DNA from: Spirochaetaceae bacterium
Lineage (GTDB): Bacteria > Spirochaetota > Spirochaetia > DSM-2461
DNA length: 64,000 nucleotides
Assembly (NCBI GenBank): GCA_051531975.1
Contig: JAOPTT010000009.1
Span: 160,001 to 224,000, forward strand
Direction: 5' to 3'
Shown: one piece after another, positions 1-64,000 of the stretch
How the letters are laid out: the number at the start of each line of letters is the position of its first letter
How positions within the stretch are numbered: position 1 is the first letter of the stretch
Made by a program: the position numbers and the translations under genes
The notes under the pieces: generated by a model
Seen by the model: only the letters and a program-made list of their open reading frames with translations
Database searches by the model: none
What the model was told of the DNA's origin: nothing

Positions 1-1009
1 TTGTGGTACAACACCATTACATATTAAAAAAATGGCAGATGCTGTCTTAACTTTAGATCGAGGTTATAAGCATATTGAACTAGCCGGCTTAGATGAAGGT
101 GTAAAACTCGAAATGGCAATGCCATTAGAGGATAGATCAGATTTAGGTAACGATCTAAAAAACAGAAGATGGATTGAAACTGTAGAGCTGGTATCTCCAA
201 TGGGATCTGATATAACAAAATTTATGGAAAAAGTAGTAGCCTTAGAAAAAGCTGGTATTAAATATATAAATATCCCAGATGGTCCAAGAGCTTCTTCTAG
301 AATGTCCGCTTTAGCAACTGCAATACATATAAAAAATGACACAACTTGTGAACCAATACTTCATGTGTGTGGAAGAGATAAAAATTTAATAGCAATGCAA
401 GCTGACTTTTTAGGTGCTGAATCATTTGGATTAAGAGATATGTTGTTAGTTACAGGAGATCCTCCAAAAGTTGGAAAGTATCCAAATGTTACAGGTGTAT
501 TTGATGTAGACTCTATTGGAATGTTATCCATGGTAACTAGATTAAATGGTCGAGTTGATATTGGTGGTTCTGCTCTAACATCGGGAACATCCTTTGTTAG
601 TGGGGCAGGTGTTAATCCTGTTGCTCCTTTTATCGAAAGAGAAGTTGAGAGAGCATACCAGAAGGCAGAAGCTGGGGCAGAATATTTTATATCCCAGCCT
701 GTTTACGATATTGAACTTTTAGCCTCGTTTATTGATAAATTAAAAGATACAGGAATTCCTACAATTATTGGTGTATGGCCTTTAGCTTCTTATCGGAATG
801 CATTATTTCTTCAGAATGAAGTTCCTGGTGTGGATATTCCAGAACATATAATGAAACGTATGGAAAAACATACAGATAAAGAATCTGCTAGACAGGATGG
901 AGTTTTAATTGCCAGAGAAATTATCGCGTCTCTAAAAGATAAAATTGGAGGAGTGCAAGTTAGTCCTCCTTTTGGTAATATTAATACGGCATTAGAGGTT
1001 TTAAAATAG
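1..1009 (+). CDS. Bifunctional homocysteine S-methyltransferase/methylenetetrahydrofolate reductase (YitJ-like), 5' partial
   Basis: The frame is open from position 2 (CGTTPLHI, the end of the HMT domain). MTHFR-domain motifs follow: NIPDGPRASSRM, RDKNLIAMQ, TGDPP, FISQPVY. Confidence 0.9.
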   Translation, partial: CGTTPLHIKKMADAVLTLDRGYKHIELAGLDEGVKLEMAMPLEDRSDLGNDLKNRRWIETVELVSPMGSDITKFMEKVVALEKAGIKYINIPDGPRASSRMSALATAIHIKNDTTCEPILHVCGRDKNLIAMQADFLGAESFGLRDMLLVTGDPPKVGKYPNVTGVFDVDSIGMLSMVTRLNGRVDIGGSALTSGTSFVSGAGVNPVAPFIEREVERAYQKAEAGAEYFISQPVYDIELLASFIDKLKDTGIPTIIGVWPLASYRNALFLQNEVPGVDIPEHIMKRMEKHTDKESARQDGVLIAREIIASLKDKIGGVQVSPPFGNINTALEVLK

Positions 1010-1039
1010 AAAAGATATAAATGAGTAAATATTTATAGT

Positions 1040-1064
1040 AATGGGGTTCCTTTGAATCCCATTT
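1040..1064 (+). terminator. Hairpin/probable terminator
   Basis: aatggggttc-cttt-gaatcccatt stem just after the stop codon. Confidence 0.5.
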
Positions 1065-1076
1065 CTAATTTAATAT

Positions 1077-2147
1077 ATGAATGTGAACAAAATCCTTATA
1101 TCTTTTATCTTTTTAATATCTTTTAACTTATATTCTGAGTCATTCTTTACTAAAGACAACCTGGATATAGAAAGTCGTATGGACTTTTTTAATGTTCCAG
1201 GTGTTAGTATCGCAGTTGTTGAATCAGGTGAAACAAGTTGGTCCGAGGGTTTTGGTACTGCAAACACAGACTCCCTGTTTCAAGCAGCATCTATTAGTAA
1301 ATCTATAACAGCTCTTGGTGTATTAAAACTTGTTGAAGACGGGCTATTAGATCTTGATAAAAATATAAATAACTACCTAAAAACATGGCAACTAGAAGAT
1401 ACAATACACACTAGAAATAGAAAAATTACAACAAGAATGTTATTAACACATATGTCTGGAATTAGTGAATCTGGACTTAAAGGATATGACCTAGAAGAAG
1501 AACTACCTACTTTAGACGACTTATTAAATGGTAAAGGTCATAAAGTATCACCAAAGCCACATTATTTCCCTGGATTAAAAAGACGATATTCATGGAGTGG
1601 ATATACCATAATACAAAAAATAATAGAGGATGTTAGCGGTTTAAGTTTTGAGGAATACCTTAATAATAATGTATTAAAACCCATAGGAATGACTGATAGC
1701 CATTTAAAGCAACCATTACCAGAAAACTTAAAAGATAGAGCTATAGAGGGACATGACCTATTTGGAGAACCAATAGAAGGTGGATGGAGAAGTTATCCTG
1801 AGTTAGCCGCTGCTGGGATGTGGTCAACAGCTACAGACATAGCCACATTTACAATAGAGATACATAAAATATTAACTACTGATTACGAAGGAATCCTATC
1901 TAAAAAAAGTATTGAACAAATGCTGAGTTATAATGATGGAGGCTGGGGATTAGGTGTATCCTTAAAGTTTGACAAAAAAGATCTGATTTTTAGACATAGT
2001 GGTAAAAACTCGGGTTATACTAATTATTATATTTCTAAAGCTTTTAAAGGCGAGTCAATTGTTATAATGACCAATGGAGATAATGCTTGGAAATTAATAA
2101 TGGAGATATTACACTCTATCGAAAATTATAAATCTTGGGGTATATAG
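1077..2147 (+). CDS. Secreted serine hydrolase, beta-lactamase/AmpC-like family
   Basis: Signal peptide; FQAASISK (SxxK), LLTHMSG, YSxxGY and HSG motifs. Confidence 0.85.
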   Translation: MNVNKILISFIFLISFNLYSESFFTKDNLDIESRMDFFNVPGVSIAVVESGETSWSEGFGTANTDSLFQAASISKSITALGVLKLVEDGLLDLDKNINNYLKTWQLEDTIHTRNRKITTRMLLTHMSGISESGLKGYDLEEELPTLDDLLNGKGHKVSPKPHYFPGLKRRYSWSGYTIIQKIIEDVSGLSFEEYLNNNVLKPIGMTDSHLKQPLPENLKDRAIEGHDLFGEPIEGGWRSYPELAAAGMWSTATDIATFTIEIHKILTTDYEGILSKKSIEQMLSYNDGGWGLGVSLKFDKKDLIFRHSGKNSGYTNYYISKAFKGESIVIMTNGDNAWKLIMEILHSIENYKSWGI

Positions 2148-2154
2148 AGTTTTT

Positions 2155-2790
2155 ATGTTTAAAAACAGACATGTTTTATTATCATTTTTTATATTTATTA
2201 TCTCTTGTGGAATTTACTCTTTTAATCCATATACATATTTCGACGTGGGAAATTTTGGTGTTGAAATAAGCAGTGAAGAGTGGCTTGAACTACTTACTTG
2301 GAATGCATCCCTACCTTCTATCTATATTAGAGATAGAGATTCTGACTTTGGAATAGGAATTCAGAGTCTGCTTTATACATCTGACTTTTCTTTAGAGGAG
2401 TCTTCATTTTCTGTTTTTGATACCCACCTCTATTGGTCTCCTATATTAGATGATGAATTAAATGTTTTAGGACCGTTTGTAGGTTTTAGTATAAATGATA
2501 TAGAAAATATGGATTTCACACTGCACGTTGGTCTGAAGTTCTCCCATTTCTCAACTATTCTAGATAAAAGATTTCCCTCAAAATTTGTCTATAGACCCAT
2601 AGATGTTGAAATTGCTTATTCGTTTTTTGATAATGATTTTCATATAGGGTATAAACTTGATATGTCATTTGGATTCCAAATGTTTTTAGAAAGACTGAAG
2701 CTAGAATTTCCAGATGAGGTAGAAGTTATAGAAGCGATAGAAGCAATAGAAGAAATAGATGAGATAGATGAGATAGAAAACTTGCTATGA
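2155..2790 (+). CDS. Hypothetical exported protein with acidic repetitive C-terminus
   Basis: 211-aa ORF with hydrophobic N-terminus; ends EVEVIEAIEAIEEIDEIDEIENLL. Confidence 0.6.
   Translation: MFKNRHVLLSFFIFIISCGIYSFNPYTYFDVGNFGVEISSEEWLELLTWNASLPSIYIRDRDSDFGIGIQSLLYTSDFSLEESSFSVFDTHLYWSPILDDELNVLGPFVGFSINDIENMDFTLHVGLKFSHFSTILDKRFPSKFVYRPIDVEIAYSFFDNDFHIGYKLDMSFGFQMFLERLKLEFPDEVEVIEAIEAIEEIDEIDEIENLL
2713..2775 (+). repeat. Degenerate 9-bp coding tandem repeat (~7 copies, GAnnnnRTA)
   Basis: gatgaggta gaagttata gaagcgata gaagcaata gaagaaata gatgagata gatgagata. Confidence 0.7.
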
Positions 2791-2827
2791 TAATTGTAAT
2801 GAACTATATTTTATAACGGAGAATTAA

Positions 2828-4093
2828 ATGATTGTTTTACATGCTGATATAAATCGCCTTGATCTAAATGTTATAAGTAGCTTAGAAAACTCTTATGATG
2901 TGGTATATAACTGTCTAGATACTGTTTCTGAAACAGTTGATTATCTAAATGATAATGATGTCTCTTTATTAATAGTTGGTGAATCACTTAATGGTGGAAC
3001 CGGTTTAGAACTTATAAAACTGATAAATGAAACCAATATTAATATGGTGCAAATTATTTATGTTGTGGAAGACCCCAAAAACCCACATCTTGAAAACTAT
3101 ACAACTCTAGGTGTCGTGGATTGTATATTAAGATCAAAAGTTTTAGAGAATAGTTTAAATAAATTTCTTAACATGATTACAATGCAGAAATCAATAGAAC
3201 AAAGCATGAAATCTTTGTCTGTGGCAGTAATTGATGATAGTAAAGTCTCTTTAAAGGCTGTTGAATCTATTTTAACTGAAGAGGGACTGACAAATATTCG
3301 TTTGTTTAATGACCCTATGGATTTATTAGCAAATTTTGAATATTTTGATGTTTTTTTTGTTGATCTTATTATGCCAGGTATTACAGGGGATAAACTAGTC
3401 GCTATGATTAGAAGTATGTCTTCCAATAGTATAATAATAACAATGTCATCAATAGATAATGTAAATACAATATCAAATGTTCTAAGTGCAGGATCGGATG
3501 ACTATGTTGTAAAACCATTTAATAAAGTTGAACTTCTTGCCAGACTTAGAACAAACTATAGATCCTTTGCTCTTTTAAAAGAGCTTGAATGTAAAAATAT
3601 TGAGTTAGATAGATTATCAAAAACAGATAGTTTAACAGGTGCATTTAATCATGGGCATATATTTCGTAAAGTAGAATTAGAAATTGAAAACTCTAGGTTA
3701 ACTAATAACCCTGTATCTATGTTATTGCTGGATCTAGATCTATTTAAAAATGTAAACGATAAATATGGTCATGGAGTTGGTGATAATGTTCTAATAGCTC
3801 TCTCTAAACTTTTTATTACAAAATCTAGATCAATGGATTGTTTTGGACGTTATGGTGGTGAGGAATTTATACTGCTCATGTCAAATACAAGCTTAGAAAA
3901 AGCAATTTCCATTTCTAATAGCCTTAGTCGAACGTTTTCTAAAACTATTGTTGATGGAATGGATAGACCTGTTACATTTAGTGGTGGACTTGTATGTTGG
4001 GATGGATCAGAAACTGATAAAACCTTTATGAAACGAGCTGATGACCTCCTGTATGAAGCGAAAAAAGCTGCTCGAAACAAAATAATGCATTAA
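2828..4093 (+). CDS. Response-regulator diguanylate cyclase (pseudo-REC + REC + GGDEF, PleD-like)
   Basis: REC motifs IDD, VDLIMP and KPF; GRYGGEEF active site; RSMD I-site. Confidence 0.9.
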   Translation: MIVLHADINRLDLNVISSLENSYDVVYNCLDTVSETVDYLNDNDVSLLIVGESLNGGTGLELIKLINETNINMVQIIYVVEDPKNPHLENYTTLGVVDCILRSKVLENSLNKFLNMITMQKSIEQSMKSLSVAVIDDSKVSLKAVESILTEEGLTNIRLFNDPMDLLANFEYFDVFFVDLIMPGITGDKLVAMIRSMSSNSIIITMSSIDNVNTISNVLSAGSDDYVVKPFNKVELLARLRTNYRSFALLKELECKNIELDRLSKTDSLTGAFNHGHIFRKVELEIENSRLTNNPVSMLLLDLDLFKNVNDKYGHGVGDNVLIALSKLFITKSRSMDCFGRYGGEEFILLMSNTSLEKAISISNSLSRTFSKTIVDGMDRPVTFSGGLVCWDGSETDKTFMKRADDLLYEAKKAARNKIMH

Positions 4094-4108
4094 TCTCTAA
4101 AAATATAT

Positions 4109-4164
4109 TTGACAAAAACTACAAATAGAATTAACCTTTACCTATACTAGACCGACGGTCGGTC
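4109..4164 (+). promoter_or_regulatory. sigma70 promoter plus palindromic TetR operator
   Basis: TTGACA(4109)-17-TAACCT, then GACCGACgGTCGGTC inverted repeat (4150-4164) upstream of tetR. Confidence 0.7.
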
Positions 4165-4181
4165 GGGTGTTGTTTTAGGAG

Positions 4182-4865
4182 ATGTCTATGAATGTAGAGA
4201 TAAGCAAAAAACAAGAACTCATAAATATTGCTGGTGAACTATTTTATACCAAAGGTTATAGCAAAACATCTATTCAAAATATAATCGATAGAGCTAATAT
4301 CGCTAAAGGTACATTTTATCACTACTTTAAATCTAAAGAAGATCTATTAACTAGCTTTACTGATACCCAAGTCTCTGCACTGTATGTTTTGGTTAATAAA
4401 ATTTTAGAAGAGGACATCCCAGCTACAAACAAGTTCTCAAAATTATTCCAGTCAGCATCAAACTGGAAAAATCAAAATGCAGAATCCATTCGGTTTTTAA
4501 TGAAAATTATGACTTCTGAATCAAATTTAATATTAAGACATAATATGCTTCAGCAACAGATAAAAAAGCTAGCTCCTATATATAAATCAATTATAGATCA
4601 GGGAATCGAAGAGGGAAGCTTTATTGTTAATGATAGCGAATATACAGCATCTTTTTTATTAAACTCATTTTCTGGGTTTGGAGATATGGTATATGGGATC
4701 TTAGATGCTCCTGTATATACAGGGGAAATTTTAGATCAATTTAGAGTTCTCATGAAGAATTTTGAGGACTCATTAGAAAGATTATTAGGAATTAAAGAAG
4801 GAACCATACATGTAGTAGATGATGTGGTATTGGAAGAGTTACTTAAAGGTTTATTGGAGGCCTAA
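4182..4865 (+). CDS. TetR/AcrR family regulator
   Basis: N-terminal HTH KGYSKTSIQNII...AKGTFYHYFKSKEDLL. Confidence 0.92.
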   Translation: MSMNVEISKKQELINIAGELFYTKGYSKTSIQNIIDRANIAKGTFYHYFKSKEDLLTSFTDTQVSALYVLVNKILEEDIPATNKFSKLFQSASNWKNQNAESIRFLMKIMTSESNLILRHNMLQQQIKKLAPIYKSIIDQGIEEGSFIVNDSEYTASFLLNSFSGFGDMVYGILDAPVYTGEILDQFRVLMKNFEDSLERLLGIKEGTIHVVDDVVLEELLKGLLEA

Positions 4866-4867
4866 AA

Positions 4868-5548
4868 ATGATAAAGATTAAGAATTTAGTAAAGGATTAT
4901 CAAGCAGGGGACAATGTTGTTCACGCATTAAAAGGTATCTCTGTTGATATAAGTGCTGGAGAGTTTACTGCAATTGCAGGTCCATCTGGTTCAGGTAAAA
5001 CCACAATGTTAAATATTATAGGTTGTATCGATAGCATGGACAAAGGAACTGTAACAATTGGTGAGCAGGAAGTATCCGCGATGGCAAAGGTTGAGAAATC
5101 ACTATTCAGACGAGAAAATCTAGGTTTTATATTTCAGTCATATAACTTAATTCCTGTTTTAACAGCTTTTGAAAATGTTGCTTTTCCACTTAACCTTCTA
5201 GGCATTCCAGAGAAAGAGATAAAAGTTAGGGTTATGGATATTCTTAAAGAGGTTGGACTTGAGGGAATGGAGCATAGAATACCTTCTAAACTTTCAGGTG
5301 GACAGCAACAGAGGGTATCAATTGCAAGAGCACTTATTAAAAATCCTCAACTTGTATTGGCTGATGAGCCTACTGCAAACCTGGACTCCCATACAGGACA
5401 CGATATTTTAGAATTGATGAAAAATATGAATAAAAAACACAATACAACTTTTATATTTTCAACCCATGATCAGATGGTTATGGATTGCGCCAATAGACTG
5501 CTTTATCTACACGATGGTGAGGTAGTTAAAGACGAAAGGAGAGAGTAA
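4868..5548 (+). CDS. ABC ATP-binding protein, LolD/MacB-like
   Basis: GPSGSGKT, LSGGQQQRV, LADEPTANLD. Confidence 0.93.
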   Translation: MIKIKNLVKDYQAGDNVVHALKGISVDISAGEFTAIAGPSGSGKTTMLNIIGCIDSMDKGTVTIGEQEVSAMAKVEKSLFRRENLGFIFQSYNLIPVLTAFENVAFPLNLLGIPEKEIKVRVMDILKEVGLEGMEHRIPSKLSGGQQQRVSIARALIKNPQLVLADEPTANLDSHTGHDILELMKNMNKKHNTTFIFSTHDQMVMDCANRLLYLHDGEVVKDERRE

Positions 5549-6810
5549 TGTTTTTAATTAAGTTATCCTGGAAGAACTTAACCAGGCATAAAAGAAGAAC
5601 AATAATTACTGCCTTAGCTCTGGCTTTTGGACTGATGATGTACATTTTAATGGATTCATTATTAATTGGGATATTAAACCAGTCAAATACAGTTCTGATT
5701 GAAGCAGAAACAGGTCATGGAAAAATTATTACAAATGAGGCTTTTGATGATCTGAAATTTCTACCTCTAAGCAATCGGGTAAAAAATCCTGATAAGATTA
5801 TGGATATTGTAGAGAGTATAGGTGCTAAAGCTTCTAAAAGGATTAGCATTCATGGAGAGATGATTTATACAGATGAGTACTTTCCAAAATCCGGTTCAAC
5901 TGCAATTCTATTTGTTGGTATTGATAGAGCAACAGATAGCAATGTATTTAATGTTTTTGATCAGAAGTTTCTTGTGGAAGGCCGGTTTATGGAAGAGGGT
6001 GCAGATGAAGTTGTACTTGGTTCATGGCTAGCAGAAGATGTAGGTGCAGACGTAGGTGACTGGTTTACCTTAGCTGTAAGAACAGCATCCGATGGGGACG
6101 ATCCCGGATATTTTCAGACAATAGATGTTGAAGTTGTAGGAATTATAAAAGTTGAAAGCCCTATGGTTAATAGACGTGTTGTCTACTTCCCCCTTGATAT
6201 GGCCGACTACTACCTTGAACTAAATGGTGATGTTACAGAAGTTTCTGTGAAAATGCCTTTTGGTGATACTTTAGACTCTATAAAAGAAAAAATAGATCCT
6301 AAACTTCCTAGTGGTTTAGAGTTTTATACCTGGAGAGCTCTTTCTCCTGACTATTTGGCTCTGACTGAAGCGAAAAGTGGAGGTTCAGCAGTTATTATAT
6401 TTCTACTTGTTCTGATCGCTTTAGTTGGTATTACAAATACTATGTTAATGACCATAAATGAGAGACAAAAAGAACTTGGAATGATGAGAGCATTGGGAAT
6501 GACTGATAGAAATATAAGGCGTTCATTTATTATAGAAGCAGCTGGAATCGGAATAATAGGTTCAACACTTGGAGTTATTTTTGGTTGCCTGGCTAATATT
6601 CCTATGGTAAATACGGGGATTGATTATTCTGAAATGTTAAGGGATGCGGATATGGGATATAGGGTTAGCTCTATAATGAAAGGTATGTGGAATATAAAGA
6701 CTATTATTATCGCTTTTATACTTGGAGTAATTATTCCTGTAGTTGTCTCTATCGCACCTACAAAGAAAGCTATTAAAAAAAGTATCCCGGATTGTATAAA
6801 TGGGCGTTAG
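5548..6810 (+). CDS. FtsX/LolE-like ABC permease (pair 1, subunit A)
   Basis: N-terminal TM, periplasmic domain, ERQKELGMMRALG motif. Confidence 0.88.
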   Translation: MFLIKLSWKNLTRHKRRTIITALALAFGLMMYILMDSLLIGILNQSNTVLIEAETGHGKIITNEAFDDLKFLPLSNRVKNPDKIMDIVESIGAKASKRISIHGEMIYTDEYFPKSGSTAILFVGIDRATDSNVFNVFDQKFLVEGRFMEEGADEVVLGSWLAEDVGADVGDWFTLAVRTASDGDDPGYFQTIDVEVVGIIKVESPMVNRRVVYFPLDMADYYLELNGDVTEVSVKMPFGDTLDSIKEKIDPKLPSGLEFYTWRALSPDYLALTEAKSGGSAVIIFLLVLIALVGITNTMLMTINERQKELGMMRALGMTDRNIRRSFIIEAAGIGIIGSTLGVIFGCLANIPMVNTGIDYSEMLRDADMGYRVSSIMKGMWNIKTIIIAFILGVIIPVVVSIAPTKKAIKKSIPDCINGR

Positions 6811-6819
6811 GAGGTCATT

Positions 6820-8049
6820 ATGAATTTAAGAAAAATTGCAATTAGAAATTTAAAGAGAAACAGTAAAAGATCTCTTCTATCCATTACAGCAACTATGATT
6901 GCAACATTTTCTATAGTCTTCCTGTTTGCCTTCATTGGTGGATTAACATTGGATATGGAAGATATTGCTGTTAATTATGTAACTGGAGAGGTTCAGATCC
7001 GGCATATAGATTTTGACGATAAATCGTTTTCGTTAGATAGAGCTATAGATAACTACAAAGATGTTTTGACTCTACTGAAAAAAGAGCTGCCGGGCGCAGA
7101 ATTCTCACCAAGAATAAAATTCCCATCCACAGTTTTTGATAAAAAAGACTATGATAAAAGTTATGTGAGTTTTGGTGTTGGAGTGGACTTTGAATCTGAA
7201 GAGTCATATTTAGGACTGACTGATAAAATAATAGAAGGTGAAATGCCAACTGATCCCAGAGAGGTAATTATGGGGCATGGTTTAGCCACTGAGTTAAACT
7301 TAAAAATTGGAGATAAATTTACTCCTATAACTTCAACCAGAAAAGGTGCCAGTGCCGGTATTACTTTCAGGATTGCAGCGTTAGCACAGTTTTCAGACTC
7401 TGCATTTACAAATAAGACTTTTATAGTCTCCCTGGAGGAGCTTCCTAAAATGTTAAGAATGGAAGGGGCTGTTTCGGACATCCTGATAAAAGGATTTGGT
7501 AAACAGGATCTGTCTATTGTTGAAGAGAATATTAAAAGTATCCTGATAAGTAATGGATATGATAACCTGGATACCATTTCATGGAAAAGTAGTGGAAGTT
7601 ACGAATATATTGCGATGGCGGAAGGTATATATGGAATAATGGCTTTCTTCTTCTTCATTATGGCAAGTTCTGTTATTGCAAATACAATGTTAATGGTTGT
7701 TTTTGAGAGAAGAAAAGAGATTGGAACAATTACAGCAATGGGTATGACAAGCTGGGAAGTAATAAGGCTATTTTTTATAGAGGCATTTTTCCTTGGTCTG
7801 CTCGGAGCAACAGCAGGGGTTATACTGGGGATTATTGTAATATTACCATTCTCCTACATCGGTATTGATATGTCTTCCATGGCTGGAGAAGTTGATTTTG
7901 GAGCATCGTTTAATATATTCCCTCAATTGAATATTAAATCTACTGTTGTGGTTTTTATCTATTCGGTATTTGTAGCTTCATTTATATCATTCTTCCCATC
8001 TCGGGGAGCAGCAAAAGTTGATCCAGTAGTGGCATTAAGAGCGGAATAA
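6820..8049 (+). CDS. FtsX/LolC-like ABC permease (pair 1, subunit B)
   Basis: ERRKEIGTITAMG; C-terminal AAKVDPVVALR. Confidence 0.88.
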   Translation: MNLRKIAIRNLKRNSKRSLLSITATMIATFSIVFLFAFIGGLTLDMEDIAVNYVTGEVQIRHIDFDDKSFSLDRAIDNYKDVLTLLKKELPGAEFSPRIKFPSTVFDKKDYDKSYVSFGVGVDFESEESYLGLTDKIIEGEMPTDPREVIMGHGLATELNLKIGDKFTPITSTRKGASAGITFRIAALAQFSDSAFTNKTFIVSLEELPKMLRMEGAVSDILIKGFGKQDLSIVEENIKSILISNGYDNLDTISWKSSGSYEYIAMAEGIYGIMAFFFFIMASSVIANTMLMVVFERRKEIGTITAMGMTSWEVIRLFFIEAFFLGLLGATAGVILGIIVILPFSYIGIDMSSMAGEVDFGASFNIFPQLNIKSTVVVFIYSVFVASFISFFPSRGAAKVDPVVALRAE

Positions 8050-8060
8050 GGAAAGAGAAA

Positions 8061-8774
8061 ATGAAGAAAATTATATTAGGACTGTTATTAGTATGTGGTT
8101 TTGGGTTATTTTCCCAAAGTGCAGAAGATATTATTAGAAAGGTTGATGAAAATAGTACTTTTGATACTTATAGAGCATCAGGAAAAGTAGTTATAGAAGG
8201 TAAATACGGTAAAAGAACTAGTGATTTTATTGCATATGCTAAAGGAGCAGACGACAGTATTATAGAGTTTACTTCCGGTGAAGAAGAGGGGCAGAAGATC
8301 TTTAAAACCGAAGATGACCTCTATATAAAGTACCCTTATGCAGAAGAGATTCAGAGACTTTCCAGGAAAAAAACTTTAGGTGCTGTTTCCTATGACGAAA
8401 TGTCTGGAGAGAGAAATACTCTTAAGAACTATAAGGTTAAAATAATTAGAGAAGAGAAGTTTGATGGTGCCGATGTATGGGTAATACAGATGATTGCAAA
8501 GACATCTAAGGTTGCCCACTATAAACAGGACGTTTTTGTAGATAAATCAAACTTTGTTCCTGTTAAGATTCTATACTACTCAAAATCTGGGAAGTTAACT
8601 AAGGAGATGGTCGCTTTAAGGGTTGAGAAAATTGGTAATAAGTTTATGGCAACAAACTCTTTAATAACTGACAAGCTTAAAAGGAATAACTCTACAGAGA
8701 GTTTTATAGATGATATTGAAATTGATATAGAGTTAGACGATGACCTGTTTAGTCTGGATGAACTATCATGGTAA
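8061..8774 (+). CDS. Outer-membrane lipoprotein-sorting (LolA-like) protein
   Basis: Signal peptide; SAEDIIRKVDE, YYSKSGKLTK and DDLFS pattern of the LolA-like family; operon context. Confidence 0.75.
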   Translation: MKKIILGLLLVCGFGLFSQSAEDIIRKVDENSTFDTYRASGKVVIEGKYGKRTSDFIAYAKGADDSIIEFTSGEEEGQKIFKTEDDLYIKYPYAEEIQRLSRKKTLGAVSYDEMSGERNTLKNYKVKIIREEKFDGADVWVIQMIAKTSKVAHYKQDVFVDKSNFVPVKILYYSKSGKLTKEMVALRVEKIGNKFMATNSLITDKLKRNNSTESFIDDIEIDIELDDDLFSLDELSW

Positions 8775-9856
8775 AAAGAGTTATCCTTGGTGCCGGAATG
8801 TTTTTTCTGGCAATCACATCTCTGTTCTCAGAGGTTGATATAGACACATCCTTATCAGCATTAATTACAGCTGGAATGGTTGGAGATGAGGATATTACAT
8901 CCTCTGGTCTAGCCACAGGGTTATTCTCGGTAAAATCGGTGGGGAATAAAAATGTAAAATCCCAATTAACACTAGATTTTACCTCTATAAGAAGCCTTGG
9001 GACTTTATCTATTAGTAAGGCATTTATTAAGTTTCGTTACCCTGATATTAGAGCAACAATTGGTAAAACCAGAATTACCTGGGGTGACGGAGCCGCTTTT
9101 AATGCTGGAGATGTTATCTTTGATGATTATATAGCACCAGGAGGGGAGGTCGAAAATGTTGATCTAACCGCCGATGAGTTAAAATCTATGAACAGAACTA
9201 TGGTTTTATTAATCTATCCATTAGGACGTTTTACATTTTTAGAAGGTATATATCTTCCATACGACTTTTTCTCTGTAGATGATTTAGGACTTATTGCGAC
9301 AGGTGAACTTCCTGAGGATGAGGAGTTAGACCAACACAGCATTGGTGGGCGTTTTGTATCAAAAGCTGGTGGAATAAAATTAGAAACTGGCTATATCTAT
9401 AATGGATTTTCAGAAGTTCATAAACCATATGTAAGTTTTAATGGAACAATGTTTTTAGATTACCACTTATCTGCATCTGTAAATATCACAAATGGTGAAA
9501 CAGATTTTGATGATTGGGATGAAACATTAAAAATTACTACAGGGCTTTTTTATCTATTTGACTTAGAAAATGATATAACACTTACTACAAGGTTAGAAGC
9601 ACAAATTAAACCATATGCTGATTGGGATTCTGATGCATTGTTACTCTATCCTGAAATTGCTTTTGTCCCAAATGAAGAGTTATCTCTATTTGTAAGGGCT
9701 ATTATTAACCCTCTTGATGTAAGTACTGAGAGCTCTTTAGGGCTTAATTGGAGAACCTACCAAGGTTTTACTATAGGTTCATTTTTGACTGCTGATTTTG
9801 TAGAGGATGAAGATACTGAATTGGCATTAACAATTATGGTGACACATAAATTTTAA
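8768..9856 (+). CDS. Hypothetical exported protein, probable outer-membrane beta-barrel
   Basis: Signal peptide, IGKTRITWG motif, C-terminal Phe. Confidence 0.6.
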   Translation: MVKRVILGAGMFFLAITSLFSEVDIDTSLSALITAGMVGDEDITSSGLATGLFSVKSVGNKNVKSQLTLDFTSIRSLGTLSISKAFIKFRYPDIRATIGKTRITWGDGAAFNAGDVIFDDYIAPGGEVENVDLTADELKSMNRTMVLLIYPLGRFTFLEGIYLPYDFFSVDDLGLIATGELPEDEELDQHSIGGRFVSKAGGIKLETGYIYNGFSEVHKPYVSFNGTMFLDYHLSASVNITNGETDFDDWDETLKITTGLFYLFDLENDITLTTRLEAQIKPYADWDSDALLLYPEIAFVPNEELSLFVRAIINPLDVSTESSLGLNWRTYQGFTIGSFLTADFVEDEDTELALTIMVTHKF

Positions 9857-9870
9857 AAAAAGGGGAGTAG

Positions 9871-11133
9871 ATGTTTTTAATAAAGTTAGCCTTTAAAAAT
9901 CTTACCAGGCATAAGAGAAGAACTATTATTACCTCTTCGGCACTAGCTGTTGGTTTAATAATGTTTCTGCTTTTAGATTCTCTATTAGTTGGAATGTTTG
10001 AAGCTTCAAATACAAACTTAAAGGACTCAGAAACTGCAGAAGGTAAAGTTTTAACTACTGGAGCATTTGAAGATATAAAATTTCTCCCTTTTAATAATCG
10101 AGTAAAAGATCCAGATTCAATAATGGAAATAATAGAAGAGTTAGGTGGTAAAGCTTCAAAACGTGTTGTCATAAATGCGGATATGATCTTTACCGAGGAA
10201 TACTTTCCATTAGCAGGTTCTACCCCCATACTTTTTACATCTGTTGATTTAAAAACTGATAACAACGCATATAATGTTTTCAGAAATCGATATTTAGTTG
10301 ATGGTCGGTTTATGGAAGAAGGATCCGATGAAGTTGTAATGGGGTCATGGTTAGCAGAGGATATTGGAGCAGAAGTTGGTGATTGGTTTACCATCTCTAC
10401 TAGAACAGCCCCAGATGATGACGATCCAGGATATCAACAAACAATTGATGTCGAAATTGTTGGTTTAGTAAAGGTTGAAAACCCAATGATAAATAGACGT
10501 GTTGTCTATTATCCTCTTGATATGTCCGATTATTACTTAGATCTTTATGGATCTGTAACAGAGGTCGCACTTAGAGTTCCCTTTGGTGAAACATTAGAAG
10601 AGTTTCAAGATCGAATTAATCCAAAATTACCTAAAGATCTGAAATATTATACCTGGAAAGAGGTTGCTGCTGACTACGTAAAATTATTAGAAGCTGAGAC
10701 TGGAGGAAGTGCAGTTATTTTGTTTCTTATTGTTTTAATAGCATTAGTAGGTATTACAAATACAATGTTAATGACTATAAATGAGAGACAGAGAGAACTT
10801 GGAATGATGAGAGCTTTAGGAATGTCAGGTAAAGATATTAGATTAGCTTTCCTCTACGAAGCTGCGGGAATAGGAATAATAGGTTCTGTTATTGGTGTTC
10901 TACTGGGAGTATTACTAAATATACCAATGGTAGAGTATGGTATAGATTACTCCTCCTATATGAGAAACACAGATATGGGGTATAAAATTAGTGCAATCAT
11001 GAGAGGGTCATGGAATATACCGTCATTTTTTATCGCTTTCTTCTCAGGGATTATTATTCCAGTTCTTGTCGGTATTATTCCTACAAAAAAAGCGATACTT
11101 AAAAGTATTCCAGACTGTATAAGTAGTAGGTAG
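9871..11133 (+). CDS. FtsX/LolE-like ABC permease (pair 2, subunit A; paralog of 5548-6810)
   Basis: Collinear with and strongly similar to 5548-6810. Confidence 0.88.
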   Translation: MFLIKLAFKNLTRHKRRTIITSSALAVGLIMFLLLDSLLVGMFEASNTNLKDSETAEGKVLTTGAFEDIKFLPFNNRVKDPDSIMEIIEELGGKASKRVVINADMIFTEEYFPLAGSTPILFTSVDLKTDNNAYNVFRNRYLVDGRFMEEGSDEVVMGSWLAEDIGAEVGDWFTISTRTAPDDDDPGYQQTIDVEIVGLVKVENPMINRRVVYYPLDMSDYYLDLYGSVTEVALRVPFGETLEEFQDRINPKLPKDLKYYTWKEVAADYVKLLEAETGGSAVILFLIVLIALVGITNTMLMTINERQRELGMMRALGMSGKDIRLAFLYEAAGIGIIGSVIGVLLGVLLNIPMVEYGIDYSSYMRNTDMGYKISAIMRGSWNIPSFFIAFFSGIIIPVLVGIIPTKKAILKSIPDCISSR

Positions 11134-11193
11134 CCTGGTCGGAACACATATGTATGCACATTGCCTGCTCAGCTAGGTAACCAAGGAGATAAT

Positions 11194-12417
11194 ATGAAGC
11201 TTAAAAAAATAGCCATAAGAAATATTAAACGGAATAAAAAGAGATCCATGTTATCGATTATAGCTACAGCAATTGCAACTTTTGCTATTGTATTTATGTT
11301 CTCATATATTAAAGGTATGGAACTTGATATGAAGGATATGGCATACCATTACGATACTGGTGAAGTTCAAATTAGAAATAAAAAAGTAGATGAGAAGATA
11401 TTCTCGTTAGACAGAGCAGTAGATGATTATAAAAATATAATTTCGATTATACAAAAAGAGTTACCCCAATTGGAAATATCTCCAAGACTTCGGTTTCCAT
11501 CCCAGGTTCTAAAAGATGATAGAACGTTTACATGTTTTGGAATTGCAGTAGATTTTGAAACAGAACAAAAGTATTTAAAACTAGAAGAGAAGATTATAGA
11601 GGGGCGACTTCCAAAATCTCCTAGGGAAGTTTTTATGGGCATCGGTTTAGCCCAGGAGTTAGGACTGAATATAGGTGATAAATTTACCCCAATAACCATG
11701 ACTAGAAAAGAAGCTAGCTCCGGGATTACTTTCAAAGTTGTAGGTTTTGGGAAGTTTTCTAATAGTGCTTTTACAAATAAAACTTTTTTAGCACCATTAA
11801 CAGATATTCCTACAATTTTAAAAATGAAAGATGCAGTCTCTGAAATACTATTTAAAAACATAGGTGATGATTATTGGCTTTCTACAGCTGACGAGATAAA
11901 TAAAATCTTAGAAAAAAACGGTTATGATCAAGTAGAAGCTCTTTCCTGGACTGTTGTTGGATTAAACTATGGAATGTTAGAGATGGCGGATATTGCATAC
12001 TCAATTATGGCTCTATTCTTTTTTGCATTAGCCAGTACTGTTATTGCAAATACTATGTTAATGGTTGTATTTGAGAGGAAGAAAGAGATTGGAACGATTA
12101 CAGCAATGGGAATGACAAGCAATGAAGTAATTAGACTATTTTTTCTTGAAGCATTAATGTTAGGTATTTTAGGTGCTGGTTTGGGAGTTCTATTAGGTGT
12201 TATTCTAGTAATTCCTCTCTCATATATCGGTATGGACCTCTCATCTATGGCTGACTCTGTAGACTTTGGTATCTCATTTCTAATCTACCCTCAGTTAACA
12301 CTAAAATCCACAGTTTTTGTATTTTTCTATTCGGTTTTTGTTGCCTCATTTGTCTCTTTTTTCCCATCAAGAAGTGCAGCAAAGGTAGACCCTGTAGTAG
12401 CATTAAGAGCAGAATGA
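11194..12417 (+). CDS. FtsX/LolC-like ABC permease (pair 2, subunit B; paralog of 6820-8049)
   Basis: Start moved to ATG 11194 (AAGGAG SD; aligns with the paralog N-terminus); same C-terminus. Confidence 0.88.
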   Translation: MKLKKIAIRNIKRNKKRSMLSIIATAIATFAIVFMFSYIKGMELDMKDMAYHYDTGEVQIRNKKVDEKIFSLDRAVDDYKNIISIIQKELPQLEISPRLRFPSQVLKDDRTFTCFGIAVDFETEQKYLKLEEKIIEGRLPKSPREVFMGIGLAQELGLNIGDKFTPITMTRKEASSGITFKVVGFGKFSNSAFTNKTFLAPLTDIPTILKMKDAVSEILFKNIGDDYWLSTADEINKILEKNGYDQVEALSWTVVGLNYGMLEMADIAYSIMALFFFALASTVIANTMLMVVFERKKEIGTITAMGMTSNEVIRLFFLEALMLGILGAGLGVLLGVILVIPLSYIGMDLSSMADSVDFGISFLIYPQLTLKSTVFVFFYSVFVASFVSFFPSRSAAKVDPVVALRAE

Positions 12418-12435
12418 TTTATATTAGGAGATAAA

Positions 12436-13023
12436 ATGAGTCCAGTAAAAGTCCCTACAAGAGATGAAGCTTTAGAGCTTTTTAAAAAATATAATAAAAC
12501 AGAGAGCCTTTTAAAACACGCTCTATCCGTAGAAGCTGTAATGCGATATATTGCAGCAAAATTAGGTGAGGATGTTGAACATTGGGGTATTATTGGCCTT
12601 GTTCATGATATTGATTACGAAATGTATCCAGATAAACATTGTATAAAATGTGAAGAGATACTAAATAAAAATAGTTGGCCAAAAGAGTATGTTAGATCAG
12701 TTGTTAGCCATGGTTGGGGCATTTGTTCTGATATTAAGCCAGAATCACTATTAGAAAAGTATCTATATACAATAGATGAACTTACAGGTCTTGTTGCAAC
12801 AACATCCCTTGTTAGACCTTCTAAAAGTGTATTGGATACCAAAGTTAAATCTGTAAAAAAGAAATGGAAAAACAAAAACTTTGCTGCAGGTGTTGATCGA
12901 TCTATAATTGAAAACGGAGCAGCTATTCTTGAACTTGAAATAGCAGATGTCATTGATCTAACTATAATGGGTATGAGAACAGCTGCAAAAGAGATTGGAC
13001 TAGAAGGAAATGTGGATATCTAG
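12436..13023 (+). CDS. HD-domain (HDIG-type) hydrolase
   Basis: H...GLVHDIDY...H...SH...DELTG; FAAGVDR. Confidence 0.85.
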   Translation: MSPVKVPTRDEALELFKKYNKTESLLKHALSVEAVMRYIAAKLGEDVEHWGIIGLVHDIDYEMYPDKHCIKCEEILNKNSWPKEYVRSVVSHGWGICSDIKPESLLEKYLYTIDELTGLVATTSLVRPSKSVLDTKVKSVKKKWKNKNFAAGVDRSIIENGAAILELEIADVIDLTIMGMRTAAKEIGLEGNVDI

Positions 13024-15365
13024 TCCTTTTTTTTACCTCTGAATGTAGATATATAGTAAAGAATTATTAATATATCTATTTTTAGTATTTCGTCAGTAGA
13101 ATTTTCTGAATACTCCTCAGCCTGAGTTGTAAACCACCACCAGATTCCAGTCTTTTGATCCAGAGGAAATAGATGTTCTAAGTATGTCATCTCTTTATCA
13201 GAACTGTCCTTATCTAAGATGGTTCTGACTATAGTGATACTTGATATTTTAAGCATAGCAAAACATTCACTGTATTTATTTTCATCTAATAAAGCTTCTA
13301 TTTTTTTGAATCTTAAAACCAATCTTTTTCTGTTTTCTGCACTAAGTGAATTAGAACTACATTTAGATATCAGCTTTTCTGTATTTTTAATAACATCCGT
13401 AAATAGATGTTTAATATGTGTAGTTCTATTTGAATCTTTACCAGTTATATATTTATAAAATTCCCCAGGTTTCCCTAATAAGTTACCAATAGAAATAGCT
13501 AACTGCCTGGCTAATACTGGATTTAAAGAGCAGTGCATTTTGGGAATAATATCCCATACCGCTTCTAAAACACCAAGCTGAGATATTGCAACAGCTCCAG
13601 TAGCAGCAAGTTTATCAGATTTATTTTTGAATATATTTAATAAGTTCTTTATTGATTCATCGCTTCCTAACATCCCTAATGCTTTAACTGCAGCGGTTTG
13701 AAGTTCTTCGGATTCTGAATCTAAAGCTGAAAAAAGAACAGGTAGTGCACTCTCTGCACCTATCTTACCTAGGGCTAACGCAGCTTGACTTCGGATTGTT
13801 GAATTTTCATCCTTTACCTCGTTCATTAATGGTTCAACGGCCTCAAGGCTTCTAATTCTACCTAACGCTCTTGCTGCTTCCTCTCTAACTTCTGAGTCTG
13901 GATCGTATAGTCTACTTAAAATATCATCTAGAGCTATATCATCTGAATCACCATCTATTGCTCTTAAAGTTTTCTCTATTTTATTGGAACTTGTTGTACC
14001 ACTTAAAGTACCCATATTTGAGAAAGTTCTAAAAACACCAGGTCTAACAACACGACTTACAACAAATTTCAGAGGTTTACTCTTATTCTCTTTTACACTA
14101 GAAATTATTAACAGACCTATAACTATTAAAAATAGTGATAACAGAAGAATGATATGAATATTATTAACATGGAAACTATTAAAAATGGTTAGATCAATTC
14201 CCTCTGTCTTATCTTTTAACATCCCTCCGAAATAAGCTCCACCAGCTGATATTACCCCAACTATTGTCATATTCCAAGCAACAAAAGCTGTTCTGTTTTT
14301 ATCTGGAGTTAGGCTTAACATCATCTGGTTTATTCCATCCCATAAAGCAGGTGCTAATAAACCACTAGAGATAGCAATAAGTGGTAAAATAAATGTGTAG
14401 TTATTTGAAGTTAAAATAAAATAAAAAAGATTTGCAAAAGCAGATAAACATCCAATCATTAACACTGGTTTTCGACCAAACTTATCCATTATTAAACCCC
14501 ATGATGGAGATACTAATATCCAGGTTAACTGGGAGATTACAAACATTATACCTAACCATGTATTAGGTGCTGCTATAGCATCTTTAGCTGTAATATAAGG
14601 AGCTGTAAAAGGAGCAAATACTATAACTGCAAATACTGTAACACCTACTCCAACTGAAAAGAGTATGAAGTTTTTATTGGCTAATGGTTCTAAAAAATTA
14701 GTAAGAGACAATTTCTCTTTCTGTTTCTGTAAAGGTTCTGGAACAAATATAAACGCGATCATATCTGCTATTCCAGCAACTGAAGCTATTGAAAAAATTA
14801 CCCCATAGACAACAAAGATATTAACACTTGTCCATGTATCTAGAGCAACTGAACAACCCATAAACCAGATTATATTAACTATGTTTGATATAGATGAACG
14901 TTGGCCAAAAAATGTGGCTCTAATATTATCAGGGATAAGGTCCGCCATCCAACTCCACCAACCAGCACTACTTGAACTTGATAAAATATTACTAATAGCG
15001 GCACCTAAAAATACTATTTTTATGACCATGCTACTATCATTTGATCTAGCCATATAAAAACTGGTTATAGCTAACAACACACCTAAAAGTCTATGAATAA
15101 GATGCATGATTATAAAGTATTTTTTCCGTGTTTTTAGTTTTCCATAAACAATAATTCCCAATAAATTAAATAGAGTTGATAGCTGTACTATTCCAATTAA
15201 AATTCCTAATTGGCTAGAAGTTGCACCTAAATGATTTGTGAAAAAAACATTAAAAATCGGTTGTGGTGAACATACTGCAAACCAGATTGTAAACGCCCCA
15301 CCTCCAAATAAGTTTAACTTTAAAGATCTATTAAATTCTTTTTGTGAAATATTATTATTGTCCAT
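13020..15365 (-). CDS. MFS transporter fused to C-terminal HEAT-repeat domain
   Basis: ~12 TM segments with DKFGRKP motif, then VREEAARALG / IRSQAALALG / LQTAAVKALG repeats. Confidence 0.85.
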   Translation of the reverse strand: MDNNNISQKEFNRSLKLNLFGGGAFTIWFAVCSPQPIFNVFFTNHLGATSSQLGILIGIVQLSTLFNLLGIIVYGKLKTRKKYFIIMHLIHRLLGVLLAITSFYMARSNDSSMVIKIVFLGAAISNILSSSSSAGWWSWMADLIPDNIRATFFGQRSSISNIVNIIWFMGCSVALDTWTSVNIFVVYGVIFSIASVAGIADMIAFIFVPEPLQKQKEKLSLTNFLEPLANKNFILFSVGVGVTVFAVIVFAPFTAPYITAKDAIAAPNTWLGIMFVISQLTWILVSPSWGLIMDKFGRKPVLMIGCLSAFANLFYFILTSNNYTFILPLIAISSGLLAPALWDGINQMMLSLTPDKNRTAFVAWNMTIVGVISAGGAYFGGMLKDKTEGIDLTIFNSFHVNNIHIILLLSLFLIVIGLLIISSVKENKSKPLKFVVSRVVRPGVFRTFSNMGTLSGTTSSNKIEKTLRAIDGDSDDIALDDILSRLYDPDSEVREEAARALGRIRSLEAVEPLMNEVKDENSTIRSQAALALGKIGAESALPVLFSALDSESEELQTAAVKALGMLGSDESIKNLLNIFKNKSDKLAATGAVAISQLGVLEAVWDIIPKMHCSLNPVLARQLAISIGNLLGKPGEFYKYITGKDSNRTTHIKHLFTDVIKNTEKLISKCSSNSLSAENRKRLVLRFKKIEALLDENKYSECFAMLKISSITIVRTILDKDSSDKEMTYLEHLFPLDQKTGIWWWFTTQAEEYSENSTDEILKIDILIILYYISTFRGKKKD

Positions 15366-15417
15366 ACATCTTTTTTAAACTCTTAAAAGCTATTAGTCTA
15401 TAGCTATTGGAGATTTT

Positions 15418-16320
15418 ATGACAAAAAAGAGTTTACTCATTATTTTCTGTTACTTAGCTATCTACCTAATTTGGGGAACTACATATTATTTCATAGCAAA
15501 AGCTGTAGAAACAATACCACCAAGTGTTGTGGTTTCTTTTAGATTTTTAGTAGGTGGACTTGTTATATTTTTAATACCAATACTCAGTGGGAAGATTAAA
15601 AGATTACCTACAAAACAAGAGGTTGGGACTTCAATATTTTTAGGATTTTTTCTACTTATTATGGGAAATGGAATAGTAACCTTTGCAGAGCAAACAATAG
15701 ATAGTTATATTGCGTCTCTAATAATTAGCACTGTTCCATTAATTATTGCTCTTATGAATATGATTATATTTAGAACAAAATTAAATTATAAACAGATCTT
15801 AGGTTTTTTTATCGGTTTTACTGGTGTTGCATTTTTACTCTATAACGATACTCCAAGAGATCCTGCAGAATTTCAGGGTATTTTGTTGCTGTTTTTAGCA
15901 ATTTTTTGCTGGGGTTTTGGAACAGTTTGGTCAAAAAAACTTACTCATCATTACGATACTTTTTTTTCCACTGGAATGCAGATGATTTTTGCAGGAATAA
16001 TAGCTTTTATTGTAACTATAATTCAGGGAGAAGATCTTAACCTCATTTTAAACAATAGCAGCCAACTCTCAATGTTCTCTGTACTGTTTTTAACCTTTGT
16101 TGGTGGTTCTGCTATTGGTGCTTATAATTATTTGTTAAAAAATCAACCAACAGGAAGGATCTCTAGTTACGCCCTAGTAAATCCGTTAATTGCGACTATT
16201 GTTGGACTATATATCGGTGGAGAGCAGCCAGCTAAGTATTTGTGGATAGGAATAATCCTTATTTTAACTGGCTTAGTATTCATGCTCTATTTAGCTAGAG
16301 TTAAAAAGCCTAAACTCTGA
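15418..16320 (+). CDS. EamA/DMT family transporter (YedA-like)
   Basis: IYLIWGTTY, SSYALVNP; ~10 TM segments. Confidence 0.88.
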   Translation: MTKKSLLIIFCYLAIYLIWGTTYYFIAKAVETIPPSVVVSFRFLVGGLVIFLIPILSGKIKRLPTKQEVGTSIFLGFFLLIMGNGIVTFAEQTIDSYIASLIISTVPLIIALMNMIIFRTKLNYKQILGFFIGFTGVAFLLYNDTPRDPAEFQGILLLFLAIFCWGFGTVWSKKLTHHYDTFFSTGMQMIFAGIIAFIVTIIQGEDLNLILNNSSQLSMFSVLFLTFVGGSAIGAYNYLLKNQPTGRISSYALVNPLIATIVGLYIGGEQPAKYLWIGIILILTGLVFMLYLARVKKPKL

Positions 16321-17771
16321 TATAGTTCAAGAACTCTGTTATTTAATTCTTTATATAAATCTGTATTAAAACCTCTGGTTAGTTGGTTTGCAATATCGGA
16401 AATCAGGGAGTGTAAATCTTCATTCTGGTTAAAAAGAGGAATATAAATTTTATTTATAGTATTTGGTTGAGCAAAAGATTTTGCACCTTCTTCGTTTAAT
16501 AAATTAAGTTGACTTTTAAATATTTTAGAATTCATAATACCACAAAGGAAGTGTCCCTCTAGTTCTGTCTCTGTTGGAATATAACAATTCATGGACTGAT
16601 TTGGTATTGTATCGGTTGTAAGTGCTGCAACTAACTCTTTGGCTCCTAAACCTCTCCATACAACTTTATATTTTGCGCAAGTATATGGCCCAACTCCAAA
16701 TAGAGAGTACCAACACTTTTGGGCAAATCTAGATTTCCTATGTTCTAATTTTTCTCTAAAACCTGATAAATAATTATATGCAATAGGGTAGTTTGCCATC
16801 AAAGTTTCTTCAGGTATAAGTTTTCCATTTTTATACGGATATAATATCTGGTAACTAGGTTCGTAATTAAAGGGGTTTATATCAGAACTTTTTAGAAGTG
16901 GTTTTAATAATTTTGATTCGAAGGCTGGCTTTTCTTTAAAAAAGAAAACACTGTTTGCACCTAAGGTATTAACACCTTGTCTAGCTTTATATTCTGATGT
17001 TTGTAATATTGTCTGCCCTTGCTCTACTAAATCATCCCCAGCTTTTACTAATTTAATTATCCTGTTATTTACAATATACTTTATAGGAAACTTAGTTTTA
17101 CCACCATTTTTAGCTAAAATATAGAAGCAATTACGTGTTGTATTATTAAATGGATTATCATCACTAATATCGACAATGGACTCTACGACAATGTTTTGAA
17201 ATTTTCTAAAACCAGCAGATGCTGAATTACCTTTAATTAATGAGTTAGGAAGGATAACTCCAATTCGTCCACTGTTTTTTAAATATTGTTTTACTGTGAA
17301 TGCAAAAATTAATTGTGAAATATCCCCTCTACTATCACCTAGTAACATTTTAAAACCTTTTGATTCAGGAAAGTAAGATAACCATATAGGTTTTATCTTT
17401 TCTCGGTAATCTTCATCTAAGTCTGAAAAATTAATAAATGGAGGATTCCCAATATATAAATCACATTTTGGTATAGGGAATTTATCTAATAATATATCCC
17501 CTTTAAAGTAGTGTAAGTTTTTAATTCCTTTTATATCTTCTAGGACATTATTATAAATGGTCTCATTTTTTTCTATACCATAAAATTCAATTTCTTGGTT
17601 TTTTTTTGCTAGATCTATTAAAAAATTACATGAGCCTGCTGCAGAATCTATTACATGTTTAACATTATTAAGTTTAAAGTGAGAAGTTATTTTATTAACA
17701 ACATGAAGCTTAGTAAAAAATATCCCTTGCTTTAATCTAGTCTTTGAATCTATTTGGTTCTCTATATCCAT
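16287..17771 (-). CDS. Orphan N6-adenine DNA methyltransferase (gamma class, TaqI/Eco57I-like) with C-terminal TRD
   Basis: GIFFT motif X, VIDSAAGSCNF motif I, IGNPPF motif IV, LKNSGRIGVILP. Confidence 0.8.
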   Translation of the reverse strand: MDIENQIDSKTRLKQGIFFTKLHVVNKITSHFKLNNVKHVIDSAAGSCNFLIDLAKKNQEIEFYGIEKNETIYNNVLEDIKGIKNLHYFKGDILLDKFPIPKCDLYIGNPPFINFSDLDEDYREKIKPIWLSYFPESKGFKMLLGDSRGDISQLIFAFTVKQYLKNSGRIGVILPNSLIKGNSASAGFRKFQNIVVESIVDISDDNPFNNTTRNCFYILAKNGGKTKFPIKYIVNNRIIKLVKAGDDLVEQGQTILQTSEYKARQGVNTLGANSVFFFKEKPAFESKLLKPLLKSSDINPFNYEPSYQILYPYKNGKLIPEETLMANYPIAYNYLSGFREKLEHRKSRFAQKCWYSLFGVGPYTCAKYKVVWRGLGAKELVAALTTDTIPNQSMNCYIPTETELEGHFLCGIMNSKIFKSQLNLLNEEGAKSFAQPNTINKIYIPLFNQNEDLHSLISDIANQLTRGFNTDLYKELNNRVLELYQSLGFLTLAK

Positions 17772-17846
17772 CGGTGTTATTATAATAGAAATAGAATTTC
17801 ATGAATACCACTATGAAAAGGAACAATTTAGGACGATAATAAAATC

Positions 17847-18482
17847 ATGATAGAGTACATATACGAAAATAATATTGATGATAGAGCAATTCGAAAGGCT
17901 TGTTTTATCCTGGATAAGGGTGGTTTAGTTGCATTTCCAACAGAGTCTAGTTGGTCCATTGGCTGCAGTATTAACTCAAAAGAGGGTCTAAAAAAGCTAA
18001 AAACCTTAAAAGGTGATAAAAAGATTAACTCCATAAGTATTTTGTGCTCAAATATTCAGCAGATACAAGAGATGGCTAATCTATCTAATAGTAACTTTAA
18101 ACTTATAAAACAGCATACTCCTGGACCATATGTATTTATTCTTCCCGCTAAAGCTAGAATAGAAAAAGTAATTAATATGAAAAGAGCAGAGGTTGGAGTA
18201 AGAATTCCTGGAAATAAAATTCCTTTTGCTCTGATTGCCCAACATGAACATCCACTATTTGTTATAACTGCAGCTAGAGAGATGACCGAAGGTGATAGTT
18301 GGGACTATACGTTTACAAGAGAGAATCTCTATACCCATGGTTGGGAAGTTGAAGATATCCCTGGTCTTGATCTGGTTTTAGATACTGGAGAAGAACTACA
18401 TACATATTTATCTACAGTGGTAAGACTTACAGAGGATGAACCAGAAATTATTAGAGAGGGAACGGGTTTTACTGAACTTTGA
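17847..18482 (+). CDS. Sua5/YrdC/YciO family protein (TsaC-like; YciO-type)
   Basis: GGLVAFPTES, TPGPYVFIL, VGVRIP, STVV, IIREG. Confidence 0.85.
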   Translation: MIEYIYENNIDDRAIRKACFILDKGGLVAFPTESSWSIGCSINSKEGLKKLKTLKGDKKINSISILCSNIQQIQEMANLSNSNFKLIKQHTPGPYVFILPAKARIEKVINMKRAEVGVRIPGNKIPFALIAQHEHPLFVITAAREMTEGDSWDYTFTRENLYTHGWEVEDIPGLDLVLDTGEELHTYLSTVVRLTEDEPEIIREGTGFTEL

Positions 18483-19855
18483 AAACATTTAAATTATTTC
18501 TTCTAATATTCATTATTTTTTTAATTGGAACTATGGGTTATGTGATAATAGAGGATTGGAGTGTATTTGACTCTTTTTATATGACTGCTATATCGATAAC
18601 CACCGTTGGTTTTGGTGAGACGAAACCCCTATCTGAAACGGGTAAAATTTTCACTGTTATATTGATATTTGTTGGACTTGGAGCAGCGGCTGTTTTTGCC
18701 TCCCATTTAGCTAAGGCATTTTTAGAAAATCATTTCAGAAACTTTTTTGGAGCAAGTAAAATGTTAAAAAAGATAAACCGATTAAAGGATCATTATATTA
18801 TATGTGGATATGGCGGTGTTGGTAGTGCTATTTGTACTACATTAAGCGATGCTGGAATAAAATTTGTTGTTGTAGAACAAGATGAGGATACAGCTGGATG
18901 GGCTGAGAAACGAAATTACATGACTGTTATTGGTAAAGCTACATACGATTCAACTCTTATTCAAGCAGGAATTAAAAACGCCAAAGGCATCGTTGTTAGT
19001 ATGGGAGACGATTCTCTTAATATGTTTGTTTCTTTAGCAGCAAGGGAGCTTAATCCTGATATATTTATTATTGCTAGAGGGTATAAAGCGGGAATTGAGG
19101 GCCGACTTGTAAGAGCTGGTGCAAATACTGTTGTTTATCCTATAAAAATGGGGGGAGAGCAGATTGCTCACCTAATAAAAAGACAACTTCACTCCACTGA
19201 TATTAAAGTTGAAGCTACTGGCCTAAGTAGCTCTGTAATGGGGTATAATCTTAAACTTTATAAACACTATAACGAAGATGAAGCAACAATAGCTGATGTT
19301 GTCAAAAGAATGAAAGCCTTAAATGCGGTCTCCTTAATTAAGAAAGGTCAAACCGATGAGATTACCAAACCAGAAGATGACTTAATTGTTCATCAGGATG
19401 ATAATGTTTTATTAGTAATCGAAGAGTACCAGAAAGAGGATCCAAAAGTTAAAGCGAACTCTCTGTTTTTCTGGAAAGAGAAATATGAACTTGGTTTAGA
19501 CCAGACTGATCTGGAACATAAAGAACTCTTTAAGATTAGTGCAGAATTTGTTGAAGCCGTTAAAAGTGGGGCAGAGAAAGATATTGTAACTCGATGTTTT
19601 AATAGATTATTAGATCAAACTATTGAGCACTTTGATAACGAAGAAAAACTATTTACACAGTATAATTATGATGATAAAAAGCATCATCTAATAACTCATA
19701 AAAAGTTATTAACTAGTTTAAATAGTATAAATAAAAATAGAGATTATAACTTTAGTTTAGGTGTAGAGGAGTTCTTGTTTAAAAACCAGGTTTCTCATAT
19801 TCTAGAAGAAGACAAAAAATTTGTAGATTATGTAAAGGAGAATTTCCATGGCTAA
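18479..19855 (+). CDS. 2-TM potassium channel + TrkA-N (RCK) + C-terminal bacteriohemerythrin domain
   Basis: TTVGFG filter; IICGYGGVG RCK motif; W...DLEH, HFDNEE, HLITH, HILEED hemerythrin ligands. TTG start overlaps the upstream stop. Confidence 0.85.
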   Translation: MKTFKLFLLIFIIFLIGTMGYVIIEDWSVFDSFYMTAISITTVGFGETKPLSETGKIFTVILIFVGLGAAAVFASHLAKAFLENHFRNFFGASKMLKKINRLKDHYIICGYGGVGSAICTTLSDAGIKFVVVEQDEDTAGWAEKRNYMTVIGKATYDSTLIQAGIKNAKGIVVSMGDDSLNMFVSLAARELNPDIFIIARGYKAGIEGRLVRAGANTVVYPIKMGGEQIAHLIKRQLHSTDIKVEATGLSSSVMGYNLKLYKHYNEDEATIADVVKRMKALNAVSLIKKGQTDEITKPEDDLIVHQDDNVLLVIEEYQKEDPKVKANSLFFWKEKYELGLDQTDLEHKELFKISAEFVEAVKSGAEKDIVTRCFNRLLDQTIEHFDNEEKLFTQYNYDDKKHHLITHKKLLTSLNSINKNRDYNFSLGVEEFLFKNQVSHILEEDKKFVDYVKENFHG

Positions 19856-20108
19856 TGTTGTTATGTATTCAAAAAAAGTATGTCCATATTGTGTTAGAGC
19901 AAAAGGATTGTTAAAAGCTAAAGGTGTGGAAGTTGTAGAGATTTCTATAGAAGGCGATATTTCAAAAAGAGAAGAGATGTTATCAAAATCTAATGGTGCT
20001 ATGACAGTTCCACAAATATTTATTGATGATTTTCATGTTGGTGGATGTGATGATCTATTTGCCTTAGAAGCTAAAGGTGAGCTTAATAAACTACTTTCCG
20101 TTTCTTAA
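19848..20108 (+). CDS. grxC: Glutaredoxin 3
   Basis: CPYC, TVPQIFI, GGCDDL. Confidence 0.92.
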   Translation: MANVVMYSKKVCPYCVRAKGLLKAKGVEVVEISIEGDISKREEMLSKSNGAMTVPQIFIDDFHVGGCDDLFALEAKGELNKLLSVS

Positions 20109-20865
20109 AAATCTGTGTAAAAAATCGTAAAAAGACTTTTCTATTTGTAAGCCATTGAATTGAGACACCGTTTTTACTGTTTTTTAACATGGCTTTAACT
20201 AGAAATAATGAAACATCTTCTACCCTATCTGCTAGGATGTTATATATTTTTATTACTTTATCTTTCTCATTTTTATCTTCAGGTAGAGAGGATAAAAGTA
20301 GATCGGTAACTACCATTCCCGGACTTAACAGACCTATTTTTACATTGCTACCTTTGACCTCTTTTGCTGCAGATTTTGTAAAGTAGGTTAGTGCTCTTTT
20401 TGTCATACCATAGAAGCTCATATTAGCTGTCATCATGTCGTTACTTCCATAACCTTCCATATTATAGATATAACCACCTTTTTCTGACATTCCTCTGCTG
20501 GCTATTTGTGTTCCATAAAGAACAGCCTTAATATTTAGATCTATTATCTGATTCATTTTATTAAGATCATGGTCAGTTACTGACTGTCTATTTTGACTCA
20601 TCCCTGCATTATTAATCCAGATATCTACAGAACCAAAATATCTATTTGCTTCCCAAAACATTCTAGATACAGAGTTATAACATGTTACATCACAGGCGTA
20701 AACATGAATAAAGTTACCTGGGAATTCGGTACTTAGTTTCCCTGCAACTGTGGATGCAACCATTCTATCTCGGCCATTAATCAGAACATTATGACCATGT
20801 TTTAAGAACTCTCTAACAAGTCCTAAACCAATTCCTCGGGTGCTACCAGTAATTACTACATTCAT
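20083..20865 (-). CDS. SDR family oxidoreductase
   Basis: TGSTRGIG, WINNAG, YGMTK, PGMV. Confidence 0.9.
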   Translation of the reverse strand: MNVVITGSTRGIGLGLVREFLKHGHNVLINGRDRMVASTVAGKLSTEFPGNFIHVYACDVTCYNSVSRMFWEANRYFGSVDIWINNAGMSQNRQSVTDHDLNKMNQIIDLNIKAVLYGTQIASRGMSEKGGYIYNMEGYGSNDMMTANMSFYGMTKRALTYFTKSAAKEVKGSNVKIGLLSPGMVVTDLLLSSLPEDKNEKDKVIKIYNILADRVEDVSLFLVKAMLKNSKNGVSIQWLTNRKVFLRFFTQIFKKRKVVY

Positions 20866-21076
20866 ACTAACTCCTACTATTAACTATATGTTCAAAACTA
20901 TAATTAGTAAAACTGTTTTTGATACTACTTTGTATAGCTTTAAATGGATCTTATTAAAAATTATTGACTACTACTTTAATCACAATTATGAATTATATAT
21001 AGGATATGAAAAAAGTTTGATTAAAAGAGAGGAATATAAAAACAGTATTAACATACATAAAACATGGAGAGTTCAG

Positions 21077-22438
21077 ATGAAAAAGTTCGATATTATAATA
21101 ATAGGTACAGGTCAGGCAACAGGTATAATAATGCCAGAACTATTAAAAGGAAATCTAAATATAGCAGTTATTGAATGTGATAAAGCTGGGGGTACATGTG
21201 TTAATTGGGGTTGTACACCTACAAAAACTTTAATTGCTAGTTCCAGGGCTGCCTATATGGCAAAAAGAGGAGCCGATTTTGGTGTTGATATCAGTGAGTT
21301 TAAGATTAATTTTACTAAGGTAATGCATAGAGTGAACAGTATAAGAGTTCCAGCTACTGATGGTTATAAAAGCTGGCTTAGTTCTGTTGCAACCTATTAC
21401 CAATTTGAAGCAAAATTTGTTGATGACCATAAAATACAGGTTGGGGAAGAGATAATCTATGGAGATAAAATAATTATCCACACTGGAACTAGGTCTAGAG
21501 TTCCAAAAATACCTGGTATTGATACTGTGCCATGGTTAGATAATAAGGGTATATTAGCATTAAAAGAGTTACCTAAACATCTTATTGTTATTGGTACTTC
21601 TTACATCGGTTTAGAGTTTGGTCAGGCTTTTTCTAGGTTAGGAAGCAAAATCTCAGTTCTTGGAATAGGAGGTAGAATACTATCTAGAGAAGATCCAGAT
21701 ATTAGTAGTATAGCTTATGATATACTAAATGATGAAGGTTTAGAGTTTCATCTAGAATCAAGTATACAATCAATGGAGAAATCCTCCATAGGGGTAAAAA
21801 TCCACTATATTCAAGATGGTATAGATAAAGTTATGGAGGGTTCACACATCCTCTTTGCCATTGGTCGAGTTCCTAATAGCGATGGTTTAGATCTTCCTAA
21901 AGCTGGAGTAAAAGTTGATAAAAGAGGTTTTATAGAAGTTGATGACTATACTCAGACAAATATTCCACACATTTATGCAATAGGCGATGTAAATGGCCAG
22001 GGTGCTTTTACCCATACGTCTGTACATGATGGCCAGGTTTTTACTGAACACTTAAGTGGAGGAACTAGAAAAATAAGTGATAGGATTCCTATTCATTCCA
22101 TGTTTATGGATCCACCTTTAGCCAGGGTTGGGTTAACCCAAACGGAAGCTATGACTACAGGGAAAAATGTAATGATGGCTACTAAAAAAATGAGTACTAT
22201 TAGTAGAGCACAAGAGAAGGATGAAACAAAAGGACTTATTAAACTATTAATAGATGTTGATACCAAATTAATACTAGGAGCCACAATTTTAGGTGTTGGA
22301 GGGGATGAGATAATAGGTATGGTTGCCCTTGCTATGATAGCCAAACTTCCTTATACCGTTTTACAAGAGACCGTTTTACCACATCCAACTGTATCTGAAC
22401 TAATACCATGGATATTTAACGATCTACAAAAAGTATAA
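21077..22438 (+). CDS. Pyridine nucleotide-disulfide oxidoreductase (mercuric reductase/RclA/LpdA-like family)
   Basis: Start moved to ATG 21077 (GGAG SD). GGTCVNWGCTPTK redox disulfide, IYAIGD, HPTVSE; no MerA C-terminal Cys pair. Confidence 0.88.
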   Translation: MKKFDIIIIGTGQATGIIMPELLKGNLNIAVIECDKAGGTCVNWGCTPTKTLIASSRAAYMAKRGADFGVDISEFKINFTKVMHRVNSIRVPATDGYKSWLSSVATYYQFEAKFVDDHKIQVGEEIIYGDKIIIHTGTRSRVPKIPGIDTVPWLDNKGILALKELPKHLIVIGTSYIGLEFGQAFSRLGSKISVLGIGGRILSREDPDISSIAYDILNDEGLEFHLESSIQSMEKSSIGVKIHYIQDGIDKVMEGSHILFAIGRVPNSDGLDLPKAGVKVDKRGFIEVDDYTQTNIPHIYAIGDVNGQGAFTHTSVHDGQVFTEHLSGGTRKISDRIPIHSMFMDPPLARVGLTQTEAMTTGKNVMMATKKMSTISRAQEKDETKGLIKLLIDVDTKLILGATILGVGGDEIIGMVALAMIAKLPYTVLQETVLPHPTVSELIPWIFNDLQKV

Positions 22439-22531
22439 TGTAAGCAACAATCTCTACTACTTTAGTATTGTTTTATGGTGATAATATTAAATTTAATTGA
22501 CTAGAATATTAATCTGCATTACCAATAATAT

Positions 22532-23275
22532 ATGAAATATAAAGTAGTTAGTTTAAAAGAGAGATACGACCTATTTGAGAAATCAGATGAACTGAATATG
22601 GAAGCCTGGGATGAGTTTATGTTACACGACCCAGTAGCAGATGAGAACTGGATGACATTTATTGATGCATATAAAGATTATCAACTTATTATTTTAGATG
22701 AAAATGATGAGATGGCAGCAAGTATGGTTTCTGTACCAATAAAATATGATGGTGATATAAAAGATCTTCCTGATGAGGGATGGGATTGGGCTGTAAAAAA
22801 ATCAATATCTGATCTTAATGATGGATTAATAGCAAATATATTAGTTGGTCTTCAAATTGTTGTATATGACAAATACCGAGGTAAGGGGTTAAGCTCCATT
22901 GCAGTAAAAGAGATGGCAAAACTTGGTAAAGAAAAGGGCTTTAAAAATCTAGTAATACCTGTAAGACCTAGTGATAAACACAAATATCCTTTGGTTGATA
23001 TGGAACAGTATATCACTTTTAAAAACGATAAAGATCTTCCATTAGATAACTGGTTAAGAGTTCATGTAAAAGCTGGAGGTAACATTATTAATGTTTGTAC
23101 ACATGCAATGGAAATACCTGGGACTATAAAGGATTGGTCTGAATGGACTGGACTTAAATTTCCAATTAGTGGTCCATATATAATAAAAGGTGCACTGAAT
23201 CCCGTTCTGTTTAATGTAGAGAAAGACAGTGGGATTTATATAGAACCAAATGTATGGATTTTACATAAGCTATAA
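22532..23275 (+). CDS. GNAT family N-acetyltransferase
   Basis: YRGKGLS acetyl-CoA motif; DNWLRVH..GG. Confidence 0.8.
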   Translation: MKYKVVSLKERYDLFEKSDELNMEAWDEFMLHDPVADENWMTFIDAYKDYQLIILDENDEMAASMVSVPIKYDGDIKDLPDEGWDWAVKKSISDLNDGLIANILVGLQIVVYDKYRGKGLSSIAVKEMAKLGKEKGFKNLVIPVRPSDKHKYPLVDMEQYITFKNDKDLPLDNWLRVHVKAGGNIINVCTHAMEIPGTIKDWSEWTGLKFPISGPYIIKGALNPVLFNVEKDSGIYIEPNVWILHKL

Positions 23276-23300
23276 GGGGAGGGGGGATCTCCCCCCTATA
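23272..23300. terminator. Probable bidirectional terminator
   Basis: G/C-rich hairpin (ggggga...tcccccc) between convergent genes. Confidence 0.55.
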
Positions 23301-23305
23301 TGGAA

Positions 23306-23758
23306 CTATCCTATTAGATTTCGTTTTGCGATACCTTTTAAAGGTTCTGTTACAAGTAATAAAAATACAACTCCATAGAAAATTGATATGCAAACAACTC
23401 CAGTATTTCTTCCAACAGAGGAAATATCTTCTAAGTTAGCCATCATACCAATAACTCCTATAAATACTGCAACAATTGCACCAACAATAGTTAAATTTCT
23501 AAGCAGGGAATAATATGATACTGCTTGTTCCAATGACTTTTTATCACCTGTACCTATAGGTTTAAATATCTCCTTATTAAACTCTCTTTGGATTTTAAAG
23601 GGATAGATAAAAGATGATATAAAAAATGGTAAGATTGGAACAAATATTAGTGTTGGGATATCTAGGTATAGAAGTATTGAATTTCCTCCAGAAATTATCC
23701 CCCAAAAAACAATAATTAGTGCAAATAATAATGATATAAAATACTTTGTTTTAGTCAT
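23306..23758 (-). CDS. Short MotA/TolQ/ExbB-like membrane protein
   Basis: GGN..YLDIPTLIFV and IGVIGMMANLED...VG...ISIFYG resemble MotA TM1-2 and TM3-4; 150 aa. Confidence 0.6.
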   Translation of the reverse strand: MTKTKYFISLLFALIIVFWGIISGGNSILLYLDIPTLIFVPILPFFISSFIYPFKIQREFNKEIFKPIGTGDKKSLEQAVSYYSLLRNLTIVGAIVAVFIGVIGMMANLEDISSVGRNTGVVCISIFYGVVFLLLVTEPLKGIAKRNLIG

Positions 23759-24038
23759 TAGACTCTCCTTTGTTTTGCATATAGTAGGCAGAATTAAGAA
23801 TTACCCGGGTAAAACTCTCCTTAAAACTATCTCTATAATATTTTGATATCCCTACTTTTCTTATTTCTGAATCATAAGAACTAGGTAGAGATACTAATAC
23901 CATGGAAGCAACAGCCATAGCCGTTAATAAGATATTATCCCATGGTTTATTAACCTTTTTACTATTAAAAGTAGGCATAGGAGGAGTTGTTATATTTAGT
24001 ACTTCGTTTTCATAATAGTTTTTAATACTGTCTTTCAT
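23751..24038 (-). CDS. Small single-TM protein, putative anti-sigma factor
   Basis: Overlaps the ECF sigma stop, has one TM, ATG at 24038. Confidence 0.5.
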   Translation of the reverse strand: MKDSIKNYYENEVLNITTPPMPTFNSKKVNKPWDNILLTAMAVASMVLVSLPSSYDSEIRKVGISKYYRDSFKESFTRVILNSAYYMQNKGESND

Positions 24039-24552
24039 ATTTCCCACTCCTTTCCATTATACTTTTAATTTTTTTTCTAGAACAGGACATTCTGAATTTC
24101 AATGTTCCTATTGGTACTCCTGTGATCTCAGAGATCTCTCTATAGTTTTGTTCCTCGTAATAATAGAGGTATATAAGTTCTCTATCGTAAGATTTTAATT
24201 CACCTATAGCATGTCTAATAGTGTTCTGATCATACTCCCTCATAAACAGAGTTTCAGGTGTCTCATCTGTCGGTATTTCATGATCATCAATATCCACACT
24301 TTGAATTGAGATCTTTCTAATTTCATCAATTTGGGTATTTCTAGCTATTGTATATATCCATGTGGAAAATGCGTATTTAGGATTGTATTGGTCTAGTTTA
24401 GTGAATACTTTTAATAAAATCTCAGAGACTTTATCTTGGGTATCAGTAATGTAAGGGAAGAGTTGTTTGAGGTATACCTGAAGTTTAGGGTGATAAGTCA
24501 CCCATATATCTTCCTGTATCCTCGCTCTGTTTTTGTTATTTATTTTTTCCAT
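24022..24552 (-). CDS. ECF RNA polymerase sigma factor
   Basis: FSTWIYTIARN region 2; YREISEITGVPIGTLKFRM region 4. Confidence 0.92.
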   Translation of the reverse strand: MEKINNKNRARIQEDIWVTYHPKLQVYLKQLFPYITDTQDKVSEILLKVFTKLDQYNPKYAFSTWIYTIARNTQIDEIRKISIQSVDIDDHEIPTDETPETLFMREYDQNTIRHAIGELKSYDRELIYLYYYEEQNYREISEITGVPIGTLKFRMSCSRKKIKSIMERSGKYERQY

Positions 24553-24563
24553 TCACCTATATT

Positions 24564-24590
24564 ATGCGTATAAATGTAGAAATGGTTGGA
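24564..24590 (-). promoter_or_regulatory. Putative ECF autoregulatory promoter
   Basis: TCCAAC-N16-CGCAT about 12 nt upstream of the ECF ATG. Confidence 0.5.
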
Positions 24591-24597
24591 ACTTTTT

Positions 24598-25518
24598 TTA
24601 ATTATTTTTTATATAGTGACCGAATAGCAGTTCTACTTCTGGATATATAGATTTAAATTCCATTATCTGATCAAAATACTCTTGAGCTTTTTCTACATCT
24701 CTAGAATACATACCAGGTCCAACACCAGAAGTTATATTGTCTATAAAGTTAACTTGATCTCCAGTCATAAGGTAGGGTCCATTGGTACTATTTATTAAAT
24801 AACTAACATGTCCAGTAGAATGCCCATTTGTATTTATTGCATATATAGAACCATCGCCAAATACATCTAATACGCTACTAAATGGGTATAAGGCCTTCCC
24901 TTGTTCAAAGTCTAGCTCTTTTATTTCTGTAACTTTGTCTAAGTGGGTAGTTCTATAAAGAGGCGGTAGGTCAATGTCATCCTCTGATTTCCCTACAACA
25001 ATTGGAAAGGTTGGTTCTAGATCACTTAGTCCTGCAGAGTGATCAAAGTGAAGGTGTGTAAAAAACATTCCATCTAATTTTATGTTATTGTCAGATAGAC
25101 GTTTATATATACTTTTATTTGTTGCATTTTGCCCATCTGGAGTAAAAAGTGGCTTTAATAGACCTTTTACATTTGTATATTTATTTTTTTCATAGGACTT
25201 ATCTAGACCAGAATCTACTAAAAAAGTTCCATTATCTTTAGATTTGATAAGATATACAGGTACATCTACAAACATCTTTTTACTTTCATATTTAGGTGCG
25301 TCTTTATGTTTTAAATTAATTATGCCTTTAATAACAACCTCTAGTTGTCCTGTATTCCATGTCTCTACAGTTATATCTTTTGGTCTACTAAATATTTCAT
25401 CCCAGTTGTCAACTTTTGGTGATTCAGCTGAATAGTTTGATCTTTTATGAGGTGTAGAACAACCCATAACCACGATTGAAAGTAGTATGAATAGTACAAC
25501 TTTATTATTTAATTTCAT
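24598..25518 (-). CDS. MBL-fold metallohydrolase (AHL-lactonase-like), lipoprotein
   Basis: Start moved to 25518 (AAGGAG SD). Lipobox VMGC; THLHFDH, GHSTGH, TGD and GH motifs. Confidence 0.8.
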   Translation of the reverse strand: MKLNNKVVLFILLSIVVMGCSTPHKRSNYSAESPKVDNWDEIFSRPKDITVETWNTGQLEVVIKGIINLKHKDAPKYESKKMFVDVPVYLIKSKDNGTFLVDSGLDKSYEKNKYTNVKGLLKPLFTPDGQNATNKSIYKRLSDNNIKLDGMFFTHLHFDHSAGLSDLEPTFPIVVGKSEDDIDLPPLYRTTHLDKVTEIKELDFEQGKALYPFSSVLDVFGDGSIYAINTNGHSTGHVSYLINSTNGPYLMTGDQVNFIDNITSGVGPGMYSRDVEKAQEYFDQIMEFKSIYPEVELLFGHYIKNN

Positions 25519-25531
25519 GTTAATCTCCTTA

Positions 25532-25549
25532 ATACCGACTGTTCGGTAT
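25532..25549. promoter_or_regulatory. TetR operator (copy 2)
   Basis: ATACCGActgtTCGGTAT palindrome matching the site upstream of tetR. Confidence 0.7.
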
Positions 25550-25568
25550 GTTTTAATGATAAAAAAAA

Positions 25569-26156
25569 TTATTTTAATCCTTTTACTATAAGTGTTGAGA
25601 TCGAATCCCAACTACTAACCTCATCTATTTCTACAGCGCCTAAAATCTTCTGTTTTACAATTCCCATCACTGATATATTTAATAGATTTGCTAATGATGC
25701 ATTATCCATAGTTTTATTGTTGTAATAATTTAATAACTTTTCTGCAAAATTAAGTAAGAAGTTAAATACTAAATTATGAGAGGTTGATAATGCATCGTTC
25801 ATCTCACTATTTTTATATGTCTCTATCTCCATCATGTGCAAAAACTTAACCTTAGATCTGTTTTTAAGGCTACTACTAATAAATAGATGTCCCATTTCTC
25901 TTATGGTATTTTCAGTTATCGTTATATTTTCTAGATTCTCCCATACATCTTGCTGAGAATTACACTGTGTCTCAACTAGTATGTCTAATAACTGTTTTTT
26001 AGAGTCAAAATGCCAGTAAAGTCCACCCTTTGTTATTTTAGCTTTCTTACAAATATCATCAATACTTGTTCCTGAGTATCCTTTATGTGTAAAGCAATAA
26101 AGTGCAACATCAAGTATCTCTTGACGCCTTACTTCTTTAGGTTTATTTTCTGCCAT
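25569..26156 (-). CDS. TetR/AcrR family regulator
   Basis: KGYSGTSIDDIC...TKGGLYWHFDSK HTH. Confidence 0.92.
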   Translation of the reverse strand: MAENKPKEVRRQEILDVALYCFTHKGYSGTSIDDICKKAKITKGGLYWHFDSKKQLLDILVETQCNSQQDVWENLENITITENTIREMGHLFISSSLKNRSKVKFLHMMEIETYKNSEMNDALSTSHNLVFNFLLNFAEKLLNYYNNKTMDNASLANLLNISVMGIVKQKILGAVEIDEVSSWDSISTLIVKGLK

Positions 26157-26162
26157 ATAGCA

Positions 26163-26191
26163 AACATACTGCCTGGTCGGTATTTTGTCAA
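26163..26191 (-). promoter_or_regulatory. sigma70 promoter with embedded TetR operator; leaderless start
   Basis: TTGACA-17-TATGTT-6nt-ATG; operator ATACCGACCAGGCAGTAT (26166-26183) spans the spacer and overlaps the -10. Confidence 0.7.
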
Positions 26192-26207
26192 TAGAAAGAA
26201 TTCCTCT

Positions 26208-26274
26208 TAATAGTAATAATTACCATTAAATCGATCTAAAAGGTGTTGCAAATAAATAAATTAGGTTGGATAAT
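26208..26274 (+). promoter_or_regulatory. Fur/PerR-like palindrome plus suf promoter
   Basis: TAATAGTAATaATTACCATTA (26208-26228); TTGCAA(26246)-17-GATAAT. Confidence 0.45.
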
Positions 26275-26298
26275 TAAAGTTAGGCAAGGATAATAGTA

Positions 26299-27726
26299 AT
26301 GGATAACAATATAGATAAACATATATCCGGTGAATATAAACTCGGATTTGAAACCAACGTAGAGTCTGAAACATTTCCAGTAGGACTAAACATAGACGTT
26401 ATAAAAAAGATATCAGAAAAGAAGGATGATCCAAAGTGGTTATTGGATTTTAGAATTAAATCATATAACAAATGGTTAACCCAGGTTGAGCCTAATTGGG
26501 CGAACTTAGAACATGACCCAATAGATTACCAAAATATAAGTTATTTCTCTAAACCTAAAAAAAAGTTAGATAGCTTAGATGAAGTTGATGAATCAATTTT
26601 AAAAACATACGAGAGGTTAGGAATTCCTTTAGAGGAACAAAAAATACTCTCTGGTGTTGCTGTAGATGCTGTTTTTGATTCAGTTTCAGTGGTTACTACA
26701 TTCAAGGAACATTTAGAAGAGAAAGGAATTATATTTTGCTCAATAAGTGAAGCTGCAAAAAACCATCCAGAACTGATACAGAAGTATTTAGGTTCAGTCG
26801 TTCCTTATAATGATAATTTTTTTGCTACATTAAATGGTGCGGTTTTTACAGATGGCTCATTTGTATATATTCCTAAAAATACAAGATGCCCAATGGAGTT
26901 ATCAACATATTTTAGGATTAATGCAGAAAATACAGGGCAATTTGAGAGAACCCTAATTATTGCGGATGAGGGTAGTTATGTTTCATATAACGAAGGTTGT
27001 TCCGCGCCACAAAGGGATGAAAATCAGCTACATGCTGCTGTTGTTGAATTAATTGCACTAAAGGGTGCCCATATTAAATATTCAACAATTCAGAATTGGT
27101 ACCCAGGGGATATTAATGGTAAAGGTGGTATCTATAACTTTGTAACTAAAAGAGGAATATGCCACGAAGATGCAAAGATTTCCTGGACTCAAGTAGAGAC
27201 CGGATCAGCACTGACCTGGAAATATCCAAGTTGTATTTTAAAGGGTGATAACTCTGTAGGAGAGTTCTATTCTGTAGCGCTTTCTACTCTGAAGCAACAA
27301 GCTGATACTGGAACAAAAATGATCCACATAGGTAAAAATACAAAATCAACAATTATTTCTAAAGGGATATCAGCATTAAAAGGTAAAAATAGTTATAGAG
27401 GTCTGGTTAAGTTTAATAAAAATGCATCAGGGGCAAGAAATTTTTCCCAGTGTGACTCCTTATTAATTGGTGAAGAGTGTAGTGCTCATACGTTTCCATA
27501 TTTAGATACAGCAAATCAAGACTCAATAGTTGAGCACGAAGCTACAACATCTAAAATAAGCGATGAACAGCTTTTTTATATACGACAAAGAGGAATAAAT
27601 CCAGAAGATGCAGTTAGTATGATAGTTAATGGCTTTTGCAAAGAAGTATTAAATGAATTACCAATGGAATTTGCAGTAGAAGCCAGAGAATTATTGAATA
27701 TTAGTCTGGAAGGGAGTATAGGTTAA
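26299..27726 (+). CDS. sufB: Fe-S cluster assembly protein SufB
   Basis: [37 protein letters not shown]. Confidence 0.96.
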
Positions 27727-28481
27727 TGGAATTACTAAAAATAGAAAACCTGAAAGTAGAGGTTGAAGATAAAAAGATTATTAATGGTCTTAATTTAACA
27801 ATTAATAGAGGTGAAGTTCACGCTTTAATGGGACAAAATGGTTGTGGTAAATCAACATTAGCCAAGGCAATTACAGGACATTTTGCTATAAATATTAAAG
27901 GTGGAAATATCTCTTTTAAAACCCATGATCTTTTAGCCATGGAACCTGAAGAGAGGGCAAATAGAGGAGTTTTTATGAGCTTCCAAAGTCCTAGAGAGAT
28001 CCCTGGAGTTAATAATATGTACTTCCTAAAAACATCTCTTAATTTAAAGAGGGAGTTTTATGGAAAAGAAGAGTTAACATCTGCCCAAATATTAAAGAAG
28101 ATTAAATCCTTAACAAAAGAGCTTGGAATAGATAATGAAATATTAAAAAGATATGTAAATGATGGGTTCTCCGGTGGAGAAAAAAAGACTAATGAGCTTT
28201 TACAAATGTCTCTATTAGAGCCAGATTTAATAATTTTAGATGAAATTGACTCCGGGTTAGATATAGATGCATTAAAAAGAGTTGGAGAGGGAGTTAATAA
28301 ACTATTAGATGGTAAACGATCAGTTTTAATAATCACACATTATAAAAGAGTTCTAGACTATATAAAACCAGACTTTGTACATGTTATGTCAGAGGGTAAA
28401 ATAGTCAAATCAGGGGATATCTCACTTGTAAATATTTTGGAAGATAAAGGTTATAAGGGTATCGATTATGTATCTCCCTGA
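27726..28481 (+). CDS. sufC: Fe-S cluster assembly ATPase SufC
   Basis: GQNGCGKST, FSGGEKK, LDEIDSGLDIDAL. Confidence 0.96.
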   Translation: MELLKIENLKVEVEDKKIINGLNLTINRGEVHALMGQNGCGKSTLAKAITGHFAINIKGGNISFKTHDLLAMEPEERANRGVFMSFQSPREIPGVNNMYFLKTSLNLKREFYGKEELTSAQILKKIKSLTKELGIDNEILKRYVNDGFSGGEKKTNELLQMSLLEPDLIILDEIDSGLDIDALKRVGEGVNKLLDGKRSVLIITHYKRVLDYIKPDFVHVMSEGKIVKSGDISLVNILEDKGYKGIDYVSP

Positions 28482-29532
28482 ATTAAACCTGAATAGTATT
28501 GAAGAGTTTAAGAGCTTTAATATCGACGAACTCTTTAAAATAGATTGTTTAACAAAAACAGTTCCGGTCGTAGAATTAAAAAAGGTTGATGGCTTTATAC
28601 AGATTGATATTGTTGATGGAGTACCTAGGACTAATAATTTGACAGAAGGTATAACTATTTCTTCTGTCAAAACTAAAAAAGTTGATAGTTTTAATCCCCT
28701 AATTAATCTTAACACTACAGAGACATTTAAAATTATTTTTAAAACTAGCCCAAATAAACCAGTTGCCATAGTTAATCACATTACTGGGAAATTTTCATTT
28801 ATATCATCTAATATCACTTATGTTGTATTAAACGAAGTAAATGTTGATATTTTAGAGACCTCAAACTTATATAACGAGAATGAAGTATTTGTTAATAATA
28901 ACCGGGGATTTAATATAGAGTATTCAAATGTGTCTTACTCTAGGGTAGAAGAATTAAGTAACAAACATAACCTGATATATAATTATAATGGTTTTGTAAA
29001 CTCTGGATCATTAGATGTTGTTACCCTGAACCAGAGTGGGAATATCTGTATGAATATATGGGATATGGATCTGTTTAATGAAGGAACTTGTAATGTTAAT
29101 GGAGTAATCTCTCTTAAAGATACAATGAAACACGGAACAATATGTAAAATAAACCATAAAGATAGAGAAACTATAAGTAATCAAGAATTTAGACATGTAT
29201 TAGATGGTAGAAGTTTTGCTATGTACGATGGGGATAGTATTGTTTTAAACAACGCCAAGGATTCAAATACATCCCAACACTCTAAGGCCATTATGTTATC
29301 AAACGGTGCTAGAATATTAAATAAACCAAGGCTTAATATTTTTACTTCAGAAGTTAAAGCAGCCCATGGAGCCTCGGTTGGAAAGTTAAACTCTGAAGAT
29401 ATATTTTATCTAAAGCAGAGAGGGTTTCCTGAGGTTACAATTAAAAAATTATTAATAAATGCTTTTGTTACAGATGTAATAGATAGAATTAAATCCGATA
29501 TAGTTAAGGAGTTCTTTAATGAGAAAAAATGA
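28468..29532 (+). CDS. sufD: Fe-S cluster assembly protein SufD
   Basis: PRLNI...VKAAHGASVG...FYLKQRG; operon position. Confidence 0.88.
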   Translation: MYLPELNLNSIEEFKSFNIDELFKIDCLTKTVPVVELKKVDGFIQIDIVDGVPRTNNLTEGITISSVKTKKVDSFNPLINLNTTETFKIIFKTSPNKPVAIVNHITGKFSFISSNITYVVLNEVNVDILETSNLYNENEVFVNNNRGFNIEYSNVSYSRVEELSNKHNLIYNYNGFVNSGSLDVVTLNQSGNICMNIWDMDLFNEGTCNVNGVISLKDTMKHGTICKINHKDRETISNQEFRHVLDGRSFAMYDGDSIVLNNAKDSNTSQHSKAIMLSNGARILNKPRLNIFTSEVKAAHGASVGKLNSEDIFYLKQRGFPEVTIKKLLINAFVTDVIDRIKSDIVKEFFNEKK

Positions 29533-30703
29533 CTTTCCTTATTTTAAAAACAATCAAGTTTATTTAGATAATGCTGCAACAACTCAAAAGCCTCAATCGG
29601 TAATTGATGTAATCACCCAGTATTACACCGATTATTGTTCCAATACACACAGGGGTAGTTACAAAAATGGAAATAAGGCAACTACAGTATTTGAACATAC
29701 TAGGATTTTTGTACAAGATTTTATAGGAGCAAAAAGCAGTAATGAGATTATATTTACAAAAGGGGCAACAGAGGGTGTAAATATGGTAGCTTCAAGTTTT
29801 GTGAAGAACCGATTTAAAACAGTTATAATCTCCTCTTTGGAACATCATTCTAATATTGTTCCATGGCATATGATGGGTCGGACCATTGGGGCAGGACTTG
29901 AAGTTGTAAAATACAGGGATAATCTAGAATTTGATATGGTTCACTTCGAGGAGTTATTAAAAAATAATCCAGACTCTTTTGTATCCATAACCCATGTTTC
30001 TAATGCCTTTGGTGTGATTCATCCTGTTAAAAAAATAGTAAAACTAGCCCATAAATATGGGGCAAAAGTTCTAATAGATGGCGCCCAGGCTATATCTCAC
30101 TTTAAGGTAGATGTAAAAGATATTGGTGCAGACTTTTATCTGTTTTCAGGTCATAAAATATATGGTCCTACAGGAGTTGGAGTACTATATATAGATGAGA
30201 ATTCTATAGATGATTTTGATACATATCAGACTGGAGGGGCAGTTGTAGAGAAGGTTACATATGACAAAACAACTTTATTAGAATCACCACTGAAATTCGA
30301 AGCTGGGACCCAAAATATTGCTGGAGTTATCGGTTTAGGAGCGTCTCTTAATTATATTTATGATGTTGGTTATGAATCAATAGTAGGACATGAAGCTCTG
30401 TTAACAGATATAATATATAAAAGATTAAATAGTATAGAAGGTATACAACTTTATACAAAAAACAGTGAGTGTGTTGGTAATATAAGTTTTAATATAGAAG
30501 GTATATTACCAATAGATATAGGTCTTCTGTTAGATAAACAAGGAATCTCAGTTAGAGCTGGTCACCACTGTGCAATGCCAATTATGGATGCTCTAAATAT
30601 AGATGGTACAATTAGAATTAGTATTGGTATCTATAACGATTTAGAGGATATTGATAAGTTTTTTAAGGCTTTAGACAGAGCTATAGATATTATAAAAGGT
30701 TAA
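29519..30703 (+). CDS. sufS: Cysteine desulfurase SufS
   Basis: YLDNAATTQKP, SGHK, RAGHHCA. Confidence 0.94.
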   Translation: MRKNDFPYFKNNQVYLDNAATTQKPQSVIDVITQYYTDYCSNTHRGSYKNGNKATTVFEHTRIFVQDFIGAKSSNEIIFTKGATEGVNMVASSFVKNRFKTVIISSLEHHSNIVPWHMMGRTIGAGLEVVKYRDNLEFDMVHFEELLKNNPDSFVSITHVSNAFGVIHPVKKIVKLAHKYGAKVLIDGAQAISHFKVDVKDIGADFYLFSGHKIYGPTGVGVLYIDENSIDDFDTYQTGGAVVEKVTYDKTTLLESPLKFEAGTQNIAGVIGLGASLNYIYDVGYESIVGHEALLTDIIYKRLNSIEGIQLYTKNSECVGNISFNIEGILPIDIGLLLDKQGISVRAGHHCAMPIMDALNIDGTIRISIGIYNDLEDIDKFFKALDRAIDIIKG

Positions 30704-30704
30704 G

Positions 30705-31118
30705 ATGATGATAAAAGAACGAATAGCTGAATTAGTAGAAGATTTAGAACTTTTTGACCAGGATATTGAAAAATATGAGTACATAGTTGATCTTGGTAAA
30801 AAGCTTAGACCACTTAGTGCGGATCTGCAAAAAGATGAATTTTTAGTTCAGGGTTGTACTTCCAAGGTTTGGTTAATATCAGAATATATCGATGGAAAGA
30901 TTATATATAAAGCTGATAGTAACTCTGTCATAGTTAAAGGATTAATATCCATCCTTGTATCAATATTCCAAGAGTTAACTCCAGACCAAATATTAGACTA
31001 CGATATAAAAGGCTTAGAAGACTTAGGTTTAACAGAGATAATAAGCCCAACAAGGCAAAACGGTGTATTCCACATGGTAGAAAAAATAAGACATTATGCC
31101 AAAGTATACGGAGGATAA
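30705..31118 (+). CDS. sufE: Sulfur acceptor SufE
   Basis: VQGCTSKVW, ISPTRQNG. Confidence 0.92.
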   Translation: MMIKERIAELVEDLELFDQDIEKYEYIVDLGKKLRPLSADLQKDEFLVQGCTSKVWLISEYIDGKIIYKADSNSVIVKGLISILVSIFQELTPDQILDYDIKGLEDLGLTEIISPTRQNGVFHMVEKIRHYAKVYGG

Positions 31119-31120
31119 TA

Positions 31121-31441
31121 ATGAATTTAAGAGAGACTGTAATAGATAAATTAAAAAATATATATGACCCAGAAATCCCAGTAGATATTTATAACCTAGG
31201 ATTAATATACGATGTAAGTTTCGAAGAGTGCAGCAAAGGATATTATTGTAATATTCTAATGACTTTCACATCACCAAACTGCCCAGTTGCAGACTTCTTA
31301 GTTGACTGCGTAGACCGATCTGTAAGTAAAATAGAAGAAGTATTTAAAGTAGAAATCAAGATAACCTTTGATCCCCCCTGGGATAGAAGTAAAATAAGTG
31401 ATGAGGGTAGGGAGCTATTTGAGATGGAGAATGTCATGTAA
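31121..31441 (+). CDS. DUF59/SufT metal-sulfur cluster assembly factor
   Basis: YDPEIPVDIYNLGLIY, TSPNCPVA, FDPPW. Confidence 0.9.
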   Translation: MNLRETVIDKLKNIYDPEIPVDIYNLGLIYDVSFEECSKGYYCNILMTFTSPNCPVADFLVDCVDRSVSKIEEVFKVEIKITFDPPWDRSKISDEGRELFEMENVM

Positions 31442-31790
31442 CAGATTACAATTATAATCTAATCCGACACTATTTAAATCTAAATAGAATGATACAAAAT
31501 ACAAATAGTATAACTACAAAACAAGTGGTGTAAAACAGTGAAGTCAGGATAAATATGTTATGTACACGGGATACACATGATGTAACCTTCAAGTACATGT
31601 TTTGGCTATTTATGAACACGAAAACTACCGTATGTCCCAAAATTATGATAATATGTACTTATGAGTGAAATAGCAAATAATAAGTTATAAAAATTACCAC
31701 CAATCATGTATTGTTTAAGCTACTTTAAATAAAGCTACCCACTCTAAACTCACAAGAGCCAAAAAATTATTACTAATACTATTACAATTC

Positions 31791-31942
31791 CTTTATCATT
31801 ATATTTTTACTAAAATTTAATTTTATTTAAATAAGTTGTAACTTTTTGAAAGTTGAGTTGTCTTATTAGATATACAACGTAATAATTTTCGTTTAAACGT
31901 ACTCCTTTTTTCGGATCCTGCTACTAGCAGGGTCTTTTTTTA
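31791..31942 (+). repeat. Dispersed non-coding element, copy 1
   Basis: Nearly identical to 58028-58180 and similar to the reverse complement of 60397-60525. Confidence 0.92.
31871..31941 (+). ncRNA. Candidate ECF-sigma-dependent sRNA, copy 1
   Basis: TGTAAC(31837)-N17-GTCTTA promoter-like motif, anti-SD CTCCTT, GGATCCTGCT-act-AGCAGGGTCT hairpin + T tract; no ORF. Confidence 0.55.
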
Positions 31943-31949
31943 TTATAAA

Positions 31950-33734
31950 CTATCTTCTAATCATTCTAACAACGACCCAAATACTCAAAGATATAATATA
32001 TGGTATGGATATTACTGATGTTCCAAGGGCAATCCAAAAAGCAAAAAGGAAAATCTGGGGTAAATTGTTGTAAATAGGGTTTAATAGATATTTTGTAAAT
32101 CCACTTTCTCTTTTTATTGTAATCCCAGCAGATATAGCAAATCCAATAAGGGATATAACAGCTGTTATCACACTTGTAGCAAACCATGAAGACATAGCTA
32201 ATAATGGGCTGAAAACTGTTATTAAACTCAATCCCATAGTAGTTAGAAGTCTTAAGGAGATGAAGGTTTTTTCTCTAGAGTTTAATAAGAATAGATCATT
32301 TTTTATATTTTTTTTAGTTAATAAAAATACAAAGATGGATATTAACATTCCAGGTATAAGGAAGAGCCATCCATTCTCCAAACCCGGTTTAAAGATAGAC
32401 TTACCTATTAATGGAAAGTCTTCTGATTCAGTTCTGGCTGATGACATTATTAATTTCATATCTTTAACAATTTCACTATTTTCATCTGCAACATTAATTT
32501 TTTCACCAGGATCTGTTTTAAGGTTATATAGTTCTATTGGCCCATTTGGAAATAGACGGACAAATTTTCTAACAGCTTTCCAGTCATCTTTCCTAACAGC
32601 CTGAAGCCCAACATTTTCATGGAATTCCCAATACAGGTAGTCATGTGTTTCCTGTTCATCTTTGTTACCAAGGAGGGTAGGCAGATATGAGATTCCGTCT
32701 ATATTATCCGGTTTTTTTATTCCGTATATATCTGCCACAGTAGGCATAAAATCCCAGAATGCTGAAGGATGGTCACTAACCTGCCCAGGAGTTATTGTTC
32801 CTGGCCATTTTGCAATTAGCGGTATTCTAATTCCACCTTCGTATAGATCTCTTTTAATACCTCTAAATGGACCAGAGCTGTTAAAAAACTCTGGATCTGC
32901 ACCACCCTCTGCATGTGGCCCATTATCACTACTGAACATGATTAGAGTATTTTCATCAATTCCCAACTTTTCAAGTTTATCAATAATTTGACCTATATCG
33001 CTGTCCATTCTTGTCATCATTGCTGCAAACTTCTTCATGTTTTCAGGCCATGGTTGGTCTTTGTATGGTTCTATATCAGGAACCTGAAGCGCTGCATGGG
33101 GTATCGCGTATGCTAGATAGAGGAAAAAAGCATTGTTCCTGTTCTCTTCTATATATTCCAGTGTTTTATCTGTAAAAAGATCGTGAGTATAAGTTTCCCC
33201 ATCCAGTTCTAATATATTCTGATTTTCCCATATGTAGTCCGGGTAGTAGTTATGTGCCTGTCTTTGACAGTTATATCCGTAAAATTCATCAAATCCCTGT
33301 TTTTCAGGGGTTCCAGAACTTTCTGGGTATCCTAATCCCCACTTTCCAAATACTGCAGTCTCAATATCTTCATCCTGAAGCATTTGAGCAACTGTATATG
33401 TATTTTCAGTTAGAGGATGTTGACCTTCAGGCTGGACTTCCTTGTTTCCTCTAATATCAGTATGCCCTGTATGTTTACCGGTTAATAGACAACTTCTAGA
33501 TGGAGCACATACTGGAGCACCAGCATAGTGGTCTGTAAACATTATTCCATCATCGGCCATTTTATCAATATTGGGGGTTAATATCGTATCCTGTCCATAT
33601 TTACCAAAATCTCCATAACCCGCATCATCCGATAAGATAAATATGATATTAGGTCTTGTATCATTTACCTCTTTAGCCAATATAATTCTTGGTAATATAA
33701 GACCCATAATAATAAATAACACTATTTTTACCAT
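31950..33734 (-). CDS. Arylsulfatase (Cys-type) with C-terminal membrane domain
   Basis: RPNIIFILSDD, CAPSR, GKWG, SDNG, KRDLYEGG; start moved to 33734; hydrophobic C-terminus. Confidence 0.88.
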   Translation of the reverse strand: MVKIVLFIIMGLILPRIILAKEVNDTRPNIIFILSDDAGYGDFGKYGQDTILTPNIDKMADDGIMFTDHYAGAPVCAPSRSCLLTGKHTGHTDIRGNKEVQPEGQHPLTENTYTVAQMLQDEDIETAVFGKWGLGYPESSGTPEKQGFDEFYGYNCQRQAHNYYPDYIWENQNILELDGETYTHDLFTDKTLEYIEENRNNAFFLYLAYAIPHAALQVPDIEPYKDQPWPENMKKFAAMMTRMDSDIGQIIDKLEKLGIDENTLIMFSSDNGPHAEGGADPEFFNSSGPFRGIKRDLYEGGIRIPLIAKWPGTITPGQVSDHPSAFWDFMPTVADIYGIKKPDNIDGISYLPTLLGNKDEQETHDYLYWEFHENVGLQAVRKDDWKAVRKFVRLFPNGPIELYNLKTDPGEKINVADENSEIVKDMKLIMSSARTESEDFPLIGKSIFKPGLENGWLFLIPGMLISIFVFLLTKKNIKNDLFLLNSREKTFISLRLLTTMGLSLITVFSPLLAMSSWFATSVITAVISLIGFAISAGITIKRESGFTKYLLNPIYNNLPQIFLFAFWIALGTSVISIPYIISLSIWVVVRMIRR

Positions 33735-33893
33735 GTTATTATTAATTGAATTGTCTAGTTTAATATAAAATTTTGCCAAAAGACCCACCTTCAATTTTAC
33801 TTTAACATTGAATTTGTGTTTGTCAAGTAAAAAATGCCACACGTGTGCCATTGCTTGATAAATATGAAACTAATAAGTGCTCTAGAAAAATAA

Positions 33894-35810
33894 TTATTGA
33901 AGGTTTTCCTTTTTATATTCACCTGGTGTTTTACCAAAATACTTTTTAAAAAGAGTAAAAAAGTAATTACTATTTAAAAATCCAGATTCAAGCGCAACTT
34001 GAGCCATAGGTTTATCACTATTTATGATAATCTCAGTAGCCTTATTTAATCGGAATTGATTAATCTCTTTTTGAATGGAATGTGATGAAACACTTCTAAA
34101 GACCTTCATAAGATATCCTGTTGAAAATCCAAGCTGGTCTGCGATAAAGTCAGCTGACAAGTTTAAATTCATATACTCTTTTTGTATAATACTACGCACC
34201 TGATCAATAATACGTGATTGTGATCCTGAGCGTTGCTTATTTAATGATATGATAATTAATTGAAAAACCTCTTTAAATCTTGCTCCTATCTCTTCTGCTG
34301 TATCAAGACCTTCTAGTTCAAATATTAATGTTAATACATCCGTGTTATTTTCTTCACTTCTAAGATCAAACAAATCTTCTAATAAATTACTTAGAGTTAC
34401 AATTAACCTAAGGATAACTGCTTTGTAAACCCTATATCCATAGGGTATAACATCTTCCATAATTTCATTAAATAATAATTCCGCTTCATCCTGTTTACAA
34501 AGTTTTAGTTTTTCACATAATCTAGCTTCTTTATCTACTGGAAATATAAAAGCAACCTCAGGGACTTCTGGTAACTGCTCTAGCCATGTTATTCCAGGTT
34601 CCTTTAGTCTATAACGTTCTTCTAAAAGTTTGCGAATTAAAGAAAGGGCTGTATCAGGACTTTCCCCTGAGTATTCTGTGTTGGAGGCTGCTGCATAGAA
34701 CAGTAGATCTGTATTATTGTAAGCCTCTCTAATTACCTCTTCTGAGAATTCTATAAAGTTTGGACTTTTATTGGTTGATTGCAAAACAAACAGAATGTTC
34801 TGATCTACATTATATCCGGAAATAACCCAATCTTTTGACTTTCCCGATTTTTTAATTATAGTTTCTGCAGATAAAACCGCTTCATTAAATTTTAAACGCC
34901 CTAATGAACGCAGAGTTTCACTGTGTTTTGCTATTGTTAATGCTAAAAAGTAGAATTTTTTATTTGGATCAAATCCAAGATTGGTTAATAATTTTTTTTG
35001 TCTACCAGTGTCAGTTACACCTTTAATAAATAGCTCTCTAAATGTTGACCTTTCAGTAACTTCCTCTAACCTTTTTTTCTCCTGGGTGTACCTGACAATT
35101 TTTCTCTTCCAGGATAATCCAATAATTATAAATATAATGATTACTACCAGATCAACAATAAATACAAAATTAAACCGTCGTGTTTCAATTTCAATCATCT
35201 TTTTTAAATGTTGTATAAGTTCATTTAGAAAACTATCAAATGTCTCTCCAGCATCATCTAAAATCTTAATTGATGAGATTAGTTTTACTCCTAACTGAAG
35301 CTCCTCTGGTTTTATCCTTTTTAGTAGCCGTAATTTATAAAATTCCTCGATTAAACTTCCTCTAACCAGTTTTTCTGCGAAACCAATATCTATTATTTCT
35401 TTTAGGATAGAATCTATATCGGAAAATACATCATCGGTTAATGTCCATAAACTAATTGTTTTTTCAGTAATTATTGATATATCAGGGTTTAGTTCTAAAG
35501 TCCCTATCTGAATTGACAACTCATTTAACTGTTTATTCAGGGAAACTCGTTTTTCCTTCCAATCAAATACGAGTTTTTTAAATAGTTCAGTTCTGTCACC
35601 ATAAGGATTATTTTGATGTTTTAAAAGAAGGTCAATTGTTGCAACATCCATGGCATTCCATTCTGTTACAACTTCCTGACTTAATAGCAGTACATTTTTT
35701 AAACGTGAATTTCTAAATTCTGATAAAACTGTAAATGAGATTAGAATAAAAAATATAGACAATAACAGTGGTAAAAGGATGAAATTCCACCACTTCATTT
35801 TGTAAATCAT
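33894..35810 (-). CDS. Membrane-anchored AraC family regulator
   Basis: Two TMs flanking a periplasmic domain; C-terminal GFLNSNYFFTLFKKYFGKTPGEY. Confidence 0.85.
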   Translation of the reverse strand: MIYKMKWWNFILLPLLLSIFFILISFTVLSEFRNSRLKNVLLLSQEVVTEWNAMDVATIDLLLKHQNNPYGDRTELFKKLVFDWKEKRVSLNKQLNELSIQIGTLELNPDISIITEKTISLWTLTDDVFSDIDSILKEIIDIGFAEKLVRGSLIEEFYKLRLLKRIKPEELQLGVKLISSIKILDDAGETFDSFLNELIQHLKKMIEIETRRFNFVFIVDLVVIIIFIIIGLSWKRKIVRYTQEKKRLEEVTERSTFRELFIKGVTDTGRQKKLLTNLGFDPNKKFYFLALTIAKHSETLRSLGRLKFNEAVLSAETIIKKSGKSKDWVISGYNVDQNILFVLQSTNKSPNFIEFSEEVIREAYNNTDLLFYAAASNTEYSGESPDTALSLIRKLLEERYRLKEPGITWLEQLPEVPEVAFIFPVDKEARLCEKLKLCKQDEAELLFNEIMEDVIPYGYRVYKAVILRLIVTLSNLLEDLFDLRSEENNTDVLTLIFELEGLDTAEEIGARFKEVFQLIIISLNKQRSGSQSRIIDQVRSIIQKEYMNLNLSADFIADQLGFSTGYLMKVFRSVSSHSIQKEINQFRLNKATEIIINSDKPMAQVALESGFLNSNYFFTLFKKYFGKTPGEYKKENLQ

Positions 35811-35936
35811 TGTAGAATAATAACATAATATACTTCTTTTTTAAACTATTATTGGATCTTAGAATTGAGCTGAAGAGATAAGAATAAGATTTGATTAGAA
35901 ACTATAAGTATATTAAAATTATTAATAGGGGATAAT

Positions 35937-37235
35937 ATGAAAAGACAGTATTGTTTAACCATAACTATTTTATTCATTACAATATTCCAACTATCATGTA
36001 GTGGAGAGAGTGAAGAAAAAACTAATAACCCTATAATTTTAACAGTATGGGATTATAAATATGGAGAAGTGAATGCAGCAGGTCCAGTTTTCAAAGAGAT
36101 GGATCGTCTATTCATGGAACAATATCCAGACATCATTATAAAACACATTGGTAAATCTAGCGACCGGTATTTTGAGTCTTTAAAAATTGCATTGGCTGGT
36201 GGAACATCTCCTGATATTGCAATGTTTTCAGCTTCTAGTATCAATATACACGGAAATAACCTTATTGATCTTGATGATTATATAAATCCTTGGAGAGACC
36301 AAATCTCCGAATCTATATGGAAAACCTGTACAGTTAACAGAATTATAGGTGATCCTGTAAAAGTCTCTCCAATTACAATACAGGGACGAGGGTTTTATTA
36401 TAACAAAAAACTGTTTATTAAGGCCGGTCTTAATCCTGAAAATCCTCCAGTTGAGTGGAGTGATTTTTTAGCAGCTTGTGAGAAGTTAAAAGATGCGGAT
36501 ATTATTCCAATTATTTGGGGTAATAATAATGCTGAAGATTCAGGATATTGGTTATTCAAAACATTCTTAGGAACTTTTTACAATGATGAAGACCATCGTG
36601 ATTTTATCAGTTCATGGGATTTTAATTCAAAAGAGGTTAAAACTGCTATAAGTATGGTAAAAGAGTTACAGGATAGTGAATATCTGGATCCTCTTGGAAA
36701 CCTAACACCGCTATGGATGGATGCAATAGAAAAATTTAAAGAGGGGCAGGGTGCTATTTTTCATGGCCTTCTCTCTGATATAGCCCATTGGAAGGATTTT
36801 AGTGATACTCTTGGTAAAGACAATATTGGTTATTTCCCTAATATCAATCATCCAAATGCTAAATATAGAGATGCACAAATATTTGCAGGCGCTGGTATTT
36901 CATTTGGAATATACGAAAGTTGTGAAAATAAAGATGCAGCAGCTCTCTATCTTAAACATTACTCAACTGGGGAAGCACTTCTTTTATATTTAAAAAAAGC
37001 CGGAGCACTTCTTCCATATAAAGATCTTGATTATAGTTATACGGGTTATCCCATTGTTTATGAAATTATGAATTCTATAAATAATTTCTCAGTTACAGGT
37101 GGATTTGGACCTAAACTAAATAAAAAATATAATAATGACATCATTTCTAATTTGGAGTTACTTTTGAATACAAAAGAGATAACGGTAGATGAGTTTTTGA
37201 CGGCAATGCAAAACTCTATCGAAGTCATAGAATAG
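35937..37235 (+). CDS. Sugar ABC substrate-binding lipoprotein (paralog 1)
   Basis: Lipobox LSC; YYNKKLF..AGL family-1 SBP motif. Confidence 0.88.
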   Translation: MKRQYCLTITILFITIFQLSCSGESEEKTNNPIILTVWDYKYGEVNAAGPVFKEMDRLFMEQYPDIIIKHIGKSSDRYFESLKIALAGGTSPDIAMFSASSINIHGNNLIDLDDYINPWRDQISESIWKTCTVNRIIGDPVKVSPITIQGRGFYYNKKLFIKAGLNPENPPVEWSDFLAACEKLKDADIIPIIWGNNNAEDSGYWLFKTFLGTFYNDEDHRDFISSWDFNSKEVKTAISMVKELQDSEYLDPLGNLTPLWMDAIEKFKEGQGAIFHGLLSDIAHWKDFSDTLGKDNIGYFPNINHPNAKYRDAQIFAGAGISFGIYESCENKDAAALYLKHYSTGEALLLYLKKAGALLPYKDLDYSYTGYPIVYEIMNSINNFSVTGGFGPKLNKKYNNDIISNLELLLNTKEITVDEFLTAMQNSIEVIE

Positions 37236-37501
37236 ATTAAAATATTTAAATAATATAAAAACTCCTCCTCAAGAACTGTGTATAAAATTCCTTAAAATAG
37301 TCAAAGTGCTGATTTTTAAACTTTTGAACAGATTTCAAAGACCATAAAGAACCATTTTAAATAAAAGATCACTTTTCAAAGTATACGGATTTGGCATCTC
37401 AGCACAATAATTTAATTAAGCTTCAATACAGTCCGGACTCTGTTTAAAGTTTATTACACGCTTATTTAATACAGCATTTAGTTTAATCAAAGGAGATTTA
37501 A

Positions 37502-38800
37502 ATGAAAAAAAGATTTTTTATCGTAGCATGTGTTTTATTTTTTTTAACCCTTCCAGTATTTAGTAATGGGAATAAAGAAGCAAAAGAAGATGGACCAATT
37601 ACATTAACAGTTTGGGACTTTAAATATGGTGAGGCAGAAGCTGCTGGTCCTGTCTTTAGAGAGATGGATAGATTATTTATGGAAAAGAATCCTGGAATAA
37701 TTATTGAGCATATAGCACAGCCAAATGATCGATATTATGAAATATTAAGAGTTGCAATGGCAGGTGGAACTTCTCCAGATGTTGCAATGTTTGGAGCTTC
37801 TCTTATTAATGTAAATGGAGAAGGTTTAATTGATCTTGATAGCTCTATTGATCCATGGAGAAACCAGATTCCTGAAGCTATCTGGACATCTTGTACAACA
37901 AATAAAGTTGCTGGAGACCCTGTTAAAGTCTCTCCAATAACAATTCAAGGCCGGGGTTTTTATTATAACAAAAAGTTATTTAAAGAAGCCGGTCTAGATC
38001 CTGAAAAGGCACCTATTGAATGGGCTGATTTTTTAGCAACATGTGAGCAGTTAAAAGCAGCTGATATTATTCCTATAATTTGGGGAAATAACAATCCTGG
38101 TGATACTGGTCTATGGTTGTTAAGAACATTCCTTGGTAGTTTCTATAATAATGAAGATCATCAAGATTTTATTAGTGGATGGGATTTTACATCACCAGGT
38201 GTTAAAACTGCAGTAAGTATGATTAAAGAGCTTAAAGATAAAGAATATCTTGATCCTAAAGGTATCTATACTCCGTTATGGATGGATGCAATTGAGAAGT
38301 TTAAAGCCGGAGAGGGAGCTATATTCCATGGTCTTCTTTCAGATATCGCTCATTGGAAAGATTTTAGTGATGCACTAGGTGAAGAAAATGTAGGGTATTT
38401 TGCTAATGTAAATCATCCAGATGCTAAATATCGAGATGCTCAGGTTTTTGTTGGAGCAGGTATATCATACGGTATATATGAAAGCAGTAAATACAAAGAA
38501 GCTGCAGCTCTATATCTAAAACATTACTCAGTTGGTGATGCACCACTACTATATCTTGAAAAAACAGGTGCACTGCTTCCAAATGCAGATATTGATTATA
38601 GTAAAACAGGTTATCCAATAGTTAATGATATTATGGATGATGTTAAGAAGTTCTCTGTATATGGAGGATTTGGTCCTAAATTAAATCAACAGATATCTTC
38701 AGATCTTGTTCCTAACTTAGGTCTGTTATTAAATACAGATGAAATTACAGTTGATGATTTTCTGAAAGAGATGCAGAAAAGTCTTGAGAATTCACAATAA
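37502..38800 (+). CDS. Sugar ABC substrate-binding protein (paralog 2)
   Basis: Signal peptide PVFS-NGNKE; YYNKKLFKEAGL. Confidence 0.9.
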   Translation: MKKRFFIVACVLFFLTLPVFSNGNKEAKEDGPITLTVWDFKYGEAEAAGPVFREMDRLFMEKNPGIIIEHIAQPNDRYYEILRVAMAGGTSPDVAMFGASLINVNGEGLIDLDSSIDPWRNQIPEAIWTSCTTNKVAGDPVKVSPITIQGRGFYYNKKLFKEAGLDPEKAPIEWADFLATCEQLKAADIIPIIWGNNNPGDTGLWLLRTFLGSFYNNEDHQDFISGWDFTSPGVKTAVSMIKELKDKEYLDPKGIYTPLWMDAIEKFKAGEGAIFHGLLSDIAHWKDFSDALGEENVGYFANVNHPDAKYRDAQVFVGAGISYGIYESSKYKEAAALYLKHYSVGDAPLLYLEKTGALLPNADIDYSKTGYPIVNDIMDDVKKFSVYGGFGPKLNQQISSDLVPNLGLLLNTDEITVDDFLKEMQKSLENSQ

Positions 38801-38807
38801 GTGAATT

Positions 38808-38830
38808 AGGCCGGTATGGTATATCGGCCT
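38808..38830 (+). other. Intercistronic hairpin after SBP gene
   Basis: aggccggtat-ggt-atatcggcct stem. Confidence 0.55.
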
Positions 38831-38841
38831 TTATTAAAAGG

Positions 38842-39732
38842 ATGTTCAAATTGAGAAAAAAAACAATCAAAATAAACGAAACGTGGGATGCATGGCGATT
38901 ATTAACCCCTTTGATGGTACTAATGGTAGTTTTTATTTTAATACCTGTATTATCTAATTTTTATACTAGTTTTACAAAATGGGATTTAATATCAGCACCA
39001 AAATGGGTTGGATTCAAGAATTTCATTACTACATTTAATGATAAAAGATTTTTAAAGTCATTAGAAAATTCATTTATCCTTATAACTTATATTCCTGTTG
39101 CAACTTTTTTGCCTGTTATTCTCGCAGCTTTTTTAAAAGAAGGTTTACCAGGGTGGGGTATATTTAGAACAATATTATATCTTCCTAACGTAATGGGTGG
39201 AGTTTTAGTTGCTATTTTATATAAAACTTTTTTAAGACCTGATGGACCTTTTAATACTATTTTACGATCAATAGGTCTAAGCATATTGGCAAGAGACTGG
39301 CTTGTAGATAGTTCCCAGTCAATTCATACTGTTGGATTATTAACTATACTGTCTGTATTAGGCTTTGGTTGCATCTTTTTCATAGCTGCTATGAGTAGCA
39401 TTGATAGCTCACTTTATGAAGCGGCTGTTCTTGATGGAGCTAATTGGTGGCAATCATTTATCCATATTACAATACCGTCTATACGGTTTTCAATTGAGTT
39501 TTTTCTAGTTCTTCAGTTTATAAATGTATTTGCCAGGATGTTTGGCTTAATTTATAACCTCACATTTGGGGGTCCAGGGTTTTCAACCTATACATTTGAA
39601 TTTGGTGTATATGTACAGGGATTCCAACAATATAGATATGGTCTTGCAAGTGCATGGTCAGTAATATTGTTTTTCTTCTGCTCAATAATTGCAATAGTCC
39701 AGATAAGACTAATGAAAAGGAATGAATCATGA
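38842..39732 (+). CDS. Sugar ABC permease (MalF-like)
   Basis: LYEAAVLDGA EAA motif, GGPG. Confidence 0.92.
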   Translation: MFKLRKKTIKINETWDAWRLLTPLMVLMVVFILIPVLSNFYTSFTKWDLISAPKWVGFKNFITTFNDKRFLKSLENSFILITYIPVATFLPVILAAFLKEGLPGWGIFRTILYLPNVMGGVLVAILYKTFLRPDGPFNTILRSIGLSILARDWLVDSSQSIHTVGLLTILSVLGFGCIFFIAAMSSIDSSLYEAAVLDGANWWQSFIHITIPSIRFSIEFFLVLQFINVFARMFGLIYNLTFGGPGFSTYTFEFGVYVQGFQQYRYGLASAWSVILFFFCSIIAIVQIRLMKRNES

Positions 39733-40568
39733 ATAATACAATTAAATATAATCCGACACTAAAAATTATAATATATCTAGTTCTAATAGTCTTTTCTACA
39801 CTTGCTATTGGTCCCATAATATTCAGCTTTTTTACAAGTTTCCGTACAAATCCAGATTTTGTAGCTAATACACTAGCACTTCCTAAATCTGCATATTTTG
39901 AAAACTATAAATTTATGATTTTTGATGCTAAAATTTATAGATATTTTGTAAACAATTTAATCATCGGAATAGGTGGTTTATCTATATATATATTTGTTTC
40001 TACCAGTGCCGCATTTGCATTTGGTATACTTAGATTTACAGCAAGAAGAGCTATCTTTTTATTGGTTCTTTTTTTAATGATTTTCCCGCAAATGGTAATA
40101 GCAATACCTCTTTTTAAGATTTGTCTTAAATTGGGTATTTACAATACTAGATTAGGATTAATACTAGCATGGGCTGCATATATTGCACCATTTGGGACAT
40201 ATATGTTAACAACCTATTTTTCAACAATTCCAAGGGCTATATATGAATCTGCTCAAATTGATGGTGCTAAGATATATACAGTATTGTTTAGAATCATGAT
40301 GCCAATTGCTAAACCGATGATAACTACTTTGGCTATTATGGGGTTTTTAGGACTCTGGAACGAGTTTACATTCGCTTTACTTCTGCTTCAAACACCTAAG
40401 CTTCGTACTGTTTCTCTTGGTATTGCAATGTTAGCTGGAGAATATGGATTATCTGTACCAAGACTGTCTGCTGGTATAATGATATCGTCTTTAGTTCCTT
40501 TAGGTGTTTTCCTGATATTCCAAAACCGTGTTGCATTTGGAGCATCGGCAGGATCGGTTAAAGGATAA
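39729..40568 (+). CDS. Sugar ABC permease (MalG-like)
   Basis: IYESAQIDGA, WNEF, GSVKG. Confidence 0.92.
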   Translation: MNNTIKYNPTLKIIIYLVLIVFSTLAIGPIIFSFFTSFRTNPDFVANTLALPKSAYFENYKFMIFDAKIYRYFVNNLIIGIGGLSIYIFVSTSAAFAFGILRFTARRAIFLLVLFLMIFPQMVIAIPLFKICLKLGIYNTRLGLILAWAAYIAPFGTYMLTTYFSTIPRAIYESAQIDGAKIYTVLFRIMMPIAKPMITTLAIMGFLGLWNEFTFALLLLQTPKLRTVSLGIAMLAGEYGLSVPRLSAGIMISSLVPLGVFLIFQNRVAFGASAGSVKG

Positions 40569-40581
40569 TATTCATAAACTA

Positions 40582-40627
40582 TATCACCTGGAGTATAAAC
40601 AGTTATATTTTTATACTCTAGGTGATA
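40582..40627. terminator. Bidirectional terminator
   Basis: 18-bp stem tatcacctggagtataaa/tttatactctaggtgata between convergent genes. Confidence 0.75.
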
Positions 40628-40656
40628 CAAGGGTCGTTTGGTAGTTTGTCTAGTCT

Positions 40657-41481
40657 TTATTTAACAAACTGCATTTCAACTGTTAATCCGCCATTTTCAT
40701 TGATATAACAATTGATTTTTCCATTCATTTTATAAACCACAAGATTGTAAACTAATGTCATTCCAAGGCCTCTATATGTAGTTCCCATTTTTGTTGTAAA
40801 AAAGGGTTCAAATATTCTTTTGATAATAGTGTCTTCCATTCCGGTACCATTATCCCCAACTTTTAAAAAGAGCCTATTATTTTCAGAAAAGACATCTATG
40901 TTTATTACACCAGCGGTTACATCTTTTAATCCATGTACAAGGGAATTATTTATTAGATTTGCAACTATTTGTGAAAATGCGGAAGGATAACTATTAAAAA
41001 TCAGATTCTCTTGAATTTTTGTTTTTATTTGGTGACCACTAATTGTAAAACCGTCTGTTCTACCTAAATACTCTATTTCATTTTTTAAGTATTCCGATAA
41101 ATTAAATTGTTCTCTATGATCTTCAATTTTACACACAGCAGTCTCTTTTATTTCGTTAATTAGTGATACCGCACTATTTAAATTGGATTGAACCATATCA
41201 ACAGAGGTTGAAATCATATCTAATTTATCTCTGAGTAGACTTTTACAGCACGATTTAGATGACAAGATGTCCTGAACTTCTTTTAGTAGAAGCTCGATAT
41301 AGGAAGAAGCTGTTATTCCTACACCTAGTGGAGTATTCATTGTGTGGGATATTCCATTTACTAAAAAAATCATAGCCCTCATTTTTTCAGATTCAATAGA
41401 TTTGTCCTGATTCTCTACAAGCTTATTAAATCTGATATTGTGTTTATTTTCTATTGAATGAGTTGGGTATGAATCTAACAT
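40657..41481 (-). CDS. Sensorless histidine kinase (HisKA + HATPase)
   Basis: SHTMNTPLG, NLINNS, DNGTGM, FEPFFTTK, GLG. Confidence 0.8.
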   Translation of the reverse strand: MLDSYPTHSIENKHNIRFNKLVENQDKSIESEKMRAMIFLVNGISHTMNTPLGVGITASSYIELLLKEVQDILSSKSCCKSLLRDKLDMISTSVDMVQSNLNSAVSLINEIKETAVCKIEDHREQFNLSEYLKNEIEYLGRTDGFTISGHQIKTKIQENLIFNSYPSAFSQIVANLINNSLVHGLKDVTAGVINIDVFSENNRLFLKVGDNGTGMEDTIIKRIFEPFFTTKMGTTYRGLGMTLVYNLVVYKMNGKINCYINENGGLTVEMQFVK

Positions 41482-41614
41482 AGGAATCTCCTTAAATATG
41501 CTCTAGTTTAATTATAAATCCATATGAATATTGGGGTAGTTTGATTTTTATGACTCTGTTTAATTAATAGGTTTTTGAATTTTAAATATTAACTTAATGT
41601 ATAAAAAAGCGTTC

Positions 41615-41651
41615 AGTAACATTGTGGACCCTGTGGATCCACAATGTTACT
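41615..41651 (-). terminator. Terminator hairpin after GH89 fusion
   Basis: 14-bp perfect stem agtaacattgtgga/tccacaatgttact. Confidence 0.75.
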
Positions 41652-44600
41652 ATCTTTTCCGTAGTGTCTGTATTACTTCTTGTAACTGGTAATTATTATC
41701 TTCAAGTAGGAGTCTACTTTCATTTTTATCAATTGAAAAAAGTTCTTTTAAAATAGTCTGTGCTCGTTTTTGCAGTTTTTCATTTACACAGGCCACCTCT
41801 ATCATATAAGAACCTTCAACCTTCCCAAGCTGTATCATCACGCTGGATGATAATGTATTTAGAACCTTTTTAGTTGCTGTCCCGGCTTTCATTCTTGTTG
41901 AACCACATACAACTTCAGGACCGCTGTTTAGAGCTATGTGTTGATCAAAAAACTCTATTTCAGGGTATATATCACTTATTAGAATTGTTAGGCATCCAAG
42001 ATCTTTTCCTGCTGCTAAGGCTGAACGGACGTAGTAGGCTGTAGAACTTGCTGATATTCCAATAATAACATCCTCGGGTTTAGGTTTAATAAGTAATAAT
42101 TCTGGTATAGAACTTGCGTCTTCTTCATAGTTATATTCAATATCAAGGCAAGCATCTGCCAGCCCTCCGGATATTAAAGTAATTGAGTCCTCTTTTGGAA
42201 AACCATATGTACAATTAAGTTCCACTGCATCAAGGGCTGCGATTCGTCCACTTGAACCACAACCTACATAAATAAGGCGTCCTCCGTTACGTATGCGTTC
42301 AGTAATTAATACTGTACATAATGAAATTTCAGGGAGACTCTTTTTTATTGCCCTACTTGATTCCAGTTCCGCCTCTAAGAAGAGTGTTGATAACTCCAAA
42401 GGTGACATGTTTTGTAACTGTAGTGTAGGGTTATATACATCCTCAGTTCTTAGTTTAGAGTGATCCCCACCAAATCGAGACTTTTCTGAAACGGATTCTG
42501 AATGTGCAAGAGCTGCGGCACCGATCATCTGAAGTAAATTACCATCTTTTAATACCCGTAGTGTTGTTGTTGTTCCTTCTAACTGTTTCTGCAAATTAAA
42601 ACCAGCACGGTTACATGCTTCAACCAACCCTCCGGAAATAAGTACTTCATCTAGTTGATACATCAGCACTGCTATTTGAACTGCTTCACGTAGGACTTTT
42701 AAATATTTTTTCCTTTCGCTTTCGAAAGATGGAAGATTAAAAAATGCTACAAGATCACCCTCTGCCAGGTCGGAGAGGGCGCTTGCACTAATACGTTCAT
42801 CCATTGATTTCCCATCTAAATACAGAGATCCCAGTAGTGTATATTCCCCTCCAGGTCGCCAACGTCGTCCACTTTTTAATACAGAAAAACCTAAGCCGGT
42901 TCCTATTACCATAAGACCAGTATTACCTTTTGTTGATATTAGTGACTTTTCAGAAGCTCCAATAAGGGCTGCATCAGCATCATTAATCAGTGAAACAGGG
43001 CAGTTAAAAAAATGCTTTAACTTATCTATCCACCCGCTTTCGTTTAAAGGTCGTAGATGTGGTGAACATTTCTCAACGCATGTACCATGGTAGTTAACGA
43101 TACCCGCAGTTGATATGACTATTGCATCCACACGGTTACTTCCTAACATTTCTATTAGGCGTATAATCGTAAAAAATAAGTCATCGCTACTGGCTTTTTG
43201 TCCTAAAGGGCTTCTTACCTTCTTTGTCGGTGAAATCTTTTGTGGATGTACACCAACAGCAAGTGAGCCCTTAATCCAGCTACCACCAATATCGATTAAT
43301 ATATATTTCACTCTATTTTTTTTATATTTATTAGTCAGCTTTTTTACAATTTTATACTCATCTGTATATGCTTCTTCTGTGATTGAAGGATGTATAACCC
43401 AATCCCATTCAAGTATATTCATCTGTTTATTAAGTTTATCCTCATCTATCGGGTTACCTTCTCTTAAAGAACAACTACAAGCATCAAAAAATAGTTGCCA
43501 GCGTGGAAGGTGATATGTTAAATACATAGCGCTAAGATCTCTGTTTGCATAATCAACCAGTTCGTTGTTATCAAGGCTTCCCCATTTACTTATTATATTC
43601 CTTGCATCCTTCTCATAATATTCGATCTCATTTGTTGTTTCTCCTGTATTTCGCACTAAATTCAACCAGCTGTCTAATCTGAATTCTGAGCGGCTAGACA
43701 ATAGTGATGCAATATCCTTGATAAGGTCTTCAAACTCTATTCTATATTTATTAAAATCATTAATGTTTTTCTCTATATATGCTTTGTATATTTTTTTTCG
43801 TATTACACCTGAATGATTAACCAGAAATTCTCTTGTAAAATTCACCAGATCAAAACGGAATCTATCATTAGCTAAACAATTACTATAGGCAATACATAAT
43901 AGCTCGATTGCTTCTAGAAGAGTAGAATTATCATATCCTACAGTATCATCACCCCAAAGGCATGAACGGCCATCAAGTCCAGGGCGAGTCCTGATAAATC
44001 CTCCACAAAAAAGTTCAGGATTGGTATAATGGGAATAAATGGACTTATGTAGCAGGCTCCAAGCCTTTTTCACATTTTTGTCATCCTTTCCACACCGTCG
44101 TTCAGCATAAGATTGAATCCATTTTGAAGTGTCTATTGGTTCATCCTGCCATATCCTCTCTAATAAATAATCATAGACATGTGGATTATCATCTAAACCT
44201 TCTAAGGTTAAACCTATACCTGTCATAGTTTCTGTTCTACTATCAGTGAATGCTTTATTAAGTTTTTCCTCTATCAGATCTATTGGTCCAAGAAGTTTAG
44301 TTTGACCACCAAAATTTCCAAGATAACACCATAAGAAATTCTGAGAGTAGAAGCCATCAGTCTCTCTCCATAACTCTCTATTTTCACAATAATAATCCAA
44401 CATGATCAATTTATCTTTAGGTACTGCACTTAAATATGCCTTTACTCTTGGTGGTGTCCACTGCTCACTGTTATGGTAAAATAACCAACTCATCTGCAAC
44501 CAGACAGCATTGTTATTACTTTTTTTTAGAGAATTATAAATTGTCTCTGAGACTTCAGCTAGATAGTCAGGTTCCCAACTAGGAGGAATCAGTTCATTAA

Positions 44601-45480
44601 ATGGATCAGCTGCATAAACCTCACAATAGCCAAATTGTTTTTCCTGTTCTTTAAGAAATAGTTTCTGAATTTTATCAAAGTAGGGATCCTGTGGATCAAG
44701 AAACCATGTACTAAATTCCCTCTCAAAACCATTCCATGATTCCAATTGTTTGATACTTATTTCCGGAATGTATTTTGTAATCTCAAATGGGATATGCCCG
44801 CAGAATGCAGGTAGAACAGGGCGCATATTGAAACTCCTCTGTCGGGATAGAATCTTTTTCTGTAGTTTTTTTTGATTAATAATATAGCTCTCTGGAAGAG
44901 CGCCACCCCATTTATCTATAATTCCCATTCTTTGGAAGGGGAGATATGCTGGTCCAGTAAAAAAGTTAAGTATCTCTTTTTTACTTAAACCAAGTTGATT
45001 CCAGACTGTTTGCCAAATGGCTTCTTGTCCTGTTATTGCGAGTGGCATATTTATTCCATTAAGAGCCATCCAGTCTATAAGGCGTTCCCACTCATTCCAG
45101 CCCCAATATGGCATTGAATAGGAAAAAGTACAGTAATTCAAAAAAAATCTATCTTTTAATATTGATGATTTCCATACAGGTGTAGCTTGGGGTAGAACAT
45201 CTGGAACTTCTACAGGATTTTCTACTAACCAGCTTACCATGGTTTTACAGTCATATTTTAGATAGTGGTTTAATGCACAACATATCGATAGGTTATTATT
45301 ACCGGATAATACTATTTTACCGTTGTTATTACTAATCTCAAAATATTCATCATTATCATAGTTTTTTAATAGTTTTAATTCAAATCTTTCCTCATGCTGA
45401 GGTATCAGACGATGTATCATTTCACTTAAAGCCCGTTTGTCTTCATGCTCTGCTAAACTCTTATATATTTTAGTTTTCAT
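41650..45480 (-). CDS. GH89 alpha-N-acetylglucosaminidase + ROK sugar kinase + MurQ-like SIS etherase fusion
   Basis: NYCTFSYSM, DWMALNGINMPLA, DPFNE (GH89); IDIGGS, INDADAA, GTGLG (ROK); GRLIYVGCGSSGR..LDAVE, GPEVVCGSTRMKAGTATK (MurQ). Confidence 0.85.
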   Translation of the reverse strand: MKTKIYKSLAEHEDKRALSEMIHRLIPQHEERFELKLLKNYDNDEYFEISNNNGKIVLSGNNNLSICCALNHYLKYDCKTMVSWLVENPVEVPDVLPQATPVWKSSILKDRFFLNYCTFSYSMPYWGWNEWERLIDWMALNGINMPLAITGQEAIWQTVWNQLGLSKKEILNFFTGPAYLPFQRMGIIDKWGGALPESYIINQKKLQKKILSRQRSFNMRPVLPAFCGHIPFEITKYIPEISIKQLESWNGFEREFSTWFLDPQDPYFDKIQKLFLKEQEKQFGYCEVYAADPFNELIPPSWEPDYLAEVSETIYNSLKKSNNNAVWLQMSWLFYHNSEQWTPPRVKAYLSAVPKDKLIMLDYYCENRELWRETDGFYSQNFLWCYLGNFGGQTKLLGPIDLIEEKLNKAFTDSRTETMTGIGLTLEGLDDNPHVYDYLLERIWQDEPIDTSKWIQSYAERRCGKDDKNVKKAWSLLHKSIYSHYTNPELFCGGFIRTRPGLDGRSCLWGDDTVGYDNSTLLEAIELLCIAYSNCLANDRFRFDLVNFTREFLVNHSGVIRKKIYKAYIEKNINDFNKYRIEFEDLIKDIASLLSSRSEFRLDSWLNLVRNTGETTNEIEYYEKDARNIISKWGSLDNNELVDYANRDLSAMYLTYHLPRWQLFFDACSCSLREGNPIDEDKLNKQMNILEWDWVIHPSITEEAYTDEYKIVKKLTNKYKKNRVKYILIDIGGSWIKGSLAVGVHPQKISPTKKVRSPLGQKASSDDLFFTIIRLIEMLGSNRVDAIVISTAGIVNYHGTCVEKCSPHLRPLNESGWIDKLKHFFNCPVSLINDADAALIGASEKSLISTKGNTGLMVIGTGLGFSVLKSGRRWRPGGEYTLLGSLYLDGKSMDERISASALSDLAEGDLVAFFNLPSFESERKKYLKVLREAVQIAVLMYQLDEVLISGGLVEACNRAGFNLQKQLEGTTTTLRVLKDGNLLQMIGAAALAHSESVSEKSRFGGDHSKLRTEDVYNPTLQLQNMSPLELSTLFLEAELESSRAIKKSLPEISLCTVLITERIRNGGRLIYVGCGSSGRIAALDAVELNCTYGFPKEDSITLISGGLADACLDIEYNYEEDASSIPELLLIKPKPEDVIIGISASSTAYYVRSALAAGKDLGCLTILISDIYPEIEFFDQHIALNSGPEVVCGSTRMKAGTATKKVLNTLSSSVMIQLGKVEGSYMIEVACVNEKLQKRAQTILKELFSIDKNESRLLLEDNNYQLQEVIQTLRKR

Positions 45481-45598
45481 ATGAACTCCTCTTATATATT
45501 CTTGTATTTTTATTGCTCTGGATTTAAAGTATAGATATCATTTTAGATCATATGGCTATATTGTATTTAGCAATTTCATTCACAATTGGGGGCAATTT

Positions 45599-46423
45599 AT
45601 GTCAATGTCAAAGTTAAAAGGAATCACTCCAACATATACAGCACCAAATGTTACTGTGCATCAAAACAGATGCCCTATAGAGAAATTTTCAGGGGCATGG
45701 TTTCTTAAAATACCTAAAGAGGTGACAACTGTAACTTTTACTCCTCCAGGGCATCTGCTTCATTATATTATTAAAGGTGAATATGTAGTTTTAATAGAAG
45801 GTAGGGAATATAAAGTTAAACAAGGCGATATTATTTATTATTATGGTGTGGAAGAAGTCGCAGCTATTAATAAGGCAGAGGCGGTAGAGTTTTATTCAAT
45901 ATCCTTTCATGCTCCTGATCTTAATTTTAATACTGGTGATAACAGGGTATTTCATGACCAGAAATTTATGAAGCCATTATTTGAAACTATTTATACTAAT
46001 AATAATATGCCGGGGTTACACTCTCTTATCACAATTTTTGATAACCTTTTTCAAATTATAGGCAACTTAATTATTAAAGAAACAATGTTAATTCAACAAC
46101 ATACGCACTCTGAGTTGTGGGATAGGGTTGAGCGTTATATAAAAGAGAATCGTATGTTTCGACTTTCGATTACAGAGCTATCTGAATGGGGTGGTGTAAG
46201 TGCATCATCCCTTCACCGTTCATGTATAAATCACTGTGGTGTGAGCCCTGGTAAAAGAATGAAAATGCTTCGTATGGCTGAAGCAAAAGGTTTAATACAA
46301 TTTACAGAACTTTCAATTTCTGAGATCTCTATAGAACTTGGGTATGAGAGACCACATGAGTTATCTAGGGAGGTGAAACACTTTTTTGGTGAATCTCCTA
46401 TGAGGTTAAGACAATCAATATAA
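45599..46423 (+). CDS. AraC family regulator
   Basis: Cupin domain + LGYERPHELSREVKHFFGESP. Confidence 0.88.
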   Translation: MSMSKLKGITPTYTAPNVTVHQNRCPIEKFSGAWFLKIPKEVTTVTFTPPGHLLHYIIKGEYVVLIEGREYKVKQGDIIYYYGVEEVAAINKAEAVEFYSISFHAPDLNFNTGDNRVFHDQKFMKPLFETIYTNNNMPGLHSLITIFDNLFQIIGNLIIKETMLIQQHTHSELWDRVERYIKENRMFRLSITELSEWGGVSASSLHRSCINHCGVSPGKRMKMLRMAEAKGLIQFTELSISEISIELGYERPHELSREVKHFFGESPMRLRQSI

Positions 46424-46450
46424 AATAATACTGCAATACTTTCGAGGTTT

Positions 46451-47254
46451 TTATAGGGGAAGTGTTTTTCTATATTCCGATGGGGATATACTATTATGGC
46501 GTTTAAAAATACGCCAAAAATAATGAATAGAACTAAATCCACAATGTTCTGCTATCACCTCAATATTTAATGTACTGTTTAATAATAGTGCTTTGGCATG
46601 ACTTAGCCTTGTTATTAAAAGATCATTTAAAGGTGATACCAAAAAAAACTTTTTATATAGTACTGAGAAGCGACTGGAACTAAGAGGGACAAGAGTGGAC
46701 ATTTCATCTATTGTCCATTTTTTATCATATGATTGTTGTACTGTCATTCGAATATCCTGAAATACTGGTAGTAGTTCCTTCTGTCTTTCACTTAGGAAAT
46801 TATCAGATTTGTTATTAACTCCTCGGGCTATCTCAAGGAGAATTCCTCTAATCAGTAGATCAATCTTCTCTCTCCAGTAACTATCTTTAAGAATGCTCTC
46901 TTTTTGAAGTTCAAAAAATTGTGTTAATAATTTCACATCCTGAGTGAGTTTAATAGGTATATTTATTGGTATGTTTAACTCATTAATTAATCCCTCGATA
47001 CTTTCGTCATTAAATATAAACCAGTTGTTTTTAAAACATTTGTCTATTCCCTGATGCCATTGGGGGTAGTTTGGTGAATTAATTAGAATCTCTCCAGGTG
47101 TACCATCAATCACTCCTTTTGGGGTTTTTACTCTAAAGGCAGTTGTAAAGTGCATAAATACCCAATCCCCAAAACCATTTCTGTTTTTGTATGTATCATC
47201 AGCAGATCTATCTGGATAATTTAGAGATAAACCAATCATTTTTAAGTCAATCAT
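46451..47254 (-). CDS. AraC family regulator
   Basis: CGFSSIHYFWRIFKR...SPSEYR; start moved to ATG 47254. Confidence 0.88.
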   Translation of the reverse strand: MIDLKMIGLSLNYPDRSADDTYKNRNGFGDWVFMHFTTAFRVKTPKGVIDGTPGEILINSPNYPQWHQGIDKCFKNNWFIFNDESIEGLINELNIPINIPIKLTQDVKLLTQFFELQKESILKDSYWREKIDLLIRGILLEIARGVNNKSDNFLSERQKELLPVFQDIRMTVQQSYDKKWTIDEMSTLVPLSSSRFSVLYKKFFLVSPLNDLLITRLSHAKALLLNSTLNIEVIAEHCGFSSIHYFWRIFKRHNSISPSEYRKTLPL

Positions 47255-47336
47255 AATTGTAATAATAAAAGGATAGTGCAAATTGTCAAGGGAATATGAT
47301 ATGTACTTATGCCTATGGTGGGACTATTGTTAGTAC

Positions 47337-49385
47337 ATGAAAAATAAAGAATTACGATTTAGACAGATACATCTGGATTTTCATACATCTCCAGTTATTG
47401 AAGGTATCGGAGAGCACTTCGATAAAACCAAGTTCCAGCAAGCTCTACTTGCAGGACATGTAGACTCTATTACCTGTTTTTCTTCATGTCACCACGGCCT
47501 AAGTTATCACCCTACTAAGGTTGGAACAGTACATCCTAATCTTAAAATAGACTTACTTAGAGCTCAACTAGATGCTTGTCACGAAATAGATGTAAAAGTT
47601 CCAGTATATCTAACTGCTGGAGTAGACAATCTTGCTGCAGAAGAACATCCTGAATGGAGGGAAATAGATAAAGATGGAAGTATTACCGGTTGGACATCAT
47701 CACCACTTGATCCCGGTTTTAAAACATTGTGTTTTAATTCTCCATATTTGGAATATTTATGCTCTAAAATAAATGAGGTTGTTACTTTATACCCTGAATC
47801 AGATGGAATCTTTTTAGATATTATATCGCAAAGTGAATGCTGCTGCCCGTATTGTATGGAGGTAATGAAAAAGAATGATCTTAATCCAACTATCAGGGTA
47901 GACCGACTAAAATGTTCAGAAATTGCATTGATCTCATATTATCAGAAAACAACTGAAGCTTGTAAAATAATTGATTCTAACATGCCTATTTTCCACAATA
48001 GTGGAAATATACCTGTAGGTAGAAGGGATATTTTTAAATATTTCAGCCATCATGAGTTGGAATCACTACCAACTGGAGGCTGGGGATATGATCATTTCCC
48101 ATTCACAGCAAAATATACAGCAGGACTGGAACAGGATTTTCTTGGTATGACAGGAAAATTTCATACTACATGGGGAGAGTTTGGAGGATTTAAACATCCT
48201 AATGCTTTAAGATATGAGTGTTCAGCTATGCTTGCTTATGGTGCAAAATGCAGTATTGGAGATCAGTTACACCCCTCTGGAATTATGGATGAAACTACAT
48301 ACCGTATAATTGGTGAAGCTTATAGTGAAGTGGAGAAGAAAGAGGACTGGTGTAATAACAGTAAAAATATTGCAGATATTGCTATACTGAATATCACTGG
48401 AAATCATGAACGACTGGATGGTTTATGGGATCCAAAAAGGGTGGAGCAGGCAGGGGACATTGGTGCCTCTAGAGTTCTTCTTGAGGGTCACTTTTTATTT
48501 GATGTAATAGATGATGAAATGGACTTTTCTAAATATAGAGTTATTATACTTCCTGATGATATTAAAACAGATCCATGGCTTAAAAATAAGCTTGATAAAT
48601 ATCTATCAAATGGTGGAAAATTGTTTATTACAGGTGAAAGTGGGGTTAATGAAAATGGAGAATCTCTGTTTGATATCGGTGGGAATATAGGTGCTATTAG
48701 CAAGTTCTCACCAGATTATATACAACCCCATAAGGATTTCTGTTCAAAGTTTTTATCCTCACCAATGGTTATGTATACTAAGGGTCGAAGGTTAAATGTT
48801 ACCCATGGGAAATCCCTTGGAAGAGTTTTTGATCCTTATTTTAATAGGGCATATAATCACTTTTGCAGTCATCAGCACACTCCCTTTTCTATGGAGCAGT
48901 CAAAATATGATTGTGGTGTATTAACAGATAATATTGTTTATATTCCACATAAAATATTTTCCCTATACCGTCTTTATGGTGCGGTAGTATATAAGGATTT
49001 TATTATAAAGACACTTAATGCCTTAATTAGAGAACAAAAAACTGTAACTGTTAACCTTCCATCTACTGCAAGACTTACAATTACAAGCCAGGATGCAAAA
49101 AGTAGAAAAATTATACATCTATTATATGGAAATACTGTTACTCGTGGTGGTGGTATGAATTTCATCGATGATACCGGTGAAAATGGCAAAGAGATCAAAT
49201 CTATAGAGGTTATAGAAGAACTTCTACCACTTTATGATATTGATATACAGATAAAAACCAATAAACCTAAGGCTGTATTGCTAGAACCTCAGCATAAAAT
49301 GATAGATTTTAAATGGAATGATAATCTACTTGATATTACTGTTGAAAAATTTACATGTCATCAGATGGTTGTTATACAGGAGTAA
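47337..49385 (+). CDS. GH151-like alpha-L-fucosidase (GHL6 + beta-galactosidase trimerisation domain)
   Basis: RQIHLDFHTS, CHHG.SY, DGIFLDI, ELESLPTGGWGY, GKFHTTWGEFGG. Confidence 0.75.
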   Translation: MKNKELRFRQIHLDFHTSPVIEGIGEHFDKTKFQQALLAGHVDSITCFSSCHHGLSYHPTKVGTVHPNLKIDLLRAQLDACHEIDVKVPVYLTAGVDNLAAEEHPEWREIDKDGSITGWTSSPLDPGFKTLCFNSPYLEYLCSKINEVVTLYPESDGIFLDIISQSECCCPYCMEVMKKNDLNPTIRVDRLKCSEIALISYYQKTTEACKIIDSNMPIFHNSGNIPVGRRDIFKYFSHHELESLPTGGWGYDHFPFTAKYTAGLEQDFLGMTGKFHTTWGEFGGFKHPNALRYECSAMLAYGAKCSIGDQLHPSGIMDETTYRIIGEAYSEVEKKEDWCNNSKNIADIAILNITGNHERLDGLWDPKRVEQAGDIGASRVLLEGHFLFDVIDDEMDFSKYRVIILPDDIKTDPWLKNKLDKYLSNGGKLFITGESGVNENGESLFDIGGNIGAISKFSPDYIQPHKDFCSKFLSSPMVMYTKGRRLNVTHGKSLGRVFDPYFNRAYNHFCSHQHTPFSMEQSKYDCGVLTDNIVYIPHKIFSLYRLYGAVVYKDFIIKTLNALIREQKTVTVNLPSTARLTITSQDAKSRKIIHLLYGNTVTRGGGMNFIDDTGENGKEIKSIEVIEELLPLYDIDIQIKTNKPKAVLLEPQHKMIDFKWNDNLLDITVEKFTCHQMVVIQE

Positions 49386-49402
49386 TATTTTTTCTTCTTA
49401 TT

Positions 49403-49446
49403 AAAGAGTCAATATATTCCGGAATACTGTTATATATTGACTCTTT
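49403..49446. terminator. Bidirectional terminator
   Basis: aaagagtcaatatat/atatattgactcttt stem with T tract, between convergent genes. Confidence 0.75.
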
Positions 49447-49460
49447 TTTATCAAATGAGG

Positions 49461-50513
49461 TTAGGAGTTCTTATTACCCCAGTCGTAAAAAGCTTGTAGT
49501 AGTGTAAAATATTTATCCATAGGCAGGTATTTAGGTACAGAGTTTCCAGTTCCTAAGGCATAGGATCCTTTAGCGGCTGTTCTTTCTAACATTTCATAAC
49601 ATCTATTATAAACTGCTTCTTTAGAGCTTCTAATAATGAAATCCACATCAATTCCACCCATTATTGATATTCTACCCTGGTATTTCTCCCAGGCATCCTC
49701 TACAGGCATTATTGCATCTTCATAGGAGTGTTTTCCTTCGTATTTTAAGTCATTAATAACCACATCCATTATAGGGTATATATTTCCACAGGAGTGAAGA
49801 ACTACAGGCCTGCCTGAATCATGTATAACATCAGTTATTTTCTGATGCCATGGGAAAAGCCAGTCTTCCATTTGTGATGGTGATAAAAATGTCTGGGTAT
49901 TAAAACCCCAGTCATCGTTGGATATACAGGCTCCTACAACTTCAAACTCACATATTTTTTTATAATATTCCACCAGACGAATTCCTACAGCATCAAATAG
50001 ATCTTTTACAAGCCCCGGTTCATCTATCATCATATAACTAAGATTTTCAAAACCTACAAGTGCAATTACATTTTCCTCAACTCCACCGGGACCACTGGCT
50101 ACAAGTTTCATACCATTAGGAATATAAGGCATTATATCTTCTATAAAAGACCAGTCTATATCTTTAACTTCCGGCCACTTGAAATTCTCAAACGATTCAC
50201 GGTCTACAATATCAGACCCGTCATTAAGGGAGTATGATTTTGATTCCTTCTGGTCGTGAACCACAAAAGTAAATTCTGCTGGAGACATTAATGTTGCATA
50301 ATCATATCCAGCATTATTAAATGCATTAATCATTTTAAACCGTCTCTGAAAATCTTCTGACCCTGGGGGGATTTCCATTCCCTCGGTTAACTTATCGTAG
50401 ACATCATCATTCATATAAAACTCAAATAGAACCGGTCTATCTGTTTTTTCCTGTTTTAAAACCTTAAGTAGATAGTTAAAGTCCGCTTTCCATTTTACTT
50501 TTCTTTTATTCAT
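49461..50513 (-). CDS. Uroporphyrinogen decarboxylase (URO-D)-fold protein
   Basis: NDDWG, LHSCGN, MGGIDV, GTGNSVP. Confidence 0.8.
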   Translation of the reverse strand: MNKRKVKWKADFNYLLKVLKQEKTDRPVLFEFYMNDDVYDKLTEGMEIPPGSEDFQRRFKMINAFNNAGYDYATLMSPAEFTFVVHDQKESKSYSLNDGSDIVDRESFENFKWPEVKDIDWSFIEDIMPYIPNGMKLVASGPGGVEENVIALVGFENLSYMMIDEPGLVKDLFDAVGIRLVEYYKKICEFEVVGACISNDDWGFNTQTFLSPSQMEDWLFPWHQKITDVIHDSGRPVVLHSCGNIYPIMDVVINDLKYEGKHSYEDAIMPVEDAWEKYQGRISIMGGIDVDFIIRSSKEAVYNRCYEMLERTAAKGSYALGTGNSVPKYLPMDKYFTLLQAFYDWGNKNS

Positions 50514-50614
50514 ATAATGCTCCTCTAATTTTATATGTAATTATATTCCAGTAAGAATGTTGCTGTCTTTGTTTTTAATAAGTATAATTTGTTCTAACCG
50601 ATCTAATTTAGGAG

Positions 50615-51541
50615 ATGTTTATGCCTATTTATTACATGCAAAAAGAGAATTATAGTAGTCAGTTTAAAAATATTCATCCATTTGTTAGGCAGTGTGGTAA
50701 TAATAGAAGAGGCCGATGGAGTATTATGAATCGTAAACTCCTTGACTACCTATTGATATATGTTAAAGAGGGTGAGGGTATATTTTCATTAGATTCTAAA
50801 AGCTATAAGGTTAGATCTGGCGATCTATTTTGTATCCCTCCAGATGTTGTCTGTAGTCTACGAGGTGTTAGTGAGTCTATGGTTTGTCCCTTTGTTCATT
50901 TCGATCTTATTTATAGGGATCCAGAGAGTCACTGGGACTTTGTGATTCCAGAAAATACTACAAACCTTGAAAAATGGATTGAACATAAACATCCAATTCT
51001 TGAACCTGATTCCATTTTTCATAAATTAACTGGCCATCATCGGTTAGGCTCCTCTATTACAATTGGTAGTCTAATTGAGGATATATGTCATGATTCAGCA
51101 AAGATGTTACCATATTACCCCATTACACAGACGGGTCGTTTGTACCAGATTCTAGGGTTAATTTTAAAAGATAAAATGAATGAGGGAACTGATTTACAAT
51201 CTTTTGGAGACCGTTTTACCGGGCTTTCTCAATTTATTAGACTTAAGATACGTGAAAAAAAGTCCATGGATGATGTTGTTACAGTAAGTGATTGTGCTAA
51301 ATTTTGTAATCTCTCAGAAAGCTATCTAAGAAAAGTCTTTTCCAACTTTTATGGAATGTCTCCAAGAGATTACATTGTTAATATGCGTCTACAATATGCA
51401 AAGGAACTTTTACATTATCCAGAGTTCTCAATAACAGATGTGGCTTTAGCATGTGGGTATGAGTCCATTCATTCGTTCTCAAAAATTTTTAAAAAGATTA
51501 ATGGTTTAACACCAAGTTCTTATAGAATGGGGTTACTCTAA
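50615..51541 (+). CDS. AraC family regulator
   Basis: CGYESIHSFSKIFKKINGLTPSSYR. Confidence 0.9.
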   Translation: MFMPIYYMQKENYSSQFKNIHPFVRQCGNNRRGRWSIMNRKLLDYLLIYVKEGEGIFSLDSKSYKVRSGDLFCIPPDVVCSLRGVSESMVCPFVHFDLIYRDPESHWDFVIPENTTNLEKWIEHKHPILEPDSIFHKLTGHHRLGSSITIGSLIEDICHDSAKMLPYYPITQTGRLYQILGLILKDKMNEGTDLQSFGDRFTGLSQFIRLKIREKKSMDDVVTVSDCAKFCNLSESYLRKVFSNFYGMSPRDYIVNMRLQYAKELLHYPEFSITDVALACGYESIHSFSKIFKKINGLTPSSYRMGLL

Positions 51542-51546
51542 TTTAG

Positions 51547-52668
51547 TTAGCCCTTTATAAGCCGAATCATAGTTTTATAATTTGTCATAACCCTATCTGT
51601 TATCTCTCTACCGTATGGACTTGATGAAGGCATTAATACAAATCCTTTTGCTTTCATACCTGACTCAATAGATTTTGCAGTTTTAGCTTCAAATTCTTTA
51701 GGCTCCATATTTTCTATGTCTGCAATTTCCACATTACCAAAAAGTGCTATATCTTTTCCATAATGTTCTGCAACATAATCCAGTTCTACATCACCCTGGG
51801 GTGGTGGTTCTATTGGGTCAATTGCATCTACATTCATATCAGATATAGTCTCCAGGATATTTTTTAATTTACCATGGGAATGAAGACGGACAAAACCTCC
51901 GTTTTTTTGTATCTGTTTAACCATTGGACCGGTATATTTTTGAACATAATCTTTAAAAAGGTGGGGTGGTAGATAGGGTTCAGACGCGTATTCCGGACCG
52001 TATATTCTCCATAATCTACCAGGGAAATCTGCTGAAACCTGTTTAGTTTTGCTGTAAAACGATTTAGATAACTTCTCTAGTAACTGATGAAATAAACTCT
52101 GTTCAGTCATAGCTATCATAGTGTAATTTTCAAAGCTGAATAGCCCTGCAGCTTCAGCTAATGGATCTCCGGTATCAACCATAACAAGTCCTTTGTCTCC
52201 AATAATTTTCTCTTCATTAAATAGGTCTGAGACATCATATTTTGTCTCAAACAGTTCATCTGGAAGGCTAAGGAATAGTTTTAGATCTTCTTCGGTATCT
52301 AAAAGGTGTTTTAGTGTCCAGATTGTATCAAGATCTCTATCTCTTCTTGTAAGAGATGTAAGTTCTTTTTTCCCAATTGTTAAAGTGGTTTTTGTAAACA
52401 TACTTGAACCTTTTTCGTATGTTTCAGTTTTAAAAAATTGATTATATAGAGGATGTATGTTGGTTTTTTGTGGATATCCAAATCTGATTATATCAGTATG
52501 TGCATCGCTTATTTCAAGTAGTTCCTTCCAGGACTGTGAATTGTAGATATTGTATGGATCTTTATCGTTAGGATCGATTTTAAACCCACCTATTTCATAA
52601 AAATTTAACCCTGGTCTATCCACAGTTCTACCATTTAAAATTGCTGTTAATCTCTCTTTCCCTGTCAT
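51547..52668 (-). CDS. URO-D-fold protein
   Basis: MTGKERL..L.G..VDR N-terminus (start 52668); RLHSHG, DPIEPPP.GD, LFGN. Confidence 0.78.
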   Translation of the reverse strand: MTGKERLTAILNGRTVDRPGLNFYEIGGFKIDPNDKDPYNIYNSQSWKELLEISDAHTDIIRFGYPQKTNIHPLYNQFFKTETYEKGSSMFTKTTLTIGKKELTSLTRRDRDLDTIWTLKHLLDTEEDLKLFLSLPDELFETKYDVSDLFNEEKIIGDKGLVMVDTGDPLAEAAGLFSFENYTMIAMTEQSLFHQLLEKLSKSFYSKTKQVSADFPGRLWRIYGPEYASEPYLPPHLFKDYVQKYTGPMVKQIQKNGGFVRLHSHGKLKNILETISDMNVDAIDPIEPPPQGDVELDYVAEHYGKDIALFGNVEIADIENMEPKEFEAKTAKSIESGMKAKGFVLMPSSSPYGREITDRVMTNYKTMIRLIKG

Positions 52669-52785
52669 AAAACATACCTTCTTTATTATTAGTTTGTTCA
52701 TGTTATATGGGGCAATATCAAAGGTATTTAGCATATAGTACAATTATTTTAGCAGTTTAAAGATTACTTGATTTAAAGGGTCTAT

Positions 52786-53589
52786 ATGGTATCATTACTT
52801 ATGAATAACAGTCTTTTCCCTTGTGGAAGTTGTCCTATAGATAATATTACTGGTATATGGAAGTTAAAAATTCCTGCGTCAGAAAATGGAGCCACTTATT
52901 CTATCCCTGGTCATCTGCTTCACTACATTATCTCCGGTTCATATAAAGTTAAAATTGGGAAAAAAGAGTATTATCCCAAAGAAGGGGATATGCTCTATTA
53001 TTATGGGAGCGAAGAGGTTATATGGGAAAGTTTTGAGACTGATATCGATTTTTATTCAGTAGGTTTTACAGGATCATTCATACCTGTTCTCTCTCCTGAT
53101 GATAGAGTTATACAAGCAACTTCTGATATAAGGAATAAATGGGAGAAACTCTGGAAAACCTCTATTGAGTCCAACAAAAACAGTGCTTATGTCTTATCAT
53201 ACTCTATATTACTAGATCTTATTTCCTCGATATTCTGGAAACAAGATGGTAGCGCTATACTGCCTCTATCAAACAAGTGGTTAAAAATAGAAAATCATAT
53301 TCGCAGTGAAAAACTCTACCATATATCCCCTGACCAGCTGGCACAAAAAGCAGGACTAAGCAGATCATCTTTATATTCTTTATGCCGTAAGGAAACAGGT
53401 GCCACACCTCTTAAATTATTAAAAGATATTAGAACTGAAGAAGCAAAAGGTATTCTAAAGTATACTGAAATGAGAATAGGGGAAATTTCTGATTACCTTG
53501 GATTTAAAAGAATTCATGACTTTTCAAGGGAGTTTAAATTAATGACAGGAATTTCACCTAAAAAGTTTAGGGATGAATCCAATCTTTAA
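52786..53589 (+). CDS. AraC family regulator (paralog of 45599-46423)
   Basis: Shared PGHLLHYII motif; LGFKRIHDFSREFK...GISP. Confidence 0.88.
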   Translation: MVSLLMNNSLFPCGSCPIDNITGIWKLKIPASENGATYSIPGHLLHYIISGSYKVKIGKKEYYPKEGDMLYYYGSEEVIWESFETDIDFYSVGFTGSFIPVLSPDDRVIQATSDIRNKWEKLWKTSIESNKNSAYVLSYSILLDLISSIFWKQDGSAILPLSNKWLKIENHIRSEKLYHISPDQLAQKAGLSRSSLYSLCRKETGATPLKLLKDIRTEEAKGILKYTEMRIGEISDYLGFKRIHDFSREFKLMTGISPKKFRDESNL

Positions 53590-53681
53590 TCACTAAATTA
53601 TAACACTTTCGATTGGTGTATTTATTTTATAGGGAATTATGTCTTTCCCAGTCCAATAAATGAATACTGTGTCGACATAAT

Positions 53682-54614
53682 TTAGTCATGATATTGCCTT
53701 GACTTTCTAGGAGATAATCCTAATTGATAGTTCTTATAAATATTAACTGTCTGGAATTTATAACGATACTCCTTTGGTGCTAAACCTATAATCTGCTTAA
53801 ACGTACGGCTAAATGCATATTGAGAACTAAAGCCACACTGTTCACTAATCTCGCTTATTAATTTATCGGATGTAACAAGAAGATGGCTAGCTCGAAGAAT
53901 TCTTATTTTCCGTATATATGTAGCAATGGCTGATCCAAAGTATGTTTTAAAAAGATCTCGTAATACTGGTTCTGAACACCCTGCTATCTTTAATACATCA
54001 CTGACTTGAATTATAGAGTCCAGGTTTTGATGAATATAACGTAATACTTTTGGTAGGTTTATAAGTTGATTAGAGTTCTGTTCATGATTTTGCAAAACAG
54101 TATCTTTCCGTTTAATAGCATCAGAACTTAATAATTGTTCTAGTAATAAAACCAACTGAATTGGCAGTATTTGCTTACGGTTCGAATGGCTATAAATCGC
54201 CATTTTATTAAGCAGATCTACTTCTTCCTTTGTTATCGAAAAGACTGTATTCCTTAAAGTTTCAAGCCATTGGTATTTATTTAGTTCAAATGAAATAAAT
54301 AGCCATGCTACTTTTGTATCCTTGAAACCTGTAAAGTGATGTGGTTGAAATGGGAAAATCAGGCAACACTCCATTGGGTGAAGGTCAAATATTTCTGCGT
54401 CTATCTGTACACTTCCTGATATATCTAAGCAGATACATAAGACAATCCGATGGTGCTGGGCAATATCACCATATTTCATGATTTCTTTACTACTTCCCCG
54501 GAAAAATAAAAGTACTTCCTCGGGTAAACGATTAATAGGAAAATTATCTCCCTGAAAATAGTCCCTTGGATGTTCTAGTTCTTCATATAAACCGATCATT
54601 GGTTCTGTATTCAT
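53682..54614 (-). CDS. AraC family regulator
   Basis: CGFSSQYAFSRTFKQIIGLAPKEYR. Confidence 0.9.
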   Translation of the reverse strand: MNTEPMIGLYEELEHPRDYFQGDNFPINRLPEEVLLFFRGSSKEIMKYGDIAQHHRIVLCICLDISGSVQIDAEIFDLHPMECCLIFPFQPHHFTGFKDTKVAWLFISFELNKYQWLETLRNTVFSITKEEVDLLNKMAIYSHSNRKQILPIQLVLLLEQLLSSDAIKRKDTVLQNHEQNSNQLINLPKVLRYIHQNLDSIIQVSDVLKIAGCSEPVLRDLFKTYFGSAIATYIRKIRILRASHLLVTSDKLISEISEQCGFSSQYAFSRTFKQIIGLAPKEYRYKFQTVNIYKNYQLGLSPRKSRQYHD

Positions 54615-54774
54615 GTATACCTCTCTATAGTTTAATTTTTACTGAACTAAGCATTTAAATCGCAAAATGTTAAAAACTATATTTATATCGACATTTTATA
54701 TCATAATCCTCTGAGTTATTGTTAGTCAATCTTGAATATGATTTTGAGATAAGAAATTTGATAGGAGACATAAT

Positions 54775-55527
54775 ATGAAAAGAGACAAGCGGTTTTTAAA
54801 TAAATTCAACGAATTAGCTGAACAGTTTGATGTTGAAATGAATAAGCAGATGGATGCTGCAGTTAGTTTAATGGTTAAGGCAATCAAAGAAGATCGTCTT
54901 ATATATATTTTTGGTGGTGGTGGACACACTTGCTTGGTTATGCAGGAACTATTCTGGCGTGCAGGTGGGTTAGCAAATCTTTGCCCGATGATTGACTTTG
55001 CTATTCACCCTGTTACACCAGCATACATGTATCTCGCCCATGAGCGGATGCATGGAGTAGGAAATGCTCTGGTTGACTATTATGGTGTTGGTGAAGATGA
55101 CCTTGTTATTATATTTCATAGCTATGGTTTCAATGCACCAACTATTGACTGTGCTTTAAGAGCAAAAGAGGTTGGAGCCCAGGTTGTAGGTGTTTCTTCC
55201 AGTGAATGGCACAGAACCATTCCTGCAGATTTTCCTATCCGTCACGATAGTGGGAAAAATTTGTTTGATGTAGCCGATATCTGCCTTGATGATTTTGTAC
55301 CATTTGGGGATACAGTACTTACTACTGAAGGTTTTGATCTGCCATTTACTGGAATTTCGTCAATTATAGACTTTTATATAGCACATCGACTTGAATCGGA
55401 GTGTATTAAACAATGTGTTGTAGATGGAATTAAGCCTCCAGTTTGGTGTAGTGCAAATGTCCCAGGTGGAGATGAAAAGAATGCTGACCTACGTAAAAAA
55501 TATAATCCTCGGATTAAATTTTTATAA
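54775..55527 (+). CDS. SIS-domain sugar isomerase (UPF0309-like)
   Basis: IFGGGGH, ELFWRAGGL, PPVW.SANVPGGD. Confidence 0.82.
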   Translation: MKRDKRFLNKFNELAEQFDVEMNKQMDAAVSLMVKAIKEDRLIYIFGGGGHTCLVMQELFWRAGGLANLCPMIDFAIHPVTPAYMYLAHERMHGVGNALVDYYGVGEDDLVIIFHSYGFNAPTIDCALRAKEVGAQVVGVSSSEWHRTIPADFPIRHDSGKNLFDVADICLDDFVPFGDTVLTTEGFDLPFTGISSIIDFYIAHRLESECIKQCVVDGIKPPVWCSANVPGGDEKNADLRKKYNPRIKFL

Positions 55528-55540
55528 GGTGAAACCAAAA

Positions 55541-55570
55541 CTAAGTGGTATGTGTGTAAATACCACTTAG
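55541..55570 (+). other. Intercistronic hairpin
   Basis: ctaagtggtat/ataccacttag 11-bp stem. Confidence 0.55.
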
Positions 55571-55610
55571 ATAATCGATACAAATATAAAATATTGAAGA
55601 GGAATAGTTT

Positions 55611-56642
55611 ATGAGCGTAAAAGAAACTGGTGTAAGTTATTATGGGGTATCCTATGTGGAACATGCCCGAAAAGATTTCGAAGAGATGAAGGCTCACAAT
55701 GTAACTGCTGTATTATTATCTCTTAGTGAATTTGATATTTTCTTTTGGAAGCCAAATATACCAAAAATTGTTGATGCAGCTAAGAAATTAGGACTGAAAG
55801 TTTACTTAAATACCTGGGGGATCGGAAAGTTTTTTGGTGGAGAACCTCCGTCTGTTTTCCTACAGGAGTGTAGTATCTACGACCGTCAATGGACAGCAAT
55901 ATCAGGAGAACCTATTGCAGCTGCTTCTCCTAGTTCCCCGGCATTCCGTGATTACTTTTATGGGATTCTTGAAGAATTGGCTTCTACTTGTAATGCGGAT
56001 GGATTCTTTTGGGACGAACCACACTATGCTATGCCAGTAGCCCCCATCAGTTATCAATCAACTGCGGATTTTACCTGCCGTAGTCCAATTACTCAAAAGA
56101 TTTTTAAAGATAAATATGGTTATGAAATGCCTAAGTCATTAACTAAAACAGTGTTAAAATTTCGTTTTGATCAAGCCAATGAAATACTTTCAGAGGGTAG
56201 TCGAATTGTTAAATCAATTAATCCCAACCTAATTGTAACACAGTGTTCTCTACCTGCAGATAACCATTTTTATGCTACCCAAGCCCGGGGATTCGATAAT
56301 TGGGAGAAAATTGCATATAACAAAAACTATGATGTATTTTCTACATCTATTTTAGTTGATGGAAATGATCCTTTGGATGCACACCGTGATATGGCAAGAA
56401 AAACAGTAAAATTAGCTAAGGCAAACAACAAGCCTTCCCAACGTTGGATTCAGTCATTTTTTAGGTCACCACGGGATCTAGAAAACATTCGTAATGTTGT
56501 AAAAATTTATGCTGATGAAGGAGTCGATTCCATCTTTTCCTGGACATATAGAGCAGGGAAGGGAACTTGTCTGTCCGCTCCAGAGCCTGATAAAGTATGG
56601 GATATTTTAGGAGAGGCCTATGGAGAAGTACTTAAGAAGTGA
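55611..56642 (+). CDS. Putative TIM-barrel glycoside hydrolase of unclear family
   Basis: AKKLGLKVYL and DGFFWDEPH motifs; sugar operon context. Confidence 0.55.
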   Translation: MSVKETGVSYYGVSYVEHARKDFEEMKAHNVTAVLLSLSEFDIFFWKPNIPKIVDAAKKLGLKVYLNTWGIGKFFGGEPPSVFLQECSIYDRQWTAISGEPIAAASPSSPAFRDYFYGILEELASTCNADGFFWDEPHYAMPVAPISYQSTADFTCRSPITQKIFKDKYGYEMPKSLTKTVLKFRFDQANEILSEGSRIVKSINPNLIVTQCSLPADNHFYATQARGFDNWEKIAYNKNYDVFSTSILVDGNDPLDAHRDMARKTVKLAKANNKPSQRWIQSFFRSPRDLENIRNVVKIYADEGVDSIFSWTYRAGKGTCLSAPEPDKVWDILGEAYGEVLKK

Positions 56643-56696
56643 TAATTACAGTCATGTATTAAGTAAATATTAACAATTATGTAGGAGATTAAACCG

Positions 56697-57956
56697 ATGA
56701 AGAATACAAAAATAAAGGCAGTTATTATTGGTGCAGGGAGTAGGGGAGTAGATGCATATTCTACATATGCAGAGAGGTATCCAAATGAGCTGGATATTAT
56801 AGCAGTAGCAGAACCCCGGGAGGATAGACGGTCTGAGTTCTGTAAGCGCTTTAACATAGAAGAGTCTAATAGCTATCCAGGCTGGATCGAACTACTATCA
56901 AAAGACCGAATGGCCGATGTTGCTTTTATCTGTACCCCAGATAGGTTACATGTTGAACCGGCAATAGAAGCCATGAAAAAAGGGTATCATTTACTGCTTG
57001 AAAAACCTGTTGCAATCGATGTTAAAGGTTGTATGGATCTTTTATCAAATGCAAAAAAATACAATGTATCAGTTATTGTGGCTCATGTACTGCGTTATAC
57101 TCCATTTTTCTCAACAATAAAAAAAATATTGGACAATGGTACCATCGGTAATCTTAAGGGTATTCAACATAATGAAAATATAGGTTACATTCACTATTCC
57201 CATAGTTATGTAAGGGGTAATTGGAGTAAGGAGAATGAGTCTTCCCCAGTTATTCTCTCAAAAAGTTCACATGATATGGACATACTGCTATACCTTGCTG
57301 GAGATGATTGTTCCAGACTTTCATCCTTTGGTAGCCGTGGGGTTTTTCAGTCAAAAAACAGACCAGAGGGTGCTCCTTCAAGATGTCTCTCTGGTTGTAA
57401 ACACCGAACAACTTGTTCCTACTACGCTCCAAAGATATATCTGGAAGAACTAAATACTTGGCCAGCTAATATCCTAACTGTAGATCAGACTTTTAATGGA
57501 ATTATAACAGCTCTAAAGGAAGGCCCATACGGTCGTTGTGTCTATGATTGTGATAATGACGTTATGGAGCATCAAACAATGAATATTGAGTTTAAAAATG
57601 GTGTACAGGCAGTTTTCACTCTATCAGCATTTACCAACGAGACTTCAAGGACAATCAAACTGGTTGGAGAGAAGGGAGAAATCAGAGGTGCAATGGAAAA
57701 AAACACTATTGAAATTCATAATTTTGAGACAAAACAGGTAACAACAATAAAAACAGAAAACCCTACAACAGGACACAGTGGTGGAGACGAAGGTATTGTT
57801 AAGGATCTAATCATGCATCTGGAAAACAAGGAACATAAGCTTCCTAGTCCATTAGAACTTTCAATACAAAGTCACCTAATGGCTTTAGCAGCAGAAGAAT
57901 CTAGACTAAATGGCGTGCTTATTAATATGGATGACTTCACCTCTTTGAATAAATAA
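56697..57956 (+). CDS. Gfo/Idh/MocA family oxidoreductase
   Basis: IIGAGSRG, LEKP, HSYVRGNW, HDMD, HSGGD. Confidence 0.9.
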   Translation: MKNTKIKAVIIGAGSRGVDAYSTYAERYPNELDIIAVAEPREDRRSEFCKRFNIEESNSYPGWIELLSKDRMADVAFICTPDRLHVEPAIEAMKKGYHLLLEKPVAIDVKGCMDLLSNAKKYNVSVIVAHVLRYTPFFSTIKKILDNGTIGNLKGIQHNENIGYIHYSHSYVRGNWSKENESSPVILSKSSHDMDILLYLAGDDCSRLSSFGSRGVFQSKNRPEGAPSRCLSGCKHRTTCSYYAPKIYLEELNTWPANILTVDQTFNGIITALKEGPYGRCVYDCDNDVMEHQTMNIEFKNGVQAVFTLSAFTNETSRTIKLVGEKGEIRGAMEKNTIEIHNFETKQVTTIKTENPTTGHSGGDEGIVKDLIMHLENKEHKLPSPLELSIQSHLMALAAEESRLNGVLINMDDFTSLNK

Positions 57957-58027
57957 TATCAGAGGTACTAGCATCTAATAATACATAGGGGAGTTACAGT
58001 CGGTGTAGATCCTGTAACTGTCTATCT

Positions 58028-58180
58028 CTTTAATCATAATATCTTTACTAAAATTTAATTTTATTTAAAGATTTTGTAACTTTTTGAAAGTTGAGTTGTT
58101 TTATTAGTTATACAACGTAATAATTTTCGTTTAAATATACTCCTTTTTTTGGATCCTGCTACTAGCAGGGTCTTTTTTTA
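58028..58180 (+). repeat. Dispersed non-coding element, copy 2 (direct repeat of copy 1)
   Basis: Aligns with 31791-31942 with scattered substitutions. Confidence 0.92.
58109..58179 (+). ncRNA. Candidate sRNA, copy 2
   Basis: TGTAAC(58075)-N17-GTTTTA; CTCCTT; identical terminator hairpin. Confidence 0.5.
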
Positions 58181-58316
58181 TATAAGATATAAATTGAATA
58201 ATTAGCTTATCTTTTATTATTATTAAGGAATATATTTTTTGTTATGAATAATACAATAATAAAAATTACTTAAGTAACTAAGACTATTTAGTCTTTAATT
58301 ATTGATTTTAACAAAA

Positions 58317-59591
58317 CTACTCTTTTGTGATTCTTTTACTAAACGATTTTATTCTTTTGTTTATTTCTGCTTTAATTCTTCCAGCAGCTTTTATATCTGG
58401 AAATCTAGATTTAAAATTAATTACTTCATCATCTAAAACTTCTTCCAATTTGGAAGACATTTTAATAAATGACTCTATTAAAATATCTGAATTTTTATCA
58501 AGCCCCCAACCACATAGTTCGGCCTTAAAATGATCGTTATTCCATTCGAACCAATGATTATTTTTATTCATTTCATAAGCGAAATTAGAAATATATTCTT
58601 TATAAATACTTGTGCATAAAATATCATAAAATGGAGATAATATCATTTTACCGTTTACATAAAGAAAAGAAATATTTTTAGAATGAGAATCATTATTTCC
58701 AATTAATAAATTAAAACATATCCAGTTCATATATTCTTTAACATCCTCGATAACATTTGAACTATATGTCTGAATAGCATTATAGTTATCTTTAAGATTC
58801 GGACCACTGTTACTTTCATACTTCTCTGATACTAAGCAGTTTTGAACCTGACAAAAGTCGACTTGATGTAGACGTGCAACTTCATCCTCAGATATTATTT
58901 CTCTGTCATACCTTTCTATTAAATAGAAAGGTATTTCTCCGCTTATGATATCAACCTCAGAAACATTCAATCCACATGATTGTGCTAATTTCATACAAAA
59001 GTATTCGTTATATACGCTGTCTTTTACTGTTTTATTCATATGTGGAGGTTTTAATATATGCGTAGTTGGAGCTCCATTTATTGGAATATAAATGGAGCCT
59101 TCATTATATACTACTGGTATTTTGTCCTGTGCACCTGCCAAAGAAAACCTACCATTGTGATATTTTATTACATGAGCCATTAAGTTTTCATTATTTTTAT
59201 ATGCTTTTGAAAGTTCCTTAAGATCTAACTGTTTATAATTATCTTTTTCAACCTTAATAGAGAGGGTCTTATTAGGAGAAATAATAAATGCTCCTGCACA
59301 GTCTACTCCATATTCTTCTAAAAATTTATATCCAGTTTCAACACTTTTTCCTAATAATTTTTCTAAACGTTCTTTAACTAAACCTTCGGGAATTAAATTT
59401 TCAAAATAAGATAAACACTCTTTATTATTAAATGGTTCAGTTCTTTTTAAATCTAATACAGGTGATAATGAAAAAGATTCATTAGATAAAATCCAATTAG
59501 AATCATATACAAATGAAAGTGTGGCATCATCATTATTTGTAAGTATTCCAACAATACTATTCTTGTAAAAAACATATAAAATACTCATCAT
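58317..59591 (-). CDS. hipA: HipA family Ser/Thr kinase toxin
   Basis: N-terminal couple_hipA subdomain; FSLAGAQDK, THILKP, GNNDSHSKN, LSPFYD; ATGA overlap with the hipB stop. Confidence 0.92.
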   Translation of the reverse strand: MMSILYVFYKNSIVGILTNNDDATLSFVYDSNWILSNESFSLSPVLDLKRTEPFNNKECLSYFENLIPEGLVKERLEKLLGKSVETGYKFLEEYGVDCAGAFIISPNKTLSIKVEKDNYKQLDLKELSKAYKNNENLMAHVIKYHNGRFSLAGAQDKIPVVYNEGSIYIPINGAPTTHILKPPHMNKTVKDSVYNEYFCMKLAQSCGLNVSEVDIISGEIPFYLIERYDREIISEDEVARLHQVDFCQVQNCLVSEKYESNSGPNLKDNYNAIQTYSSNVIEDVKEYMNWICFNLLIGNNDSHSKNISFLYVNGKMILSPFYDILCTSIYKEYISNFAYEMNKNNHWFEWNNDHFKAELCGWGLDKNSDILIESFIKMSSKLEEVLDDEVINFKSRFPDIKAAGRIKAEINKRIKSFSKRITKE

Positions 59592-59857
59592 CTTTCCTTT
59601 ATTTCTAGTGATAAACTGCATACTTTTAATATTTTTAATAGAGTTGAAATTCTTATATCTGTCTTACCATTTTCAAATTCACTTATAGCTATACGTGATA
59701 CATTAGAATATTTTGCAAGGTCTTGTTGTGATAATTTATTAGTTGCTCTGTAGTTTTTAATGACATTTGAAATATCATTACCACTAATGACGCTAATAGA
59801 TTTAATTTTAGTTTTAGCTTCAATATTTATATTAGGAGATTTCATTTTAAATTTCAT
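59588..59857 (-). CDS. hipB: XRE-family HTH antitoxin (HipB-like)
   Basis: LSQQDLAKYSNVSRIAISEFENG HTH; coupled upstream of hipA. Confidence 0.85.
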   Translation of the reverse strand: MKFKMKSPNINIEAKTKIKSISVISGNDISNVIKNYRATNKLSQQDLAKYSNVSRIAISEFENGKTDIRISTLLKILKVCSLSLEIKER

Positions 59858-59901
59858 ATGTTTTCCTCATTTATCACATTATAATCAATAAAATATACAG
59901 C

Positions 59902-60038
59902 TTGTAAACTATAGCTTGCAAAACTAAATCAATTAACAATTTGTAAACTATAATATACAAAACTATATAAAACTACAATTTGTAAACTATAGCATACAAA
60001 ACTGTATAAATCTACGATTTGTAAACTAAAGCATACAA
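59902..60038. repeat. Four palindromic 20-bp boxes at an exact 39-bp period (probable HipB operators)
   Basis: TTGTAAACTAtagcaTACAA at 59902, 59941, 59980 and 60019. Confidence 0.85.
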
Positions 60039-60396
60039 TATTATATTAATCTAAAATATATTTGTATATGAGGTTACCCATATAGAGTAATTCATCATAC
60101 ATAAAAACTATGGGAATATAGATCGTATAACAAAGAGTTGGTAATAAAAATTATTTTGTCATAGCCTATATAGTAGTTTTAAATCCCTATGTGCTGAAAA
60201 GCACTAACCTATACACTTTTCTTTAAAATTATATATGTTAATGTTTTTCTCTTAATATAGAGTAAACCGTAATTGTATTTGGAGGTCCTAGAATAATAAT
60301 GATTTGGTATAAACTAATTTTATATAATAGTTAGAGAAACAACTTTTCAATCATGTGAGTAAGCCTGCTAACTATTTTCAATCGATTTTATTTCAT

Positions 60397-60525
60397 ATAA
60401 AAAAAAAGACCCTACTAGTAGCAGGATCCGAAAAAAAGGAGAATTTTCAAAAAAAATTATTATGTTATATATAGTAAGACAACTTAACTTCCAAAAAGTT
60501 ACAAATTATTTAAATAAAATAAAAA
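60397..60525 (-). repeat. Dispersed non-coding element, copy 3 (inverted, more diverged)
   Basis: Reverse complement reads TGTAACtttttggaagttaagttGTCTTA...CTCCTTTTTTTCGGATCCTGCTACTAGTAGGGTCTTTTT. Confidence 0.88.
60399..60469 (-). ncRNA. Candidate sRNA, copy 3
   Basis: Same promoter geometry and anti-SD; the hairpin has a G-C to G-U change that preserves pairing. Confidence 0.5.
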
Positions 60526-60660
60526 AAGTTCAAAATATAAAAATAGATTTTTTCATGTTTTCAGCATTAACACACTAAATTTAAATTGATAGATATAATT
60601 CAATTTCCAAATATGTCATATTCTAATGATATGAACATCCATAACTTCCTTAAATAAGTA

Positions 60661-61440
60661 TTAAATCGTGATGTTCTTTATTTGCTGCATAAAACAATTG
60701 ATATCAAGAGTTCTTTTATAATCAGAAATATGTTTATAGATAACATCTGAAGTATAAATCCTTTCTGTACCATTATATTTAAATGTATATTCGACTGTAT
60801 GTTCAGTACGATAATGACTTCTATGACTAAATGTTCTTGTAAGATATGTATTGATACTCCATGTAATATCATTTTTATTCTCTAGAGTTAAGGTCCCATT
60901 AAACCAATTTTCTGCAAAACTTATTAGCCTAAGGTTTCCATCCTCCCTACGACTGACTTCTTTATTCAATATGTCGGTTAGATCAAAATTAACTTCTAAA
61001 TTCCCATGGGTGTCAAAACTATCTGATATTGTTTTAAAAAGTGGTATTAGAGTAAAACCTACGTCATAGGGGAAATGTATTAGTTTAAATCGTAATAATT
61101 GTATTAAATAATAAAAACTTGTTAAAAACATAACTACTGAAATATTTCTGATAAATAGTGAAAAATCATAGGCTTTTGCAATATGTGCATATCCTAAACT
61201 ATTTAATAAAAGTCTTATTATAGTAGTTCCTGTAATTAATATTATAATACTCGCAATTAACAAACGAATTAGCTTCTTTTTAATTTTTTTTCTCTTTTTC
61301 TCAAAACCTTCGATAATTATTAAAGAACTAAGAAATCCTTTAATTGTAGTTTTAATATTTAGCTTCGATGTTGATGCAAATTCTATATATTTAGTATCTA
61401 ATTTTTTTACTGACTTAACCTCATTATTAAATATACTCAT
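60661..61440 (-). CDS. Hypothetical membrane protein
   Basis: 259-aa ORF with two TM segments. Confidence 0.6.
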   Translation of the reverse strand: MSIFNNEVKSVKKLDTKYIEFASTSKLNIKTTIKGFLSSLIIIEGFEKKRKKIKKKLIRLLIASIIILITGTTIIRLLLNSLGYAHIAKAYDFSLFIRNISVVMFLTSFYYLIQLLRFKLIHFPYDVGFTLIPLFKTISDSFDTHGNLEVNFDLTDILNKEVSRREDGNLRLISFAENWFNGTLTLENKNDITWSINTYLTRTFSHRSHYRTEHTVEYTFKYNGTERIYTSDVIYKHISDYKRTLDINCFMQQIKNITI

Positions 61441-61476
61441 ATTTAAATAATATTATACGAAATACTAAATTACAAA

Positions 61477-62727
61477 TTAAGTTTTATCAGCATCGTCTTT
61501 TTCTTTTTTTATACCAATAAGAAATGGGACAGTAGAAAAAAGTGCGATACTACCTACAATATACCCTAAACTTATCGAAAAGAGTTTTGATATTAGTCCT
61601 AAACCTGGTTGTCCAATCATACCTCCAGTATTTCCAATTAAAGAATCAAATGATAACACTGTGGCTCTTTTCTCTTTAGGAATTAACTGATGTATATATC
61701 CTTGTTTTATTGGAGCGAATATTCCCCAGAAAAACATTAAAAGAAAAAATGAAATAAGAGCCATCATAAAACTTTTTGATAAACCGATCGAGATAGAAAA
61801 AAGACCTAATAATGCTCCGGAAGTAATTAAAATAGTTGTTCTATATTTAACTTTTGTTATTAAATTTCCAACAAGAGAATTCCCTGATATCTGGGCTAAT
61901 GCAATACCTGCAGCAATAAAACCAGATACCCATACAGCATCTCTACTTCCTAATAGATCTAGAAAATATGGTTGTGATGCATAAAATCCCCACATCATAA
62001 ATATTGAGTGGAAAAAAGAGACTATAATTAATAACCTGACAGATTTTCTTTTCCATCCAAATTTAATTGAATCTTTTGTTAATCTTTTAAGATGTATGAA
62101 ATAACTCTCTTTGTTACCCAGTGGGGTAAATCCTATTTCCTTCATATTAAAAACTGCAAATATAAAAAGCAAAATTAAAGCTATAGCACGGGCAATATAA
62201 GGTATACTCAGATTGATATAACCCATTAAACCACCACTTATGGTTCCTAAGATCATAGCAACACCCGAAATAGATGCTCCTTTAGAAAAAACTGTATCAA
62301 GTTTTCCTTTGTACCCTCTAAAATCAAGTTCATCAACTATCCACGCTTCAACTGCACCTGAGTAAAATGTAAAACCAAGACCCATAACTATTGAAAAGAT
62401 ACTAAAAAACAGGATTCCTCCATTTAATACCGAGGAAAAATAATAACCAGCAGTTCCAATAAAAAGTACTATCGTTGAAACAAGAAAAGAGTACCGTCTA
62501 CCTTTTGTATCTGCAAATACTCCTGTTGGTATTTCGAACAAAGACATTCCTGCTGCAAATATGGCATTAACTATAAATACACCTAATATATCCAGACCTG
62601 AGTCCAGTAGAAAAAGTGTATTTATTCCCCAAATAAATGATGCAGAAAAAGTATAAAGGCTACTTATTATATAATAGCTAACAGTAATGTTTTTGATTTT
62701 ATTATCGTTTTCTAAAATGTTTGACAT
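61477..62727 (-). CDS. MFS transporter
   Basis: FEIPTGVFADTKGRR, SGA.EAW, RATVLS; ~12 TM segments. Confidence 0.9.
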   Translation of the reverse strand: MSNILENDNKIKNITVSYYIISSLYTFSASFIWGINTLFLLDSGLDILGVFIVNAIFAAGMSLFEIPTGVFADTKGRRYSFLVSTIVLFIGTAGYYFSSVLNGGILFFSIFSIVMGLGFTFYSGAVEAWIVDELDFRGYKGKLDTVFSKGASISGVAMILGTISGGLMGYINLSIPYIARAIALILLFIFAVFNMKEIGFTPLGNKESYFIHLKRLTKDSIKFGWKRKSVRLLIIVSFFHSIFMMWGFYASQPYFLDLLGSRDAVWVSGFIAAGIALAQISGNSLVGNLITKVKYRTTILITSGALLGLFSISIGLSKSFMMALISFFLLMFFWGIFAPIKQGYIHQLIPKEKRATVLSFDSLIGNTGGMIGQPGLGLISKLFSISLGYIVGSIALFSTVPFLIGIKKEKDDADKT

Positions 62728-62778
62728 CTCATCCTACTTTTATTATAAGTATTTATCTCATAAAGATCATGAAGATAA

Positions 62779-63351
62779 TTATTTTAGTTTTACAGCCGTA
62801 CCATAAGCAAGTAATTCTGCTGCACTACCAATTACACTGGTTGTCATAAAACGGACATTGATAATTGCATCTGCTCCAAGTTCTTCTGCTTCGTCAATCA
62901 TTCTTTTAGTAGCGAGTTTTCTGGCTTTACCCATCATATCTGTATATTCAAGCAGTTCCCCTCCTAAGATCAAACGAATCATGGAAGAGAGATCCTTTCC
63001 AATCCAAATGGCATAGATGGTATGCCCTTTAACAAGTCCCAGATTCTTTTCTATCTCTTTCCCTGGAATTTCACTAGAGTTCTGAATACTGACTTTTCTT
63101 TCTGTTTCATCAAAGGTTAAAACTTCCGCTTCACTTTTTTTTCCTCCCTGTTCAGCAGCCACTGTAATAAGAACAAGAAACAGACCACCCAGAAAGCAAT
63201 AAATAGCTACTTTCAGCCAAGGGGGAAGTGTTTCATCCTGGTAGATATACCAGGGCATGCCAACAAAAAACAGAACAAAAATCCCTCCAATAAAACCAAG
63301 GGAACCTAATAATCTAAAAAATTTAATAAGAGTCAATCCAACTTTATTCAT
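62779..63351 (-). CDS. YbjQ/UPF0145 family protein with N-terminal TM hairpin
   Basis: GGEL.EYT, LGADAIINVRF, ELLAYGTAV; start at 63351 after GGAGG. Confidence 0.85.
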   Translation of the reverse strand: MNKVGLTLIKFFRLLGSLGFIGGIFVLFFVGMPWYIYQDETLPPWLKVAIYCFLGGLFLVLITVAAEQGGKKSEAEVLTFDETERKVSIQNSSEIPGKEIEKNLGLVKGHTIYAIWIGKDLSSMIRLILGGELLEYTDMMGKARKLATKRMIDEAEELGADAIINVRFMTTSVIGSAAELLAYGTAVKLK

Positions 63352-63525
63352 TTTAATACCCTCCACCTAAATTATAGTTTAAGCTGATATAAAAAGGGGT
63401 GAATTATTATGGGCTAAATCAGTATCTAATTATTTCTTAACTCATTATTGGTAGCATCATTAACTTTTTTATATATATGAACTTCTTGGTTCATTATAAA
63501 CTATAATAAAAATAGAAGGTACAAT

Positions 63526-64000
63526 ATGAAATCTATAACTATGATTTGTTTCTTTATAATAATGACATTATCTTTCTCTCTTATGGCTCAGTCATATCAG
63601 GGAGGAGGAAGAAATTCCGGTAGATCAGGAGGGTTGTTTTCTGTTGCCAATCCAGCAAAAGCCGGAAGAGTTGTTACAATCGGAGGACGTCTTTCACCTG
63701 CTTTAAAAATAAGTCATACAGTGTCTGTTTCTGGTTATATAGAAACCATACTTGTAAAAGTAGGAGATAGGGTTTATGTCGGACAGCCACTAATAAGGAT
63801 AACAAGAAATGTTGCGGGAGAAACATTTCTTCCTGTAATAATTGAATCCCGTATAAAAGGTGTTGTATCTGAAGTTAATGTTTTTGAAAAACAAGAAGTC
63901 AACACAGGAACTCCTGCTGTAACAATACTTGATAATTCAAGCTTTCTATTAATAACAAGCCTAAGCGACCGGGATACCCAGGCTATAAGAAATCTCGGGG
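63526..64000 (+). CDS. Efflux RND/ABC periplasmic adaptor (lipoyl-like domains), 3' partial
   Basis: Own translation (absent from the ORF track): signal peptide; SGYIETILVKVGDRV..GQPL and IESRIKGVVSEV barrel-sandwich motifs. Confidence 0.7.
   Translation, partial: MKSITMICFFIIMTLSFSLMAQSYQGGGRNSGRSGGLFSVANPAKAGRVVTIGGRLSPALKISHTVSVSGYIETILVKVGDRVYVGQPLIRITRNVAGETFLPVIIESRIKGVVSEVNVFEKQEVNTGTPAVTILDNSSFLLITSLSDRDTQAIRNLG

Follow-up and report, generated by a model that had tools for sequence, protein, structure and literature searches.

The cia-dependent csRNAs of Streptococcus are sibling sRNAs that occur in multiple copies, end in a terminator and are transcribed from a promoter with a CiaR box, and the enterobacterial sRNAs MicA and RybB use Hfq, the seed of RybB being its 5' end and not an anti-SD motif. 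An anti-AUG sequence CAU is present in 53 of 61 csRNAs (PMC3091779). According to the available part of PMC3712013, AbcR1 and AbcR2 of the Rhizobiales are homologous anti-SD siblings that silence mRNAs of periplasmic solute-binding proteins (SBPs) in ABC-transporter-rich genomes, work with Hfq and present the anti-SD UCCUCCC in the hairpin loop of a three-hairpin RNA. For FoxI from Fusobacterium nucleatum the repression of envelope-protein mRNAs, including the SBP mRNA mglB, is described in the part of PMC9546586 that was available.

The window analyzed here, a whole stretch of 64,000 nucleotides from a Spirochaetaceae bacterium, contains copies of a repeated element that, judged from its sequence, is likely a new family of anti-SD sibling sRNAs, and the SBP gene at 37502 is unsupported as their target. 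As in the csRNAs there are several sibling copies with a terminator at the end, but the copies possess an anti-SD and no CAU (the aligned place reads CGU, CGU, UUU and UGU), and they differ in their putative promoter, in the 9-nt SD-to-start spacing implied by the RNAs, in the phylum and in having no Rfam match. With AbcR1/AbcR2 they share the anti-SD motif of siblings, and among their predicted targets the 88 SBP-like genes of this genome fit best as a class. In contrast to AbcR1/AbcR2, their anti-SD CUCCUUUU is located in a linear unpaired tail, the best Hfq match in Pfam (18.4 bits, inside an 805-aa frame) stays under the cut-off of 27 bits, neither sequence nor Rfam relates the two families and the targets are predicted only. 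An A/T-rich stretch followed by GTAACTT-N16-TCTTA resembles the AAC / GTCWAA sigma-E motif as given in the available parts of PMC9546586 and PMC1851643, but 2/7 copies lack the C of the -10 box, neither a clear regulon nor a conserved cognate ECF was seen and the RNAs have no Rfam match to these families.

Anatomy of the repeated element

The three copies in the window consist of the following parts:

31837..31864, + strand: conserved upstream block of copy 1, TGTAACTTTTT-N9-GTTGTCTT; ECF/sigma-E-like promoter or transcribed 5' part of a longer RNA
31879..31942, + strand: putative sRNA body of copy 1; AU-rich unpaired tail with the anti-SD CUCC, terminator stem at 31913-31935, T-run
58075..58102, + strand: conserved upstream block of copy 2, reading GTTGTTTT; T in place of the C of GTC
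58117..58180, + strand: putative sRNA body of copy 2; anti-SD CTCC at 58140-58143, terminator at 58151-58173
60400..60503, - strand: copy 3; upstream block at 60476-60503, tail at 60430-60465, terminator and T-run at 60400-60429; anti-SD opposite the GGAG at 60438-60441

CUCC, the U-tract, TGTAACTTTTT and GTTGT do not vary among the seven sequences of the family. Identity between copies 1 and 2 is 92%, and the tails of both stay unpaired in folding. A terminator scan identified a stem of 10–11 pairs followed by a T-run (1 site versus 0.0–0.1 in shuffles), and this terminator folds in all copies, with 10 pairs that are 100% paired in 7/7 sequences. No ORF of at least 40 aa overlaps copies 2 or 3, and an ATG-initiated frame of 38 codons is found in copy 3 only, on the opposite strand, with ACG at this place in copies 1 and 2. 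The reverse complement of copy 2 (58118-58146) is as quoted in the earlier note, with 0 mismatches, copy 1 (31880-31908) shows 2 mismatches and the complement of copy 3 (60436-60462) again reads as quoted. The proposal of trans-acting sRNAs made there is supported by this anatomy, with the anti-SD CUCCUUUU in an unpaired region, and is not confirmed where it names the SBP gene at 37502 as a strong match. From the computed anatomy and conservation we infer expression of these RNAs, their 5' end and the sigma factor discussed below.

Distribution of the family and nature of its upstream block

Using nhmmer we found 4 copies in the 5.46-Mb genome. Each congener (3/3) has 1 copy, which is syntenic and located between an aminotransferase gene and fhs. 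In all four species this conserved copy, the fourth one here, precedes fhs by about 70 nt and has the same orientation. A covariance model matched 4/4 genomes of the genus and gave 1 weak match among 34 other genomes of the taxonomic family (G016 from another genus, E=0.006), which shows CUCCCUCCUUUU and a terminator without the shared promoter. Rfam 15 returned 0 matches at the gathering score on the window and, on the four loci, just two sub-threshold matches to unrelated families (E 0.55–0.8) and no riboswitch. The pattern of the promoter block was found at 10 loci in genome contigs, with the element only in 2 already known Spirochaetales MAGs, and at 21 loci in metagenome contigs, of which 0/21 matched the covariance model, and the terminator/anti-SD pattern gave 7 loci with the element again only in the same 2 Spirochaetales MAGs. 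A literature search on spirochaete ECF/anti-SD sRNAs, judged from its listings, did not reveal such an RNA. Among the runs listed, no RNA run contained the stretch, and one metatranscriptome run contained almost none of its sequence words. On this sequence evidence the RNA family looks real and undescribed.

The location of the conserved copy, co-oriented with fhs in four species, together with copies 2 and 3 forming inverted repeats on either side of a hipBA module, could also indicate that the element is not trans-acting at all, the conserved copy being a cis leader or attenuator of fhs and copies 1–3 dispersed, possibly mobile promoter-terminator cassettes with meaningless complementarity to starts. 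We consider this improbable, as no gene in the same orientation follows copies 1 and 2 for 4–5 kb, the unstructured RNA extends for only ~35 nt before a strong terminator, no riboswitch was matched, CUCC and the U-tract are invariant and the start of fhs is among the worst predicted partners (ranks 2420–4358, >4000 for three copies). The hisC-like gene, with ranks of 185–3176, was rejected as a target along with the neighbouring fhs.

The upstream block reads GTAACTT-N16-TCTTA with an A/T-rich stretch before it, and AAC-N17-GTC is found in 5/7 copies, the C of GTC being replaced by T in copy 2 and by A in the congener G002. From its sequence a sigma-E-like promoter is possible: the available part of PMC9546586 gives AAC / GTCWAA as the sigma-E motif in F. 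nucleatum and E. coli. Such a promoter would suit siblings acting as ECF/sigma-E-like envelope-stress sRNAs that down-regulate SBPs of the periplasm, along with some further exported proteins, as a class, comparable to FoxI, MicA, RybB and AbcR1/2, an explanation we regard as possible though doubtful. A neutral two-block PWM of the upstream block, used in place of promoter regexes that were post hoc (written once the ECF upstream regions had been inspected), places 2/10 sigma-family genes at ranks 43 and 57 of 4564 upstream regions, which favours this explanation. Against it stands that the C of GTC, replaced in two of the copies, is described as invariable or essential in sigma-E promoters in the available parts of PMC9546586 and PMC1851643, and that neither a clear regulon in promoter-motif scans of the genome nor a conserved ECF sigma as cognate was identified. 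Among the ECF genes the promoter of a sigma+FliG_C gene matches best, but this gene lacks an ortholog in G001. A second candidate, a 157-aa ECF next to an anti-sigma-like gene, does have an ortholog there (82%), yet its PWM rank is just 1167. The MicA/RybB-like role suggested earlier did not gain ground beyond this plausible, unproven reading of the promoter.

The block might also be transcribed itself, giving a csRNA-like sRNA of ~110 nt with a 5' hairpin, an unpaired anti-SD linker and the terminator, the promoter then being the A/T-rich stretch upstream. Sibling sRNAs typically have a conserved 5' end and a variable middle, and RNAalifold predicts a helix GUUGAGUUGU/ACAACGUAAU of 8 pairs that is 100% paired in 7/7 sequences (34–65% in slid controls), with one pair changed on both sides and G-U intermediates. 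However, the 5' strand of this helix is G/U-rich, so that pairing survives every transition on the other strand, and its score is reached by shuffles in 183/500 trials. No convincing sigma-70 promoter is present at the block or upstream of it, and as a promoter the block would fit the ECF type. The invariant 11-mer UGUAACUUUUU was considered as a 5'-end seed, and start regions show no enrichment of its complement (0–1 found versus 0.5–1.7 expected). A longer RNA of this kind is conceivable, though we consider it less likely than not.

Complementarity to the start of the SBP gene at 37502

The sites involved in the proposed pairing are:

37489..37508, + strand: predicted pairing site, reading AAAGGAGATTTAAATGAAAA; SD AAAGGAG at 37489-37495, 6-nt spacer, ATG at 37502-37504, first bases of the Lys codon
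37502..38800, + strand: gene of an ABC-transporter solute-binding protein of 432 aa (SBP_bac_1/SBP_bac_8)
58124-58146, + strand: the 23 nt of copy 2 pairing with the SBP start, with the anti-SD block and the UUUUCGUUUAAAU block as pairing blocks

Positions 37489-37508 are an ordinary, strong translation-initiation region (AAAGGAG-N6-ATGAAAA) of a sugar ABC-transporter SBP gene, and the AAAGGAG SD and the ATG at 37502 are as first described. A paralog lies in tandem ahead of this gene, and two permease genes come after it, at 38842-40568. No homolog was found at E<=1e-20 in the congeners G001–G003, which carry the RNA; copies 1–3 are confined to the source genome, so this absence is compatible with a newly evolved target.

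For copy 2 RNAduplex reproduced exactly the duplex that had been described in the earlier note, in which blocks of 13 bp and 7 bp are separated by 3 bulged nt on the sRNA side, at -18.2 kcal/mol and covering -14..+7 of the mRNA. The bulge is needed because the sRNA tail implies a GGAG-N9-AUG geometry whereas the gene has N6; N9 fits just 6% of the GGAG-bearing starts, the genomic mode of the SD-to-start spacing being 5–6 nt. Among 4583 start regions, ranked by hybrid energy only, the SBP start is found for copy 2 at rank 80 with the default loop limit of ViennaRNA and at rank 68 with loops of <=6 nt, the corresponding ranks being 261 and 200 for copy 1 (-16.3 kcal/mol), 433 and 445 for copy 3 and 923 and 894 for the conserved fourth copy. 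Copy 1 thus pairs similarly, as had been claimed, only in a weak sense. With 12 more 5' nt the match falls to ranks 120 and 315, and with opening energies included copy 2 totals -12.4 kcal/mol, which puts the SBP start in 58th place of the 300 best hybrids. As 56 genes were called in the window, the best of them is expected at rank ~80, and the SBP gene is the best of these 56 for copy 2 only; the claim of a strong match in the window is not confirmed.

In 1000 head shuffles that keep the anti-SD core, the fraction reaching the real energy is 0.004–0.009 for copy 2, 0.03–0.036 for copy 1, 0.23–0.50 for copy 3 and 0.18–0.19 for the fourth copy. With 56 genes and three copies inspected, about one pair of the copy-2 level is expected by chance. 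The match of copy 2 to the SBP start is real in sequence yet unexceptional and at the chance level of a best-of-window hit. It arises mostly because the RNA is generally complementary to ribosome-binding sites, and dozens of genes pair better.

We think it unlikely that the SBP mRNA has been selected as a true target of copy 2 (and copy 1), with SD and AUG-Lys clamped and 30S binding blocked. The 20-bp duplex, its advantage over 99.1–99.6% of the head-shuffled controls for this pair alone, its sixth place when the 88 SBP-like genes are ranked against copy 2 and the distance of only ~4 kb between copy 1 and the glycan-utilisation locus holding the gene would all agree with such a role. On the other hand 67–79 other starts pair better with copy 2, whose rank is that expected for the best of the window genes, copies 1 and 3 rank far lower, the tandem paralog at 35937 is not a predicted target (rank ~1900–2000 for copies 1 and 2), the gene is missing from three congeners and the spacing requires a bulge.

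SBP mRNAs as predicted target class

The explanation we favour, if only by a little over even chances, is that the SBP match is a by-product of generic features and that the RNAs are most likely genus-restricted sibling trans-acting sRNAs. Their anti-SD CUCCUUUUUU would pair with extended, A-rich SDs of the AAAAGGAG type in general, and the AU-rich tails with the AU-rich spacer and AUG-AAA-AAA start common in a genome of 31.5% G+C. If expressed, the siblings would repress translation by occluding SD and start codon on mRNAs with strong SDs, and the mRNAs of the 88 SBPs would be the best-fitting class, among which the gene at 37502 is unremarkable next to ~70–80 equal or better candidates. This anti-SD mechanism and target class we infer from the computed duplex energies, ranks and shuffles.

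The median SBP-minus-rest energy is -3.30, -3.45, -4.85 and -2.85 for copies 1, 2, 3 and the fourth copy versus -1.61, -1.69, -3.53 and -1.33 in the shuffle null, with 3, 6, 11 and 8 of 150 dinucleotide shuffles reaching the real difference. Among the top 100 starts of a gene set that comes from a crude ORF caller favouring starts with an SD, 7, 10, 21 and 4 are SBP-like, compared to 1.9 expected and 2.3, 2.6, 11.6 and 3.5 in shuffles. The SBP advantage also holds among genes sharing AAGGAG and an M-K start (p=0.005, 0.006, 2e-7 and 0.16). The anti-SD core alone gives -8.0 kcal/mol for SBP-like genes versus -6.0 to -6.4 kcal/mol for the rest, GGAG being present in 81% of SBP-like genes versus 39–41% of the others, and 47% of the SBP-like genes have an MKK start. 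About half of the class effect is thus due to strong SDs alone, and the excess over shuffled tails is modest.

With signal peptides called by a simple heuristic, the 100 best starts include 37 signal-peptide-like genes for copy 2 (20.1+-5.7 in head shuffles) and 52 for copy 3 (30.5+-7.5), reached by 0/28 shuffles, and 23 for copy 1 and 22 for the genus-conserved copy, which is no enrichment over the base rate of 21.8. Restricted to non-SBP genes, copy 2 still has 27 versus 17.6 (2/28 shuffles reach this value) and copy 3 has 31 versus 19.1 (0/28), and in the median these genes show no energy advantage (+0.25 to +0.6 kcal/mol; copy 3: -0.1). The idea that the RNAs block exported-protein mRNAs as a class is supported by the enrichment for copies 2 and 3 and not by copy 1 and the conserved copy, and a general recognition of SD plus signal-peptide codons is not supported, given the missing median advantage and a geometry that few GGAG starts share. 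Predicted pairing favours those SBP genes that carry a strong extended SD and does not favour exported proteins at large.

For siblings serving as envelope-stress sRNAs, the over-representation of SBP-like genes in the top 100, the excess over shuffles in all four copies, the non-SBP enrichment for copies 2 and 3 and the precedent of mglB and FoxI (available part of PMC9546586) are in favour. This has to be weighed against the share of the effect explained by SD strength, the lack of signal-peptide or top-100 enrichment for the conserved copy, and a per-copy excess of only ~2 sd in copies related to each other, in tests with 28–150 shuffles each and several measures; in the congener G001 the SBP excess lacks significance, since the real values are reached in 103/500 and 74/500 shuffles.

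Wherever a genome is AT-rich, some partner within the window will always look good for an anti-SD sRNA, and signal and composition can be separated only by genome-wide ranks together with shuffles that preserve the anti-SD core. As a rather speculative picture, ECF-driven, Hfq-less sibling sRNAs in a marine glycan-degrading spirochaete genus might throttle an expanded set of SBP mRNAs (88 genes including that at 37502), as an independent AbcR/FoxI reinvention in Spirochaetota with three extra copies diversifying toward MKK-type signal-peptide starts. If expressed, the RNAs described here would add to the small number of trans-acting sRNA families that have been defined in spirochaetes with a free-living lifestyle and would link anti-SD sRNAs once more to SBP genes for nutrient uptake, and they would help to explain how bacteria that forage on glycans apportion their binding proteins of the periplasm.

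The SBP start and its predicted pairing with the putative sRNA copies

The sequence at window positions 37489–37508, AAAGGAGATTTAAATGAAAA, is an ordinary translation-initiation region and belongs to a gene for an ABC-transporter solute-binding protein (SBP):

37489–37495, + strand: canonical Shine-Dalgarno (SD) sequence, followed by a 6-nt spacer
37502, + strand: ATG of the SBP gene, followed by bases of the first Lys codon
37502–38800, + strand: SBP ORF, 432 aa, with matches to SBP_bac_1 (8.7e-25) and SBP_bac_8

The gene is the second in a pair of tandem SBP paralogs, the first being located at 35937, and two BPD_transp_1 permease genes lie 3' of it. No SBP homolog was found at E ≤ 1e-20 in three congeners (genomes 96%, 81% and 71% complete). 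The same locus also carries a sulfatase, an AraC-type regulator and an alpha-N-acetylglucosaminidase fusion, the latter being a 1276-aa ORF (41650–45480, − strand) in which the complete enzyme (NAGLU N, TIM-barrel and C domains) is fused to ROK-family and SIS domains. As this fusion adjoins the sulfatase and the AraC regulator, the surroundings suggest a sulfated-glycan utilisation locus.

The strings quoted in the earlier note were found at 58118–58146 (copy 2, 0 mismatches), 31880–31908 (copy 1, 2 mismatches) and 60436–60462 (copy 3), and the duplex it had drawn between copy 2 and the SBP start was reproduced by RNAduplex: 13 bp including one G-U pair, formed by the U of AUG, then a 3-nt sRNA bulge and 7 bp over the SD, together −18.2 kcal/mol over mRNA positions −14 to +7. 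The other copies reach −16.3 (copy 1), −13.3 to −14.0 (copy 3) and −13.1 to −13.7 kcal/mol (copy 4, outside the window). The sRNA geometry is GGAG-N9-AUG; since the spacing is 5–6 nt in 52% and 9 nt in 6% of the 1836 GGAG-bearing starts, a clamp over SD and AUG nearly always needs a bulge.

For comparison with the whole genome, 4588 genes were called by a simple ORF/SD rule and 4583 start regions (−35 to +25) were scored against the 34–37-nt tails, using a C re-implementation of RNAduplex identical to ViennaRNA on all 18,332 pairs. The SBP start ranks 80th (copy 2), 261st (copy 1), 433rd (copy 3) and 923rd (copy 4), or 68th, 200th, 445th and 894th with interior loops of at most 6 nt, and it is the best-ranked window gene for copy 2 only. 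The window has 56 called genes, and if 56 starts were picked at random out of 4583, the top one would be expected to fall near rank 80, as observed. One thousand single-pair shuffles per copy with the anti-SD core fixed gave fractions of 0.004–0.009 (copy 2), 0.03–0.036 (copy 1), 0.23–0.50 (copy 3) and 0.18–0.19 (copy 4), and about one pair at the level of copy 2 is expected over the 56 × 3 inspected pairs. Including opening energies, the SBP total is −12.4 kcal/mol, rank 58 within the 300 best hybrids; extending the tail by 12 nt at its 5' end gave ranks 120 and 315, and the start of the tandem paralog (35937) comes at about rank 1900–2000 for copies 1 and 2. The 'strong in-window match' is correct as a sequence, but at rank 68–80 of 4583 for copy 2, about the best-of-56 expectation, it is neither strong nor specific.

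For copies 3 and 4 the best predicted window partner is the start at 9871, with ranks of 43 and 25. It lies in a tandem duplication (5548–12176, 4323-nt spacing; blocks 5974–6576 and 10297–10899, 75–81% identical) in which paralogous genes at 5548 and 9871 encode 421-aa membrane proteins.

Predicted target classes

Exported proteins had been proposed as the target class. By a simple heuristic 1001 of the 4583 genes are signal-peptide-like, and their number among the top 100 predicted targets was compared with 28 dinucleotide-shuffled heads.

Signal-peptide-like genes in the top 100 (mean over the shuffles; shuffles with at least as many)
Copy 1: 23 (16.9; 5/28)
Copy 2: 37 (20.1; 0/28)
Copy 3: 52 (30.5; 0/28)
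Copy 4: 22 (20.0; 12/28)

Mononucleotide shuffles had a similar outcome for copies 2 and 3. The proposal is thus supported as a predicted enrichment for these two copies but not for copies 1 and 4, nor for the medians, as signal-peptide-like genes other than SBPs have no median pairing advantage (150 shuffles per copy).

An iterated profile search identified 88 SBP-like genes in the genome, of which 7, 10, 21 and 4 are in the top 100 of copies 1–4 (expected 1.9; shuffles 2.3, 2.6, 11.6 and 3.5). Their median difference from the remaining genes is −3.30, −3.45, −4.85 and −2.85 against a null of −1.61, −1.69, −3.53 and −1.33, the real values being reached by 3, 6, 11 and 8 of 150 dinucleotide shuffles. 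The SDs of SBP-like genes are unusually strong (GGAG in 81% versus 39–41%, AAAGGAG in 25% versus 4–5%), 47% of them start with MKK, and the anti-SD core by itself gives them an advantage of 2 kcal/mol. Among genes with AAGGAG and an M-K start the SBP advantage is kept (p = 0.005, 0.006, 2e-7 and 0.16 for copies 1–4). The sRNA of the congener G001, scored against 19 SBP starts there, showed the same direction without significance (median −12.7 versus −11.63 ± 1.27, reached by 103 of 500 shuffles). These results suggest a class signal that is specific to SBP genes, not to exported proteins, and that follows largely from SD strength; the sRNAs may be biased toward SBP genes.

Copies, spread and the invariant block

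The alignment of copies 1–3 spans about 150 nt, and nhmmer gave a total of four copies in the 5.46-Mb genome (31.5% G+C), the fourth being:

G000:C5:341825–342002: copy 4, in the source genome

Every copy contains the invariant block TGTAACTTTTT-N9-GTTGT; 3' of it come an AU-rich stretch with CUCCUUUU at its end, then a hairpin of 10 bp and a run of T. In each of the three other genomes of the genus, BLAST and a covariance model gave one copy, always of the copy-4 type, with a divergent hisC-like aminotransferase gene on one side and fhs on the other, about 70 nt downstream. Run on the 34 genomes from other genera of the family, the covariance model gave a single weak match (E = 0.006; G016, L036:1500–1600) with CUCCCUCCUUUU immediately 5' of a GC-rich terminator; this may be an analogous anti-SD sRNA whose upstream region differs. 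Rfam 15 holds no matching family, no further members came from pattern searches in genome and metagenome collections, and a search of the genome for Hfq gave nothing above the cut-off.

Copies 2 and 3 flank a hipBA-like toxin-antitoxin module (within 58317–60046, − strand; HipA_C/Couple_hipA at 58317–59621, HTH_3 protein at 59588–59857) in inverted orientation, with 85-nt arms that are 81% complementary. Upstream of the module are four tandem 39-nt operator-like repeats (59891–60046), each with TTTGTAAAC...TACAAAAC. An ATG-initiated 38-codon frame opposite copy 3 (60462–60578, + strand) is probably not a gene, since its ATG corresponds to ACG in copies 1 and 2.

At the invariant block there is no convincing sigma-70 promoter. 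Preceded by an A/T-rich stretch, its sequence GTAACTT-N16-TCTTA is similar to the AAC / GTCWAA sigma-E motif that the available text of PMC9546586 and PMC1851643 gives for F. nucleatum and E. coli, and the block could possibly be a sigma-E-like promoter. Yet copy 2 has T and the congener G002 has A in place of the C of GTC, which is reported there as invariable or essential, and no regulon emerged. When a neutral two-block PWM was run over 4564 upstream regions, two of the 10 Sigma70_r2 genes ranked 43rd and 57th (chance about 0.007 by our rough arithmetic) and the others 928–4084. One of the two, at C8:66152, has AACTTTTT-N11-TGTCTATTAG 19 nt before its ATG, an upstream region resembling that of the sRNAs; it encodes a 387-aa protein (G000:C8:66152–67315; L025:1441–2604) with ECF-type sigma regions 2 and 4 and a C-terminal FliG_C domain, without an ortholog in G001 (96% complete). 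Elsewhere (G000:C6:287510–289225; L027), a 157-aa ECF sigma gene, preceded by GTAAC-N16/17-GTTTTA in both G000 and G001, is followed by genes for a 244-aa single-pass membrane protein (anti-sigma-like, no Pfam match) and a secreted caspase-domain (Peptidase_C14) protein.

Alternatively, the block may itself be transcribed: in all 7 sequences the strands GUUGAGUUGU/ACAACGUAAU pair as an 8-bp helix, with one pair changed on both sides, although the G/U-rich strand makes such a helix easy to reach and shuffles met its score in 183 of 500 trials. Whether the block is promoter or transcribed, the nucleotides pairing with the SBP start are in the unpaired part of the sRNA.

Comparison with known sRNAs

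The csRNAs (PMC3091779) resemble the element in their sibling layout and in the anti-SD/anti-start principle but use CAU. AbcR1/2, as described in the available text of PMC3712013, have an anti-SD as well and target SBPs, the class predicted here, and differ in fold and in the use of Hfq. FoxI, MicA and RybB have the possible sigma-E link in common with it, and FoxI represses an SBP mRNA according to the available text of PMC9546586. None of the comparisons places the element in one of these families; the likeness is in predicted mechanism only. The sRNAs probably form a genuine, undescribed family, which would act in an anti-SD mode.
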